Shown: piece after piece, positions 1 to 64,000 of the stretch
How the letters are laid out: the number at the start of each line of letters is the position of its first letter
How positions within the stretch are numbered: the first letter of the stretch is position 1
Assembly (NCBI GenBank): GCA_047631715.1
Contig: JBLICC010000001.1
Coordinates: 1-64,000, forward strand
Origin: Alteromonas naphthalenivorans
GTDB lineage: Bacteria; Babelota; Babeliae; Babelales; CAIQNR01
Direction of reading: 5' to 3'
DNA: 64,000 bases
The notes under the pieces: generated by a model
What the model was told of the DNA's origin: nothing
Database searches by the model: none
Seen by the model: only the letters and a program-made list of their open reading frames with translations
Position numbers and translations under genes: made by a program

Positions 1-370
1 GCAATTGATAGTTTGGATCTGTATATAAAGAAATTGCATGTTCTATATTTTCTTTCTTCATAGGTATTGGTATTGGATTTGTATCATCAATTCCTAAATC
101 CTCAATCAGGCTATTGATGGTCTCAAAGATATTATCGTCAGGATTGTTTGTACTAAAAGGTAAAGTAACTATTTTTCCATCCTTAGACTTAAGCTTAATG
201 GCTGAATCATGATTAAGAATATCTGCTGCTGAAAAAGACCCTGCCAAAAATCCTAAAGATGCCTGCGAAACAAGATTATATGGTTGCATTGTATCTGCTG
301 CTGGCACCGCTGCACCATGCAAACCGATTGTCGAAAATAAGCTAAAAGCTAATAATAATTTTTTCTTCAT
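1..370 (-). CDS. Partial (N-terminal) secreted Skp1-like domain protein, paralog of 1730..3679, runs off the window edge; LRRs presumably follow
   Basis: ATG at 370 with GGAG RBS; translates MKKKLLLAFSLFSTIGLHGAAVPAADTMQPY...LIEDLGIDDTNPIPIP..., nearly identical to the 5' end of 1730..3679. Confidence 0.85.
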   Translation of the reverse strand, partial: MKKKLLLAFSLFSTIGLHGAAVPAADTMQPYNLVSQASLGFLAGSFSAADILNHDSAIKLKSKDGKIVTLPFSTNNPDDNIFETINSLIEDLGIDDTNPIPIPMKKENIEHAISLYTDPNYQL

Positions 371-388
371 TTGTTTCTCCATTATTTA

Positions 389-1699
389 TTATTTATTCAT
401 TAATAATAGTACTTTGCAATCCTGTGGCACCTGTGCTCTAATTTGGTCTTTTTGTTCTTTTGGAATTTGGTTGAAACTAAGGCTGAGCCATTTTAATGCA
501 GGTAAGTTATTAAAGGTCTGTGGATCAATAGTAGTGATTTGGTTATTAGTGAGCTGGATCCATTCTAGTGCAGGTAAGTTATTAAAGGTTTGTGGGTCAA
601 GAGCAGTTATTTGATTGTTATGAAGGTAGAGATGTGTTAATGCAAGTAAGTGAGTAAAGGTTTGAGGATCAATAGTAGTGATTTGGTTATGATCGATGTT
701 GAGATATGTTAATGCAGGTAAGTTATTAAAGGTCTGTGGGTCAATAGCAGTGATTTGGTTGTTATTGAGTTCGAGATGTTCTAATGCAAGTAAGTTATTA
801 AAGGTCTGTGGGTCAATAGCCGTGATTTGGTTGTTATAAAGGAAGATCGATTCTAATGCAGGTAAATTAGTAAAGGCCTGTGGATCAATAGTAGTGATTT
901 GGCTGTCACTAAGCCAGAGAGTTTCTAGTGCAGGTAAATTAGTAAAGGTTTGTGGGTCAATAGAAGTGATTTGGTTGTTATTGAGTAAGAGACATCTTAC
1001 TCCCGAAAGATTTAAATTTCTTAAACCTCTTAAAGAGACAATGTTTTTATATTTAAGATTAAGAGTTCCATTTTCAATTTCAGGTATTTTATTTGCATCG
1101 ATCAAGTTCTGAATAGAAACATGTTTATGTGAACGATGTGCATAGTTATTAATTCTATAATTTACGTTATTTTTTTGTGTGAATTCACCTTGTAATACAA
1201 TATTATTATTTACAGTATCGTGAGCAAGATTATTTATATCTCTATCCATATCCATTTGTTGCAAAACAGTACGAGCAGGAGCAGCATGATACACATCGGC
1301 AGTGCTATTAAGGGGATTGTTTAACCATGCAATATAGAATGGTTCCAAAAAATATTTTGCATCAAGATAATCAAGTGCTACTAGTAAACTTTCAGGAGTA
1401 ACCTGTGTGGCTCTTTGTTCGGAATAAGCTACTGGTAATACATAACCAGGATCTGTATATAAACGAATGATATGGTTCAAATGTTTTGAATCGATGTTAG
1501 GTAATGGAATAGCAGGAGCATTTGCATCATTTCCTAAATCACCTATAAGATTATCAATAGTTGTACTATGAATGTTTGCAGGCATATTAAATTCTTTGCC
1601 ATCATTTGATACAACTTTAATTACATTCACTACTGGCGCCGCTGTACCTTGCAAACCGATTATCGAAAATAAGCTTAAAGCTAATAATAATTTTTTCAT
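389..1699 (-). CDS. Secreted Skp1/BTB-POZ-like + leucine-rich-repeat protein (about 8 LRRs)
   Basis: Signal peptide MKKLLLALSL; IKVVSNDGKEF..STTIDNLIGDLG..IPLPNIDSKHL..LLVALDYLDAK resembles Skp1; 24-aa LxxLxLxxNQITxIDPQTFxxLP repeats; start 1699 chosen from GGAG RBS (ORF track starts at 1711). Confidence 0.85.
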   Translation of the reverse strand: MKKLLLALSLFSIIGLQGTAAPVVNVIKVVSNDGKEFNMPANIHSTTIDNLIGDLGNDANAPAIPLPNIDSKHLNHIIRLYTDPGYVLPVAYSEQRATQVTPESLLVALDYLDAKYFLEPFYIAWLNNPLNSTADVYHAAPARTVLQQMDMDRDINNLAHDTVNNNIVLQGEFTQKNNVNYRINNYAHRSHKHVSIQNLIDANKIPEIENGTLNLKYKNIVSLRGLRNLNLSGVRCLLLNNNQITSIDPQTFTNLPALETLWLSDSQITTIDPQAFTNLPALESIFLYNNQITAIDPQTFNNLLALEHLELNNNQITAIDPQTFNNLPALTYLNIDHNQITTIDPQTFTHLLALTHLYLHNNQITALDPQTFNNLPALEWIQLTNNQITTIDPQTFNNLPALKWLSLSFNQIPKEQKDQIRAQVPQDCKVLLLMNK

Positions 1700-1729
1700 T
1701 TGAATCTCCATTATTTATTTTTTATTTAT

Positions 1730-3679
1730 TTAAAATTCCACGAGGCAATCTGCGGGAACTATAGCTTTAATTTGGACTTTTTGTTCTTGGGGAATTTGGT
1801 TGTTATTGAGTCGGAGAGTGTATAGTTCAGGTAAGTTATTAAAGGTCTGTGGGTCAATAGCAGTGATTTGATTGTTCTCAAGGGCGAGACCTTCTAGTCT
1901 AGATAAATTATTAAAGGTCTGTGGGGCAATAGTAGTGATTTGATTGTTATTGAGGTAGAGAACTTCTAGTCTAGATAAATTAGTAAAGGTTTGTGGGTCA
2001 ATAGCAGTGATTTGATTGTTACCAAGATTGAGGTCTTCTAGTCTAGATAAAATAGTAAAGGTTTGTGGGTCAATAGCAGTTATTTGGTTGTCATCGAGTT
2101 CAAGATTGTATAGTGTAAGTAAATTAGTAAAGGTCTGTGGATCAATAGCAGTTATTTGGTTGTTATGGAGTGTGAGGAATCTTAATTCAGGTAAGTTATT
2201 AAAGGTCTGTGGATCAATAGCAGTGATTTGATTGTTATTGAGTTGGAGAGTGTATAGTTCAGGTAAATTATTAAAGGTCTGTGGATCAATAGCAGTGATT
2301 TGATTGTTACCAAGAGTGAGTTCTTCTAGTCTAGGTAAATTATTAAAGGTCTGTGCGGCAATAGTAGTGATTTGGTTGTTATTGAGTCGGAGACCGTGTA
2401 GTGCAGGTAAGTTATTAAAGGTCTGTGGGTTAATAGCAGTGATTTGATTGTTATTGAGATAGAGACTTTCTAGTCTAGGTAAATTATTAAAGGTCTGTGG
2501 ATCAATAGTAGTGATTTGGTTGTTATTGAGGTAGAGATATTCTAATGCAGGTAAGTTAGTAAAGACCTGTGGGTCAATAGTAGTGATTTGGTTGTGCTCA
2601 AGGTGGAGAGTTTTTAATGCAGGTAAGTGAGTAAAGGTCTGTGGGTCAATAGCAGTGATTTGGTTGTTATTGAGTCGGAGATCGTGTAGTGCAGGTAAGT
2701 TATTAAAGGTCTGTGGGTTAATAGCAGTGATTTGATTGTTATTGAGATAGAGATCGTATAGTGCAGGTAAGTTATTAAAGGTCTGTGGGTCAATAGTAGT
2801 GATTTGGTTGTTATCAAGGTAGAGCCTTTTTAATGCAGGTAAGTTATTAAAGGCCTGTGGATCAATAGCAGTGATTTGGTTGTTTCTAAGATTTAATTCT
2901 TGCAAAGTAGAAAGATCTAAATTTTCTAAACCTTCTAAAGAACCAATGTTTTTATCGCTAAGATTAAGTTCTCCATCTACAATTTCAGGTATTTTATTTG
3001 CATCGATCAAGTTCTGAATAGAAACATGATAAAGTTGACGAAGTGCATGATTATTAATGTTATTAGTATCTTCTGCATTTAGCTCTAAATTAGTGCTTAG
3101 AAGTGCTCCTGGCGCATCAATTCCTAGTCCCATTTGATTATAACCTATAAAAGCAGGAACATTGTGGTGAACTTCTTCTTGTTGATTTTGAGGATGATTT
3201 AACCATGCAGTATAAAACTTTTTAGTTAGATTTTTTGCATCAAGATAATCTAATGTCTGTAAAATACTTAATGGTGTAACATCTTCATCTATTTGTTCTT
3301 GATCTGTTACTGGCAATTGATAGTTTGGATCTGTATATAAAGAAATTGCATGTTCTATATTTTCTTTCTTCATAGGTATTGGTATTGGATTTGTATCATC
3401 AATTCCTAAATCCTCAATCAGGCTATTGATGGTCTCAAACATATTATCGTCAGGATTATTTGTACTAAAAGGTAAAGTAACTATTTTTCCATCCTTAGAC
3501 TTAAGTTTAACGGCTGAATCATGATTAAGAATATCTGCTGCTGAAAAAGACCCTGCCAAAAATCCTAAAGATGCCTGCGAAACAATATTATACGGTTGCA
3601 TTGTATCTGCTGCTGGCGCCGCTGCACCATGCAAACCGATTGTCGAAAATAAGCTAAAAGCTAATAATAATTTTTTCAT
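1730..3679 (-). CDS. Secreted Skp1/BTB-POZ-like + leucine-rich-repeat protein (about 16 LRRs)
   Basis: Signal peptide; VKLKSKDGK..TINSLIEDLG..PIPIP..ILQTLDYLDAK; 16 NQI-containing 24-aa repeats; AGGAGG RBS. Confidence 0.88.
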   Translation of the reverse strand: MKKLLLAFSLFSTIGLHGAAAPAADTMQPYNIVSQASLGFLAGSFSAADILNHDSAVKLKSKDGKIVTLPFSTNNPDDNMFETINSLIEDLGIDDTNPIPIPMKKENIEHAISLYTDPNYQLPVTDQEQIDEDVTPLSILQTLDYLDAKNLTKKFYTAWLNHPQNQQEEVHHNVPAFIGYNQMGLGIDAPGALLSTNLELNAEDTNNINNHALRQLYHVSIQNLIDANKIPEIVDGELNLSDKNIGSLEGLENLDLSTLQELNLRNNQITAIDPQAFNNLPALKRLYLDNNQITTIDPQTFNNLPALYDLYLNNNQITAINPQTFNNLPALHDLRLNNNQITAIDPQTFTHLPALKTLHLEHNQITTIDPQVFTNLPALEYLYLNNNQITTIDPQTFNNLPRLESLYLNNNQITAINPQTFNNLPALHGLRLNNNQITTIAAQTFNNLPRLEELTLGNNQITAIDPQTFNNLPELYTLQLNNNQITAIDPQTFNNLPELRFLTLHNNQITAIDPQTFTNLLTLYNLELDDNQITAIDPQTFTILSRLEDLNLGNNQITAIDPQTFTNLSRLEVLYLNNNQITTIAPQTFNNLSRLEGLALENNQITAIDPQTFNNLPELYTLRLNNNQIPQEQKVQIKAIVPADCLVEF

Positions 3680-3722
3680 TTGAACCTCCTTAACATTCTA
3701 TCCATTTTTTATCTTAGAATTA

Positions 3723-3750
3723 ATTATAGAGATTAATTTCTATTTGTCAA
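3723..3750 (-). promoter_or_regulatory. Sigma70-type promoter for the Skp1-LRR array
   Basis: Minus strand TTGACA-16 nt-TATAAT about 45 nt upstream of the 3679 start. Confidence 0.65.
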
Positions 3751-3916
3751 ACAGGGGGGGGTGCGTAAAGATGAGCTTAAAAGACAGGATTTAAGGTCAT
3801 AGAGCTACGTGAGCTATTGCATTGTTATTGTGATGAATTTTAAAATAAACGAGAATGAGCTTATTTTCGATGAATTTTATTTTTTAAGAGAAAACTAAAT
3901 AGATGGTAGTAAAGTT

Positions 3917-4033
3917 GAGTCATCCTGAGTGGGCACCGTTAGGTGGTTGTATCGAAGGGTGTTAAAGAAAATCGTTCTCTTTTATCCTTCGATACAATTT
4001 TTCGTTATCACTTAAAATCACTCAGGATGACTC
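3917..4033. repeat. REP/MITE-like palindromic element, full copy
   Basis: Perfect 15-bp terminal inverted repeat GAGTCATCCTGAGTG/CACTCAGGATGACTC with inner TTGTATCGAAGG/CCTTCGATACAA; related copies elsewhere in the window. Confidence 0.8.
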
Positions 4034-4059
4034 GTTTTTAGTTTGAATAAGAATGAAGT

Positions 4060-4764
4060 CTAGCTAGAATGGTTTGGGTTTGGGGTATCTGTTTGTTTTT
4101 TATCTGTATTATCTTTATCCGTATGCTTTTTGATGTTGTAGATACGAGAAAGTGGATCAAAGAAGGCACGGAGTTCTAATGCAGCAAGAGCATTTTTAGC
4201 AGCTAAGTGGTTTTGTTTTGCATAGATGGGTGGAAGAAAGAGCTGGGGTTTATCGTTGGTAAGCGTAATGCCTTCGGGTACATAAATTGTTTCTGGTTCT
4301 GCAAATACTACTAATGTGTTAACAGGTAAATGTTTGTCTGATGGTAATGTTGATTTTTTTACATCCCAAAAAGAAAGTTTTGTACGTGCATCGGTTTCGC
4401 GTTTAAGAGTATAAAAAGCATGTTTTGAATTTTTTCTTACTTGCCAATGATGAATTGTGTTTTCTAACATAAAAATTGGTTCTGGATTATCACATACTAA
4501 TAATGAGAAATCTGGCTTTTGATGCCGGCGGGGAAACATAATTTCTCCCGATTTATCAGAAGTTGCCATAAATCCAAAATACGAAACAACAATGCCCGAA
4601 CGTGGATTTTTCTTCTTTAACGATACTTTTTTAAAACTGTTTTTTTCGATAGTAGGATAATCCTTAAAGAAAAACGTTATCATATGCGGACTAAATCCTT
4701 TTGCAACAACATTTTTTGTACCTATCACTAACAAGAATAATAAAACTTTGGTTATTTTTTTCAT
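4060..4764 (-). CDS. Hypothetical secreted protein
   Basis: 234-aa ORF with signal-like N-terminus and GGGGGAG RBS. Confidence 0.7.
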   Translation of the reverse strand: MKKITKVLLFLLVIGTKNVVAKGFSPHMITFFFKDYPTIEKNSFKKVSLKKKNPRSGIVVSYFGFMATSDKSGEIMFPRRHQKPDFSLLVCDNPEPIFMLENTIHHWQVRKNSKHAFYTLKRETDARTKLSFWDVKKSTLPSDKHLPVNTLVVFAEPETIYVPEGITLTNDKPQLFLPPIYAKQNHLAAKNALAALELRAFFDPLSRIYNIKKHTDKDNTDKKQTDTPNPNHSS

Positions 4765-5028
4765 TTACTCCCCCTTTTTTAGAAAATAACGACCACTACA
4801 TCCTTGTAGTCTAACAATTGCTCATATCTAAAGTAAATAAAAAGTTTTATATAAGAAAATAATCTCATTTTTTATATTACTTTAATAAACTTATTAGAAA
4901 AACTATGCCGTTTGTTTATACAAAAAAAATAAAATTAATAAAAAAGAGTAGTTGCTTGTAGGTGTAATTTTTTTTAAGGTGTAACAACTGGAATTTTGAG
5001 GGTTACTACCACAAAACAAGGAGAGAAG

Positions 5029-6462
5029 ATGAAAATAAGACAAGAAACTATGAAGAAAAACATTGTAAGTAGTTACATGGCTGGCGTTAAAGACAGTGAG
5101 CATGGACAAGGTTTTGGCGATATTACGCGTTACTTTATTCCTGAGTTTATCTCTGCCGTTATCTTGTATTCGGTGCCCCTTCTTATTGATGCCCGGTGGA
5201 TTGCGCATCTTCAATCTACGTCGGCATATGCCACATTGGGTATCACAAATACGCTTTTGCATTCAATTATAAAAATAGCAGAAGGTATTTCAGTAGGTAC
5301 TATTATTATGACAGGACAATTAAATGGTGTAGGGCATTTTAAACGCGCGGGCAATGCGTTGATTAATTCTTTCTGGACAACAGTTTTAACCGGTGGGTGT
5401 GTAGCAAGTCTTTTATTCTTGGGAGCTTCAAGAATTTATGTTTGGTATGGCGTTCCGGCAGAAATGGTTGTTTTGGGTGTTCCATTTTTGCGTATACGCG
5501 CAATAGGAATCTTTTTTACATTTGTTTATTTTGCTTTTATTGGTTTTTTGCGAGGTATAAAAGATACCGAAACGCCTATGAATATATTTATTTTGGGTAG
5601 TATTGTTTTTCTTTTCTTTGACTATGCACTTATTTTTGGGGCATTTGGTTTTCCTGCAATGGGATTACTGGGGTCTGCAATTGCTTCTGTAGCGCAATAT
5701 TCTTTTATGACTATGGCAGCGCTTTTTTATGTTATTAAGAGCGACATGCTTAAAAAATACGAAATTAATCTATTCAGTGCTTTTGCTTCATGGGATCGAG
5801 CTAAAGAGCTTTTTTCTGTGAGTTGGCCAGTAATGATAGATAAAGCAGCACTTTCTTGCTCATATGTTTGGCTTGGATATTGCTTGGCTCCCATGGGTAC
5901 TTGTGCCTTGGCAAGTTTTTCAGTAGTTAAAGATTTAGAGCGATTTGCGCTTTTACCGGCTATTGCATTTGCCCAAGTTATTACGTTCTTGGTGAGTAAC
6001 TATTATGGCAAGCAGGAGTGGGACAGTATAAAAAGTACCATTAAGAAAATAGTGTTTATGTCTTCTATTGGAGTATTTATTATTTTGTTTTGTTGTTCTT
6101 TATGGCCAACCTCTATTATTCAAATATTTGATTTTAAAGGAGAATTTACCTCCTTTGCAGCTAAAGCGTTTCCTATTATAAGTGTACTTGCGTTCTTTGA
6201 TGTGTTACAATTAATCCTTGCAGGAGCACTTCGTGGAGCTGCAAACGTCCGCGTAGTTATGTGGACAAGACTTATAGTTTGCGGTTTAATTTTTGCTCCT
6301 ATGGCATACGGATTTTCTTGTTTAAATACACAAAATACGGTGCTTAAGTTTATTCTAGTATATAGCTCTCTCTATGTGTGTAATGCATTTATGAGTTTGA
6401 TATACATAAAACGATTTAGACAAGAAGCTTGGAAACAAAAAGCAGTAAAAGGTATTGGATGA
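5029..6462 (+). CDS. MATE family efflux transporter
   Basis: About 12 TM helices; GFLRGIKDTETPM, FGAFGFPAMGLLGSAIAS, GALRGAA motifs; ATG 5029 after AGGAG. Confidence 0.9.
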   Translation: MKIRQETMKKNIVSSYMAGVKDSEHGQGFGDITRYFIPEFISAVILYSVPLLIDARWIAHLQSTSAYATLGITNTLLHSIIKIAEGISVGTIIMTGQLNGVGHFKRAGNALINSFWTTVLTGGCVASLLFLGASRIYVWYGVPAEMVVLGVPFLRIRAIGIFFTFVYFAFIGFLRGIKDTETPMNIFILGSIVFLFFDYALIFGAFGFPAMGLLGSAIASVAQYSFMTMAALFYVIKSDMLKKYEINLFSAFASWDRAKELFSVSWPVMIDKAALSCSYVWLGYCLAPMGTCALASFSVVKDLERFALLPAIAFAQVITFLVSNYYGKQEWDSIKSTIKKIVFMSSIGVFIILFCCSLWPTSIIQIFDFKGEFTSFAAKAFPIISVLAFFDVLQLILAGALRGAANVRVVMWTRLIVCGLIFAPMAYGFSCLNTQNTVLKFILVYSSLYVCNAFMSLIYIKRFRQEAWKQKAVKGIG

Positions 6463-6743
6463 AAATTACCAAAGAAGAAGCGATTAAAATAGCGAGTATT
6501 TCGCGTATTGCACTTAAAGATTCAGAAATAGATCCGCTTATAAAGCAGTTAGAAGCGGTATTGTCTTATGCTGAGCGTGTAACGCAAGTGGCGGCTGAAC
6601 TAGATGATCAGCCATCTAATAGAAACGTTAATTTTTTGCGCGAAGACGTTGTAGTAAAATGTGATCCGGAACCTATTTTAGAACGGGCACCAGAACGAGA
6701 AGAAAATTATTTTGTCGTTCCAAAAATTTTAGACAAGAAGTAA
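6459..6743 (+). CDS. gatC: Asp/Glu-tRNA amidotransferase subunit C
   Basis: MKITKEEAIKIASISRI..LREDVV..APEREENYFVVPKIL; ATGA overlap with the MATE stop; directly upstream of gatA. Confidence 0.92.
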   Translation: MKITKEEAIKIASISRIALKDSEIDPLIKQLEAVLSYAERVTQVAAELDDQPSNRNVNFLREDVVVKCDPEPILERAPEREENYFVVPKILDKK

Positions 6744-6756
6744 CACGAGGTTCGGC

Positions 6757-8193
6757 ATGAAAGATTTGGCATTTAAGACAATTAAAGAGCTTAAACAATT
6801 ATTAGAAAATGGAGATGTCTCGCACGAGCAAGTGCTTGATTATTTTATTGATCGCGCTGAGAAAAATAAAGATTTAGGTGCAGTACTAGAGGTTTTTGAT
6901 AAAGAATCAATTCTTAATAACTTTAAATCTCTGGGTATACTTTCGGCAATTCCTGGATATATCAAAGATAATATTTGCCAAAAAAATCGTATTTCTTCTT
7001 GTGGATCAAAGATTTTAGAAAATTTTACTTCTAACTACAGTGCAACGGTTGTAGATCGTTTACAGCAGGAAGGTGCTTTTCTTTTAGGAAGAGCTAACAT
7101 GGATGAATTTGCTATGGGAAGCTCAGGTGAAACTTCAGCTTTTGGTAAAACAAAAAATCCATGGGATACTTCTCGCGTTCCAGGTGGTTCTAGTAGTGGT
7201 TCTGCTGCTCTTGTTGCAGCTGGTCTTGCACCATGGGCTCTTGGGTCCGATACTGGTGGCTCTGTTCGTCAGCCTGCAGCATTTTGTGGAATTGTAGGCC
7301 TTAAACCAACATACGGTTTAAATTCTCGTTATGGACTTATTGCATATGGATCTTCACTTGATACAGTGGGTATTTTTTCTCGTACTGTTTATGACAATGC
7401 CTTGGTTCTTTCTGCTATTGCAGGTTTAGATCTTAAAGATTCCTCAAGCTTAGCTGTTGAAAAGAAAGATTATACACAACGTTTAGATGGGTCTCTTCCA
7501 AAAACATTCACGATTGGTGTTATAGAAGATGCTCTTGAAGCAGAAGGTTTGCATCCTGATGTTAAAAAAGGCGTAGAAGACGCTATTAAAGTGTATGAAG
7601 ATATGGGAGCAACGGTAAAACGTATGCGTATTAAAACATTAGAATATTGTGCTGCTTCATACTTTATTATTAGTCGTGCAGAAGCCGCTTCTAATCTTGC
7701 TCGTTTTGACGGTGTGCGTTATGGAATGCGCGTAAAAGAAAAAAACTTACTTAATATGTACGAACAGACCAGAAGCGATGGTTTTGGTGCCGAAGTAAAG
7801 GCTCGTATCATGGTAGGTAATTATGTGCTCTCTGTAGGTCATGCGGGTGATTATTACGACAATGCGCAACGTGTTCGTCGTGCAATTCGTCAAGAATTAC
7901 AAGATGCATTCAGAAACGTTGATGTACTAGTTATGCCAACTCATTCTGCTCCTGCGTTTAAGTTTGGTGCGTTTGATGACAATAAACTAGAAATGGATTT
8001 GCAAGATTACTTTACTGCACCAGTTAATTTAGCTGGCGTTCCGGCAATATCTATTCCGGTAGGGTTCTCTAAAGATAACATGCCTCTTGGTATGCAATTA
8101 ATAGGTCCACATCTTTCTGAAGGTTTGTTGTATCAGGCTGCTCATGCGTATCAACAAAAAACAGATTGGCATACAAAACACCCTGTTATTTAA
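6757..8193 (+). CDS. gatA: Asp/Glu-tRNA amidotransferase subunit A
   Basis: Amidase signature GGSSSGSA, GSDTGGSVRQPA, SNLARFDGVRYG. Confidence 0.97.
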   Translation: MKDLAFKTIKELKQLLENGDVSHEQVLDYFIDRAEKNKDLGAVLEVFDKESILNNFKSLGILSAIPGYIKDNICQKNRISSCGSKILENFTSNYSATVVDRLQQEGAFLLGRANMDEFAMGSSGETSAFGKTKNPWDTSRVPGGSSSGSAALVAAGLAPWALGSDTGGSVRQPAAFCGIVGLKPTYGLNSRYGLIAYGSSLDTVGIFSRTVYDNALVLSAIAGLDLKDSSSLAVEKKDYTQRLDGSLPKTFTIGVIEDALEAEGLHPDVKKGVEDAIKVYEDMGATVKRMRIKTLEYCAASYFIISRAEAASNLARFDGVRYGMRVKEKNLLNMYEQTRSDGFGAEVKARIMVGNYVLSVGHAGDYYDNAQRVRRAIRQELQDAFRNVDVLVMPTHSAPAFKFGAFDDNKLEMDLQDYFTAPVNLAGVPAISIPVGFSKDNMPLGMQLIGPHLSEGLLYQAAHAYQQKTDWHTKHPVI

Positions 8194-8283
8194 TTCTATC
8201 TGTAAGCAAACTCTTGAAAAGAGCCTCTGTAGTTTTTTATACTGCTAAGTATATAGGCAGATATAAAATTACAGGGGATAGCA

Positions 8284-9147
8284 ATGAAATTAGGGTACGT
8301 TCTCTTATTGTTCTGCATTGTGTTGCCAATATATGCGGTCGATAAAAAGAAAAAAACAGAAGATACGCGTAAGTTTACATTAAAAGAAAAGCTTAAAAAG
8401 GGAAATCCATTCGATAGGTTAACGCCAAAGCGTGTTAATGGGTATATGAGAAATGTATTCCAAGACACTTATTCGATTGGAAAAAACATTTTTTCGCTAG
8501 AAACTATGCGTTTAACAACTATCACTCTTCCATTTTATCTTTTTGGTCGTCATTACGACGCTAAATTGCATAATAATTTTTATAATATCAATACTCATAA
8601 AAATAAAAATCAGCCACCAAAAGCTTTATCTAAAATTGCGCTTGATGATAAGTATATTTCTCTCCCTTTTGTTGCCCTTGGGTTGATTGGATTCATTCAT
8701 CATAATCCTTATGATCGCCGTAGAGGGCAAATATTTACCAATGGGTTGCTTTGGTGTTTTGCAACAAAGATTTTATTAAAACAAATTAAAGTTGAAGGTG
8801 GGTTAAGGCCTTGGCATGAAAATTTTGATAAACACAAACGTTCGCATGGGGGCAATCCGTCCGGTCATATGACGATTACCACGTATATGGCAGTTTTTTG
8901 GGGATTAGAAAAAGGTAAAGCTTGGGGTATTCCACTCGGTATGTTTACTGCATTTGCCCTAGGAATGAATGTTTCGAGTAATCATCACTATCTTTCACAG
9001 GGTATTGCGGGCATGGGGCTTGGTGCCATTGTGGGTGTTGCAACGCATGCTGCATTTAGAAATATAACAATGCCAAAGAATATGAACCTTGGTTTTGCAA
9101 CTGATGATCGTGGCAATTTGGGAGTACGATTTGCCTATGATTTTTAA
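8284..9147 (+). CDS. PAP2-family phosphatase-like membrane protein
   Basis: K..RP, PSGH and HYLSQ motifs; signal peptide; C-terminal VRFAYDF. Confidence 0.7.
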   Translation: MKLGYVLLLFCIVLPIYAVDKKKKTEDTRKFTLKEKLKKGNPFDRLTPKRVNGYMRNVFQDTYSIGKNIFSLETMRLTTITLPFYLFGRHYDAKLHNNFYNINTHKNKNQPPKALSKIALDDKYISLPFVALGLIGFIHHNPYDRRRGQIFTNGLLWCFATKILLKQIKVEGGLRPWHENFDKHKRSHGGNPSGHMTITTYMAVFWGLEKGKAWGIPLGMFTAFALGMNVSSNHHYLSQGIAGMGLGAIVGVATHAAFRNITMPKNMNLGFATDDRGNLGVRFAYDF

Positions 9148-9296
9148 ATAAAACCTCTTTCTACTTTCTTATTGACATTATTGGGCTTAATTTGTTGTCC
9201 CAGCTTGATTCGATATGGTATCTTGAAAAATATGTCCCTCTAAAGGGAAGGGGGAAAACCAAATAGGGCGTTCAGTCCGTAAAAAAGGAGAGAGAT

Positions 9297-9452
9297 ATGG
9301 AAGGATATTGCGTAAAGTGTAAGGCTAAGTGTGAGATTGCTGAAGGGCAAGAAGTAGAAATGAAAGCAAAAGGCGATAAAAAACGCCGTGCTATGAAGGG
9401 TAAGTGCGCTAAATGCGGCACAACTGTTTTCAGAATTCTACCAAATAAATAA
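9297..9452 (+). CDS. Small zinc-ribbon protein (DUF5679-like), absent from the ORF track
   Basis: AGGAG RBS; MEGYCVKCKAKCEIAEGQEVEMKAKGDKKRRAMKGKCAKCGTTVFRILPNK with two CxxC motifs. Confidence 0.85.
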   Translation: MEGYCVKCKAKCEIAEGQEVEMKAKGDKKRRAMKGKCAKCGTTVFRILPNK

Positions 9453-9473
9453 GCAACAAAGTCACTGATTACA

Positions 9474-9503
9474 AAAGAAGGAGCTCACTCGAGCTCCTTC
9501 TTT
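9474..9503. terminator. Bidirectional intrinsic terminator
   Basis: AAAGAAGGAGCTC-ACTC-GAGCTCCTTCTTT hairpin between convergent genes. Confidence 0.75.
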
Positions 9504-9519
9504 CTATTTATTACCAATA

Positions 9520-10377
9520 TTATTTATTTTCTTGTTCTGCCCGGATTTGTGCAGCTTGAGCACGTAATGTTTTTGCACGATCAAGATTATGTGGATGTGA
9601 TTGTGGAAGTAAATCGTTAAAACTTTTTAAAAAATATTTTATTTCGGTAGGTAGTTCTTGTTCGATTTCTTGTTTTTGAGCCTGGTTTTTTTTGTATGAA
9701 TTTTCGAAAAAATTAGCTCCTGCTTCTAAAATAGATGGATCCAAAGATGCTTCTCTGTCTGCTCTTGATTCTTGATAGCGCATAAGTTTAAAGTATGATT
9801 TTATTCCTACGGTAACTGTAGCAAGAGATGCTAATGTAGAAAGTATTTTTCCTCTACCACTTAATCTTACTGATCGCCATGTTAAAAAAGTACCAAGAGG
9901 AATTGTTGAAGATAATTGTGTGCGGTGAGACTCATCATTATTGGTAACATGTCTGCATTCATGACCTAATACAAAATCCTGTTCTTCTTGAGGATTTGTA
10001 GAATTTGGTTTAAAATTATCATCGAGTATTACTATGATATCATTGTTATAAGAGTTTACGGATACTGCTTTAAGTATTGTCGTTGAGTTATAGACTGGGT
10101 AGTTAACGTTAACACCTTTTTTTTTGCAGAAATCTTTAATCTTTTGTAGTTGGTCTGCTATTTCTGTATTTTGTGCTTGAATTATAGATTGTTCTTTAGC
10201 ATCGTTAACAAAGATTTTCTTTTTATAGTTTATACTTGTATAGACTCCAAGAGAACCAGCGACTCCCAAGGCAACAGATGGTGCTTTGATAAATCGCATA
10301 AATTTACCTGCAGCTGCATGGTTTTGAGTTATAACCAATAAACTTAACCCTAGAATTACTTTTAATAGTTTAGACAT
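9520..10377 (-). CDS. Secreted M48-like zinc metallopeptidase
   Basis: LGHECRH (HExxH), QESRADREA, SHP motifs; signal peptide; GGAG RBS before 10377. Confidence 0.75.
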   Translation of the reverse strand: MSKLLKVILGLSLLVITQNHAAAGKFMRFIKAPSVALGVAGSLGVYTSINYKKKIFVNDAKEQSIIQAQNTEIADQLQKIKDFCKKKGVNVNYPVYNSTTILKAVSVNSYNNDIIVILDDNFKPNSTNPQEEQDFVLGHECRHVTNNDESHRTQLSSTIPLGTFLTWRSVRLSGRGKILSTLASLATVTVGIKSYFKLMRYQESRADREASLDPSILEAGANFFENSYKKNQAQKQEIEQELPTEIKYFLKSFNDLLPQSHPHNLDRAKTLRAQAAQIRAEQENK

Positions 10378-10508
10378 TTTAATCTCCATTCTTCGTTTTT
10401 TTTAGCTTTCGCCATTTTTTAATTTAATATTCTATTTGAATATATATCAATATGAGATAATTGCAAGTGGTGGGTAGTATTAAAATGAGCTTAAATTATT
10501 ATTGATAG

Positions 10509-10661
10509 AATCGAGTCATCCTGCCATGCCCGTCGAAGCCTTCGCGTAGTCTGGAGTGGCGCGAACAAAGTGAGCGTTGTATCGAAGGATATAACTCGTT
10601 TTTGACTATACTTCGATACAATTTTTCGTTAACACTCAAAATCACTCAGTATGACTCGATT
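10509..10661. repeat. REP-like palindromic element, full copy with a nested insertion of about 30 nt
   Basis: AATCGAGTCATCCTG...GTATCGAAG...CTTCGATACA...CACTCAGTATGACTCGATT; extra CCATGCCCGTCGAAGCCTTCGCGTAGTCTGG inside the left arm. Confidence 0.75.
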
Positions 10662-10759
10662 TTAGGCTGCAAGGCTAGAAAGTGGGGGTTTTAAGTTAAA
10701 TATTTTTATATAATATGCTATTCTAGGAGCTTGTTTATGAATTTTTAGATGAGGGCACA

Positions 10760-11725
10760 ATGTCGTATTGGCAGACTAAGGTTAAAATTGGCAATTTAGA
10801 GTTCCCCCGGTTTATGGGTGGACCACTTGATGGAATAACAGATTCTCCTTTTAGAAAGCTTGTTCGTAAGTTTTCTAAGGATTCACTACTCTATGGTGAA
10901 ATGCGTCATATTGGCTGTGTGGCGAATGATAAAGGTGCCGCTAAGGCTCTTAAGTTCGAGCAGTCAGAACGGCCCCTTAATTATCAAGTTTCCGCTAATA
11001 AGCCCGAGTTTATTGATCGTGCCTGTGAGCGAATTTTAGAAGCTGGTGTTGATTGCATAGATTTAAACATTGGGTGTCCGGCAAAAAATGTAATTCGTTC
11101 TGGTTCAGGATCGTCACTTATGGCTGATTTGCCTCGTTTAGAAATGCTACTTAAAAGATTTAGAGAACGTATTCCGTTGCCATTTACGGTAAAAATTCGT
11201 GCAGGATTTAAGGAAGAAAATGCAATCGAAGTTGCAAAGCTTATTCAAGATTGTGGAGCCGATGCTATTGCTATTCATCCACGGCTACAAACACAACATT
11301 TTAATGGTATTCCAAAATACGAACTTGCTGGTCAGGTAAAAGATGCAGTTAAAATCCCAGTATTACTTTCTGGTGGTATTGTTAATTGGACGTTAGCAAA
11401 ACGTGCATATGAGCAAACCGGTGTTGACGGATTTTTAATTGGTCGTGGCATGTGGTCAAAGCCATGGAAGTTAAAAGAAATGGAAGAACATTCTTTGGGA
11501 CGACCATTTAAGATTGAAGACGAAATGATTCTAGAATGTGCAATCGAGCAGCTTGATCATATGATCGAACATTATGGTCCACTTGGTTTGCATGTGTTTA
11601 GAAAGCATTTGCCGTTTTATCTTAAGGGTAAAATGTCTGCTGCAAAGTTGCGCAAAGAGTTAGTTGTGTGCAATGATATAGAAAGAGTAAAAGAAGGATT
11701 GAGAGAATTTTTTAGAGCAGAGTAG
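10760..11725 (+). CDS. dusB: tRNA-dihydrouridine synthase (DusB-like)
   Basis: GITDSPFR, IDLNIGCPA, TVKIRAG, IHPR, LIGRG, FRKHL motifs. Confidence 0.88.
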   Translation: MSYWQTKVKIGNLEFPRFMGGPLDGITDSPFRKLVRKFSKDSLLYGEMRHIGCVANDKGAAKALKFEQSERPLNYQVSANKPEFIDRACERILEAGVDCIDLNIGCPAKNVIRSGSGSSLMADLPRLEMLLKRFRERIPLPFTVKIRAGFKEENAIEVAKLIQDCGADAIAIHPRLQTQHFNGIPKYELAGQVKDAVKIPVLLSGGIVNWTLAKRAYEQTGVDGFLIGRGMWSKPWKLKEMEEHSLGRPFKIEDEMILECAIEQLDHMIEHYGPLGLHVFRKHLPFYLKGKMSAAKLRKELVVCNDIERVKEGLREFFRAE

Positions 11726-12537
11726 TGAATCAAAAAATAAAAGAAAAAAGAGCAATATACCAGTATATTTTAATTGCAGTAGTATGTTTTTTTTTGGTAC
11801 ATCGTGCCTTTGTAAAAACGCCTGGCTACTTTGAGCAATGTCTTGCAGTAATCTCTTCTCCATTTATTAAACTATCTCATACTATCAGCCGACCATTTAT
11901 AGCAACCCGTTCTTTTTGGGTAGATAAAAACAAATTATTACATGATTTTGAACGTATACAAAAAGAAAACGAAATATTGTATCATGAGTTAATTGAGTTA
12001 GAAAGTTCAAAAATTTTTTTAGAAGATACTCATGATTTACGTAATTTTCAAAAGCGGTACGACACGCACGAGATGCTGCTTTCGCAAGTTATATTAAAAA
12101 AGTTTGGTGACCAGCATTTCTTTTTAATTGATGCGGGTAAACAAAAAAATGTGCAAAAAAATATGGCCGTTGTATATAAGAATTTTTTGGTAGGTAAAGT
12201 TACCCATGTCTATCCGTTTTATAGCAAGGTTGCATTAATTACCGATCCTGTGTGTCAGGTTGCATCGTATTGTGCAAAGACAAAAACAGTGGGTATTTAT
12301 CAGGGAATCAAAGATACTCAGTCTGGTTCTTTGTTGCATGTTGATCATCTAGCAAAACTAAAAATAGGTGATCGTGTGATTTCTAGTGGAGAAGGGTTAG
12401 TGTTTCCTGGCGGCTTTGGTATTGGAGAGATCCAAGAATTCAAAGATACCGGTGTGCACTATGATGTTAAAGTAAAACCACTTATTGATGTAACTCAACT
12501 TACTCATTGTTTTGTTGTGCAAAAAGATAAAGTATAA
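11725..12537 (+). CDS. mreC: Rod shape-determining protein MreC
   Basis: N-terminal TM, coiled coil, IDAGK..V, LVGKV, GDRVISSGEGLVFPGG. Confidence 0.88.
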   Translation: MNQKIKEKRAIYQYILIAVVCFFLVHRAFVKTPGYFEQCLAVISSPFIKLSHTISRPFIATRSFWVDKNKLLHDFERIQKENEILYHELIELESSKIFLEDTHDLRNFQKRYDTHEMLLSQVILKKFGDQHFFLIDAGKQKNVQKNMAVVYKNFLVGKVTHVYPFYSKVALITDPVCQVASYCAKTKTVGIYQGIKDTQSGSLLHVDHLAKLKIGDRVISSGEGLVFPGGFGIGEIQEFKDTGVHYDVKVKPLIDVTQLTHCFVVQKDKV

Positions 12538-12641
12538 GTATTACTTCTTTTTATTATTAAAAGCTTTTTAATTCTTGTATTTCTATAAAATAAATAATTA
12601 TACTCCAATTTTGATTTAATATTCTAATTCTAGGAATATGC

Positions 12642-12929
12642 ATGAAAATATATTGCAGTAAGTGTGATCGAACAATGAGCGTGTCAGAGTTGTTTGGCTA
12701 TGCTGGAGGTTGCTTTGTAAAGATTCTTGGAAAAAATGGAGCATTGCTTTTACTGGCTGCTTTAAAAGAGTATTTAACTCCCACACGATTTCTTGATTTT
12801 AAAAAAGTTGATGGTTTAGTGGGAATAGTAAATGCATGTCAAGTTGAATGTCCGCAATGTAAACAAGTAGGTAGTTGGAATTCTCAAAAAATAAATAGTG
12901 TAATTATTGAAAAAGAAGCAACTCTATAA
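12642..12929 (+). CDS. Hypothetical protein with two CxxC motifs
   Basis: YCSKC...ECPQC...W. Confidence 0.65.
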   Translation: MKIYCSKCDRTMSVSELFGYAGGCFVKILGKNGALLLLAALKEYLTPTRFLDFKKVDGLVGIVNACQVECPQCKQVGSWNSQKINSVIIEKEATL

Positions 12930-12945
12930 TTAAAACGGAGAGAAT

Positions 12946-13434
12946 ATGAAAAAAATAAGTGGTGTTTTATTTGTTATGTTATTTTCTACTTCTGTGTTGC
13001 AAGCAGAAAAGCCAGAATTAACTAGTACCGTTAATGTACTTACTGCTTTTAATTATATGCATCAGTTTTTTAAACTTATTCAAGAAATTGAAAAAGAAAG
13101 TGAAGTTGGCAATAGTAAGAACGATGAATCTAAGTCTCAAGAATTAACATGCGTTTCTTGCGAACACACCGTTTCGGCAAGTTACTTGTTGGGAGAATTG
13201 CTTGGTTTTTTAATTCAGTCGGTAGAAAATAAAGAAAAATTTGAAGAATTAGAACCGTATGCTAAAGAGCATATAAAGCTGCTAGAAGAACGTGATGAGG
13301 ATGGACTCTATGCATTAGCTTTACGTGCGGCTAATGACACTGAATATGTTTGTACTAAGTGCAATAAGACCAAGTGGAAGTTAGTTGAAGATATACAAAA
13401 TAAAGTTATTGTCTCAACAAGCAAAGCTTTGTAA
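12946..13434 (+). CDS. Hypothetical secreted protein with two CxxC motifs
   Basis: Signal peptide; TCVSC...VCTKC...W; GGAG RBS. Confidence 0.7.
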   Translation: MKKISGVLFVMLFSTSVLQAEKPELTSTVNVLTAFNYMHQFFKLIQEIEKESEVGNSKNDESKSQELTCVSCEHTVSASYLLGELLGFLIQSVENKEKFEELEPYAKEHIKLLEERDEDGLYALALRAANDTEYVCTKCNKTKWKLVEDIQNKVIVSTSKAL

Positions 13435-14281
13435 CTGAACTTTCAATGCCACCTTGGATAGTTTTTTTAATCATATCGGCCCAGCCAAGCCATTTATCGT
13501 CGTGTGGTTTAATCCAGTTAATCTCGCCTTCGATAGGTGCAACGGCATAAAGTTTCTCGAGCGCTATAGAATATGAGCCTAATTGATCGATTAATCCCAA
13601 CTTAAGTGCTTGTTGTCCGGTAAATATTTTTCCATCAGCCCATATCTCTTTTTGAGCAAAAGACAGTTTACGTGCAATGGCAACATCGTGTGCAAATTGT
13701 TCATACGTATTATTAGAAACGTTTTGGAGCATGGCATGTTGTTCGGGAGTAAGTGTTTCGAAGGGGTTCATCGCGCCTTTATATTTGCCCGAGGTAATAG
13801 TATACGGTTCGATATTGTATTGTTGGAGTAGTTTCTTAGTATCAAATAATGTAGTGAACCGGGCTCCAATAGAACCGATTAAACAGGCAGGGGATGCAAT
13901 AATAGAGTCTACTGCACAGGCAATATAATAGGCTCCAGAGGCACACATGTTTTCGGTGAGTACTATAATGGGTTTTGGATATTTTTTCTTTAAATATTGA
14001 ATTTCATTAAAAATGCTTTGGCAGCTACCGGGTGTGCCACCAGGACTTTCTATTTTAAGGAGCAATGCTTTAACCTCATGGTCCTTAAAGTAATCTTGTA
14101 GGTGTTTGATGTAGGGTTCAGAAGAATCGATCATGGAGTCGATAGTAATTGTGGCAACTTTGGTTTGTGGAGTTAAGAAAGCAAAGTACTGGTCTTTGAT
14201 TCCTACGATTAAGCTAGGGGTGATATTGAGGAGTACTAAGACTATAAATATGTTCTTAATACCGGTTATGAGTTGGCTCAT
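13406..14281 (-). CDS. sppA: Signal peptide peptidase SppA (S49)
   Basis: IESPGG, CASGAYYIA, GSIG, SGKYK, ADGKIFTGQQALKLGLIDQLG. Confidence 0.93.
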   Translation of the reverse strand: MSQLITGIKNIFIVLVLLNITPSLIVGIKDQYFAFLTPQTKVATITIDSMIDSSEPYIKHLQDYFKDHEVKALLLKIESPGGTPGSCQSIFNEIQYLKKKYPKPIIVLTENMCASGAYYIACAVDSIIASPACLIGSIGARFTTLFDTKKLLQQYNIEPYTITSGKYKGAMNPFETLTPEQHAMLQNVSNNTYEQFAHDVAIARKLSFAQKEIWADGKIFTGQQALKLGLIDQLGSYSIALEKLYAVAPIEGEINWIKPHDDKWLGWADMIKKTIQGGIESSVTKLCLLRQ

Positions 14282-14382
14282 TCTGAGCTCCTTTATTATA
14301 ATAAAACGATCTATACGGATATGAGGTTAGTATAGAATGGGGATAGATTGTGGTAAAGGGTAAAAGTTAAGCTAATTTAATT

Positions 14383-14411
14383 TTGACTTTCGTCATTCTT
14401 TCCTTTACAAT
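14383..14411 (+). promoter_or_regulatory. Sigma70 promoter of the tRNA cluster
   Basis: TTGACT-17 nt-TACAAT just upstream of tRNA-Val. Confidence 0.6.
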
Positions 14412-14426
14412 TTTGACTCATGTAAG

Positions 14427-14502
14427 GGGCGGTTAGCTCAGTTGGTAGAGCACCAGTCTTACAAACTGGGGGTCACTGGTTCGAGCCCAGTACCGCCCAC
14501 CA
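14427..14502 (+). tRNA. tRNA-Val(TAC)
   Basis: Cloverleaf GGGCGGT..ACCGCCC-A-CCA, anticodon arm CCAGT-CT-TAC-AA-ACTGG. Confidence 0.97.
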
Positions 14503-14520
14503 TATTGAAATAAAATTAGT

Positions 14521-14596
14521 TCCTCGGTAGCTCAGTTGGTAGAGCACACGACTGTTAATCGTTAGGTCGCAGGTTCGAGTCCTGCCCGGGGAGCCA
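14521..14596 (+). tRNA. tRNA-Asn(GTT)
   Basis: TCCTCGG..CCGGGGA-G-CCA, anticodon loop CT-GTT-AA, GGTTCGAGTCC T-arm. Confidence 0.97.
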
Positions 14597-14608
14597 CTTA
14601 CATTCCGA

Positions 14609-14646
14609 TCATTCTGAGTGATTCCGTTAGGAATTATATCAAAGAA
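14609..14646 (+). repeat. REP-like half element between tRNA-Asn and tRNA-Asp
   Basis: TCATTCTGAGTGATTCCGTTAGGAATTATATCAAAGAA; 34/38 match to the reverse complement of 20303..20340. Confidence 0.7.
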
Positions 14647-14668
14647 TGTTTCAAAAAAAATTGGTAAG

Positions 14669-14746
14669 GGGGCTGTAGCTCAGTTTGGTTAGAGCGTTCG
14701 CCTGTCACGCGAAAGGCCGCGAGTTCGAGTCTCGTCAGCCCCGCCA
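14669..14746 (+). tRNA. tRNA-Asp(GTC)
   Basis: GGGGCTG..CAGCCCC-G-CCA, anticodon arm TTCGC-CT-GTC-AC-GCGAA. Confidence 0.97.
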
Positions 14747-14844
14747 TTTTTTTTATTTCAATAATAACCCCTCCTACTTTACACTTTATGTCTTCCCAAG
14801 TACCCTATAGGTAGTATTATCCAATGCAATCTTAGGAGTTTTTT

Positions 14845-15297
14845 GTGATCTTTAAAAAATTAAATATTTTATTTTTATCGTTGATTCTTATGGGTTTTGC
14901 TCCTTCAAATGTGTCAGCCTCAGCTCTTTTTAAGGGCAAGCAAACTGTAATCGGTGCCGTTGCTACGGGAGTTTCGTGTTATATTTTTAACAAAACGTAT
15001 AAAAGTATGAATAAGAATCTCGAAGAAATGAGAGAAATAGCAAAGAGATTGGAACTGGAAGGCATTACGATAAAACGAATGCAAAAAGTTAAATATGTTT
15101 ATAATGGATACATAATCACAGAAACAATAAATTTTTCTGGATCACCAGAGGCTTTAAAAGCACATAAAAAAGAAACCGATACTTTTATAAGACTCGATAA
15201 CGAGACTGTAAATAAAAGTGGTGGATTTTTTGTTTCAATTTTAATGGGTTTACTTGGTATGGTTGCAGTTGCCGACGGGGTAGCTGAATTGCTTTAA
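14845..15297 (+). CDS. Hypothetical secreted/membrane protein
   Basis: GTG start after AGGAG; signal peptide; C-terminal hydrophobic helix. Confidence 0.7.
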   Translation: MIFKKLNILFLSLILMGFAPSNVSASALFKGKQTVIGAVATGVSCYIFNKTYKSMNKNLEEMREIAKRLELEGITIKRMQKVKYVYNGYIITETINFSGSPEALKAHKKETDTFIRLDNETVNKSGGFFVSILMGLLGMVAVADGVAELL

Positions 15298-15331
15298 TAG
15301 TAATGTTACTTTAGTTTTTTAGGGATGTATC

Positions 15332-16414
15332 ATGAATAAAAAGTTTCTTTCAATAGTATTAGCATGTTCTCTTGTTGTTTCTGGTGGATACTATCTTTAT
15401 ACTCCTCATGCTGTAGTTCAGCAGCAATCACAAACTGTTAAAACAATGTATGGTTCGGTTCAAGTTACAGAGCCAGTACTTCTAGAGTTACTGAATCACC
15501 AAGCTATGGATCGTTTAAAGCATATTAATCAGTATGGTGTAATGGCTTTTGTAAAACCTGAACAAATATATACTAGGCACGAGCATTCATTAGGAGTGTT
15601 TTATTTACTACGTACGTTTGGTGCGGATCTAGAAGAACAAGTAGCAGGGTTATTGCACGATATTTCTCATACAGCATTCTCTCATATTGCAGATTTTATA
15701 CATGATTCTATACATGCTAAATATTCGTATCAAGATGAAATTTTTAAATGGTATTTAGATAAGACAGGTCTATTAGTTATTCTTAAAAAACATAAGTTAG
15801 AACGGGTTGCCAATTTTGGTAGTGGTGTTGAGTATAAAATGCTCAAAGATGATTTGCCAAATTTGTGTGCTGATCGCCTAGAATATAACTTGTATGGCGG
15901 TTATGTAGAAGGTTGGTTAACTGAGCAAGAGATGCGCGATGTGGTCACTCATCTTAAGCATCAAGATAGGCAATGGGTTTTTACGAGTAAAGATGCTGCT
16001 CAAAAATTTGCAAAAGTTACTATCGATCTAAGTGTGCAAAATTGGTGTTCTGCAGAAAATGGTTTTATTTCTACGGTTATGGCCTCGATTCTAAAACGAG
16101 CGTTTACACTTAAGATTATTACACAAGATGATTTTCATTTTTCTACCGATAAGAAGGTATGGGATACTTTGCGATTGTCTGATGATACAGAGATCACGCA
16201 ATTGTTTGCACAGATAGATAAGCATAAAGAATCCTATACAGTAGGCACTGTGGAAAAACATGATCTGCATTTTAAAGGTAAGTTTAGAGGCGTTGATCCA
16301 TTGGTAGAAGTTGATGGCCAATTAGAACGTCTAACAGAGATTGATCCAGAGTTTGCTCAATACTTACAATCAGAAAAAAGTAAGTGTAAAGATTTTTACA
16401 TTTCGTATTGTTAG
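15332..16414 (+). CDS. HD-domain phosphohydrolase (dNTPase/SAMHD1-like superfamily) with N-terminal signal/anchor
   Basis: RLKHINQYG, TRHEHSLGV, AGLLHDISHTAFSH, ADRLEY motifs. Confidence 0.85.
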   Translation: MNKKFLSIVLACSLVVSGGYYLYTPHAVVQQQSQTVKTMYGSVQVTEPVLLELLNHQAMDRLKHINQYGVMAFVKPEQIYTRHEHSLGVFYLLRTFGADLEEQVAGLLHDISHTAFSHIADFIHDSIHAKYSYQDEIFKWYLDKTGLLVILKKHKLERVANFGSGVEYKMLKDDLPNLCADRLEYNLYGGYVEGWLTEQEMRDVVTHLKHQDRQWVFTSKDAAQKFAKVTIDLSVQNWCSAENGFISTVMASILKRAFTLKIITQDDFHFSTDKKVWDTLRLSDDTEITQLFAQIDKHKESYTVGTVEKHDLHFKGKFRGVDPLVEVDGQLERLTEIDPEFAQYLQSEKSKCKDFYISYC

Positions 16415-16432
16415 AGATATTGGGAACAGAGG

Positions 16433-17272
16433 ATGCAGTTTACGTTAATAAGTTGGAATGTTCTTGGCCACAATTATTTAACGCTACCTAATCATCAACA
16501 TATAGTGCAAAAGTATCCTCAGATAATCGATTGGCCACGTCGATGTGCATTGTTGTGCAAAGAGCTACTTATACATAATCCTGATGTTATTTGCTTGCAA
16601 GAAGTAAACGAGGTTATGAAGAATGATCTCGAAAGCATGCTATTAGAGCAAGGTTTTGCGGTAAGTGCGTATCAATCAAAAGGAAATGGCGGCGTGTTGG
16701 TTCTTCATAAAACAGAAAAGCTTGATGTGCTAAAGAACGGGCATACACTTTTAGCAACCAATTCGAGTGCCAAGAAGGGTGGTTGTGCATGGGCCGTGTT
16801 GCAATGTAAACAATCACAAAAACAGTTTTTAGTCAGTTCTGTGCATTTACATTGGCAACACTCAATACAGCAAATAGTGCTTTTAAAAAATATCTGGAAA
16901 GAGCCTGTTTCGGTACCAATGTTACTTGTTGGTGACTTTAATATTGCTTACAAAACAATGCTTAATAAAATTGTTCCCGAAGTTAATCAATTAAACATTC
17001 TAGAAAAGCCGCATGCATTTTCTTTGTTTAAACACCAGTCATGGACGTTCTGCGAATCATTGGGATGGCGATCAGCAGACCATCTTTTGTATTCTGATAG
17101 TATAAGTCTTGATAAAGAACAAAGTTTTATTGGTGATGCACAGCATTCGTATAAAAGTGATTTAGTTCTTAAAGCAGAAGATATTATTGCTGATACAAGC
17201 AAAAAGAATCTTCCAACAGACCAGTATTCATCAGACCATTTACCTATGATTATAACCTTAAAAATTTTATAA
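16433..17272 (+). CDS. Endonuclease/exonuclease/phosphatase (EEP; CCR4/nocturnin-like)
   Basis: SWNVL, DVICLQEV, SVHL, GDFN, DHLLY, SDHLP motifs. Confidence 0.9.
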   Translation: MQFTLISWNVLGHNYLTLPNHQHIVQKYPQIIDWPRRCALLCKELLIHNPDVICLQEVNEVMKNDLESMLLEQGFAVSAYQSKGNGGVLVLHKTEKLDVLKNGHTLLATNSSAKKGGCAWAVLQCKQSQKQFLVSSVHLHWQHSIQQIVLLKNIWKEPVSVPMLLVGDFNIAYKTMLNKIVPEVNQLNILEKPHAFSLFKHQSWTFCESLGWRSADHLLYSDSISLDKEQSFIGDAQHSYKSDLVLKAEDIIADTSKKNLPTDQYSSDHLPMIITLKIL

Positions 17273-17360
17273 AACACTATCCTATTGCTGTTTATAGAGA
17301 TTTTGATATCCTGGTAGATGTATATTAGTATATCTATTTTCTTTATTAGGGGTTGTTTCT

Positions 17361-18242
17361 ATGAATTTTAAAAAAATAAGCTTATTTGTATTGTTATCTT
17401 TGTCTGTTCAATCAGTTTCTTCTTTGAATGTGAAGTTTAATCTTCCAGGTCCAGCTTTTGATGTTCCCAATGCTTCACCTACTGTTGCAGGTGCAATGGG
17501 AGTGTTTTTAATTAATAATATTGGATATCAATGTGCGGTTACGGCGCAATATCTGTATTTTTCTCGAGAAGCAAGATTGCAAGAAAGTAATCCGACAATT
17601 AATCATGATGTTATTAAAGCATTAAAGAAAATGTGTTTTGATAAAAAAGGCGTTAAGATTGATCGTGTTTATTATGGTCCACAGTCTCCAACGGTAGGAA
17701 TTCGAGGGGGTGCAGCAGTTGTGAAAAGTCCATTCGGGAATTTGTTAATTCTTGGTTCTGGGTATGGTGCAAGTAAGAATGAAAAAGATATTCTGCCAAT
17801 AACTCCAGAGCAAGTTGAATTTGTTATGGGGCATGAGTGTAATCATGTTTTGACTAATGATGTAAATAAAAGATTTTTACTTGATTCAGCTATCTCAACA
17901 GGGATAGTTATGTCCAATTCAGTTTATAATCAAGAGATGGCTATGGCATTTAGTCTTTATAAGATGTTCGGTTATTCACGATTTATTCGTAACCAAGAAT
18001 TTGAGTGTGATTATTCTTCATCTAATGATCCTAAAGTTATACAAGCTGGTATTGATCTTTGGCAAGGTTTGGCAGATAAAGAACAATACTTAGATATTTT
18101 TACTCGTATAAATACAAAAATTCAACATGCAATTTTTTCAACGCATCCTTCTTTTTCAAAACGTTTAGATTATTTAAAACTACGTTTAAAAGAACTTGAA
18201 CAAAAATCAACAAAAGAAACTCAAGCTGTTCCAGCGGCATAA
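17361..18242 (+). CDS. Secreted M48-like metallopeptidase
   Basis: MGHECNH, QEFECD, STHPSFSKRL; signal peptide. Confidence 0.78.
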   Translation: MNFKKISLFVLLSLSVQSVSSLNVKFNLPGPAFDVPNASPTVAGAMGVFLINNIGYQCAVTAQYLYFSREARLQESNPTINHDVIKALKKMCFDKKGVKIDRVYYGPQSPTVGIRGGAAVVKSPFGNLLILGSGYGASKNEKDILPITPEQVEFVMGHECNHVLTNDVNKRFLLDSAISTGIVMSNSVYNQEMAMAFSLYKMFGYSRFIRNQEFECDYSSSNDPKVIQAGIDLWQGLADKEQYLDIFTRINTKIQHAIFSTHPSFSKRLDYLKLRLKELEQKSTKETQAVPAA

Positions 18243-18426
18243 CTTTCTTTTATAGATAGTATATAAATTTAGGCTCAGCAGATTAATTTTGTTGGGTCTA
18301 TTTTTTTGTTTAAGTTAGTTAATGTTAAAGCATCAATAGATTCGTTAATTGAGTGTTTTGGGCAGATCTGGTATTTTAATAATTTATTATTAATCTATTA
18401 ACTTTTTCTTTTTGGGAGCTCTTTTC

Positions 18427-19272
18427 GTGAATTTTAAGAAAATAAGTTTGTTTGTGCTAGTTGTTTTATCTATTCAAAATAGTATAACAGCTGCTGATAG
18501 GGCTTTTAATCCGAGATACTCATTGCCTAGAAATATTGATAATAGAGCGTTGAGACCATCTAATACAGTAGGCGAAACTGTTATAGGGGCTGTTGCGTTA
18601 TTTGGTGGTGTTTATGTTTTAAATAGAATTAGCAGAGGTATTCCTTACTTATATTATATGCGAGAAGCTTCTATTCAAGAGTGTAATCCTTCAATGAATC
18701 ATAATGTTATCAATGAGTTAAAAAATAAATGTTTAGAAAAAGGTGTAATCGTTGATCATATATATTATGATCCTGAATTTTTTTCTATACGTGGCGATGC
18801 AGAAATTATGGAAACCCCTTTGGGCGTATTGTTGTTTTTAGGTGCTGGTTATGGTGCTAGTAGCAACGAAAAAGATATTCTTTTGTTATCTCCAGAACGC
18901 GTTGAATTTATTATAGGAAGAGAATGTAGTCGTGTTCTCTATAATCATTCTCAAAAAAGAGATGCTTTGAATAGTGCTTTAGCCGCATCTGGTTTAGGGA
19001 TATTGAGTATTCTAGTAAGTCCTAAATTAGATCGTGTTCAAAAGTATAATGCTGATTATTATGCTTCTACAGATGCTCAAGTAATAGCAAGTGGCGCAGA
19101 GCATTTTGAAGCAACGTACAGTAGAGAGCAATATAAAGATATTATTCAAAGATGTATGAAATATATTAAGGATTCATTGTTCTTTATTGACTATTCTCCT
19201 TCTGCTAAAAATCGTTATCTAGAGCTTAAGATGCGAGCTCAAGAGTTAAAGAGAAACAAGCAGGTTTTGTAA
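18427..19272 (+). CDS. Secreted M48-like paralog, catalytically degenerate
   Basis: Clear similarity to 17361..18242 (GYGAS.NEKDIL..PE.VEF) but GHECNH is replaced by GRECSR; GTG start after GGAG. Confidence 0.7.
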   Translation: MNFKKISLFVLVVLSIQNSITAADRAFNPRYSLPRNIDNRALRPSNTVGETVIGAVALFGGVYVLNRISRGIPYLYYMREASIQECNPSMNHNVINELKNKCLEKGVIVDHIYYDPEFFSIRGDAEIMETPLGVLLFLGAGYGASSNEKDILLLSPERVEFIIGRECSRVLYNHSQKRDALNSALAASGLGILSILVSPKLDRVQKYNADYYASTDAQVIASGAEHFEATYSREQYKDIIQRCMKYIKDSLFFIDYSPSAKNRYLELKMRAQELKRNKQVL

Positions 19273-19274
19273 TA

Positions 19275-19326
19275 ATAAAAAGTAAGCAAAAAAAAAGACT
19301 CAGATTAAATCCGAGTCTTTTTTTTT
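19275..19326 (+). terminator. Intrinsic terminator, copy 1 of a 52-bp exact repeat
   Basis: A9-GACTCAGAT-TAA-ATCCGAGTC-T9 hairpin; identical to 20242..20293. Confidence 0.8.
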
Positions 19327-19444
19327 GCTTATTCGAGCTTATTTAAGATTAAATTGTTTATAGCGCTACCAGTTGGGTGTTTTGGGTAGGTGTGGTAGTA
19401 TGGATACAGTAATTTTAAAGAATATTTATTATTGAGGAATATAT

Positions 19445-20239
19445 ATGTTTAATATTAAAAAAATAAACCTATGCGCTTTGTTGTTATTGCCTGTTTCACT
19501 GTTTACAGTAAGTATTGTTGAGTATAAGCCTGAGTACAAAGATGCTGTTATTGAAATTTCATTGCAAAATAAAGATACATTATTTTCTGATTCTGGCTTA
19601 GAAAAAAAAGTAAGTTATGCATTTGCTGGTTTAGGAGTAGCAACGGGTTTAGTTGGTCGTCAATTTTCAAACTCTATAGTTCGTAATGCTTTCTATGTTG
19701 GAGCTGCTGGTTATGCTTTGGTAAGTGGAGTAATACGTTTAGACAGTGCTTTTGATTTTTCAAAGAAAAAAGAACGCATGGTTGAAGCTATGTTGCAAGA
19801 TGATTCAAAAAATAAATCTATACTTGTAGATAGTCAGGATAAAGTTATTGGTTTTGTGGTTACATATAAAGATAAAGAATCTACTTTAGAAGATATACGA
19901 AAAAAATATGCATTTAGTAATGAGCGTGTAGATGCCGCAACTTTAAGACAAGCATTTCCTGATGCTAAAGAAACAGAAGAAGAATGCAAAGAATATTCTA
20001 AAATTGAATGTCTTGCTATTGATAAAGATCAGAGACGTAAAGGTTTTGGTAAATTATTGATGAATAGTGGTATTCATAAAGCTCAAGAAGAAAATGCATC
20101 ATGGGCAGAACTCGATGTTGCTTCTCATAATAAATCAGCAATTGCTCTTTACGAAAAAATTGGCTTTACGCGTTCAGAAGTTCAGCCTAATGGTTTTGGT
20201 TTGTTGGGAATAGTTCAATATCGTAAAGCATTAAGTTAA
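19445..20239 (+). CDS. Secreted GNAT N-acetyltransferase
   Basis: LAIDKDQRRKGFGKLL acetyl-CoA motif, NKSAIALYEKIGF; signal peptide. Confidence 0.85.
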   Translation: MFNIKKINLCALLLLPVSLFTVSIVEYKPEYKDAVIEISLQNKDTLFSDSGLEKKVSYAFAGLGVATGLVGRQFSNSIVRNAFYVGAAGYALVSGVIRLDSAFDFSKKKERMVEAMLQDDSKNKSILVDSQDKVIGFVVTYKDKESTLEDIRKKYAFSNERVDAATLRQAFPDAKETEEECKEYSKIECLAIDKDQRRKGFGKLLMNSGIHKAQEENASWAELDVASHNKSAIALYEKIGFTRSEVQPNGFGLLGIVQYRKALS

Positions 20240-20241
20240 AT

Positions 20242-20293
20242 ATAAAAAGTAAGCAAAAAAAAAGACTCAGATTAAATCCGAGTCTTTTTTTTT
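20242..20293 (+). terminator. Intrinsic terminator, copy 2 of the 52-bp exact repeat
   Basis: Identical to 19275..19326. Confidence 0.8.
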
Positions 20294-20302
20294 ATACTTC
20301 GA

Positions 20303-20340
20303 TCCTTCGATACAATTCCTAACGGAATCACTCAGGATGA
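20303..20340 (-). repeat. REP-like half element
   Basis: TCCTTCGATACAATTCCTAACGGAATCACTCAGGATGA. Confidence 0.75.
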
Positions 20341-20371
20341 TTCGAAATAGTATTTACTTTATAATTTGTGT

Positions 20372-20893
20372 TTACTTAATAGCTAAAAGTTCAACATCAA
20401 AAATTAAATCTGCATTTGGTGGAATTGCTCCGCCTGCACCACGTGAACCGTAGCCAAGAGATGATGGAAGATAGATACGACGTTTTTCGCCAGTCTTCAT
20501 ATCTGCAACTGCTTCGTCCCAACCTTTAATTACATAGCCCATGCCAACAGGAAATTCAAATGGAGTGCCACGATCTACAGAACTATCGAATTTAGAACCT
20601 GGTTGTCCGTTAACATTAAGCCACCCAGTGTAGTGTACTTGTACAGTTTGCCCTGCAGTTGGCTGTTTAGCGTCAGCAGCAGCTGGTGCTGTAATAATCT
20701 CATATCCAAGGCCAGAGTCTGTTGTTTTTCTAGTAGTAGTAGTAGCAGTCTTGGTTGATTTTGTTTCTTCTGACATTTTATTCTCTTTCTTTCCGTATAA
20801 ATAAACGCTTCCGGCCCCCGCGAGCACACAAAGAAGTGTAATAATATATTTGTTAGCCATGGTCTCTTTTTTAGTTTTGATTTTCATTGCCAT
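20372..20893 (-). CDS. FKBP-type peptidyl-prolyl cis-trans isomerase with N-terminal membrane anchor
   Basis: VHYTGWL, KFDSSVDRG, VIKGWDE, LGYG, IPPNADLIFDVELL; AGGAG RBS before 20893. Confidence 0.93.
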   Translation of the reverse strand: MAMKIKTKKETMANKYIITLLCVLAGAGSVYLYGKKENKMSEETKSTKTATTTTRKTTDSGLGYEIITAPAAADAKQPTAGQTVQVHYTGWLNVNGQPGSKFDSSVDRGTPFEFPVGMGYVIKGWDEAVADMKTGEKRRIYLPSSLGYGSRGAGGAIPPNADLIFDVELLAIK

Positions 20894-21084
20894 TTTTAGC
20901 TCCTTTTTTAAACAGCATACATAATTAACTTCTTCTTAAATGGTACCTGTTTTTATAAAAAATACGAGCTTTAATATAAGGGGAGAGCTTAAAGAGTATT
21001 TAAGGGGGGCTTTTGACTATGGGCTTTAGGATAGTATATTGAGTATGGATGGTTTAGGTTATATGTTCTTAAAATGGGGTTTTT

Positions 21085-22806
21085 ATGCTTAAAAAATATA
21101 AAATATTATTATTACATTTCTTTGTTTTGCCGATTTTTGCATCAGAATGTTTGTATAGCGATAAAGTTCGCGATCAAATTGTGCAGATTGTAAAAAATCG
21201 AGAGCAAGGATATTCCGCTTATTATATTACGGATGTTGCAAGAAAAAATTATGTTAATTTTTGTAAAGAAGCTCAGCAATCTGTTGACGCTATTAGGTTT
21301 CTTGTAAATGAAAAACAAAAAAAATGGTGTTCTTTGAATCAAAATAGTAATTATGCTACTGAAATTTTGAGTTTTATTTATGGAAAAAATCCATCATTAA
21401 GATTTCTTGCAGATTATTATGAGAATCCTGAACATAGTTTTTCAAAAAAAATATTTGAACAGATGTCTTCAAAACAATTTACAACAAATACATTACGTCA
21501 TTTGGCTGCATCTATAACTGAAACACCAGATAAAATTCCTAAAAAAATTATTAGTGCTCTATCAAAGGCTCATGAAAAAGAAGAAGAGCTTATTAAAGAG
21601 GGATATGTAGTATTTTATCATGGACAATTTAATAAATGGGGTTTTGTTCAGGAATTTACACGTATGTTGATCAATGCTTTGCATGAAAAGAACTATATAC
21701 AAAAAGCTTTACCAAAAGATTTTTTCTTTATTCAAAACTTTCCAACTCTTAATGACGCGCTTGATCGAGGACTGTCTAATACTATTTTGGAACAAGAAAA
21801 AAAAATACGTCTAGATACTCTTAGACAGGGGTGGACGTATAATGCAAATACGTACAATTTGTACACTAATATGTTTTTATTTGGAAATTCTCATAATTTA
21901 GGAAGCTGCACATGGCAGTATGTTGAAAGAAACACTAATATTAATACAGGAAATGAAGTTGATCTTACTCGAGAAGTATTTGAAAATTTAGGTGTAAAAA
22001 AAACTGACTATGAACTATTTGTAGATTCTTTTAATACATTACTTTTAAAATATAAAAATTGTTTTCAAGCTGGTCGATTGCTTCAAGTTGCTATTCCAAA
22101 AGATAAAGTGGATGAGTGTGTTTATTTTGGTCATCAAGGTAAATCGTATACAAAAAACGGTAAGCCAGTTACGAAAGTAACAGATCTGTTAACTCATTTA
22201 AAATCTGGTGATGATAAAGTAATGCAAAATGGGGGATATGGCGAACTTGAGTATGTTATTCCATTAACTAAGGATATTATGCTTAATCCAGATTCTGGAG
22301 TTAAGGTGTTTGCTTATGGTGCGGGTATAAAAAATCAGAAAAAATACAATGCTATTCTAAAAGAAATGGAGCAACTAGCAGAAGATATTGTTTATAGTAT
22401 GTGGGTTGCTAAAAGCGGTTCTTTTTTTAGCAAATATTATTCACTGCTTTCAAATACGCTTTCTCGTGCAAAATCAAAAACTAAACAAGGTATTAAAACA
22501 GTGGCAGCAAAGAGCGTAGAATGGCCCTTGTATGGAACATTTAAAGTGTTAGATTGTGCATCTGTTCCTGCAGATGTCTTATCAGAGTTTTTGAGAAGAC
22601 ATTATGATGATAATTATTATTATTATAATTATCATTATCATAATCAAACCACATTGCAAGTCGTTAAAAAAAAAATAGCAGTAGCTGTATGGTGCAGTAT
22701 GAGGATGGGTGTAGGTTTAGTTGAATTGCCCGGAAATATAACTCGAGATTGTACTGGTCTTCTTTACGAAAAAGTGAGCGGTCAAAAGCCTCATTATTTT
22801 AGATAG
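21085..22806 (+). CDS. Hypothetical secreted protein, possible ADP-ribosyltransferase fold
   Basis: Signal peptide; VFYHG, LYTN, GRLLQVAIP, ELEYVI motifs in ART-like order. Confidence 0.6.
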   Translation: MLKKYKILLLHFFVLPIFASECLYSDKVRDQIVQIVKNREQGYSAYYITDVARKNYVNFCKEAQQSVDAIRFLVNEKQKKWCSLNQNSNYATEILSFIYGKNPSLRFLADYYENPEHSFSKKIFEQMSSKQFTTNTLRHLAASITETPDKIPKKIISALSKAHEKEEELIKEGYVVFYHGQFNKWGFVQEFTRMLINALHEKNYIQKALPKDFFFIQNFPTLNDALDRGLSNTILEQEKKIRLDTLRQGWTYNANTYNLYTNMFLFGNSHNLGSCTWQYVERNTNINTGNEVDLTREVFENLGVKKTDYELFVDSFNTLLLKYKNCFQAGRLLQVAIPKDKVDECVYFGHQGKSYTKNGKPVTKVTDLLTHLKSGDDKVMQNGGYGELEYVIPLTKDIMLNPDSGVKVFAYGAGIKNQKKYNAILKEMEQLAEDIVYSMWVAKSGSFFSKYYSLLSNTLSRAKSKTKQGIKTVAAKSVEWPLYGTFKVLDCASVPADVLSEFLRRHYDDNYYYYNYHYHNQTTLQVVKKKIAVAVWCSMRMGVGLVELPGNITRDCTGLLYEKVSGQKPHYFR

Positions 22807-22917
22807 TTGTCCATTTATTCAAAAAATAATACGGGCTTCGGTTGCACTTTATGCTTTGATCCGTTATAACAGAACATAGAGAGGGCAATAAATCTATTAG
22901 GAAAGGGCTTAACTGCG

Positions 22918-24648
22918 ATGATTGGATATATTTTTTCGATATTAATGGCAAGTTGTTGGACAACTACTTTATGGGGCCAAAAGCATCCATATAGCATTCC
23001 TCAGAGCGTTTTTTTGCAAGCGGGGCTCAATACATCGTTTGTAGCAAAATTTGCTTTATTTATTGGAATTTTGCTTGCGGGTACTATTATTGTTGGTAAG
23101 TTACTTAAATATACGTTGCGTATTCCTATTATTGCAGGGGAAATTTTAGGTGGTATTGTTTTGGGACCATCCCTTATTAATATTGCTCAATTGCCGATTT
23201 TTGCACATCCATTTGTTGTAGCCGATACTGTTTCTCAAAAATTATATACTTTAATACCGTCTGACTTATATGTCTTTTTTGTATTATTGTTATCTGCTGC
23301 TTTAACTGTTTCTTATCTTTTATGGCTTGCTGGATACGAAACAAATTTAAAAGATCTTATTAAAGTAGGGGCCACTGCAGTTGCCGCAGGAACATTAGGA
23401 GCTTTTATTCCTATTGGTTTAATTGGTGGGTTCTTATATTACTTCTTACCGCATACTTATGGTTTGGTGAGTGCGATTGGAATTGGGTTAATTTTTGCAG
23501 CAACGAGTGTTTCTATTCCGGTGGCCATGCTGGTGTCATCAAATAAAATGCATTTAAAAAGTTCTCAAGCAACATTAGGTGCAGCAATTATCGATGATAT
23601 TGTAGCTGTTGTTATGGTATCTGTTTTTATGATGAGTGTGCAAACAGGAGTGTTTGGTAAAGTTCCTGGGTTATCTCATCATGTATTGCAAAGTATGCAT
23701 TCAGCAAGTTTGATGCATTCTCTGATATATATGGCTTTATGTTCTCTTGTTATTTTAGCATTTGGATTTTTCTTTATTCCGCTTGCATTAGATCAAATAA
23801 GGATACGAAAACTTAATCATTTAATGGCTCCAGCAGCTTGTATAATTATGTTGTTCTATTTTGCATTCGTAGAATTGGTAGGTGGACTTGCGGGTATTAC
23901 AGGTGCTTATTTTGCAGGGCTTTTTCATAGGACCGGAGATAAAGAGCATACGGCAGAGCGCGTGGCGGCACCGTTTGTGAATGGTATTTTATTACCTCTC
24001 TTTTTAGGATCTATTGGGTTGCAAATTGATATAAGCGTATTGAGCATGCAGGAATGGAAATTGGTAGGAATACTTTTAGTACTTGCTATTATCTCTAAAT
24101 TATTTGCATGTTATGTTGCTACTCAAATGAGTAATCTTTCTGGTAGAAGAAGAGAAAATGACTGGAAGCCTATAGAAATTTATCTTTTTGGATCTTCTAT
24201 GGTGGCACGTGGAGAAGTTGGCCTGGTGATTGCTACAATCTTGCGAGGAGCTTCTTTGCTGACTCCTCAAAGCTATGTGCTCTGTGTTGTGGTTATTGTA
24301 CTTACTACGATTGCTACGCCTATTATGCTTTCTATCGGATTTGCTTATGCCGATCAAGAAGATCAGAAAAAACATTATAAATTGAATATTGGTCGATTTA
24401 AGGCTATGGGTACTGAGGGTATGTTTGATATCATTGCTCGGGTACTTGAAAAAGAAAAAAAATTGAATACAACAGTGACAATTAGTGAAGGTCGACAAAT
24501 TATCGACCTTGAAGAGCATAAAATTACTATTTTCTTATTGCCTTCGAAAGGGATTATTTTTGAGGGAGATCAAGCTAAAATACAAGAGCTTGTTGCTGAA
24601 ATTAAGCACGATCTTAGACTCGAGATTGAACACATTAAAGAATCTTAG
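22918..24648 (+). CDS. Cation:proton antiporter (CPA2/KefB-like)
   Basis: GEILGGIVLGPS, AATSVSI, GAAIIDDI, MVARGEVGLVIA; multiple TM helices. Confidence 0.9.
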   Translation: MIGYIFSILMASCWTTTLWGQKHPYSIPQSVFLQAGLNTSFVAKFALFIGILLAGTIIVGKLLKYTLRIPIIAGEILGGIVLGPSLINIAQLPIFAHPFVVADTVSQKLYTLIPSDLYVFFVLLLSAALTVSYLLWLAGYETNLKDLIKVGATAVAAGTLGAFIPIGLIGGFLYYFLPHTYGLVSAIGIGLIFAATSVSIPVAMLVSSNKMHLKSSQATLGAAIIDDIVAVVMVSVFMMSVQTGVFGKVPGLSHHVLQSMHSASLMHSLIYMALCSLVILAFGFFFIPLALDQIRIRKLNHLMAPAACIIMLFYFAFVELVGGLAGITGAYFAGLFHRTGDKEHTAERVAAPFVNGILLPLFLGSIGLQIDISVLSMQEWKLVGILLVLAIISKLFACYVATQMSNLSGRRRENDWKPIEIYLFGSSMVARGEVGLVIATILRGASLLTPQSYVLCVVVIVLTTIATPIMLSIGFAYADQEDQKKHYKLNIGRFKAMGTEGMFDIIARVLEKEKKLNTTVTISEGRQIIDLEEHKITIFLLPSKGIIFEGDQAKIQELVAEIKHDLRLEIEHIKES

Positions 24649-24734
24649 TGGTTGAGCTTTACAAAAAGCCGCATTTAGAGGATAATAAGAGAGGTTAATA
24701 GCGTTATATTAGAAGTCTGTCCGTAGCAAAAGGA

Positions 24735-24956
24735 ATGCTTGTGAAGAAGGGTATCCATCCTGAGTTATTTGAGGTAACTGTTCATTGTACGTGTGGTAAC
24801 GAGTTTAAGACCCGTTCTGCAATCAAAGAAATCCGTGCGACATTGTGTTCTGCATGCCATCCATTTTATACTGGACAGCAAAAATTTGTAGATACAGCGG
24901 GTCGTATTGAAAAATTTGAAAAACGTTATAAAACCGATAAATCAGTAAAGAAATAA
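24735..24956 (+). CDS. rpmE: 50S ribosomal protein L31 (Zn-binding type)
   Basis: [34 protein letters not shown]; true start may be GTG at 24741. Confidence 0.96.
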
Positions 24957-24980
24957 ATACATTATTGTTGAGGGTGTTGC

Positions 24981-26048
24981 ATGGCTGTTAAGTGGGATGC
25001 CATTCAGGCACGGTTTGATGAATTAGCAGAAAAACTTTCGGGTTTGGTTGATTCAAAAGAGCGTCCCAAAATTCAGAAAGAACATTCACAGTTATTTTCT
25101 CTTTTAGAAAAGCATCGAGCTGTTGAAGTCGTTGAAAAAGAGATTACTGACACTAAAACGCAATCAGTTGAAAATACTGATCAAGAGATGCAAGAGCTCT
25201 ATGAATTAGAGCTCGAAGATCTTCAAGGTCAAAAAAATTATCTTAAGTCTGAACTTGATAATGTAATGTTTCCTCCTAATCCTTTTGATAAAAAAGATGT
25301 GTTTCTTGAAGTCCGTGCGGGTGCGGGTGGAAAAGAAGCAGCTTTGTTTGCTGGTGATTTACTTAAAATGTATACCAACTACGCATTGTCTAAGGGATGG
25401 CGTGCAGAGATTGCAAGTTTACATCAAACTGATCTTGGTGGAATTAAAGAAGTTGTTTTAAATATTCAAGGTCGTAATATTTACGGATATTTAAAGTTTG
25501 AATCTGGAGTTCATCGTGTGCAACGTGTTCCAGAGACAGAGTCTGCGGGTCGAGTGCATACATCAACAGCAACCGTTGCGGTATTGCCAGAAGTTGATGA
25601 AGTAGATGTTACTATCTCTCCAGATCAATTACGTATTGATGTGTATCGTGCGAGTGGTGCTGGTGGACAACATGTTAACACTACTGATTCAGCAGTGCGT
25701 ATTACTCATCTTCCATCGGGGGTTGTGGTAACGTGTCAAGATGAACGATCTCAGCATAAGAATAAAGCAAAAGCTATGAAGATGCTTCGTTCTCGTCTTG
25801 TAACAGCACATCAAGAAAAAAAAGATTCAGAAATGTCTGAGCAACGTAGAGAGTTGGTTGGTACTGGTATGCGAGCAGAAAAAGTTCGTACCTATAACTA
25901 TCCTCAAAATAGAATCACTGACCATCAAGTTGGTTTAACACTCAAGAAGCTTGATGTTATTATGACTGGTCAGCTCGATGAGATTGTTGTTGCGCTCCAA
26001 GAGCACGATAAAGAAGAGCGTCGTAAGAAGCCTTTTAAATTTTCATAA
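24981..26048 (+). CDS. prfA: Peptide chain release factor 1
   Basis: PxT motif (VPET), GAGGQHVN, RTYNYPQNRITDH. Confidence 0.97.
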   Translation: MAVKWDAIQARFDELAEKLSGLVDSKERPKIQKEHSQLFSLLEKHRAVEVVEKEITDTKTQSVENTDQEMQELYELELEDLQGQKNYLKSELDNVMFPPNPFDKKDVFLEVRAGAGGKEAALFAGDLLKMYTNYALSKGWRAEIASLHQTDLGGIKEVVLNIQGRNIYGYLKFESGVHRVQRVPETESAGRVHTSTATVAVLPEVDEVDVTISPDQLRIDVYRASGAGGQHVNTTDSAVRITHLPSGVVVTCQDERSQHKNKAKAMKMLRSRLVTAHQEKKDSEMSEQRRELVGTGMRAEKVRTYNYPQNRITDHQVGLTLKKLDVIMTGQLDEIVVALQEHDKEERRKKPFKFS

Positions 26049-26149
26049 TATTTTTTAGTTTGACACTCGTTTGAGCTCTTGGCATACTCCCAAATAGGTT
26101 TATGATTTGTATAAGCAAAGTTAAAATATCATTAAATTAAGGGAAGATT

Positions 26150-26473
26150 ATGAACAAGTCTGTAAAAGTTTTATCATTAGCATTATTATTGAGCGCGTCT
26201 TTTGTTGTAGCAGAAGAAGTTTCTACAGAAACAACAAAAACAGTTGAAGTTGTTAAAGAAACTGAGTGCCCAAAAAAAGCATTTAAAGATGCAGCAAAAA
26301 TGCATGCTCAATCAACTGGAGAAGATACTTTAGAAATTTCAGATGAAGATGTTGATGCATTTTTTAAAGATCTAAAAGAAGATACTGAGTTTTCAAAAGA
26401 AGCTATCGAAACATTTGTTGCAAAGCTTGCTGCAGCTTCAAAAGATAAAAAAGATAAAGAAGAAGCAGTATAA
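26150..26473 (+). CDS. Small acidic secreted hypothetical protein
   Basis: Signal peptide ending VVA; Glu/Lys-rich; followed by a hairpin-polyT terminator at about 26497-26527. Confidence 0.75.
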   Translation: MNKSVKVLSLALLLSASFVVAEEVSTETTKTVEVVKETECPKKAFKDAAKMHAQSTGEDTLEISDEDVDAFFKDLKEDTEFSKEAIETFVAKLAAASKDKKDKEEAV

Positions 26474-26620
26474 CTTTTTTATTTTTTAGTAATTTTAAAG
26501 GGGTGCTTTCTTGCATCCCTTTTTTTATAAAAATCAAGTCCTGTATTTTATTTTTTTTTCCGTATACTAGTGACATGTCGTTAATTACTTTCTTATATAA
26601 TTCTTTTTAAAAGGGCTTGT

Positions 26621-27874
26621 ATGTCACTTTATTCGTACTTACTTGAGTACAATCGTTATCTTAATCTTGTAGGCATCGCAGTTATTATTGGTATTGCGTA
26701 TGTTTGTTCGCGTCACAAGAAAAAAATTAATCATAAATTGGTTCGCAATGCACTTGCTATGCAATTTGTAATCGCATTTCTTGCACTTAAAACAAGTGGT
26801 GGCCAATACTTTTTACAAGCACTTTCTAATGGCGTTGGCTATTTGTATAAATATGCTTCAGAAGGTATAAACTTTTTGTTTGGTAATTTGGCAAATGGAG
26901 CACAGACTCCATGGGGTGTTGTTTTTGCAATTCAAATTTTGCCTATGATTATTTTCTTTGGTGCGTTTACGGCATTGCTTTTTCATCTTGGCGTTGTACA
27001 ACGTATTGTGGGCGGTCTTGGTATAGTGGTACGGCCTATTTTGGGAACTACTGGCGCAGAAACTTTGTGCGCAATTTCTAATAGCTTTTTGGGACAAACA
27101 GAAGCACCATTGCTTATTCGTAACTATTTAAAAAATATGACCAAGTCTGAGCTACTTGTTGTTATGGTTAGTGGTATGGGAACAATCAGTGGTTCTATCT
27201 TAGCTATTTATGCATCGATGGGTGCGCCGATTAAGTCGTTATTAACAGCAAGTGTTATGGCTATTCCTGCAACAATTATGATTGCAAAAATTTTATTGCC
27301 AGAAACAGAAGATGTTGAAAAAGAAGATGGCAAAGTATCATTTGAACACAGTTCATCAAATGTATTTGATGCAATTGCTACAGGTACATCGGATGGTTTA
27401 CAGTTAGCGCTTAATGTGGGTGCTATGTTGTTAGCCTTTATAGCGCTGATGGCTATGTTAAATGGCATTCTTGGTGGAACATGTACGTATCTTAATTCTT
27501 ATGGTTTTAACGTGCCGTGTCTTACGCTCGATGTTGTTTTTGCAAAGTTGTTTTATCCGTTTGCTTATCTACTTGGTTTTACTGGTACTGATGCAACTCA
27601 AGTGGCAGAATTATTAGGAACCAAAGTTGCTATTAATGAGTTTCTAGCATATTACAAAATGGTTGATATGCATTTGCCAGCACGAGTGCAAGAACTTACA
27701 ACCTATGCATTGTGTGGTTTTTCTAATTTCTCATGCATAGGTATTCAGGTTGGTGGTATTGGTGCGCTTGTTCCAGAAAAACGTCAATGGCTTACCGAGC
27801 TTGGTTTAACCGCTGTTCTTGGTGGCGCACTCTCTAACTTGCTGACAGCGATGGTTGCAGGGTTATTTATTTAA
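26621..27874 (+). CDS. nupC: Concentrative nucleoside transporter (NupC/CNT family)
   Basis: FLGQTEAPL, GTKVAINEF, CGFSNFS motifs. Confidence 0.93.
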   Translation: MSLYSYLLEYNRYLNLVGIAVIIGIAYVCSRHKKKINHKLVRNALAMQFVIAFLALKTSGGQYFLQALSNGVGYLYKYASEGINFLFGNLANGAQTPWGVVFAIQILPMIIFFGAFTALLFHLGVVQRIVGGLGIVVRPILGTTGAETLCAISNSFLGQTEAPLLIRNYLKNMTKSELLVVMVSGMGTISGSILAIYASMGAPIKSLLTASVMAIPATIMIAKILLPETEDVEKEDGKVSFEHSSSNVFDAIATGTSDGLQLALNVGAMLLAFIALMAMLNGILGGTCTYLNSYGFNVPCLTLDVVFAKLFYPFAYLLGFTGTDATQVAELLGTKVAINEFLAYYKMVDMHLPARVQELTTYALCGFSNFSCIGIQVGGIGALVPEKRQWLTELGLTAVLGGALSNLLTAMVAGLFI

Positions 27875-27881
27875 AGGATGG

Positions 27882-27926
27882 TCCTTCGATACAACTCTCG
27901 ACTTTGTCTCGAGCCACTCAGGATGA
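27882..27926 (-). repeat. REP-like half element
   Basis: TCCTTCGATACAA...CACTCAGGATGA with a different internal hairpin (CTCGA..TCGAG). Confidence 0.7.
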
Positions 27927-27995
27927 TTGATTTGTAAGTTAAAAAAAGGCCGTCCGGTAAAGGACGGCTCTTCATGTTATGGTGGATGACTTTAA

Positions 27996-29033
27996 TTACA
28001 TTGGTACTAGGTCATTAGCTTGTGTAATAACAAAGCTATTATGAGCACTAGGATTATTAATAGTTCTAAGCGTTATGTTGTTTGTACCAGGAGTAAGAAG
28101 TTGTATTCTTTGAGGGGTTATTTCTGTAACATTTGAACCATCATTTGCATTTAAGCGAGCAAGCGTTGGTATTTCTATAAGATGAGTGGTTAAGGGGTCT
28201 AGAGTTTTACTTATAGTAATATTTTCTGTTCCTCCAAATACACTTGAAAATAATGTATTACGTGGGATAGTTAATTGTACATATGCTACTTGTTGGTTTG
28301 GTGATCCATTATAAATAAAGATATAATTTTCGTATTGAGGAATAAGCGGTTGAATAACATAACGTCCGGCATTTTGGTTTGCAATAGTAATTGCTTTTAG
28401 GCCGTTGGCAATTGGAATCGGTGTACAATTGTTGGTACTTTGAACAAAAATGTTTACAACGCCTTGAGGAATAATTGCTCGAGTTGCCGTAGTGTTACCA
28501 TCAAGATTTTGTATATTAATTGGTTGATTAGCCGCATTGAGTCCACGAAGTGTAATATCTTGCCCCGTTTGATTAATAACATTAATAGTAGCTGGATTTG
28601 CTGCCGATTGTTGAGGAACACCTACTTGCGCTAGAGCTTGTTGGGGTTGGCCAGGTGCATTTTGTGGTTGCTGCTGTTGAAATTGTGCTACTTGAAATGC
28701 CGGAGCTTGTTGTGGGCGAGCCGCTTGTGCTGCTGCGCGTCTTGTAGCTGCTTGTTGGTTTCGTAATGCAGCTAATGGGTTTACAGGCGTTGGGCGCAGG
28801 CCATTAGGGGTTCCTGGAATGGGAGTACCGAGCACAGGTGGTTGTTGCTGCTGTTCTTGTTGCGCTTGTGCAGGTTCATTTCTTGTAGGATGAGGGCCTC
28901 CAACAAGAGAATGCAAAGGTGTTTGGCGTAGACCATTAGGAGTTCCTGGAATGGGAGTAACCGCTATTGGTTGAGGTTGTGCTGCATAGAGCGCAAGAAT
29001 GATAAAACTGGAAAAAAAAAGTAACCGTTTCAT
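27996..29033 (-). CDS. Secreted protein with a Pro/Gln/Ala-rich disordered N-region and a beta-rich C-region
   Basis: Start MKRLLFF after AGGAG; duplicated TPIPGTPNGLR; poly-Q tracts. Confidence 0.7.
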   Translation of the reverse strand: MKRLLFFSSFIILALYAAQPQPIAVTPIPGTPNGLRQTPLHSLVGGPHPTRNEPAQAQQEQQQQPPVLGTPIPGTPNGLRPTPVNPLAALRNQQAATRRAAAQAARPQQAPAFQVAQFQQQQPQNAPGQPQQALAQVGVPQQSAANPATINVINQTGQDITLRGLNAANQPINIQNLDGNTTATRAIIPQGVVNIFVQSTNNCTPIPIANGLKAITIANQNAGRYVIQPLIPQYENYIFIYNGSPNQQVAYVQLTIPRNTLFSSVFGGTENITISKTLDPLTTHLIEIPTLARLNANDGSNVTEITPQRIQLLTPGTNNITLRTINNPSAHNSFVITQANDLVPM

Positions 29034-29092
29034 AGAATGTCTCCTTTTTATAAACATATCTTTGTATATGTGCCAAAAAAGAGGGGTTAATG

Positions 29093-30142
29093 TCAACCTT
29101 CTTGTTGAACAAAGGCAATAGTATTATTGTGTATAACTGGTAATCCTGCGGCTTTATATTCAAGATATTTGGTAGGGCGAGACACCCAATTAAGAATATT
29201 TTGTTCTCGTAATAAAATTCCTTCATCAGCAACGCATAAGTACGATAAAATATTTTTATGAGAAACGGTAATAATTTTATAACAGCTTAAGCAAAGCTTT
29301 TCTTGTTTACATATATTTTTAAATATTTTTAGATCTGTAGTTAGTAGCAATAAAAAAGAATTTGGTTTTTTTTTGAGTTGATCTTTAAAAAATATAATAG
29401 TTTGAGTGGGGCATTGCCATGGTTTTGCAGATCCGTTATAGACGTACACATAAGCATTTGAGGGTATTTTTAATTTAGTACGCAATGCTGATCTAAGTGT
29501 TGTGCGTTGTGCGGGTTTTATTGCTATGGGGGTATCGTCATGTTGATTATAAGTAAAGATCTTACTGGGTAGGGTATAGGTTGTTATGAGATAGTCTTGT
29601 AATGCTTTGCTTACGATTTGTATTTTAAACGCCACAGTTGCTTTGTAGGTGTATGCTTCTTGCTCCCAATAAGCAAGTTGATAGGTGCGTAATCTATGTA
29701 ACCAATAAGTAAAAAAAGAACTGTTTGTAGTACTAAAGGCATATTCTTTTGCAAGCAGTCCGCGAGCTTGTAGTGTAAGATTCATGCAATGGCTGGTAAG
29801 TGCTCTTTGTGTGATAAGGCCTGCAAGAGGTCCACGAGCTATGAGTGAATAGTGTGTAAGTACCGTAAGAAATGTTTTGAGTTGCCATGCCCCAAGCGCA
29901 AGAGAAGGCCATCCTAAAAAAATAGTTTTTTTAAAAAGTTTAAGAGAGAGTCGTGGGTGTAACTTATTTAATCGGTTAATTTTTTGTGTAGATGGATATT
30001 TTTTTTCGAAAGAGACAAGCGTGGCTGTAAGAGTTTTATTACGCCCTAGCTTTTTGAGTAAAGGGTCAAGGACTTGCCCTTCAAATATCGAATGTTCGAT
30101 TCCATCGTATAAAACAAAAACAAGCGAAGCTGTTTTTGCCAT
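29093..30142 (-). CDS. Glycosyltransferase (GT-B, family 4-like)
   Basis: YNGSAKPWQ, ADEGILLRE, SRPTKYLEYKAAGLPVI. Confidence 0.75.
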   Translation of the reverse strand: MAKTASLVFVLYDGIEHSIFEGQVLDPLLKKLGRNKTLTATLVSFEKKYPSTQKINRLNKLHPRLSLKLFKKTIFLGWPSLALGAWQLKTFLTVLTHYSLIARGPLAGLITQRALTSHCMNLTLQARGLLAKEYAFSTTNSSFFTYWLHRLRTYQLAYWEQEAYTYKATVAFKIQIVSKALQDYLITTYTLPSKIFTYNQHDDTPIAIKPAQRTTLRSALRTKLKIPSNAYVYVYNGSAKPWQCPTQTIIFFKDQLKKKPNSFLLLLTTDLKIFKNICKQEKLCLSCYKIITVSHKNILSYLCVADEGILLREQNILNWVSRPTKYLEYKAAGLPVIHNNTIAFVQQEG

Positions 30143-30221
30143 AGAGTGACCTTTCTTTTTTTGTTACACTTAGCTCAGTTTATATAAAAATAGAGATACC
30201 TCAAAATTGAAAGATAGTTAT

Positions 30222-30806
30222 ATGATTAAAGTTGGTCAAAAGGCTCCAGAATTTAGTTGTCCGGTTGTAGAAGGTTCTACTGTTAAACAACAGTATTGCC
30301 TTAAAGATTTAGGTGATACGTATAAAGTTATTTTCTTTTACCCTGCGGATTTTACTTTTGTGTGCCCAACAGAGTTACATGCTTTTCAAACAAAACTTGA
30401 TGCATTTAAAAAACGTAATGCATTAGTGGTAGGGGTTTCTACCGATTCTGTAGAGAGTCATCAAAAGTGGTTAAAAACACCAAAAAAAGAAGGCGGCGTA
30501 GAAGGGATCACTTATCCATTGGTTGCTGATGATTGTAAAAAAATGGCTTTAGATTACGGTGTTTTAGATGAAGCTTCTGGTATGGCGTTGCGTGGATTGT
30601 TTGTACTTGATAAAGATAACATTGTGCAAGCTGCTGTTATTCATAACATGCCATTGGGAAGAAACATTGACGAATCATTGCGTATTCTGGATGCATTACA
30701 ATTTCATGAAAAAAATGGTCAAGTATGCCCAGCAAACTGGGAAACAGGACAAACCGCATTAGATGCAACAACTGAAGGTGTTAAAGAATATCTTTCTAAC
30801 TCTTAG
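30222..30806 (+). CDS. ahpC: 2-Cys peroxiredoxin (AhpC/Tsa)
   Basis: FFYPADFTFVCPTE, GRNIDE, VCPANW. Confidence 0.93.
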   Translation: MIKVGQKAPEFSCPVVEGSTVKQQYCLKDLGDTYKVIFFYPADFTFVCPTELHAFQTKLDAFKKRNALVVGVSTDSVESHQKWLKTPKKEGGVEGITYPLVADDCKKMALDYGVLDEASGMALRGLFVLDKDNIVQAAVIHNMPLGRNIDESLRILDALQFHEKNGQVCPANWETGQTALDATTEGVKEYLSNS

Positions 30807-30809
30807 TTG

Positions 30810-31151
30810 TTATATTAAATTTTTTTTTCGAGGACCAATATACAAACCTTCATCAGAGCTTGATTCCTCTGAATCGTAGTCTAATACAGAATATGTGGGC
30901 TGCTGGTAAAGAACTTTTTTTTCGTTAATAGTCTGGAAGGTGTGAGTTTTAGCAAGAAGAGGAGATTTGCTGCGCATGGGCTGATTATAGCGAACTTGTT
31001 TGAATAATGTTTTTGTACATTTTATAGGGGCACAAACAATTGATTCTCCAATTATGCAGATTGTTGCATAGCAGATTGAACTGTAAGTGCATTCAGAAGA
31101 TATACCTTGTGTGGGAAGTAGCAATAAAAGTAATGCGATAATTTTTTTCAT
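30810..31151 (-). CDS. Hypothetical secreted protein
   Basis: Signal peptide, GGAGG RBS, Cys-rich N-region, acidic Ser tail. Confidence 0.6.
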   Translation of the reverse strand: MKKIIALLLLLLPTQGISSECTYSSICYATICIIGESIVCAPIKCTKTLFKQVRYNQPMRSKSPLLAKTHTFQTINEKKVLYQQPTYSVLDYDSEESSSDEGLYIGPRKKNLI

Positions 31152-31237
31152 AATGATGAGCCTCCAGATTATAAGATGTCCCTTACCGTAGTATTACACT
31201 TTATAAGGTAATGAAGACGGTAAGGGACTCATAGTAC

Positions 31238-32398
31238 TTACATAAAATTAACGTAGATAGATGCTACCAGTGCAATTGCCGTTGGTATTTTGATAGGTGT
31301 AAATCCCCATAATTTATATGCAATATTAAGAAGTGTAATAACAATAATTACAGGATAGCATGTTTCTATAATAGGCATAGAAAGCTCCATAATAGTAGTT
31401 AGTCCATAACATGAAAGAATACTTGTAAATCCTAATACGCCTACTAAGCATGGAATATATTCAACTTTATTATTAGTTAACTCAACTTGTACATATTCTG
31501 CAAGTATTGTTGCTAGAGCAATAATGGTAGAAAAACAGGCCATTGCAACCGCTATGGCAATAATAAAGGCACCATGTGTTCCCATAATTTTAAAAGAGAT
31601 ACGACTAAACAGTTCAGCACCATTAGAAGCTTGAATTGTTTTTCCGTAAAATGCGCCTAAGAAAGCCATTCCGGTATAGACAAAACCTAAGAGTGTACAA
31701 CCGAATAATCCTGCTTTCATTGCGGTCCATGCAAGAGTTTTTACATCATAATCGTTATGATCTTTCATTGTTTTTTTAAGAATGGTTAAAACAATAGAAG
31801 CAAAGAAGATACCACCAAGTAGATCTAAATGTCCGTATCCAAGTTTTGCTTGTTCATAAAATATATTCCAGTTGCTAGCCGCTACAGGAACAAGTGTTGT
31901 TGGGTGGAGCATTCCTTTTATCAAAATAATACCTAAAGAAATAAGCAATGCAGGACTAATAACATGACCTAAAAGATCAATGATTTTGTTTTCTCTATAG
32001 GTTGCAAGAAACGTTATTCCACAAAATACTACACTAAATATAGGGAGTGAAACATGTGGAAGAAAAGGTAAAAGCATTGTATAGGAAAGTGTTACAATTC
32101 GAGACATTGCAATGAAGGGTCCAATAACAGCCATACAAAATGCAACTGATAAAAATCCTGGTATTTTACCAAGTCGGTTAAAAAAAGTTTTATAGTTTCC
32201 ATCAAATAAAATTACGGCAATAAGCCCAATTACAGGGAGTAGTACTGCTGTGGTTAAGAAACCTGCAATTCCCCAAATAAATTTATCACCAGAATTAACA
32301 CCAGCTTGTACAGGAAACATAAGGTTAGCTGCACCAAAAAGCATAGAAAAGATAGCTAAACCAGCAGTTACAACCGTAGATTTTAAAACATTTCTCAT
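31238..32398 (-). CDS. brnQ: Branched-chain amino acid:cation symporter (BrnQ/LIVCS)
   Basis: GLAIFSMLFGAANLMFP, IGPF..R, ACFSTIIAL, YPVIIVITLL. Confidence 0.9.
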   Translation of the reverse strand: MRNVLKSTVVTAGLAIFSMLFGAANLMFPVQAGVNSGDKFIWGIAGFLTTAVLLPVIGLIAVILFDGNYKTFFNRLGKIPGFLSVAFCMAVIGPFIAMSRIVTLSYTMLLPFLPHVSLPIFSVVFCGITFLATYRENKIIDLLGHVISPALLISLGIILIKGMLHPTTLVPVAASNWNIFYEQAKLGYGHLDLLGGIFFASIVLTILKKTMKDHNDYDVKTLAWTAMKAGLFGCTLLGFVYTGMAFLGAFYGKTIQASNGAELFSRISFKIMGTHGAFIIAIAVAMACFSTIIALATILAEYVQVELTNNKVEYIPCLVGVLGFTSILSCYGLTTIMELSMPIIETCYPVIIVITLLNIAYKLWGFTPIKIPTAIALVASIYVNFM

Positions 32399-32455
32399 AA
32401 GAAAGTTCTTTCGAAAGTAAAAAAAAAAATTATATACTAAAAAAAGAGGAAGAGA

Positions 32456-32593
32456 TTAGAAAGCCACGAGAGTGGACATAATCATCATGACAATGACAAA
32501 CATGACAGGCATAGAAGAAATAATCACAGAGTGTGATTGTAAAGAATTTTTTTGGGTAAATTGGCTCGAACGATGTATATAGGACTCGTTCAT
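32456..32593 (-). CDS. Putative Val/Ile/Met-rich leader peptide of brnQ (45 aa), absent from the ORF track
   Basis: GAGGAGG RBS; MNESYIHRSSQFTQKNSLQSHSVIISSMPVMFVIVMMIMSTLVAF; ends 57 nt before the brnQ ATG. Confidence 0.65.
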   Translation of the reverse strand: MNESYIHRSSQFTQKNSLQSHSVIISSMPVMFVIVMMIMSTLVAF

Positions 32594-32757
32594 TGTTGCC
32601 TCCTCATCGTGTTTTTAAGGATTAATAATAAAAGTAAGAGTACCGTAGACTATAAAAAACTGCAAGTTTCTTTTAGGGTTTCGGTTGCAAAATAGGCCTA
32701 ATGCCAGTATATCTTATCCAATATTTGTTCTCTTAGAAAACCAAGGGTGGTAATTAA

Positions 32758-35160
32758 ATGAAGTACATTAAACAGTTTAAAAACTTACAGCTTAAAGATA
32801 TTGCCCAAGTGGGTGGAAAGAACGCTTCTCTTGGTCAAATGATACAAGATCTTGGATCTCAAGGTGTTGCAGTACCGGGTGGATTTGCAGTAACCGCCGA
32901 TGCATATCGATTTCATATAGCAGACAATATATTACTTGATGCTCTTAAAAAACTTTTAAAGCCACTCAAAAAACAGGGTGATATCAAAAATTTAGCTCGA
33001 GTTGGGAAAAAGGCTCGAGAACTTATAGCCAAAGCGCCGTTGCCAAAAAAATTGGTAGAAGAAATTACACAGGCTTATAAAAGTATGAGCAAAGAATCAG
33101 GAATCGATAATTGTTCGGTAGCTGTTCGTTCTTCGGCAACAGCAGAAGATTTGCCTGATGCTTCTTTTGCCGGTCAACAAGAAACCTATCTTAATGTTTC
33201 AGGGGTCATAAATGTCTTAGAAGCATGTCGAAAGAGTATGGCCTCACTATTTACCGACCGAGCAATTATTTATCGTATGGAGAAAGGATTCGATCATTTT
33301 GATGTTGCTCTTTCTGTGGGAGTACAGCATATGATTCGTTCTGATCTTGCTAGTGCAGGAGTTATGTTTACCATTGATACTGAGACTGGGTTTAAAGAAA
33401 GTGTGATTATTACGTCTTCGTATGGTTTGGGAGAAACAGTTGTAAAGGGAGAGGTAGTTCCTGATGAATTCCATGTTTTTAAGCCAACGCATAGAAAAGG
33501 TTTTCATTCTATTATTCGTAAAGAGTGCGGTAGTAAAAAAATAAAAAAAGTATTTGGTACTATTCGCAAACCAGTAGTTAATGAAAAAGTAGATCAAAAA
33601 GATGCTGTGCAGTTTTCTTTAACAGATGAAGAAGTTTTGCAATTAACCGATTTTGCAGTGACTATCGAAGATCATTATTCAAAGCTTAAGGGTTCATTTT
33701 GTCCAATGGATATTGAGTGGGCAAAAGATGGTAAGAATGGAAAATTATATATTGTGCAAGCACGTCCAGAGACAGTGCATACAATGCGCAAAAAAGGTCA
33801 CGAAATTATTGATTACACAATCAAAAATAAAAAAGAAGCTCAAGTATTGGTTGAAGGTCAAAGCATTGGTCAATTAGTTGCACAAGGCAAAGCATGTATT
33901 ATTCGGCATGTTAAAGACATAGAGAAAATGCGCAAAGGTGATGTTTTGGTTACCCGTATTACCGATCCTGATTGGGTTCCGATTATGAAGCAAGCCGCTG
34001 CTATTGTAACAGAAAGCGGTGGAAGAACGTGTCATGCTGCCATTGTAAGTCGTGAGCTTGGTATTCCTGCAATTGTTGGTGCTGCGGGTGCAATGAAAAA
34101 AATAAAGGATAGGGAAGAAGTCACTATCGATTGTAGCCAAGGTTCAGGTGGCATTGTATACAAAGGTGATCTTGCTATTAAAAAAACAGTTACTCAAGTA
34201 AAGAATATTAAAAAGCCACCGGTCAAAGTGTTGCTTAATATTGCATCGCCAGATCTTGCCTATAAACTTTCTGATTTGCCGGTTGATGGGGTTGGGTTAG
34301 CGCGTATAGAATTTATTATTGCGCATGATATTCAAATTCATCCTATGGCGTTTATAGATCCAAAAGCGATAACAGACAAAACAGTACAAAAGAAAATTGC
34401 TCAAAAAACTGTAGGTTATCAAGATCCACAAGATTATTTTATAGAAAAACTTGCACAAGGTGTTGGAACCATTGCTGCTTCGTTTTATCCACGACCAGTA
34501 ATCGTACGTTTTTCTGATTTTAAGAGTAATGAGTATCGTGGATTATTGGCAGGAGATGTATTTGAGCCACAAGAAGAAAACCCTATGATTGGGTGGCGTG
34601 GAGCGTCTCGTTATTATCATAAAAATTATCAACCAGCTTTTGAATTAGAATGTGAAGCATTAAGGTATGTACGTGAGTCGATGGGACTGGATAATGTGAG
34701 CGTGATGATTCCCTTTGTGCGTACGCTGGAAGAGGCAAAAAAGGTTATCGCTATTTTAAAAAGTCGCGATCTTGAGTCTGGTAAAAATGGATTAAAAATT
34801 TACATGATGTGTGAATTGCCTTCTAATGTTTTATTAATCGATCAATTTGCAAAATACTTTGATGGATTTTCTATAGGGTCAAACGACCTAACACAAACAA
34901 CACTATCGGTTGACCGTGATTCTGGATTGCTTTCAGCACTCTTTGATGAGCGAGATCCTGCGGTAAAAATTATGCTTGAGATGGCTATTAAAGGTGCACA
35001 TAAGGCGAAAAAACCGATTGGTATTTGTGGGCAAGCGCCATCGGATCATCCAGAAATTGCTGAGTTTTTAATCAAGCAAAAGATAGACTCTCTTTCATTA
35101 AACCCAGATACCGTGCTACCATTTTTATTATCTTTTAACTCAAAGGGGAGTGGGAAATGA
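32758..35160 (+). CDS. ppsA: Phosphoenolpyruvate synthase
   Basis: VGGKNASLG, AVRSSATAEDLPDASFAGQQE, GGRTCHAAI, FSIGSNDLTQ. Confidence 0.97.
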   Translation: MKYIKQFKNLQLKDIAQVGGKNASLGQMIQDLGSQGVAVPGGFAVTADAYRFHIADNILLDALKKLLKPLKKQGDIKNLARVGKKARELIAKAPLPKKLVEEITQAYKSMSKESGIDNCSVAVRSSATAEDLPDASFAGQQETYLNVSGVINVLEACRKSMASLFTDRAIIYRMEKGFDHFDVALSVGVQHMIRSDLASAGVMFTIDTETGFKESVIITSSYGLGETVVKGEVVPDEFHVFKPTHRKGFHSIIRKECGSKKIKKVFGTIRKPVVNEKVDQKDAVQFSLTDEEVLQLTDFAVTIEDHYSKLKGSFCPMDIEWAKDGKNGKLYIVQARPETVHTMRKKGHEIIDYTIKNKKEAQVLVEGQSIGQLVAQGKACIIRHVKDIEKMRKGDVLVTRITDPDWVPIMKQAAAIVTESGGRTCHAAIVSRELGIPAIVGAAGAMKKIKDREEVTIDCSQGSGGIVYKGDLAIKKTVTQVKNIKKPPVKVLLNIASPDLAYKLSDLPVDGVGLARIEFIIAHDIQIHPMAFIDPKAITDKTVQKKIAQKTVGYQDPQDYFIEKLAQGVGTIAASFYPRPVIVRFSDFKSNEYRGLLAGDVFEPQEENPMIGWRGASRYYHKNYQPAFELECEALRYVRESMGLDNVSVMIPFVRTLEEAKKVIAILKSRDLESGKNGLKIYMMCELPSNVLLIDQFAKYFDGFSIGSNDLTQTTLSVDRDSGLLSALFDERDPAVKIMLEMAIKGAHKAKKPIGICGQAPSDHPEIAEFLIKQKIDSLSLNPDTVLPFLLSFNSKGSGK

Positions 35161-35591
35161 AAAAACAATTATTTTTAATACTAATGCTTTCAGTTAGCCT
35201 CAACGCTGCTGATAGTCCAGAAGTGCAATCAGATTCAGATGGCGAAACTATTTTGATATTTTCAAAAAAAGAGATGTATGATATGCGTACATCAGAACAA
35301 GCTATTATTGCATTGCAAGCAGCAAAAGGGCAGATTGGAAAAGAAAAAAAATCGCAGCAATGTGGAATGCTTATACTATCCAGCGACGGTGAATTTATGC
35401 GAATTGATCACAAGCAAGATGAACAAAAAAAGCCTGAAAAAAAAGACCTAGGTCAACAAGTTGATGATGATATTGATGCTGTAGTTAATGCGGTTTCCAA
35501 TGCTATAGAAGGTGCGCTTGATACTGTTGATGATGCACTTGATTCTGTAGTTACTGGAGCAGAAAAAGCTTTGGATTGGTTGATTGGTTAA
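35157..35591 (+). CDS. Hypothetical secreted protein
   Basis: Signal peptide; ATGA overlap with ppsA. Confidence 0.7.
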   Translation: MKKQLFLILMLSVSLNAADSPEVQSDSDGETILIFSKKEMYDMRTSEQAIIALQAAKGQIGKEKKSQQCGMLILSSDGEFMRIDHKQDEQKKPEKKDLGQQVDDDIDAVVNAVSNAIEGALDTVDDALDSVVTGAEKALDWLIG

Positions 35592-35592
35592 T

Positions 35593-35910
35593 CTATCGAT
35601 TGCCTGTGATCGTAGTTACTAAATCAACCGCGTAATCTTTAAATTTATCAAAGTAACCTTCAACATCATCAACATCGTTTTCTAATTCTTCTTTAAAGGG
35701 CTTTTGGCTATGCCCATGCCCACACTCTAAACAAATGTTTTTCTCAGTCCGTGGTCCATTGCAATGACACGAGCAATCATCTATATGAAATTGAGCATTG
35801 CTGTGAATAACGCCAGTTTTAAAATCTTTTCTTTCCCATGATGTGCAATGTGGTGATGCGTTTGAAAAGAAAGGTGCTAAAAGAAGTATGGTGAGTAGTA
35901 GTTTTTTCAT
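35593..35910 (-). CDS. Small secreted Cys-rich protein
   Basis: Signal peptide; CSCHC..CLECGH. Confidence 0.7.
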   Translation of the reverse strand: MKKLLLTILLLAPFFSNASPHCTSWERKDFKTGVIHSNAQFHIDDCSCHCNGPRTEKNICLECGHGHSQKPFKEELENDVDDVEGYFDKFKDYAVDLVTTITGNR

Positions 35911-36059
35911 GATGCGCTCGATTCAGACTGAAAACTTTCTTCAACTTCCCGTTTTTCTCTTGTGAGTTCTTCGTAATATGGTGTTGGGCAAGCCGTTAAG
36001 AATGTTTGAGCTACTAAAAATATACCGACAATAAATATAACGAAATGTATAACCTTCAT
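35907..36059 (-). CDS. Small putative lipoprotein (50 aa), absent from the ORF track
   Basis: AGGAG/GGGG RBS; MKVIHFVIFIVGIFLVAQTFLTAC.. with lipobox LTAC; ATGA overlap with the next gene. Confidence 0.6.
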   Translation of the reverse strand: MKVIHFVIFIVGIFLVAQTFLTACPTPYYEELTREKREVEESFQSESSAS

Positions 36060-36194
36060 TTCCCCTATCTCCTTTTCTATAAATTACATTATAGAATTAA
36101 AGATACCATGATAGGTTTTCTAATTGCAATACTTTTTTAAAAAAATAAAAATCTCATTAAAAAGTGTTGTAAGAAAGGGATTTCTTATAACAAC

Positions 36195-37112
36195 TTAAAC
36201 AATGTGTTCAATGTTTTTTGATTGATTATATATATAAGAATCGGCTGTTCCTAAATCTGCAATAAAGCTTTTTATATGGGGAGCATAAAGTGGATGCTGT
36301 AGAGCAAGTCCAATAATCGCTTTTATCCATCCTATTGGAGTTCCTACGTCATAACGCATAGATTGAACTTTGTAGGCAAAAACTTTTTCGTTGTTTTGGA
36401 TCATATGGGCTATTGCATCGGTTAATTGAATTTCTTCTGTGCTATAAGTGCTTACATGATCAAGAGAGTTAAATACTTTGTGAGATAAAACATAGCGACC
36501 AATTATAGCAAGATTTGATGGAGCATCTTTTTGAGCAGGTTTTTCTACAAGATTAGAAATTTGAAATAAATGTGGAGTGATCTGTTGCTTGATATCGATA
36601 ACTCCATATGAAGAAATGCAATCAATAGGAACTTCTTGTACTGCAACAACACTGCCTTTTTCTTGGCGAGCAATGCGCATAAGTTGACCAAGGGCAGATT
36701 GTTTTCCTACTAAAATATCGTCGGGAAGCATAACACCAAAATATTCTTTGTTAATACACTGTTCTGCCAATGAAACTGCGTGTCCAAGCCCAAGAGCTTC
36801 TGCTTGGCGAATATAGGTAAACTGCGTAGAGCGTGTTATTTTTTCGAGTCCTCGAAGTAAACCTTCTTTGTTATTTTCTTTTAGAAATTCATCAAGATCT
36901 GGTTTTGCATCAAAATAATCTCCCAGAGCTTGCTTTCCTGAGCTTGTGATAATAATGTAATTTTTGATTGCTGCTTGTAAACCTTCTTCAATAATATATT
37001 GAATAGCGGGTTTTTCGAGCAATGGGAGCATCTCTTTGGGTACGGATTTGGTGAAAGGTAAAAAACGTGTTCCTTTACCAGCTGCTGGAATGACTACTTT
37101 TTCTATGTCCAT
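36195..37112 (-). CDS. galU: UTP--glucose-1-phosphate uridylyltransferase
   Basis: VIPAAGKGTRFLPFTKSVPKEMLP, GLGHAV, VEKP, IQLTDAI. Confidence 0.95.
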   Translation of the reverse strand: MDIEKVVIPAAGKGTRFLPFTKSVPKEMLPLLEKPAIQYIIEEGLQAAIKNYIIITSSGKQALGDYFDAKPDLDEFLKENNKEGLLRGLEKITRSTQFTYIRQAEALGLGHAVSLAEQCINKEYFGVMLPDDILVGKQSALGQLMRIARQEKGSVVAVQEVPIDCISSYGVIDIKQQITPHLFQISNLVEKPAQKDAPSNLAIIGRYVLSHKVFNSLDHVSTYSTEEIQLTDAIAHMIQNNEKVFAYKVQSMRYDVGTPIGWIKAIIGLALQHPLYAPHIKSFIADLGTADSYIYNQSKNIEHIV

Positions 37113-37152
37113 AGCAACGCTCCTTTAACTAATCTCTTTAATGAGTCTTTTT

Positions 37153-38187
37153 TTAGAACTGTTCCAGAAAAGATACCTGTCCTGAATGTAAAAGTCTAAT
37201 ATCGTTGATGCCGTATTTTAGCATTGCCAAACGTGTTAGTCCGCATCCAAAGGCAAATCCAGTGTACTTTTTAGAGTCTATTTTACATGCTTTTAAAACA
37301 TTTGGATGTACTAATCCAGCACCAAGCATTTCTATCCAGCGTGTATGCTTACATGTTGCACAACCTTTGGTACAGAATGGACAGGTGATGTCGAACTCTA
37401 TGCCTGGTTCAACAAATGGGAAAAATCCTGGACGAACACGAATAGAAAGTTTCTTACTATTGAATAATGTTTGTAAAAACGTTTTGAGGGTTGCAATCAA
37501 GTGAGACATAGAAATGTTTTCTGCAATAACCAATCCTTCAAGTTGCATAAACATAAAATCGTGAGAAGCATCGGTTGCTTCATAACGATATGCGCGTCCG
37601 GGTACAATCAAAGCCAACGGAGGCTTTTTCTCTTTCATTGCATGAATTTGTACGGTCGAAGTATGCGTTCGCATTAAGAGTCCGGGGATATTCAACCAAA
37701 AGGTATCAAACATATCACGAGCAGGGTGATCGGCCGGAATATTTAAAGCATCAAAATTATATTCTTCAGTTTCAACTTCTGGGCCATCAAGAACTTCGTA
37801 CCCCATCGATTTAAATATGGCACACACTTCTCGTGTAAGATGCGTGTAAGGGTGTAGAGATCCTCGAGATTGATCAGTTTTGTATGCGGTTACATCAAAG
37901 TGCTTATGTTTTTCTTCTTCTTGCTCAAAAGATTTTTCGAGTAAATCTTGTTGTTTGCTTAAAAAGAGATCTTCTACAGTCCGTTTAAGTTGATTAATTT
38001 GGGGACCAACTTCTCGTTTTTCTTCTACAGAAAGAGTTTTGAGTGTTGGCATTAATTGAGCAATCTTGCCTTTTCTTCCCAAAAATTCTACGCGTGCTTG
38101 TTCAAGATCTTTGGTTGATTTAACAGACTCAAGTGCTTTTTGAGATGCTTTTTGGAGAGAACTTATTTCCGAAAATATTTTTTTCAT
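37153..38187 (-). CDS. pheS: Phenylalanine--tRNA ligase alpha subunit
   Basis: NFDALNIPADHPARD, RTHTS, FPFVEPG, GFAFG. Confidence 0.97.
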   Translation of the reverse strand: MKKIFSEISSLQKASQKALESVKSTKDLEQARVEFLGRKGKIAQLMPTLKTLSVEEKREVGPQINQLKRTVEDLFLSKQQDLLEKSFEQEEEKHKHFDVTAYKTDQSRGSLHPYTHLTREVCAIFKSMGYEVLDGPEVETEEYNFDALNIPADHPARDMFDTFWLNIPGLLMRTHTSTVQIHAMKEKKPPLALIVPGRAYRYEATDASHDFMFMQLEGLVIAENISMSHLIATLKTFLQTLFNSKKLSIRVRPGFFPFVEPGIEFDITCPFCTKGCATCKHTRWIEMLGAGLVHPNVLKACKIDSKKYTGFAFGCGLTRLAMLKYGINDIRLLHSGQVSFLEQF

Positions 38188-38298
38188 GCTTTTGCCATCC
38201 GGGCTTTGTGATATCTTTTAGCTTATTCTGAAATACTAGCAGACCGAGCTAAGGTTGGCAATTTTAAGAAAGTAATGAAATAAGAATGGTTTGGAATT

Positions 38299-38373
38299 TG
38301 GTGCCGGGAGACGGAATCGGACCATCGACACTGTGCTCTTCAGGCACATGCTCTACCACTGAGCTACCCCGGC
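38299..38373 (-). tRNA. tRNA-Phe(GAA)
   Basis: GCCGGGG..TCCCGGC-A-CCA; anticodon arm TGTGC-CT-GAA-GA-GCACA; T-loop TCCGATT. Confidence 0.92.
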
Positions 38374-38556
38374 TACAACATGTTATTTATTACAATAACA
38401 GAGAAAAGATGTTCTTAAGGTACTATCCCCAGGTAATTTGTCAACAATAATTAACCTTAAAAGTAAAATTTATGCTTAATTCTTCTCTTCTGTTTCTTAA
38501 TATACTATGGTAAAAAACATAGTTTTTAAAAAAGGATGAGCAAGAGGTAGCAAGTT

Positions 38557-39207
38557 ATGAAACCAGTATCATTACAGAAACAGAGCGTCGCATGGTTCAA
38601 ATTAGCTGAATGTGTGGGGCGTGGAGAAAAAGAACGAGCTTTGAGTTTATTACGTCTTTTAACCTACTCTCTCGATAACAAACCATTTGTTAAGCAATTA
38701 GAAGCAGACATACTTTCATTTTTCGAAGATTCTCAGGCATTAACAGAATATGTAAGCGCGGCTCATATGTTCTATAAAGAGGGTAATGTCATAGAAGCGA
38801 GCGCAGTGTATGAAAAGCTTATTGCGCTTGAGCAAAAGACAGAATTCTTAGAAAAAATTGTTATGCTTTATTCGGAACTTAAAGATGAGAGCAAAATTGT
38901 TTATTATCAAAAAAAGCTTTATTTAAAATATCTTTCTAATGGATTTGTTGCAAAAGCGATTGCGGTTCTCAAAGTATGCGAAGATCAGCTTGATGGAGCG
39001 GAAAAAATAGATATGTATAAAAAGCTTATCTTTGCCGCTATCACCCATAAATATACACAGCAAAAAACCATCACAGAGTACTTGTATAAAGTTCTGGATG
39101 GTTTATTACGATTCGGTTCAGATGCGGAACTTCAATTATTTCTTTCTGATCTTAAAGCGCTTAATGCCATGTGGCACAAAGATGCCGCTGAGTATTTAAA
39201 GCAATAA
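38557..39207 (+). CDS. Hypothetical helical (TPR-like) protein
   Basis: 216-aa ORF with A..Y..G...A..Y helical repeat pattern; GAGG RBS. Confidence 0.65.
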   Translation: MKPVSLQKQSVAWFKLAECVGRGEKERALSLLRLLTYSLDNKPFVKQLEADILSFFEDSQALTEYVSAAHMFYKEGNVIEASAVYEKLIALEQKTEFLEKIVMLYSELKDESKIVYYQKKLYLKYLSNGFVAKAIAVLKVCEDQLDGAEKIDMYKKLIFAAITHKYTQQKTITEYLYKVLDGLLRFGSDAELQLFLSDLKALNAMWHKDAAEYLKQ

Positions 39208-39209
39208 TG

Positions 39210-40307
39210 TTAAAGTCCTAACTCTTTTAAGAACTCTTCTAGTTCGGTTCTTTGAGATGGGTTTCTATTTTTTAAAACATCTTCTTTTGTTCTTTGTTCT
39301 GTTAAAATTAAATTTAATAATTCTTCTTTCTTTTCTTGGCTTAGTGGAGTTGTTGCAGGTGCCGCAGCAGATGCAGCTTGGATGGCTACTGCTTTAGGGT
39401 TAATAGGTTTTGCTAGTGGGCAAGCTTGGCAAGAAAGTGTTTCATCAATAGTTATTTTTGCGTTAGTAGTTAACTTAAATAGTATAGCTCCGGCTTCTTT
39501 TTGGTTTGCCATTAAACTTACAATACTTTGTTTTTTATTTTGTTTTGCTGTTTTTTCTAAAGTTGCTTGTAAGGTGTTAAAAACTTTTACTATTCCATGA
39601 TTACCGTTTGGTGGATCTGCAAGAGCAAAAACAATGTTGGTGTTCTTTGTATCTTCAAGAAGTGATTCTTCAAAATCTTTACTCGAAGGAATAGGTATAA
39701 TTTTTGTATACCCTGTATCTTTTTTTAGTTTTTCTAAAGATTTCTGTACGTTTGCAGCAGTATATTGTGATTCATAAAGAGTATCTATCAAATATATATA
39801 TATGTTTTCATTTTTTATACCTAATTTTGATAAAGCGGAAAGGTATAAACTGTCTTGCAATAAGTATCCAGAACCTAAACTAATATAAGAAAGGGAGTCT
39901 TTTTGTTCGCATGTATGAATCGTTTGCAATGTCATAATAAGAGCATTATAAACACGTTGCGGAATTCCAATACAATTACAGGAAAATAATTGTGGACCTG
40001 CTCCGGAAATGAATTTTCCTGAAGGAGTTAAGTTTTTTGCACCTATTTGTTTAAATAGAAATTGTATAAGAGTGCTGAGTGATTTGTTTTTATCTTTAAA
40101 GTAATCGGTTTTGTGTAACGTATTTATCTGATTTTGTTCAGAGGCGCTATTAAGCGCATGATACAGTTCTTCTGGATTAAGATTATGTTCCCCGTGTTCT
40201 TTTGATAGTACATAGTGGTTAAGTTGAGCAACGTCTCTTTTATTGAGTGCTGCATGAGCTACAAAAGGTAGTGTTAGTAGTAAACTTAAAAATAGTTTTT
40301 TCATCAT
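39210..40307 (-). CDS. Secreted hypothetical protein, possible SAM-methyltransferase-like fold
   Basis: Signal peptide ending AHA; YISLGSG..QD and IYLID motifs. Confidence 0.6.
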   Translation of the reverse strand: MMKKLFLSLLLTLPFVAHAALNKRDVAQLNHYVLSKEHGEHNLNPEELYHALNSASEQNQINTLHKTDYFKDKNKSLSTLIQFLFKQIGAKNLTPSGKFISGAGPQLFSCNCIGIPQRVYNALIMTLQTIHTCEQKDSLSYISLGSGYLLQDSLYLSALSKLGIKNENIYIYLIDTLYESQYTAANVQKSLEKLKKDTGYTKIIPIPSSKDFEESLLEDTKNTNIVFALADPPNGNHGIVKVFNTLQATLEKTAKQNKKQSIVSLMANQKEAGAILFKLTTNAKITIDETLSCQACPLAKPINPKAVAIQAASAAAPATTPLSQEKKEELLNLILTEQRTKEDVLKNRNPSQRTELEEFLKELGL

Positions 40308-40382
40308 TTTAACCTCCATGGTTATTTATATTGTTTAAAAATAAGCACATAAGTAATTAAACTCATGTGCTTATTTTAATTC

Positions 40383-41372
40383 TTATTTATTATCTTTTTG
40401 TATAGTCATTTTTGCTCCTGTAACCTTTGGCTTCGCTGGATATTTATTATCTTGTTGTATAGTCATTTTTGCTCCTGTGAGATGATATTGTTCTCTTTCA
40501 GGCATCTCAGTTAGGCGGTCCGTTTGATATTCGCCATAAACAGCATGAGTAGATGTTATATTTTTAGGTTGAGCTTGATTGTATCTCTTCCAAGCTTTAG
40601 TACCTTTCATAAGTGCTTTAAGAGATTTTGATACCTCTAAAGCATTTTGGTATGCCTTCCAAATAAGGTTTTTATGTAATGCTTTTCTTGCAACTGCATA
40701 TGTTGGATGTGCTTGTTTATATGCTGCAAATTCGGTTGGATTCATTAAGCTTCCATTTATATTAGCAAGTCCTGTTCCTACATCATTACGTTTATGTGTT
40801 GTTTTTATAAGTGGTTGATCTTCTTGATTTTGACACATACAAGTTATGTGAGATTTGGTACATGAACAGTTATAGCATGTTTTTTTATAGCTACCTTTAA
40901 CGCACTGTGTACCTTTGGTTTGTTGTAGTAATGTTTCTAGAATTGTATCTGGATTTGGTATTTCTACTGATGTATCGATAGGATCAATCGCATCGGCTTT
41001 TGTTTTAATTCCTATTGGGTTCGGTTTTGTTACATCAGCACATGCACATGTTCTTCCTTTAACTTTACCTTTAGTAGTTTGATCTTGCATTCCTGAGGTC
41101 CATGTTTTGCCTATTTTTTTACATGCGGCGTTACAGGTATTTTTTGAACATGGATAACTAGCATAAGATTTTCCAGAACTTTGCTCTATCTTATTACACT
41201 TCATGCCAATAGAAACGTGTGTAAAATTACTATAAGGATTAACATAAGGTTTAGAGGGATGTGCTTTTAAATATGCACGTTCTGCTGGGGATTGATAAAC
41301 AGGTCCATGTGGTGCGGGCATTTTGTTTGCTACCAGTAATAGTGCGATTCCTAATATAAGTTTCTTCATCAT
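40383..41372 (-). CDS. Secreted Cys-rich protein with a cyanovirin-N (CVNH)-like repeat
   Basis: GSYKKTCYNC..ITCMC..LANINGSL matches the CVNH pattern; N-terminal C..AC...W..C.C module; duplicated C-terminal TGAKMTIQ.DNK. Confidence 0.65.
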   Translation of the reverse strand: MMKKLILGIALLLVANKMPAPHGPVYQSPAERAYLKAHPSKPYVNPYSNFTHVSIGMKCNKIEQSSGKSYASYPCSKNTCNAACKKIGKTWTSGMQDQTTKGKVKGRTCACADVTKPNPIGIKTKADAIDPIDTSVEIPNPDTILETLLQQTKGTQCVKGSYKKTCYNCSCTKSHITCMCQNQEDQPLIKTTHKRNDVGTGLANINGSLMNPTEFAAYKQAHPTYAVARKALHKNLIWKAYQNALEVSKSLKALMKGTKAWKRYNQAQPKNITSTHAVYGEYQTDRLTEMPEREQYHLTGAKMTIQQDNKYPAKPKVTGAKMTIQKDNK

Positions 41373-41455
41373 TCTAACCTCCAAGGTTATTTTGAGTTTA
41401 AAAGCATGCGAACTGTTCGCATATAATAGTTAGGATACTAAATTGGATGACTAAG

Positions 41456-41623
41456 AAGCAATAGTTTTATAGTCTAGAGCTTATATTAGAATGTATTAAG
41501 CTTATTTTTAAATTATACCTCCTATTGCTCTTTGTGTTCTACGGAATATCGAGGGCAATTTTTTTGATTTAAAATAAGCTTAAAATGCTTCGATATAAGC
41601 TTTAGGAAGTAAAGCTCTTGTTT
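41456..41623 (+). ncRNA. Candidate long rod-like hairpin RNA or structured UTR
   Basis: Extended imperfect inverted repeat with many G.U pairs on the + strand, apical cUACGg loop (41539-41544), ACCUCCU in a bulge. Confidence 0.45.
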
Positions 41624-41722
41624 TTGGTATTCCCGTTATGCTATCTTGAATATTCAAACTTATCATGGAGGTAAGTAAACAAACTTCTCCCAATTAAAAT
41701 AGTGGAGAAAAAGGAGGTTAGA

Positions 41723-42190
41723 ATGAAGAAGTTAATGTTAGCAGTGGCGCTTTTGTTTAGTGCGGTTGGTTCGGTACAAGCAGTGAGTAAAGCATCTACT
41801 AGCTGTAAATCTATCAATGCAGGACAATTATTTTGGGATACAAAAGACGCTCTTCCACATGATAAAAAAGGTGGATGTTATGCTGTATGTGCAAAACAAA
41901 AAGTAAATAAAAAAGTTAGTGGATGGTGGCAGGGACCCCATTCAAAAAATTCCTTAGCTAAATATACAATTTGTCAGTGTTGTGAGGTAGCAAAAACTAT
42001 ACCTGTAAAAACAGAACAAGTTTTTTTAACTGCAAGTGATAGAGACCCTGCTACTCCATCAGATAGAAAAGGTGGATGTTATGCTGTATGTGCAAAACAA
42101 AAAAAATATAAGTTTTATAAAGGTAATTGGAGTAAGAATAAGAGTAAGAAAGGCTCTGTTTGTCAGTGTACGAATGTAAAACCTAAATAA
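41723..42190 (+). CDS. Secreted two-repeat mannan-binding lectin (MVL-like)
   Basis: AGQLFW..DA..CYAVC..GWW..ICQC and a second CYAVC..GNW..SVCQC repeat; signal peptide; AGGAGG RBS. Confidence 0.65.
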   Translation: MKKLMLAVALLFSAVGSVQAVSKASTSCKSINAGQLFWDTKDALPHDKKGGCYAVCAKQKVNKKVSGWWQGPHSKNSLAKYTICQCCEVAKTIPVKTEQVFLTASDRDPATPSDRKGGCYAVCAKQKKYKFYKGNWSKNKSKKGSVCQCTNVKPK

Positions 42191-45100
42191 TTACGTTTGT
42201 AATTGAACTTTAATATTAAATTGCTCTAGCTGTTCTATTATTGGAATGTCTAGGGCAATTGTTTTTTTAGTCCGTAATGTTAATGATTTTCCATTTTCAT
42301 GAAACGCAATATGCAATGGAGCTTTGCCTTTGGGTAACAGCTCCTGAATTTTTTCTATGTCAGGAATATCTGTAATAGGCAATTGAAGGGTGATAGAAGT
42401 GAATTGCTTCCATTCTTGAAAGAACAGCTCTATAGGCACCATCTCGCTTGCCAAAATTTTGCATTTTCCAGGGCTGCCTAAATCTGCATTACCTTTAACA
42501 ACGAATACTGTGTATTCATCAAGCCATGCTTCTATCTTTTTAAAGACCGATGGAAACACTACAATCTCTGCGGTTGAACTGTAATCTTCTATTTGTACAA
42601 ACGCCATGCGATCACCTTTTTTGGTGTTGATTACACGTTTGCCTTTGATGAGTCCAAAACCTGCAATGGGAATATCTCTAAGGGTGTTTACCTGTTTTGC
42701 TTTTTCGTGCGAAACGGCAAAGGGTTGCATAGTTAAACGTTTGAGTTGTTTTTTGTAACCATCAAGTGGATGGGCACTTAAATAAAAGCCAACAACGTCT
42801 AATTCTTTTGCTAATTTTTCTTTATCTGTCCAGGGTGCAAGTGGTTGAAACACATAGGGTTTTAATCTTCCGGCAGCAACATCGGGAGTATCGAATAATC
42901 CCATTTGGCCAGTTAAAAGCGCATGCTTTCTTTCTACTGCAGTTTCGATAATAATAGAAAACTCTGCAGACTGTTGTGCACGGTTTCCTGGAAGAGTATC
43001 GAATGCTCCAGCATAAGTAAGATGCTCAAGAACACGTTTGTTTACGGTACGCAAATCAACACGTACACATAAATCTAAAAGATCGGCGAATGGTTTTTCT
43101 TTTCGTTGCTCAATAATATTATGCAATGCAGAAAGACCAACATTTTTTATACCTTGAAGACCAAATAAAATTTTTCCATTATGTGCACTAAAATTAACAT
43201 CTGATTTATTAATGTTAGGTGGCAGAATTTCTATCTCCATTTGCTTTGCTTCTTCTAGATAAAAAGAAAGCTTTTCAGCATTGGTTGATTCGAGCGAAAG
43301 TAAACAAGCCATAAATTCTGTAGGGTAATTAGCTTTTAAGTAGGCGGTTTGATAGGCAATAAGTGCATAGGCTGCAGAATGTGATTTGTTAAAACCATAC
43401 CCGGCAAAAAAGGCCATAAGATCAAAAAGTTCTTTTGCTTTTTTTGGATCAACATTTAATATTTCTGATTTTTCTACAAATATTTTTGCCTGCTCAACCA
43501 TGACTTCTACTTTTTTCTTACCCATGGCTCGACGCAAAATATCCGCTTCTCCAAGAGAGTATCCGGCTACGATAGAAGCAATCTTCATAACCTGTTCTTG
43601 GTACACAATAACACCATAGGTTTCTTCAAGAACTTCTTCTAGTTGCGGCAATAAATAGGTAACTTTTTGGCGTCCATGTCGACGCTCGATATAATCATCT
43701 ACCATGCCAGATCCTAATGGACCAGGTCGATACAAAGCGTTTACTGCAATAATGTCTTCGAACTTATCCGGATGCAATTTTCGCAATACTTCTTTTAATC
43801 CGTCAGATTCTAATTGGAACACGCCAGAAGTATTACCTGCACAAATGAGTTCAAATGTTTTTTCGTCATCAAGAGGCAACATATCAATGTCGATTGTTAC
43901 ACCATGATTTTTTTCGATCATTTTAACAGTGCGGTCGATCAGTGTAAGTGTTTTGAGACCTAGAAAATCCATCTTTAAGTAACCGATGCTTTCTAGTTCT
44001 GTCATGGCATATTGCGTTACCAAGTCATCTGATTTTGCAGGGATATAGACAGGTAATACATCGTCAATACGATAGGGAGAAATAACAATACCCGCAGCAT
44101 GTTTAGATGCGTGGCGTGTTAAACCTTCTAAGCGCTCGGCAACTTCAAAAAGATGTGCAACTTGTGGATTACCGTCGATCATATCTTGTAATCGAGGTTC
44201 TTGTTCTTTTGCTTCTTTAAGAGAAATGTTTAATTGGTTTGGTATTAAACTGGTAAGTGCGTTGGCATCTTCAAAAGGTATCGAGAGTACACGAGCAACA
44301 TCTTTTAAGACGCCTTTTGCCATCATGGTACCAAAGGTAATGATTTGGCAAACTTTATCGTGTCCGTAGAATTCTCGTACATAATCGATAACTTTTTCTC
44401 GGCCTTCGATACAAAAATCGATATCGATATCAGGCATCGACACACGTTCGGGATTTAGAAATCGCTCAAAAAGTAAATTGTATTTGAGTGGATCGATATT
44501 GGTAATTTGCAATGCCCAGGCAACAAGTGCACCTGCAGCAGACCCACGACCAGGACCAACAGGTATTTTTTCTTTTTTTGCCCATTGAATAAAATCACCT
44601 ACTACCAAGAAGTAACCAACATAACCCATTTTTATAATTAATTTTATTTCTAGATCAAGACGTTCGTGATATTTTTCTCGTTCTTGCTCGGCAATAAAAC
44701 CTTTTTGAAACAAGAGCTCTAAGCCTTGTTTACATAAATGTATAAAGTACGATTCTTCTGTGTACTGTTCAGGAACCGGAAAGTTTGGAAAGTGTAGTTT
44801 TCCCATTTCAAATTCAAAGTTGCACATGTCAGCAATTTTACCTGCATTCCAAATTGCGCTTGGATGATCTTTAAATTCTTCGATCATTTGATCGGGAGTG
44901 CGCATGTAGGTTCTGCAATCACCAAATGTAAATCTGCCAGGATCACTTAATTTTCCATGTGTTTGGATATTGAGCATCACCTCGTGTGCTTCGTGATCAG
45001 CCAAAGTAGGATAGTGGCAATCACCGGCTGCAAGTAAATTGAGATCGCGTTCTTTGGCAAGAGCATATAAATTTTGATTTAACGTTACTTGTTCTTCTTG

Positions 45101-45631
45101 GTCTTCTGGTTGTACTTCTAGATAAAATCTCTCTTTGCCAAAAACGTCTAAGAACCAATCGATCTGTTTATGTACACCTTCGATGTCATTACGTTTATAC
45201 AGTTGTGCAATATGCCCACCCAAGCAAGCTGTGGTAACAATAAGGCCTTCTGAATGTTTTTTTAGAATTTTATAGTCGATACGAGGTTTAAAATAAAAAC
45301 CTTCATTAAAGGAGAATGCAATAAGTTTACAGAGATTTTTATAACCAATTTCGTTCTGAACCAAAATGATCATGTGATAGTATCTGTTATCAGTAGATCG
45401 AACGGCAGCATCTTCTGTAATATATGCTTCCATGCCAAGAATAGGTTTAATTCCTGCCTTTTTACATTTTTGGAAAAACTTTACTGCACCAAAAATATTA
45501 CCATGGTCAGTAATGGCCAAGGCTTTTAAATTGTGTTCTTTTCCAAATTCAATGAGTCGATCAAGTTTGATTGCGCCATCAAGAAGGGAAAATTCTGTAT
45601 GAAGGTGAAGGTGAGTAAAATGTTGTTCCAT
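42191..45631 (-). CDS. dnaE: DNA polymerase III alpha subunit
   Basis: HLHLHTEFSLLDG PHP domain, GPGRGSAAG, PDIDIDF, GFNKSH. Confidence 0.98.
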   Translation of the reverse strand: MEQHFTHLHLHTEFSLLDGAIKLDRLIEFGKEHNLKALAITDHGNIFGAVKFFQKCKKAGIKPILGMEAYITEDAAVRSTDNRYYHMIILVQNEIGYKNLCKLIAFSFNEGFYFKPRIDYKILKKHSEGLIVTTACLGGHIAQLYKRNDIEGVHKQIDWFLDVFGKERFYLEVQPEDQEEQVTLNQNLYALAKERDLNLLAAGDCHYPTLADHEAHEVMLNIQTHGKLSDPGRFTFGDCRTYMRTPDQMIEEFKDHPSAIWNAGKIADMCNFEFEMGKLHFPNFPVPEQYTEESYFIHLCKQGLELLFQKGFIAEQEREKYHERLDLEIKLIIKMGYVGYFLVVGDFIQWAKKEKIPVGPGRGSAAGALVAWALQITNIDPLKYNLLFERFLNPERVSMPDIDIDFCIEGREKVIDYVREFYGHDKVCQIITFGTMMAKGVLKDVARVLSIPFEDANALTSLIPNQLNISLKEAKEQEPRLQDMIDGNPQVAHLFEVAERLEGLTRHASKHAAGIVISPYRIDDVLPVYIPAKSDDLVTQYAMTELESIGYLKMDFLGLKTLTLIDRTVKMIEKNHGVTIDIDMLPLDDEKTFELICAGNTSGVFQLESDGLKEVLRKLHPDKFEDIIAVNALYRPGPLGSGMVDDYIERRHGRQKVTYLLPQLEEVLEETYGVIVYQEQVMKIASIVAGYSLGEADILRRAMGKKKVEVMVEQAKIFVEKSEILNVDPKKAKELFDLMAFFAGYGFNKSHSAAYALIAYQTAYLKANYPTEFMACLLSLESTNAEKLSFYLEEAKQMEIEILPPNINKSDVNFSAHNGKILFGLQGIKNVGLSALHNIIEQRKEKPFADLLDLCVRVDLRTVNKRVLEHLTYAGAFDTLPGNRAQQSAEFSIIIETAVERKHALLTGQMGLFDTPDVAAGRLKPYVFQPLAPWTDKEKLAKELDVVGFYLSAHPLDGYKKQLKRLTMQPFAVSHEKAKQVNTLRDIPIAGFGLIKGKRVINTKKGDRMAFVQIEDYSSTAEIVVFPSVFKKIEAWLDEYTVFVVKGNADLGSPGKCKILASEMVPIELFFQEWKQFTSITLQLPITDIPDIEKIQELLPKGKAPLHIAFHENGKSLTLRTKKTIALDIPIIEQLEQFNIKVQLQT

Positions 45632-45673
45632 AGTTGTTCTAGTTTACGCGAGTGAAATTTTAGCGCAATAGTT

Positions 45674-47749
45674 TTATCGTAATTCTATAAAGTTTATACT
45701 TGTATCAACTCTACCAAGTGTACCGTTTTCTACACTGTTGGCAGTAAAGGTCATGTGACCTCCGGGGTTAATAATGGCAGCAGAAGGATCGGTATTTAAT
45801 GTTATTACGGTATCGCTTTTGGGGCTTAGAAGCACAGAACCAAGATACGTTCCACCAGTAAAAGATGTTGCAGAAGTATCGTACTCAACAGCAGAAAAAG
45901 GATTGGCGGCTGTATAGTTTGCTCCTACAAGGGTGGTGCCAACATACACGTTGTAACTTACTGTTTTTAAATGACTCGAAGCATAAAATCCCAAATTGAT
46001 TTTTGTGTACGTATTATTTATTTTACCATCGTGCACTAATTTGTTACGCAGCGTTATAACAGGAATTTCTGTATCATTTACAGTTTTATTACCTTTTATG
46101 CCTCCTCGTACACCTAGATAGGTTTCTTTACCATCTATAAATCCTGCAGATGACCCAGAGAAAATAGTTAAGTTTGAGGTGTTGGTTGTGTTAGATACGC
46201 TATAAAAAAGAGGAAGTTGTGGAATGGCGATGCTAGGGATTGTGTGCGCATTTGAGTATCTATCAATATGGGCTTTTTCTAAAACTCCTGTAAAGGGGTT
46301 TTCTATAGAATAGACAATTGCTCCAAAGCCAAGCCACTGCCAGTGAATTTGATAAATATTACCTTTGGTTGGATCGAGTGTTACGTTGCTATTACCTGTA
46401 CCATCAAATTTATCGATGTTCCAACTACTTTGTGGGGTAAATGCTTCTGAAGGGGAAGAACCAGTTACGGTTTGAGTAAAAGTTCCTTCGCAAGATGAGG
46501 CATTGGTAAGTGAGTAGGTACCCGTGTGGGTAGAAACTGCATCCCAAGATAGAAAAATAACCGTATCTCCTCGCGCTTGAGCTGTCCATCCTTTGCCAAC
46601 ATCTGTGTAATCTGCAGCAGCAATTTCGTTTGCTGTTATTGTGGCGTCACTAGAATTAGTTACAGAGACATTATTTTTTATAACATCATCAAGTGTAATG
46701 ATAATGGTTTCTTCGTCGGAAGAGGCTGTTGAGACAGTAAGTGTACGTACTTCGGGCGAGCCTCCGCTTCTTCTCATAACTCCAAAGACATCATCTTTAT
46801 AGCCAAAGAAAAAACCATTAGACTCGGTTCCTGCACCTATATATTGAGTTGATCCAGTTACTCCTGATGAAAAAATACCACTCATTCTACAAGATGATCC
46901 TTGACCAGGATTATAACTAATTCTACCAGTAGATACAGCGAGTGCGGATGAGTAAGGAGCGGCACCAGAAGACATTTTTAGCATGCTGTTTTCTGTGGTT
47001 ATAACTCCATTTTTATTTGCTTTAGAGGTAACAACTCCTGGATGAATGCCATACATGAAATCTAATTGTAAAATTGGTGTTAGTTCTGCTACTGCTATTT
47101 CTCCAAAAGCGGTATTTGAATTTTTAATATTAACAGACAGAGAATTATCTGATCCAATTAATACGTTTTCGTAATTGCCAGCGGGGTTTCTACCGGCGAT
47201 TACGGAACGCACATTTTCTATATCAGTTGTTGCAGTTAAACCTTCTTCTAATCTACCAGTTAAACCTTTTGAGGCTTGTCTATGAAAAAGAACTTGTAAT
47301 CTTAAAGCTGTTTGGTCGATTACTCCATTTGCGTAGCGCGCTCTAAAAAAGCGTGTTATAGGAATAACTGAATGAGGAGATTCTAAAGTAGGATCAATAA
47401 TAAATAATGTAGTTGAATTATCCCAATTAGTACCGTCGGGAGAAAATTCTAAATATAATGTACCCGTGGCGGTGCTTGGTTCGGCATGAAAATCGGTAGT
47501 AATCAAACTAAATTCTGATATATCTAACGTTTCGCTTACGTAGGTAGTGTTTGCAGCAAGTGGAGTTGTTTCAGGTGTATCATATAACATGTAGCCAAGA
47601 GAGCGCTTTATATCTGTGTTTTTAAGAATGTTTGATTCGGGTTCTTTTGCAGATGTTGAGGCAATTGTTTCTATTTTTTTTAGTGAAAGTTCTTTGCTGA
47701 ATGAGGTCGAGTAAAATGACAAACTTAAAAAAAGAAAAACCCAAATCAT
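45674..47749 (-). CDS. Secreted phage/virus-structural-like beta-sandwich protein (short paralog)
   Basis: Signal peptide; one FSPDG.NWD..FRARY.NG module plus TAFGE..YNPGQG..NGFFFGY..WQWLGFG domain shared with 47760..51404. Confidence 0.7.
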   Translation of the reverse strand: MIWVFLFLSLSFYSTSFSKELSLKKIETIASTSAKEPESNILKNTDIKRSLGYMLYDTPETTPLAANTTYVSETLDISEFSLITTDFHAEPSTATGTLYLEFSPDGTNWDNSTTLFIIDPTLESPHSVIPITRFFRARYANGVIDQTALRLQVLFHRQASKGLTGRLEEGLTATTDIENVRSVIAGRNPAGNYENVLIGSDNSLSVNIKNSNTAFGEIAVAELTPILQLDFMYGIHPGVVTSKANKNGVITTENSMLKMSSGAAPYSSALAVSTGRISYNPGQGSSCRMSGIFSSGVTGSTQYIGAGTESNGFFFGYKDDVFGVMRRSGGSPEVRTLTVSTASSDEETIIITLDDVIKNNVSVTNSSDATITANEIAAADYTDVGKGWTAQARGDTVIFLSWDAVSTHTGTYSLTNASSCEGTFTQTVTGSSPSEAFTPQSSWNIDKFDGTGNSNVTLDPTKGNIYQIHWQWLGFGAIVYSIENPFTGVLEKAHIDRYSNAHTIPSIAIPQLPLFYSVSNTTNTSNLTIFSGSSAGFIDGKETYLGVRGGIKGNKTVNDTEIPVITLRNKLVHDGKINNTYTKINLGFYASSHLKTVSYNVYVGTTLVGANYTAANPFSAVEYDTSATSFTGGTYLGSVLLSPKSDTVITLNTDPSAAIINPGGHMTFTANSVENGTLGRVDTSINFIELR

Positions 47750-47759
47750 AATAATCCTT

Positions 47760-50700
47760 TTATATTTTCTCTATAAAGTTAAGGCTTACATTTGCTTCTC
47801 CGCCAGATCCAGCTGAAGTTATACCAGTTATAGTAATATCATCTCCTGGTTGCAAAATTCCAGAAGCAGGATCGTTTACAAGTGAAATATATTCGTTTCC
47901 TGTTTTTCCTAATGCAAGTTTAAATAATAGAGTTCCTCCTGAAAATCCAGTAGCAGAAGTGTCTTTTTGAACAAGAGATGTATTAGTTTCTATATCAGCA
48001 AATGATGCTCCCACAAGATTAGAGTTTGCATAAAAGCCTAGAGTAATAGGTTTTGTATGGTCAACTGACATAGAGATAAAATTTAATTTTACGGGGTCTT
48101 TATTGATTTTACTATTATATAAAAAACTGTTGCGTATGCTTAAAATAGGGCTTTCTGTTGTATCAATAGTAGTAGTTGTGGCAGAAACGCCTCGTACCAC
48201 TCCAAAAGGGTTTGGTTTTCCTTCTATAAATCCCCCAATAGAACCAGATTTAAGAGTAAGATTTGTAGTGTTGCTATCATTTTTTACTTGATAAAAAAGT
48301 GGTAGAGTTGGGTTGTCTACACTTGGAGTTAGAGATGAATTTGAAAAGGCTTCAATATGGCATACCTCAAAATTACCTGTTGAAGCATTTTCTATAGCGT
48401 AGGTAATTGCTCCAAATCCTAACCATTGGTATCGTATTTGGTAAACATTTCCCTTAGTTGTATCAAGAGTTACTCCTCCAGATCCAGTACCATCAAATGT
48501 ATCAATACTCCAGTTGGCTTGTGATGTAAATGTATCGGTTGTACCGGTTCCAACAAGTGTTGATGCAAAAGTTCCAGCAGCACTTGTTACATTTGGATCA
48601 GCAAGTGAATAGGATCCTGGATGTGAAGAGCTATCCCATGAAAGGAATAATACAGTATCATTCACAGCTTTTGCTGTCCATCCTTTGCCAACATCACTAT
48701 AATCAGCAGCAGCAATTTCATTTGCAGTAACTGTTGTATCGGTACCACTGGTAACAGCAACGTCAGTTTTAATTTGGTTATCAAGTGTAATAGTTACATT
48801 GTCTGCTGAGGATGCTTTTGAGCTTACAGTGAGTGTTCTTACTTCGGGTTGCCCCCCTGTTCTTCTACATACACCAAATTCGGTACCTTGATAACCAAAG
48901 AAAAATCCATTTTGAGTATCTCCAATTCCTACGTATTGATAAGAGTTGGCAACACCAGTTGTATAAAGAGCGGTAAACCTACAAAGAGCTCCTTCTCCTG
49001 GAGTGTAGGTAACAGTGCTACGGGTTTGTGAAGTTGCACTAGATTCAGCAGCGGCTCCTGTTTGTAAGTTAATCATTCGATCTAATTGAGTGATTGCTCC
49101 GCTTTGATTTGTTCGGGAATCCATTCGAAGTGAATTTACATTATAGGCAAAATGTTCAACTACTTGTGCATGAGGTTGTGCAACTGCAAGTTCACCAAAT
49201 GCAGTTACCGACCCTTGTCCCTGAAGTTGTACACCGAGTGAATCATCAGGCCCAATTAATATATTTCTATAATCACCAGCTGAGTTTTTACCTACTAAAA
49301 CAGATCGGCTGAGTTGTGCTTCCGAATCATCAGTTAAGCCGGTGTTTAGTCTGACAGTGTCTAAAATTCCGTTTACTTTAAGCGTAGCTTCTAAATAAAA
49401 ATTTGCTTGTCCAGTGCCTCCATTTGTATATTTAACTCTAAAGCCATCTAAAGCGGTTGGTATTGTTATTTTTTTATAACCAGTGCTAATGTCTGTAGAG
49501 CTAAATGTATACAATCGAGTAAATTGAATGGTTTGGCCTGTTTGAACATCATCAGTAAATTGAACTTCAATACCGTTTGTTGCAGAAATAACATCAGTTG
49601 TGATGAAAAGTTCAATAAAATTGAAACCATCAGTATCGGTCCATGCAGAGGTGTAAATAGCATTTGCAATTAGTGTAGTGGTTCCATCACTTACATTGTT
49701 AAATGCACTACCATCTGCAGGTGTGTTTACAAAATCACCATCAGGTTGCTGACCAACTCCGATTGATCTTGTCAAGTTTGATGTCATTCCATTTACAATT
49801 GTTGAATTTAGTGTTAAAACTTGTGCCGATATAGATTTAGTATAAAATTCTGTTTCAAAGAAAAAATCTGTTGTGTCAGAAGACTGAGTATTTGCAAAGA
49901 TATATCTAACATAGGGACCAAAACTTGGTGCTCCTAAAAAGTCATAAGAATTAATAGTTGCGTAGGGAGGTGCTAATGTTCTGATGGTATCTGTTCCAGC
50001 AGAGTCTGAATACCATTGAAATCTCATTTGACCGGTATTTGAACATAAAATTTTTGTAGCTACTTCAGTGTATCCTTCTAATGTTAAAAGACCGCTTGAA
50101 TAAGCCCCACCAACTACAGCGGCTGAAGCATGAGTTGCGGCAGTGGTACCAAAAGCACCACGTTCACTGATAGTAAGTGAAGTAGTCCCAGTCTTAGCAG
50201 TATAAGCAATAAATTCAGTTCCAATATAAATATAACCACTAGCAGCAAAACCAGATACATCGGTAAAAAGAGTTTGGGCTCCAGTGGCTCCAGATGCTAA
50301 TTCTCCTGAAAGTGTTGTTCCACCTAAATTGGTAGTTGTTCTAAAAGCAGAACCATCTTGTTTTGTATTGGAATAAGCGCCTTGAGGTTCTTTACCCATA
50401 CCTATCGCTCTTACAATGGTACTGTCAGAATCATCCCCAACAGTTTGGTTTAATGGTAAGTTTCCTTGTCGAAATACCCCATAATAAGTGTTTACACGAA
50501 AACTAGTTGTTTTACTGGCAGAACCGTTTTCAAATCTTATTCTAAAATATCGTTTTCCTTTTACCGCTGTATGAAATTCATGAATATTTGCAGCTACAGT
50601 AAATCCCGTTACTGGAAAAGTATCCCAAAGTACCCCATCATTTGAAAAATCAAAATATTCAGTTCCTGCAGTATTACTTTTAAGACTTACCATCACATCT

Positions 50701-51404
50701 GGTTGTGTATTCAATTCAGATGCTCCGATGTAGACTCCGGTTACGGTAGCACCATCTTCATGAGTTGCTTCGGTTGAATTAAAAGCTCCTCGAGTGACTG
50801 TTAAATCATTGCTTGAAATATTGGTGATACTCATATATTCGGAATCTATTTTAATGGTTGTATTATTATCAAATACAGTAGCATCAATAACGGTGACTGT
50901 TGTATCGATAGCGCTTAATTGTCCGCCTTCATTTAAAGTAGTTTGTCCGCCAACATTAGTAGTTGAAGAATTACTTATAGATTGTATTCCAGTTGCGGGA
51001 TTAGTTTCAGTCGGTTTTTCTGTATGAAGTAGTGTTTGTAGTCGAAAGGCAGTTTGTGCTACTGCATCATTGACATAACGAATTCTATAATATTGATTAA
51101 GTGTTAAAAGGGAGTGGTGGAGATCCTGTGTTAAATCATTTATTGCAAAACTTTTTGTTCTATCCCAGTTGATGTTGTCGGGAGAAAAATCCACATGTAA
51201 GGTTCCTGTTGCAGTAGATGGTGTTCCATAAGCAGTCACTAATATCGAAGAGAATTCGCTAGCGTTTGTACTTTCTCCGGTAAAAGTTGCATCTCCTGTT
51301 AGTGTTGCTGTTGTACTATTTTTAGTATCGATGAAACCTTGCCCGTTAATAGGGAGAATATAAAGTAAGCAAAGTGCTAAATAGAGAAAGAGTTGTTTTT
51401 TCAT
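47760..51404 (-). CDS. Large secreted phage/virus-structural-like protein (1214 aa)
   Basis: Signal peptide; four repeated beta-sandwich modules, two RGAF.(S/T)T..ATH inserts, C-terminal YQWLGFG domain. Confidence 0.72.
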   Translation of the reverse strand: MKKQLFLYLALCLLYILPINGQGFIDTKNSTTATLTGDATFTGESTNASEFSSILVTAYGTPSTATGTLHVDFSPDNINWDRTKSFAINDLTQDLHHSLLTLNQYYRIRYVNDAVAQTAFRLQTLLHTEKPTETNPATGIQSISNSSTTNVGGQTTLNEGGQLSAIDTTVTVIDATVFDNNTTIKIDSEYMSITNISSNDLTVTRGAFNSTEATHEDGATVTGVYIGASELNTQPDVMVSLKSNTAGTEYFDFSNDGVLWDTFPVTGFTVAANIHEFHTAVKGKRYFRIRFENGSASKTTSFRVNTYYGVFRQGNLPLNQTVGDDSDSTIVRAIGMGKEPQGAYSNTKQDGSAFRTTTNLGGTTLSGELASGATGAQTLFTDVSGFAASGYIYIGTEFIAYTAKTGTTSLTISERGAFGTTAATHASAAVVGGAYSSGLLTLEGYTEVATKILCSNTGQMRFQWYSDSAGTDTIRTLAPPYATINSYDFLGAPSFGPYVRYIFANTQSSDTTDFFFETEFYTKSISAQVLTLNSTIVNGMTSNLTRSIGVGQQPDGDFVNTPADGSAFNNVSDGTTTLIANAIYTSAWTDTDGFNFIELFITTDVISATNGIEVQFTDDVQTGQTIQFTRLYTFSSTDISTGYKKITIPTALDGFRVKYTNGGTGQANFYLEATLKVNGILDTVRLNTGLTDDSEAQLSRSVLVGKNSAGDYRNILIGPDDSLGVQLQGQGSVTAFGELAVAQPHAQVVEHFAYNVNSLRMDSRTNQSGAITQLDRMINLQTGAAAESSATSQTRSTVTYTPGEGALCRFTALYTTGVANSYQYVGIGDTQNGFFFGYQGTEFGVCRRTGGQPEVRTLTVSSKASSADNVTITLDNQIKTDVAVTSGTDTTVTANEIAAADYSDVGKGWTAKAVNDTVLFLSWDSSSHPGSYSLADPNVTSAAGTFASTLVGTGTTDTFTSQANWSIDTFDGTGSGGVTLDTTKGNVYQIRYQWLGFGAITYAIENASTGNFEVCHIEAFSNSSLTPSVDNPTLPLFYQVKNDSNTTNLTLKSGSIGGFIEGKPNPFGVVRGVSATTTTIDTTESPILSIRNSFLYNSKINKDPVKLNFISMSVDHTKPITLGFYANSNLVGASFADIETNTSLVQKDTSATGFSGGTLLFKLALGKTGNEYISLVNDPASGILQPGDDITITGITSAGSGGEANVSLNFIEKI

Positions 51405-51421
51405 TTAGTTAGTCCTTAATC

Positions 51422-52939
51422 TTAATAGGGGGTAATACTTATATTTTTAATAGTTGGTAGCGTTATACTTGCAAGGTCTACTATGTCTGTGTCTGCTATT
51501 ACATTTGCTGTACTGTAACTCAATGAATAATTATTTTGTGGTTGTGTTCCAATTGTATCTCTGTTGTTGAATGCAAAATTATATGCTAAAAGATTGATAG
51601 CGCTTGCTGTTGAATCTCTTATTCCTATACCTTTGTTTTTAGCATTACTGATGTTATTAGATACATTTGAATGTTCAATATAGATATTTGTAGTGGTGGA
51701 TACCAGTTCTATACCAATTCCAAATCCGTTAGTATTCCCATCATTTGAGAAAGAAGAGCAATTTGTAATAGTGGAAGTTCGTGTATCGTTACCTAGAATA
51801 AATCCTGCTGCAATGGAGCTTGGATTAGTACTTGCCAGTTGACCAAAAGTATTACAGTTTTTAAAAATACATCCCTTTGTAGCCCCTTTGGGAGTGCTCG
51901 TATCTCTCACTGTTCTAAATCCGGCAGCCTCCATTCCAAGGGTAGCATTGGAAACAGATTGTCCACTTGCAGTGCATGCTATAAATTGATTGTTAAAACA
52001 GGATTCTTGTAAAAATCCTGCAGCTGTAACACCCGAACTATTATTTGATGCTTTGCAATTTTCAACAATACTATTATTAGTATCATTAAAATAAAATCCT
52101 GCACCAGTTCCGGTTGTAACGCTTGATGCTGCATAGGTTGGCGAAGAAGCGTTTCCATTAGATATACAATTTTGTATTTGTGTAGTTGTACATGTTATGA
52201 GGTAAAATCCAGCTCCAATGAGATCGCCTTCGCAAAGAGAAGCACTTGAATTTTGAATAATTGGGTATTTGCAGTTATCAATGTAATAACCAACTCCCTG
52301 AAATGTTTTACCAATATTGCGTACGCTATCGGTATGGCAATGTGAAATTGTTAAATGGTTGGTATAATTGGCGTAAATTCCATAAGCATTTTGTGTTTGA
52401 GGAACCGTAGAGAATGTTAAACAGTTGTCTATAACACAATGTGCAATTTCGTTTGGATCTACAGCACCGGCAAGGGTAATACCACCGGTAGTGGCAACGT
52501 TGTTGATGTTGCATGAGTTACATTCAACATTACTGATTTTAATATTATGAACGTTTTGATTAACTAAAATTCCGGATTTACCTACGCTGTAGATAGTTCC
52601 GTTTTTTATTTAGATATTATTCATATATTTAGCAAATTAAATGCCGTTCATACTGGAGTAAGTTTTACCTGTAATAGTATAGCCATTGAGGTCTACAGTA
52701 ACGTTATTTGAATTAATGAGAATTGTTCGAGTTGTTGAGACAGACGTGATGTCTTCGGTTAATACGTATATTCCAGGGCTAGTAATATTGAAGGTTTTCG
52801 CTAAAGTTTGTGCTCCAACTGCCATAAAATTACTTTTACTCACATAGGTAACAAGTTTTGATGATCCATATGATGCTGTTTGAGAAGTAAAGATGCAACT
52901 GAGGGTTAGAATTATAAATATATCTTTAAATTTGTTCAT
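51422..52939 (-). pseudogene. Right-handed beta-helix protein interrupted by two in-frame TAA codons (52637-52639, 52610-52612); possibly an assembly artefact
   Basis: A single frame of 506 codons; N-terminal third is nearly identical to 54372..55871, which has GAA at both stop positions; the rest of the frame is open. Confidence 0.8.
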
Positions 52940-52965
52940 TATATTTTTTCTCTCTATGGTGACTA

Positions 52966-54345
52966 TTAAGTTGTAACATCGATATTTCCACGGTTATCTT
53001 TTAAACTAGAGCGGGAAGATTTAAAGTTAATCTGTTGTATAGAGTTCAGAGTTGAATGAGTGACGCCGTAATTTATAGCATTTCCAAAAGCTATGTTTGA
53101 AGCTAGAAAGCTTAATGAATTTTCTTCTTCTTGAATTCCCCAACTTCCTGCTGTTCCATGATTATAATACAGTTTATTTTCTTCGATAATGCATCTTGAG
53201 GTATTTATTAGATGAATGCCATATCCTTTTCCTGTTCCACCGTTATTATAATTACAGGTGGAATGATCTACGATTACTCCGTAAGTATTAGAAAGTATAA
53301 TTCCACAGCCTTTTGAGGTAGTTAACGAACCTCCGGTGTTGCCAAAAGAAGTTATGCGGGTAAAGCAATTACTGGTTCCTGTTGTAATACATATCCCAGA
53401 TGCATTGCCTGTGGTGAGCACTTTTTGACACGAGGTTGTGCAATCAAATACTTGGTTATAACTTGCATTGGAATGAAAATAAATGCCACGAGAATTGGTG
53501 GCTGCCGTGTTATAGAATGATGTACTGTTTTTAAAGGTATTTCCTTGTCCTCCTGAGCATTCTATGCCCGCCGCTCCCCCCACACTTGATGAGTTTCCAT
53601 TTGTTTCTATGTTATCAACTTCAAATGCAATACAGTTGTTGAGGTGTAAGCCTGAAACGGTGTCTCCGGAATTGTTATTTATGGCACAATTATTGATAGA
53701 GCAATCTATGCAGTTGGTAGCCGTTATACCAAAAGCGTTATAGCCTGTTGGTGCACGAACTCCAATAAATGAACAATTGTGTACGGTAATGTTTTTATTA
53801 GAAGTTAAAGATAATCCAAAGTTGTTTTTTTTATTTGTTAAACTTTTACCAGCAAAGCAATTATTAATAAACATGGTGTCTGTACCGGTTTGCACTTCAA
53901 TACCGCCGCTGCGTGCTTGTGCAATAGTAAGATTATTAAGTGTAATATTAAAGCAGTTCTGGCCCATTATAATTGCTGTTCCGGTGATGTTATTAATATT
54001 ACCGTTTTTAATGGTTATGTTAGAAAGTCCATCGGCAATATTAATACCAGTTATATTCTTGTTAGAAGAGCCCGCATTTTTTTGTGAGAGGGTAAAATTT
54101 TGTAAATTGATCGTTACATTATTGGAAGTAATATTAATGATTGTACCGGATGTAATAAAATCTACATTTGTTCCACTACTAAAATGATAGTTGCCAGGTT
54201 CATTAAGTAACACTGGTTTAAAAGATTGAGGAGCGATAAGCGCATATTTTAAAGGATTCGAATATATGATTTGGACTCCACGTGTTTGTCCGTAGCAAGG
54301 TGTTAATGTAATGATTATATATATAATAAAATTATATTTTAACAC
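52966..54345 (-). CDS. Secreted right-handed parallel beta-helix protein
   Basis: PGNY..NNVTINL.NFTL..GI.I..NITIKNG.I; repeated GI.L..C..N turns. Confidence 0.82.
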   Translation of the reverse strand: MLKYNFIIYIIITLTPCYGQTRGVQIIYSNPLKYALIAPQSFKPVLLNEPGNYHFSSGTNVDFITSGTIINITSNNVTINLQNFTLSQKNAGSSNKNITGINIADGLSNITIKNGNINNITGTAIIMGQNCFNITLNNLTIAQARSGGIEVQTGTDTMFINNCFAGKSLTNKKNNFGLSLTSNKNITVHNCSFIGVRAPTGYNAFGITATNCIDCSINNCAINNNSGDTVSGLHLNNCIAFEVDNIETNGNSSSVGGAAGIECSGGQGNTFKNSTSFYNTAATNSRGIYFHSNASYNQVFDCTTSCQKVLTTGNASGICITTGTSNCFTRITSFGNTGGSLTTSKGCGIILSNTYGVIVDHSTCNYNNGGTGKGYGIHLINTSRCIIEENKLYYNHGTAGSWGIQEEENSLSFLASNIAFGNAINYGVTHSTLNSIQQINFKSSRSSLKDNRGNIDVTT

Positions 54346-54371
54346 CTTATATTTCCTATATTTTAACCTTA

Positions 54372-55871
54372 TTATACATGAGCACTAGCAGCTATAAAGT
54401 TCCATCCTTTTGTATTTGATTGTGTACTATCATAAGTATCTAGATCTGTGCCATACGTAGGAACGGTATATTTGTTTGATGATAGTTCGGTACCTACTGG
54501 AGTTGTATTTGTATTGATATTACCAGCACATGTGTTTTCGAAGAAAAAAGTGTATGTATTAGCAATAACTTCATCTTCATGAATACCGAAAACTGAGCTA
54601 GTGCTGCCTGCAGTGTTAGAAAAACAATTATTCCCTTTAATAACGCACCGTAAAAGAGATGCTCCTGATAGATAAATGCCATATGCTGATCCGCTCATTC
54701 CATTATTACCAAAAGAAAGAGAGTCTTCGATTATACAGAATCGAGTGTCGCTTCCAAGTAAAAATCCCGCAGAGTTGGTTATAGAGCCAAGTGCTGTTTG
54801 GCCCATTGCAGTACAATTTTTAAATATACATGCAATGGTAGCACCTTTGCTTGCTGCTCGAGTAGTTTCAAATCCAGTAGCATTGCCTGTTGCAGATGTG
54901 GTACGTGTTTGGTTGCCATTTGCAGTACAGTGTAAGAATCTATTATTAACACATGAACTTACATAGAAACCAGATACGCTACCATTGCCACCATTGTTAA
55001 TACTTTGGCAATTATCAATGAGACTGTTGTTGGTATCTTCAAAGTAATATCCATATCCTGCTCCTAGTACTACATCTGCAGCATTTGTTCCAGATGATTC
55101 GCAGTTGATTAATTGCGCACTTGTGCAGGTTAAAAGATAAAAGCCAGCTGCTGTTGTATCACCTTCAGATAGATAAGCAGAGGTATTTGTAATAATTGGA
55201 TATTCGCTGCTTTTGATATAAATACCATAGCTACTAAATGTATTTCCAATATTTCGAACATTTTCTGCACGGCAGTTGTTAATGGTTAAATATTTTGCTT
55301 CGTTAGCATAAATTCCATAAGCATTTTGTGTTTGAGGAACCGTAGAGAATGTTAAACAGTTGTCTATAACACAATGTGCAATTTCGTTTGGAGTTACAGC
55401 TCCGATAAGGGTAATGCCACCGGTAGTGGCAACGTTGTTGATGTTACATGAGTTACATTCAACATTACTAATTTTAATATTATGAACGTTCTGATTAACT
55501 AAAATTCCGGACTTTCCTACGCTATAGATAGTTCCGTTTTTTATTTCGATATTGTTCATATCTTGAGCAACTTCAATGCCGTTCATACTGGAGTCAGTTT
55601 TACCTGTAATAGTATAGCCATTGAGGTCTACAGTAACGTTATTTGAATTAATGAGAATTGTTCGAGTTGTTGATACAGACGTGATGTCTTCGGTTAATAC
55701 GTATATTCCAGGGCTAGTAATATTGAAGGTTTTCGCTAAAGTTTGTGCTCCAACTGTCATAAAATTACTTTTACTTACATAGGTAACAAGTTTTGATGAT
55801 CCATACGATGCAGCTTGCGAAATATTCATAAAGCTTAAAGCCGCAATGATAAATAATATTTTTTTATTCAT
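54372..55871 (-). CDS. Secreted right-handed parallel beta-helix protein
   Basis: Signal peptide; ITSPGIYVLTEDI..NNVTVDLNGYTI; PbH1-like repeats. Confidence 0.85.
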   Translation of the reverse strand: MNKKILFIIAALSFMNISQAASYGSSKLVTYVSKSNFMTVGAQTLAKTFNITSPGIYVLTEDITSVSTTRTILINSNNVTVDLNGYTITGKTDSSMNGIEVAQDMNNIEIKNGTIYSVGKSGILVNQNVHNIKISNVECNSCNINNVATTGGITLIGAVTPNEIAHCVIDNCLTFSTVPQTQNAYGIYANEAKYLTINNCRAENVRNIGNTFSSYGIYIKSSEYPIITNTSAYLSEGDTTAAGFYLLTCTSAQLINCESSGTNAADVVLGAGYGYYFEDTNNSLIDNCQSINNGGNGSVSGFYVSSCVNNRFLHCTANGNQTRTTSATGNATGFETTRAASKGATIACIFKNCTAMGQTALGSITNSAGFLLGSDTRFCIIEDSLSFGNNGMSGSAYGIYLSGASLLRCVIKGNNCFSNTAGSTSSVFGIHEDEVIANTYTFFFENTCAGNINTNTTPVGTELSSNKYTVPTYGTDLDTYDSTQSNTKGWNFIAASAHV

Positions 55872-58199
55872 TTATAACTCTTTTATTTTAATAGTTTTAC
55901 GCGGTTTATAAGCTTTTTGCATATTCTTAAAGAACAGTGAATCAAAGCTGTAGGTAATGCCTACTGTTGCAAAAAGGGCAATATCTTTACCAAGGGTAAT
56001 ATTAAATTGTTCTGGGATAGTAAAAATTGCGGTTTGATTTGCTACGATAAGATTTTTTTGTTGTTCGTAGGAAATATATTTACCTTCTGCTGTGTTGTAA
56101 TATTTTCCTGGTACAAAGATGGCGAATGTTCCAGAAATATCAAGATCGTGAGTAATTTTGTGATGAGCTGAAGCATTGAATTCAATACCTAAGTAAGGAT
56201 CTAAATTCTTTTTAGCATCTGTTTGACGTGCTGCTGAATAGTCTAAGGCAATAAATTCTGTGTAAGGCATGCTGGTATCTTTGGTTGTTTGAGCTTTTTG
56301 TGAGTACAGAATGAAGTTAAAGTCTGTGAAGAATTCTTTGTGTTTATAGACGCTGTGATGCTTAAGTCCCCAACCTACAAAGAGCAAATTGGTTAATTGT
56401 GGGGTGGTAAGGTTTGGGCATGAAACTAGAGGGCAATTAAGTTTTTGTACTTCATGAATAAAGCAGGGGTTAATACTTTTGCTTTTAAACATTTCGTGCG
56501 TTCCTGTAAAACCTTTGTATTTTTTATCGGTATCTTTATAGGTAAATGCGGTACCAGAACTGTCTGCTGCAAATCGACGCGTTGCCAAAATATAATCGTC
56601 AGAATCATTAGGACTATTATCACCAGATAAAATACCGAGAGAGGATCCCGCACGCCATTTTTTAAATTGATAACCAATGTCACCCATAACAAACCAACCA
56701 CGATAGGTATTTTTGTATGCGTTTCTAAAACGAGAGTTCGAGTTTTTATAAAAAAGTGGATCAGGAGTCATACCCGTAGCAGGGTTAATAGGGAAAATTT
56801 CTCCGTTAGCGAATCTTCTAGAATAATCGGTTGCAGGTGTTGCATCTGGTGTATATACCGATGCCGATGTTGGACTGTTGGGAATACCAAGAGCATGAGT
56901 ATAGAGACTTTCTTTAGCTGTTTCAGAAGCTATAGCAAGAGTAGCAGGATAAGTAGCAACTGGCACAAGATCGGGGTTAATAAAGAGTAAGTGAGTATTC
57001 CATGTTACAGCGGAAAAAATTAATTCGTTTCGATCCCATGCTTTTACTTTTTGATGACCTAAGTTTTGTGCACCTTCAATGCTTATGCTTAAGGGGCCGT
57101 TGTCCCATTCAAAACATCCACCAAAAGTATAAAGACGGCTGTAGGAATCTTCTTTAAATTCAACGTGTTGAGTATTATCATAATTTAATACAAAATATGG
57201 ATTTATAATACATTGTGTATCGGGATTTTTAAATTTAGGACGTGCTTTAATTTGTGCTGCAACAATATAACTATGTTTATCAATGCCGCGGGATGCATTT
57301 AAAATTTGTTCTGTATTTTGTGCAGCAGCATGTTCGGCTGTATTTTGAAAAGTACTATTGTAATTGGTGCCAAATCCAAGATAGAGATCCCAGAGGGCTT
57401 GATCATTACAAAAAGTACTACTTGCAAGTATGCCGGGTCTAAATTGGTCAATATCGTTGAGTGTATAACGTCCGGGAAGAGGTTGGCCTACTAATTCTGT
57501 GTGTCCATTTCCAAGCGCAATGCCGTGACCAATAGAGTAAGGGAATAGTCCTGTTGAGATAAAGCTTTTTTGGTCTTGGTCAAAGTAGTATTTTAACCAA
57601 AGTTCTCGCGCCCATAAACTAAAACGATTAATGTTGGTACTTGTTTTATATTCGGTGAAGGCCCACCCTAATTTGGTACGTTTTGGTTCTGTTTGCATAT
57701 AACGACCAGAGTCTCCGGCAACACCTTTCATACGAGCCATTACTTTGAATTCAATCGTTTCATTTTCTAAATGATGGGTATGCGGATGAATATAAAGGCC
57801 AGTATCAAAAGTGTATTGCATAAATGAATAGGCATCAGATTGATTTGAACCATTTAACAATTCAAGATTTGCACCATAGTAATAAGTGCTATCGAATTGT
57901 GCCATAAAGGTATAGGGTTCATCGGTTTCTTTGAGTCCTTCGCGCCAGATAGATTCTTGGTTTTCTAAATATTGTTTTTTATCAACTTCTTTTGCGAGAG
58001 AAAGTTTGTCTTTGTAGTCTTGTTTATCTTTTTTGTGAGCTTGGTAATAATCTTTATGCTGTTGCATAATAATATCCGAAGCTTTTTTCTCTTCGTCAGT
58101 TGCATGAATGCGTCGCCAATAACCTTTAGGAGCTGTAGATGCTCCGTATACAGGAAAGAGGAAACTTGTAAGGAGCAATACTATTAATGAATGTTTCAT
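55872..58199 (-). CDS. Probable outer-membrane beta-barrel protein
   Basis: Signal peptide; alternating aromatic beta strands (RELWLKY, GLFPYSIG.GIALG, DIGYQF, YLGIEFN, AIFVPGKYY, TVGITYSF). Confidence 0.7.
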   Translation of the reverse strand: MKHSLIVLLLTSFLFPVYGASTAPKGYWRRIHATDEEKKASDIIMQQHKDYYQAHKKDKQDYKDKLSLAKEVDKKQYLENQESIWREGLKETDEPYTFMAQFDSTYYYGANLELLNGSNQSDAYSFMQYTFDTGLYIHPHTHHLENETIEFKVMARMKGVAGDSGRYMQTEPKRTKLGWAFTEYKTSTNINRFSLWARELWLKYYFDQDQKSFISTGLFPYSIGHGIALGNGHTELVGQPLPGRYTLNDIDQFRPGILASSTFCNDQALWDLYLGFGTNYNSTFQNTAEHAAAQNTEQILNASRGIDKHSYIVAAQIKARPKFKNPDTQCIINPYFVLNYDNTQHVEFKEDSYSRLYTFGGCFEWDNGPLSISIEGAQNLGHQKVKAWDRNELIFSAVTWNTHLLFINPDLVPVATYPATLAIASETAKESLYTHALGIPNSPTSASVYTPDATPATDYSRRFANGEIFPINPATGMTPDPLFYKNSNSRFRNAYKNTYRGWFVMGDIGYQFKKWRAGSSLGILSGDNSPNDSDDYILATRRFAADSSGTAFTYKDTDKKYKGFTGTHEMFKSKSINPCFIHEVQKLNCPLVSCPNLTTPQLTNLLFVGWGLKHHSVYKHKEFFTDFNFILYSQKAQTTKDTSMPYTEFIALDYSAARQTDAKKNLDPYLGIEFNASAHHKITHDLDISGTFAIFVPGKYYNTAEGKYISYEQQKNLIVANQTAIFTIPEQFNITLGKDIALFATVGITYSFDSLFFKNMQKAYKPRKTIKIKEL

Positions 58200-58220
58200 A
58201 CTCGGTACCTCTTTCTTAGA

Positions 58221-61200
58221 TTATTCTATATCTATGTTGTACAGATTCGGTAAGTTTGCAAATTCTATTATTGAGTCCATGGTTCCCGTTGTTACCGGCC
58301 AGTTTGCCTTAGTGGTTCCTCCAATAGGAAGATCCATATAATAATTTGTAGTTACAACAGGAGAGGCTGCATCTTTATTGCCGTAAGCTGTGCAATTGAT
58401 AATGATATTATCGGTATCAGTAGATGCATCGTAAATTCCATAAGCTGTTGTTCCTGAGGATGCAGTTGTACAGTTTGCACTTGATTGGCAGCCATCTATT
58501 AAGCAATATTGGGTACTTGCATCAAGATAAATACCTGTTGCATTGCCTGTATGACTTGTTGTTCTTCCATTACCTCGTGCAATACAATTTTTTAAAGATG
58601 ACTGTTTTTCACTTTCTAGAGCAAATCCAAATGCTCCTTTACCACTATCACTTGTGCCACTTGTTCCAATGGCCGCGTTTCCATTTGCAGAGCAATTAAA
58701 CCATTGATTACTTTCGCCACTTGTAGAATAAAAACCATAAGCTACAGAAGTAGTACCATTAGTAGTTGTGTTATTTCTGAGTGCATTACAAGTTTCAAAA
58801 TTATTACCAATGGAAGCGCTTGTAAGTCTAAATCCGTAAGATGTAACTGCTCCAGTATTTGCATTTGCTATGCAATCTTTAAAGAGGCACCCTGTTGCAG
58901 CGCTAAGATAGAAGCCAACTGCACCTTCTGCTGTAGTTGCGCTAGTACCAGAGTTTCTGAGTGCTCTACAGTTGTCAAAGAAGCCACCACCAACTGAACT
59001 TAAGAAGAATCCATAGGCTTGATCTCCAGTGTGCCCACTCGACTCAACATTTATGCAGGTAACATCATTACAGCTTATAAACCATACACCGGCATGATCA
59101 CTACCACTGGTTGTTTCATTACAGTTGGCAACTTTGCAATCTTGCACAAGTATGCTGCTTCCACCAGAAAATTTAATTCCGTAGTTACTTGCTGCGGCTA
59201 AAAAGTTAGAAAGATTAGAATTGAGAATTGTAATGTTATTTGCGCCAGCAGCAACTAAGATTCCTGCAAGGCCTTTTTCTATAGAAAGGTTATCCATAGT
59301 AATGAGATAAGAATTTGCGCCAATATCTATGCCTTCGCCCAAATTGTTTCTACTGGATATTGCGCCTTTTTGCATGGTTACGTTATGTGCTCGTGCTCCA
59401 AAAACAATGCCGTCGGTTATGTGAGCAGAAATATTAAAGTCAGAAATAAATACTCGACTACAATCTGCGCCAAAATTCATACCGTTTGTTGTGCATGAGG
59501 TAAAATTACAATCTTGAATATCAATACCGTGTGAGCTTAATCCAACGTTAATACCATTTGCTCCTGGATAACCGAGGTTACAATTGAGAATGGCAACATT
59601 GTGAGAGAGGCTTCCGGTAAGAATGGCATCACTTGTTGAATTAGTGATTGCTACATTGTCGATAAGTGCTGTATGCGAATCGTAAATAATATTAATGCCT
59701 TTGTTTCCAGCGCTAGAAATGGTTCCATTAATCATGGTAACGCCTGTGCAGCTTGCAGCAAAATCGATACCAGAAGTTGTAGGTTCGGATATGGTGAAAT
59801 CTCTAATAAGAATGTCTTTTACAATTCCTGTTGCATTAATGCCGTTTCCGTCTGCATTGCCGATCGTAATATCTTTCATGGTCATGCCGTGGGTACGGTT
59901 GGTCATTTTAATGCCGTCACTACCCGCGCCATTAATTTTAATATGTTCTAGGTTTATGCCTTTTGGTCTACTATTAAAAGTGATTCCAGTAAGCCCAGAA
60001 TTGTTAATGGTAATGTTGTTAAAGTTAAAGCCATGCTTATTTGCAAAACCAAGAGCAGCAGAACCAGCAACGCCAACAACAATGCCATCTCTGCTTGCGC
60101 TAGAAACGATAACGTTGTTCATATTAATATCTTCTGATGCATTAAAGTCTATACCACGACCGCTTGATACATTGGTTATAGCTACATCCTTAATTTCGAT
60201 ACCGTATGATGTTCCGGTGAACGAAAGGCCATTCGAGCTTGATACGCCCCCTTGAATATTAGAAATACTACCGTTGTTTAAAAGAATGCCGTATGCGCCG
60301 GTTCCAAATTTAATGCCGCCATCGAGTGGGGCTACAGTTGTAACGTTACTAATTGAAAAATTTTCAAAAACAATGTCGTAAGATAAATCGCCAACTTCAA
60401 CTCCGCTTCCTGCAGCTACGTTTGAAATAGTAATGTCTCTTAAAAGAACATTGTAAGAATCACTTAAATCGATACCTTGACCTGTTACAGTAGCAATTTT
60501 AACGTCGTCAATAAGTACGTTGTGTGAAGCTTTAGTAACTCCAAAGTTAATTGCATCGGTAGTTGCTCCTGTTCCAATATCGGTAATTCTACCATTACTG
60601 ATGGTAATACCGTAACTTGCAGTAGTAAATTCAATAGCATGCATGCCTGTTCCAGAAAGGCTGTCGATAGCAAAGGTATCGAGATAAAAGTTTTGTGCAA
60701 CGCCAATAACTTCTATACCTTTACCGGTTGCTGTTCCATTACCGACAATAATAATGTTTTTTAAAGAAGTGTTAAATGATGTTCCTGCAAATTGAATAGC
60801 ATCACCAACAGAATCATTAATTGTTATGTTTTCAATAGTGAGTCCAACCATGGCAGCTGGAATCGAAATACCTATGCCTATGTGGTCTCGAATGGTACCG
60901 TTTTTAATAGTCACGTTATTGGTAGAAGAAATTACAATACCTGTTCCTAACCCTCCACCATCAAGTGTTTGACCACCAAGATCAAGTACCACATCGTCTG
61001 CGCTGATAGTTATCATGGCAGTAGTTGCAGAGGCGAGTGTTATGGTATCGATTAATAGATAGGTGCCGGGGGTGCTTATTGTAAGAGCGGTTGCTGCTCC
61101 GGTATCAAAACTACCAACAGAGAGCGGGATGGGATCGGATGAATAAGATGATGATGATCCGCCGGAGGATGATCCACCGGAGGAGGATATTCCTGTACCA

Positions 61201-61289
61201 ACGGGAACCTGTGCGCCGCTTGTTCCAACACCGTGTGCAAATCGTCCTGTGAGTAGGGTGGCTAGCAGCAAGATAACGTACCGTTTCAT
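58221..61289 (-). CDS. Large secreted right-handed beta-helix protein (1022 aa)
   Basis: Signal peptide, Ser/Gly linker, ISTPGTYLL..DVVLDLGGQTL, many GI.F....I.I.N..I rungs. Confidence 0.87.
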   Translation of the reverse strand: MKRYVILLLATLLTGRFAHGVGTSGAQVPVGTGISSSGGSSSGGSSSSYSSDPIPLSVGSFDTGAATALTISTPGTYLLIDTITLASATTAMITISADDVVLDLGGQTLDGGGLGTGIVISSTNNVTIKNGTIRDHIGIGISIPAAMVGLTIENITINDSVGDAIQFAGTSFNTSLKNIIIVGNGTATGKGIEVIGVAQNFYLDTFAIDSLSGTGMHAIEFTTASYGITISNGRITDIGTGATTDAINFGVTKASHNVLIDDVKIATVTGQGIDLSDSYNVLLRDITISNVAAGSGVEVGDLSYDIVFENFSISNVTTVAPLDGGIKFGTGAYGILLNNGSISNIQGGVSSSNGLSFTGTSYGIEIKDVAITNVSSGRGIDFNASEDINMNNVIVSSASRDGIVVGVAGSAALGFANKHGFNFNNITINNSGLTGITFNSRPKGINLEHIKINGAGSDGIKMTNRTHGMTMKDITIGNADGNGINATGIVKDILIRDFTISEPTTSGIDFAASCTGVTMINGTISSAGNKGINIIYDSHTALIDNVAITNSTSDAILTGSLSHNVAILNCNLGYPGANGINVGLSSHGIDIQDCNFTSCTTNGMNFGADCSRVFISDFNISAHITDGIVFGARAHNVTMQKGAISSRNNLGEGIDIGANSYLITMDNLSIEKGLAGILVAAGANNITILNSNLSNFLAAASNYGIKFSGGSSILVQDCKVANCNETTSGSDHAGVWFISCNDVTCINVESSGHTGDQAYGFFLSSVGGGFFDNCRALRNSGTSATTAEGAVGFYLSAATGCLFKDCIANANTGAVTSYGFRLTSASIGNNFETCNALRNNTTTNGTTSVAYGFYSTSGESNQWFNCSANGNAAIGTSGTSDSGKGAFGFALESEKQSSLKNCIARGNGRTTSHTGNATGIYLDASTQYCLIDGCQSSANCTTASSGTTAYGIYDASTDTDNIIINCTAYGNKDAASPVVTTNYYMDLPIGGTTKANWPVTTGTMDSIIEFANLPNLYNIDIE

Positions 61290-61323
61290 TCATCTCTCCT
61301 TTTGTCTTATACTCTTTATTTAT

Positions 61324-62523
61324 TTATTCTATAACAACGCTGATATTAGATTTATTAGATGCCGAAGCAAGACTTGCTAATTGATCAGCTGATGCTTCTG
61401 TCTCGTCTATAGGAGTACTTACAGTTCTTACATAATTTTGTTTAGTAAAAGGGGTTGTTTTATCAAAATTTAAATATGCAGTGTTTTGAATATACAAATT
61501 TGTTTGACTACCAAGTGCTTCATCATCATGAAAACCAAATTCATTACGAATAGCTGTGTTGCCTTCAACAGTTGTTTTATTTGCAGATTCTAGGCGTAAA
61601 CCGTATGAATCTTTTGCAGCTAAATCTGCTTTATTGCTTGTCATAGTGCAATCTTTTACATGTACTAAATCGCATTGATACAAGTGAATGCCCATACCGT
61701 CAGCATTACTGGATATGTTATTGTTACAGGTGCAATTGGTAATAGTATTGCTAAAGGTATCATCGCCTGCTTCTGTAATATAAATGCCAACTGCATCGAG
61801 ATATCCTTTGTTGTTATTGCAAATACAGTTGGTTAGTGAGCTTGCTGTACAGCTGGTTAAGTTGATACCGTATGAAGTTGCGTTGGTGATAGTAGTAATA
61901 TTACGTAGGGCGGAGCTGTCTTTAATTGATACACTTTCTGAATTTCCAAAATAAATACCATGAACATGGGTAGTGGCTGTTGTATTACGTACGTTTAAGT
62001 TGTATAAGTCTGCATGATGAACGTATGTTCCTATAACACCACCATTTGTGTTAGAAACTACATTAACATTTTCTATTTTAAGATTGGTAACTTCGTTTCC
62101 TAATGTTCCTTCAACGTAAATTCCATAGTTTTTAAACCCCATAATGGTGCCATCTTTGATGGTCACATTCTTTACGCCAGCTTTAATATAAATACCATAG
62201 GGTGTTCCAGTTACCGCACTGTTGCACCATAAAATCTGATTGTTAAGATCGATTGTAATATTGTCTTTATCAATACAAATGGCCGCAGCTGCAGTGTCAC
62301 TTGTTTTGTATTCAATGCTTATAACAGCTAAGTGAACACCAGATTGAGCAGTGGGAGTAAGGTTTTGTAGTGTGGCAAAAGGATATTGGTATTCTTCTGT
62401 GATAGCTGCAATGCTGAGTCCAACGCCGGGGCCATAAAGAGTGGCGCCAGGAGCAGATTGTGCATTACTGAGTGTTGGAATCAAGATAGTGAGTGCGAGT
62501 AGTATATGTTGTATTTTTTTCAT
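61324..62523 (-). CDS. Secreted right-handed beta-helix protein
   Basis: Signal peptide MKKIQHILL after GAGG; NITIDLNNQIL..NVTIKDGTI.GF; ORF track starts at 62547. Confidence 0.83.
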   Translation of the reverse strand: MKKIQHILLALTILIPTLSNAQSAPGATLYGPGVGLSIAAITEEYQYPFATLQNLTPTAQSGVHLAVISIEYKTSDTAAAAICIDKDNITIDLNNQILWCNSAVTGTPYGIYIKAGVKNVTIKDGTIMGFKNYGIYVEGTLGNEVTNLKIENVNVVSNTNGGVIGTYVHHADLYNLNVRNTTATTHVHGIYFGNSESVSIKDSSALRNITTITNATSYGINLTSCTASSLTNCICNNNKGYLDAVGIYITEAGDDTFSNTITNCTCNNNISSNADGMGIHLYQCDLVHVKDCTMTSNKADLAAKDSYGLRLESANKTTVEGNTAIRNEFGFHDDEALGSQTNLYIQNTAYLNFDKTTPFTKQNYVRTVSTPIDETEASADQLASLASASNKSNISVVIE

Positions 62524-62543
62524 TCTTTGTTCCTCTTTATAAA

Positions 62544-64000
62544 TCATCCTATAACCTCTAGGCTTACGTTTTGATACGGATTAATACCGGTTAAACTACC
62601 CATGCTACCTTGGTTAACGGTGGTTGTTATATTAAATTCTCCAGGGTTATAATCGAGATGGAAGTTTTGAGCTGTGTTTGGAGCAACTTCATCACCATTG
62701 TTAAAGAAGAAGCACCGTGTTACAAGAGCAGAACTGTTAGCACCTTTGTTGTCTAGTAGTCCAATACCTTGGTTTTGAGTTGCAGATCTATTGTGTGTAA
62801 TGCTGCAGTTGTCGATAACGCATCTATCGGTATTGTATAAATTTATGCCAATTCCCCAAGCTGCGTTCGAGTTACTATTTTGATTTCGAGAAATACAATT
62901 TTGAATAATAGAATGCGTTTCTGTTTGCAGATCAAACCCAATACATTCGGCAGCAGTTATAGCGCTTAATGAAATTTGAGATCCTATTGCCTCGCATTCA
63001 TCCCAAATGTTGCCTTCTCCACTGATAGAATAGAAACTTCTTCCGCCTCCACCGGCAATATTGGCTGCACTACCTGCATTGTTATAAGAACTTTCGCATT
63101 TAGTTGTTTTACAGTATTTTGCTGTGTTTAAAGCAAATCCATATCCAACTGCATTACCTTGATTTGCATTAGCGGTACAATTTTCCCATAAACAACCATT
63201 TACGCTTACGGCTGCAAATCCTTGACCAAATCGATCACCTGTTGTACCTGCTCCCCAGTTTCCATTTGCGGTACAATTAATAAACGAACAAGCACTAGAA
63301 TTAGTTTCTACTGTAAATCCAGCTCCTGATTTTCCATGATTACCAGAAGCATCACAGTTGGTAAATACTACGTTGGTACAACTTGTAATGAGAGCACCGT
63401 ATGCATCAACGGTTTGTACTGTTCCTGTATCGCAACGATTAAAAGCAGAATCATTAACTAAGATATTAATGCAATTATCCATGCGAAGACCTACGGCATC
63501 GGTTCCAGTAAGTCCTTTTGATCGACCAACCATTGAGTTTTCTATAATACAGTTGGTGATCATATTTTGTGTGGTTGCATTGGCATCTGCATCACCGTCA
63601 AGATAAATGCCGTTTTTTACGCATTGTGTAATAGTTAGATTTTGCATACGAACATCATCACAATTGGTTCTTACTAATATACCAGTGTCTTGAAAACCAG
63701 TAATGTTACCGTTTCGTACCACAACGTTGTATTTTGAAGGTGCAATAATAATGCCTGTTTGATTAGAAGTTAAAGTTGCACCACTGTTATTGTAGAGTGT
63801 GTAGTTTCCTAAATCGATAACAACATCGCTAGAATCAACATAAATAGCACAAGCACTCACAACAGGATCAGCGTCAAGATTGGCAGTGAGTGAAGTATTG
63901 CGGCCTTGATAGCCAATGTTTTCGGTAAGGTAGTAACTACCCGGGGTAGTAATAGAAAAGGTGGTAATCAGATCAACTTGGCCTTTTGCTCTAAAGTTGT
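62544..64000 (-). CDS. Right-handed beta-helix protein, 5'-partial (frame open to the window end)
   Basis: Frame continues past 63860 (..FSITTPGSYYLTENIG..), VVIDLGNYTL, beta-helix repeats. Confidence 0.85.
   Translation of the reverse strand, partial: NFRAKGQVDLITTFSITTPGSYYLTENIGYQGRNTSLTANLDADPVVSACAIYVDSSDVVIDLGNYTLYNNSGATLTSNQTGIIIAPSKYNVVVRNGNITGFQDTGILVRTNCDDVRMQNLTITQCVKNGIYLDGDADANATTQNMITNCIIENSMVGRSKGLTGTDAVGLRMDNCINILVNDSAFNRCDTGTVQTVDAYGALITSCTNVVFTNCDASGNHGKSGAGFTVETNSSACSFINCTANGNWGAGTTGDRFGQGFAAVSVNGCLWENCTANANQGNAVGYGFALNTAKYCKTTKCESSYNNAGSAANIAGGGGRSFYSISGEGNIWDECEAIGSQISLSAITAAECIGFDLQTETHSIIQNCISRNQNSNSNAAWGIGINLYNTDRCVIDNCSITHNRSATQNQGIGLLDNKGANSSALVTRCFFFNNGDEVAPNTAQNFHLDYNPGEFNITTTVNQGSMGSLTGINPYQNVSLEVIG

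Follow-up and report, generated by a model that had tools for sequence, protein, structure and literature searches.

At the start of the window (the whole stretch of 64,000 nucleotides of DNA analysed here), three tandem genes on the minus strand, the third cut by the contig start, encode proteins that open with a signal peptide and a Skp1-family core, which in the two complete genes is joined in one chain to leucine-rich repeats (LRRs). We consider it probable that these fusions are exported to serve as one-chain Cul1 substrate adaptors in a protist host, the bacterium itself being a likely parasite of protists. A broader scenario stands about evenly balanced: Babelota may have taken up a eukaryotic Skp1, removed its F-box-binding end and fused the core—in many lineages with the Cul1-touching F-box helix 1—to interchangeable WD40, LRR or ankyrin domains. 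This would yield a natural class of single-chain Cul1 substrate receptors, hundreds of genes strong across the phylum and comparable to the BTB adaptors of Cul3, with no need for host Skp1 or for competing with F-box proteins.

The layout common to the array is a signal peptide, the Skp1-family core, a linker of ~65–75 residues, an LRR N-cap and LRRs (Table 1; gene 3 is present only as its 5′ part), with spacers of 30 and 18 nt between genes. The original prediction of three consecutive genes, one partial, and of a one-chain Skp1–LRR architecture is borne out by sequence analysis; its claim that the LRRs follow the Skp1 domain directly is not, as the family-specific linker and the N-cap intervene. 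Signal peptides were called by eye and with a simple hydrophobicity rule, not SignalP, and are predictions; gene 2 is counted from the Met behind a GGAG site, P0001 being the same protein minus that Met. To judge from 358 of 366 identical nucleotides at the 5′ end, gene 3 is a recent duplicate of gene 1. Contigs of two DNA sequencing runs cover all 30 bins, none spanning the array, and among the runs listed none of RNA contained it; the Skp1-core fusion recurs in unrelated assemblies. Eukaryotic contamination was ruled out by the bacterial neighbours (gatCA, MATE, mreC), the uniform GC and a genome contamination of 0.19%.

Table 1. Features of the tandem array (positions in the window)
Feature	Position	Strand	Basis
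Gene 1 (P0002), 649 aa: signal peptide, ~30-aa spacer, Skp1-like core, linker, 16 LRRs, C-cap	1730..3679	-	
Gene 1 predicted Sec signal peptide, approximate end	3620..3679	-	sequence and hydrophobicity heuristic
Gene 1 Skp1-like BTB core, residues 54-163	3191..3520	-	
Gene 1 LRR N-cap, 24-residue LRRs with hypervariable concave face, C-cap	1733..3022	-	
Gene 2 (P0001 plus Met), 436 aa: signal peptide, Skp1-like core, linker, 8 LRRs, C-cap	389..1699	-	
Gene 2 predicted Sec signal peptide, approximate end	1637..1699	-	sequence; low pLDDT, residues 1-23
Gene 2 Skp1-like BTB core	1313..1627	-	Pfam Skp1_POZ E 9.6e-9; AF2 and Foldseek
Gene 2 PLPN, matching PxPN in Skp1 strand B3	1496..1507	-	motif role from available text of PMC1257465
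Gene 2 DYLD, equivalent of Skp1 N108-Y109-L110-D111, Asn to Asp	1361..1372	-	
Gene 2 linker, specific to the clade, where Skp1 has its F-box-binding helices	1115..1312	-	
Gene 2 LRR N-cap, LRRs, C-cap; N-cap common to RING-LRR protein of same genome	392..1114	-	
Gene 3 (P0003), 5′ part only, 123 aa: signal peptide and first half of Skp1-like core	2..370	-	

The core belongs to the Skp1 family and is not a generic BTB domain. All four Skp1-like motifs quoted in the original prediction are present in P0001, whose Pfam Skp1_POZ score of 35.7 bits exceeds the curated cut-off of 21.9; taken alone, P0002 (E 0.14) and P0003 (E 0.006) score below it. In phmmer searches of the PDB (best E 2e-4), Skp1 chains made up 26/27 of the matches listed for the P0001 core and 22/23 of those listed for the P0002 core. 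A profile of seven paralogues found Skp1 at E 1.7e-9 and Elongin C at E 0.75, and hhalign likewise favoured Skp1 (97%). Skp1_POZ was matched by 22 of 24 bacterial domains and BTB by 2 of 24 (E ≤ 0.1); specifically, PF00651 (BTB/POZ) had no match in P0001–P0003 at E ≤ 10 and weak ones in 2 of the 24 relatives. Generic BTB and Elongin C identities were ruled out by these Pfam and paralogue-profile scores. An AF2 model built from five bacterial rows has the Skp1 topology B1-B2-A2-B3-A3-A4-A5. For a model whose alignment also included six eukaryote-type Skp1 rows, the Foldseek matches listed were all Skp1; Foldseek TM to Skp1 chains was ~0.6. In the ESM Atlas no lead reached 0.9, those with a name were all of Skp1/Elongin C type, and a WD40 member gave no usable match.

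The predicted likeness to Skp1 holds for the BTB core (human Skp1 ~1–124) and stops there, the F-box-binding helices lying outside the match. Skp1's F-box-binding C-terminus is absent from the fusions: PF01466 (helices 7–8) was found in 0/261 phylum genomes and in 0/24 and 0/5 bacterial domains, with 6/6 eukaryote-type Skp1 controls matching. Pfam F-box models had no match in the window proteins or in five relatives, and a complete three-helix F-box is absent.

Skp1 N108, Y109 and D111 presumably touch Cul1; no paper confirming that contact was found in the literature searched. Conserved Cul1-side positions among the bacterial cores are D33 (84–87%), P46 (71–80%), P48 (67–70%) and L110 (87–94%). 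A complete PxPN, which contacts Cul1 according to the available text of PMC1257465, occurs in 1/15 rows of the window clade (P0001), 18/63 other bacterial rows and 35/56 eukaryote-type rows; P0002 retains PxP without the Asn at position 49 and has DYLD at Skp1 108–111. Within the window clade 13% of rows retain N49, 47% have Asp at position 108 and 40% have D111, and the F-box-helix motif is found in 1/18. With some Cul1-side residues eroded and the F-box helix rare, part of the normal Cul1 contact is missing there.

Such erosion (of N49, N108 and D111), together with the missing Skp1 helix A1 and F-box helix, would also fit drift of the core in the window clade: it may now only cap the N-terminus structurally, or mediate self-association, in an adhesin-like LRR protein of the periplasm or surface, and have lost the cullin binding that other Babeliales members may still have. 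Foldseek matches the LRRs, which are of the 24-residue extracellular type, to LGR4/Nogo receptor, and the same genome encodes P0012, a signal-peptide LRR protein without any ubiquitin domain, as this drift would have it. We nonetheless judge it distinctly unlikely, given that D33, G35, P46, P48, an aromatic residue at 109 and L110 persist throughout the clade at 35–45% overall identity, that P0001 keeps a complete PLPN and that the LRR module is common to a RING E3-type protein.

Outside the window clade, a putative Cul1-side element follows the core in part of the relatives. The motif LPx[ED][LIM] lies 22–62 residues after Skp1 N108 in 18/56 bacterial domains (1000 shuffles: mean 0.35, maximum 4; for an amphipathic motif this control is lenient). 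A looser F-box-helix-1 pattern was found in 22/56 of these domains, spread over 6 families and at least 14 genomes, vs. 2/56 eukaryote-type rows. Pfam F-box models have no match in the motif segments; of an F-box, the relatives carry only the helix-1 motif, for which the window proteins score negative. Cul1 is contacted by Pro2 and by the acidic residue 4 of the F-box, and for beta-TrCP contacts via Skp1 alone can suffice (both from the available text of PMC3237615). As read from sequence, the helix-1 motif after the core in relatives favours a Cul1 adaptor; many relatives would keep the Cul1-touching first F-box helix within the fusion, as if Skp1 and F-box protein had collapsed into one chain.

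Skp1 is also linked to Sgt1 and Cul7, and the target of the core's mimicry could be something else than Cul1: a different cullin, Sgt1 or the V-ATPase assembly factor RAVE/Rabconnectin, e.g., to change how acidic the vacuole around the bacterium becomes. RAVE includes Skp1 as a subunit, and its Rav1 site on Skp1 contains yeast N139 (N108 in human), whose mutation N139Y left SCF intact (available text of PMC11648922). Rav1, however, uses a hydrophobic surface also bound by F-box proteins, which the linker replaces here, and the relatives' F-box Cul1-contact motif points to Cul1, Elongin C reaching only E 0.75; a non-Cul1 partner thus seems very unlikely.

The C-termini of family members are WD40, LRR, ankyrin and other propellers, and the genes often stand in tandem arrays. 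These C-termini are the substrate folds of F-box proteins, and their exchangeability favours the Cul1-adaptor reading. So does the putative swap of a RING onto the same LRR module: a RING-H2 protein adjoining a paralogue in this genome carries this LRR N-cap together with the repeats, at 46% identity across 147 aa. At concave LRR positions pN is 0.49 and pS 0.43, vs. 0.09 and 0.26 elsewhere. Repeat diversity and the RING swap would not be needed by a pure decoy, i.e., a core that binds Cul1 yet blocks SCF assembly by displacing host Skp1–F-box pairs, with the repeats localising it. A core unable to accept F-box proteins suits a decoy, as do short members made up of a signal peptide and the core only (L026:912-1394, 161 aa, and L018) and P0025 and P0043, which carry two or three cores without known repeats; most members, however, have variable substrate-type repeats in tandem expansion, and we regard the decoy as unlikely.

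If the fusions are Cul1 adaptors, they would leave the cell by Sec export and then pass through a type II-like secretin system. Sec alone delivers only to the periplasm; this genome encodes two secretins and a T2SSE ATPase. TM6 likewise has type II-like secretin components (PMC4776705). Signal-peptide-like starts occur in 275/664 ORFs of this genome under the simple hydrophobicity rule, and in Chromulinavorax in 44% (PMC6561590); being common, they are no mark of effectors. In the host, the core would dock on the Cul1 N-terminus at the seat of host Skp1, the linker placing the repeats where an F-box protein would place them, and host proteins would be captured and ubiquitinated, each paralogue having its own targets. 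No cullin was found in 261 phylum genomes (a search without a positive control), and a cullin partner would therefore have to come from the host. F-box-like proteins occur in 59/261 phylum genomes, with no F-box match in this one.

Skp1 is described as a stand-alone adaptor, and to our knowledge microbes enter SCF via F-box mimicry, not Skp1 mimicry. If the adaptor reading is true, one-chain Skp1 fusions would offer a third route into Cul1 that depends neither on F-box exchange nor on the supply of host Skp1, and nature would have provided a test of the minimal Cul1-recruiting surface. Many of the secreted proteins of Babelota that lack an explanation would gain a testable function, and the protist proteins degraded by these widespread parasites would come to light.

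Secreted cullin adaptors made in one piece have been conceived of before, for the PEX1 BTB-LRR family of Protochlamydia, for which action on host ubiquitination has been proposed (Domman et al., 2014, PMC4209131); UWE25 has 43 BTB-LRR proteins (Stogios 2005, PMC1257465). As far as the available text of these sources goes, both families are expanded, tandem, one-chain cullin-adaptor folds with C-terminal LRRs in protist-infecting bacteria, cullin binding being putative in both. PEX1 proteins, however, are BTB-family (Cul3-type) with type III signals, whereas the fusions here are Skp1-family (Cul1-type), carry Sec signal peptides, come from another phylum and have WD40, ankyrin and LRR variants; for this Skp1 version, and for any bacterial Skp1 fusion, no precedent was found in the literature searched. 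Eukaryotic Skp1 in SCF shares the BTB core topology and the PxP(N) and (N/D)YLD motifs, but stands alone and binds F-boxes with helices 7–8 (available text of PMC1257465), which the fusions lack, their core bearing a signal peptide and substrate-type repeats instead. F-box effectors (the F-box-LRR NEX1a of Neochlamydia, Legionella AnkB, and the F-box protein of Babela described in the available text of PMC4378268) are likewise predicted to hijack Cul1 and carry a repeat domain for substrates, but require the host Skp1 that the fusions would replace. Cul3 BTB adaptors (BTB-BACK-kelch; poxvirus BTB-kelch, available text of PMC3185573) also combine cullin and substrate binding in one chain, and the relatives' core plus F-box helix parallels BTB plus the following helical box; they differ in BTB-fold family and cullin, and the fusions have no dimerisation extension.

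This genome, probably a MAG of the order Babeliales, has 8 copies of the Skp1-like domain, which our own profile detects in 74/261 phylum genomes and the Pfam model in 46/261 (0/14 control genomes). No match to the domain was found in the closest genome, which is 95% complete and belongs to the same genus, and the family would thus be dispensable or fast-turning. Ten metagenomic relatives were assigned to bacteria from signal peptides and architecture. A poorly resolved tree of 134 cores and 123 columns (quick method) keeps the window clade together and places most other bacterial rows in a second group; by this tree, a single origin is neither shown nor excluded. A word-index homolog search gave two matches, both in this genome, and one with the family profile among longer proteins one match. 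A degenerate scan of all GTDB genomes, whose single exact motif is too restrictive for conclusions on absence elsewhere than in this phylum, returned 48 loci, 39 of them mostly response regulators; the other 9 are true Skp1-like domains, 8 in Ca. Babeliales records and 1 in an "uncultured bacterium."

The window's three tandem genes (P0001, P0002, and P0003) were originally predicted to carry a Skp1-type domain behind a Sec signal peptide, and profile, sequence, and structure comparisons bear out the identity of that domain. Specifically, P0001 lies above the Pfam Skp1_POZ cut-off (E 9.6e-9) and carries all four motifs originally listed, while P0002 and P0003 match weakly; PDB sequence searches with both full genes (P0001 and P0002) led to Skp1 chains, a paralogue profile found Skp1 at E 1.7e-9 vs. 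Elongin C at 0.75, and hhalign to eukaryote-type Skp1 gave 97% over 102 columns. In Foldseek, the matches listed for the core-alone model (pLDDT 85) were exclusively Skp1 chains (TM about 0.6), its alignment of 26 bacterial and 6 eukaryote-type rows favoring that outcome by inclusion of the latter. AlphaFold2 placed the Skp1 strand/helix order of P0001 before a linker and an LRR solenoid (five bacterial rows; pLDDT 82.9). That linker (65–75 residues) contradicts the prediction that LRRs directly follow the domain. Skp1 itself consists almost wholly of this core fold (Stogios 2005, PMC1257465).

The genes run head-to-tail (P0002, P0001, P0003), each starting with a basic-hydrophobic leader, and the window begins at the end of contig C1 in the source genome (845 kb, 58 contigs, 90% complete). 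The inverted repeat upstream shows raised depth and loose ends in sequencing-run contigs, which suggests a dispersed REP-like repeat; paralogous stretches joined in contigs of two runs hint at further copies, or at strain variation in array repeat number. Both of the sequencing runs that match best are metagenomes from ice.

Coordinates of the array and of other features (L, fetched loci; remaining positions, window)
Feature	Position	Strand	Remark
P0002	1730-3679	minus	ORF
P0001 plus Met	389-1699	minus	ORF
P0003, cut	2-370	minus	ORF
Imperfect inverted repeat	3905-4030		gtcatcctgagt...actcaggatgac
Joined paralogous stretches	993/1956; 162/3605		
Signal peptide + RING-H2 + LRR gene	L002:611-1456 (G000:C17)	minus	directly upstream of Skp1-like paralogue
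Signal peptide + Skp1 core only	L026:912-1394	plus	in a relative
Signal peptide + Skp1 core only	L018:1420-1866	minus	in a relative
Zinc-protease-like protein	9520-10389	minus	GHECxH
Zinc-protease-like protein	17361-18242	plus	GHECxH
Related protein	18412-19272	plus	GRECSR
Large secreted proteins	45674-63998	minus	by eye
Possible outer-membrane protein	55872-58199		by eye

We infer that the source organism is a Babelota (Dependentiae/TM6) parasite of protists, because all related genomes compared belong to one order, the named GTDB records with genuine family matches carry the label Ca. Babeliales, two secretins and one T2SSE ATPase are present as reported for TM6 (PMC4776705), and 275 of 664 ORFs (about 41%, by a simple rule of our own) have signal-peptide-like starts, near the 44% given for Chromulinavorax (PMC6561590). 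Eight family copies, including a second tandem pair, lie on five of its contigs. Across 261 phylum genomes, a 7-row profile matched 17, a 24-row profile 74 (278 matches; E<=1e-5), and the independent Pfam Skp1_POZ model 46 (45 over cut-off), with none in 14 control genomes. A search of 1.84 billion representatives returned 142 matches, close signal peptide-core-linker-LRR relatives ranking ahead of other fusions and ordinary Skp1s. Signal-peptide-like starts occur in 50 of 59 distinct ORFs (best matches from fetched loci only), and six of the remaining nine are truncated at the 5′ end. Most C-termini inspected by eye are WD40; in 25 proteins picked as less obvious, Pfam identified WD40/propeller (6), LRR (5, one being the RING-H2 protein), and ankyrin (1) repeats, and no repeat family in the remainder. 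Some family members (P0025, P0043, P0029, P0017, L011, L053) carry two or three tandem cores, some with WD40 or LRR-like ends, and short core-only proteins in relatives are candidate Cul1 decoys.

We consider it probable that the Skp1-LRR proteins would be exported, each chain serving as a putative Cul1 adaptor. On human numbering (56 eukaryote-type/63 other bacterial/15 window-clade rows, a few clade members being binned under "other"), D33 occurs in 95/84/87%, P46 in 100/71/80%, P48 in 86/70/67%, and N49 in 70/41/13%; at positions 108–111, which we take to have a Cul1-side role, the values are 91/71/40% for N108 (Asp in 47% of the clade), 98/94/87% for L110, and 71/76/40% for D111. Judged by these percentages, the wider family clearly retains the Cul1 side, which shows partial erosion in the window's clade, P0001 being its best-preserved member. 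Among other readings, a surface LRR protein with this domain as a degenerate cap is unlikely for the clade, and a Skp1 partner other than Cul1 is quite improbable. Skp1 contacts Cul1 through PxPN (PMC1257465), and SCF stays intact in yeast Skp1 N139Y, equivalent to human N108 (PMC11648922). The F-box-binding C-terminal domain was found in none of the 261 genomes or five bacterial domains by a model recovering 6/6 eukaryote-type controls. No cullin was found in the 261 genomes, in a search run without a positive control; giant-virus contigs (L110-L118) encode full-length Cul1-like proteins, a route to eukaryotic Cul1 sequences.

The strict F-box helix motif LPx[ED][LIM] follows the core in 18 of 56 bacterial domains outside the window's clade (shuffles 0.35, maximum 4 of 1000), and a looser form does so in 22 of the 56 (at least 14 genomes, six families; eukaryote-type rows 2/56, window-clade rows 1/18), counts that paralogues inflate and that concern helix 1 alone. 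The strict motif opens 14 of 25 Babelota F-boxes. Scored with a profile of these F-boxes, 11 of 71 segments behind the core exceed the 99th percentile of shuffles, and the window proteins fall below zero. The linker in the window's clade is a different one. F-box Pro2 and acidic residue 4 touch Cul1 and their mutation weakens binding, while for beta-TrCP contacts via Skp1 suffice (PMC3237615). The simplest reading is that these relatives are Skp1/F-box-helix/propeller fusions, a reading that supports a Cul1 adaptor role for the family. F-box proteins, present in 59 of 261 relatives, were not found in the source genome; one relative (G024) has at least 25 F-box-like genes and nine Skp1-like matches, so both SCF entry routes can coexist.

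Twenty-one repeats from P0001 and P0002 share a nearly invariant framework (partly imposed by the search pattern), with entropies of 2.3–3.5 bits at LxxLxLxxN positions 2, 3, 5, and 7 and pN/pS of 0.49/0.43 at exposed strand positions vs. 0.09/0.26 elsewhere. A binding face under diversification would be expected to vary in this way. That the proteins merely occupy Cul1 as decoys is, in our view, rather unlikely. The RING-H2-LRR gene, adjoining another Skp1-like paralogue, shares the N-cap and repeats of this LRR module: the module has been swapped between E3-type and Skp1-type heads. Further signal peptide-RING genes (regex only) lie on contigs C28, C13, and C53 (two).

No bacterial Skp1 fusion was found in the openly accessible literature (Babelota, Dependentiae, TM6, Vermiphilus, Chromulinavorax, Babeliae, Babeliales, and general searches). 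The main Babelota papers contain no "Skp1", the Babela paper has one mention, within a reference title, and the searchable supplements of PMC4776705 contain neither Skp1 nor PF03931. Elsewhere in the window, three related signal-peptide proteins include two with a zinc-protease-like GHECxH motif and a third that is probably inactive because it reads GRECSR. Inspected by eye, a long run of large secreted proteins combines repeated Cys/Asn-rich, parallel beta-helix-like motifs with Thr-rich proteins related to them; after these comes a possible outer-membrane protein.
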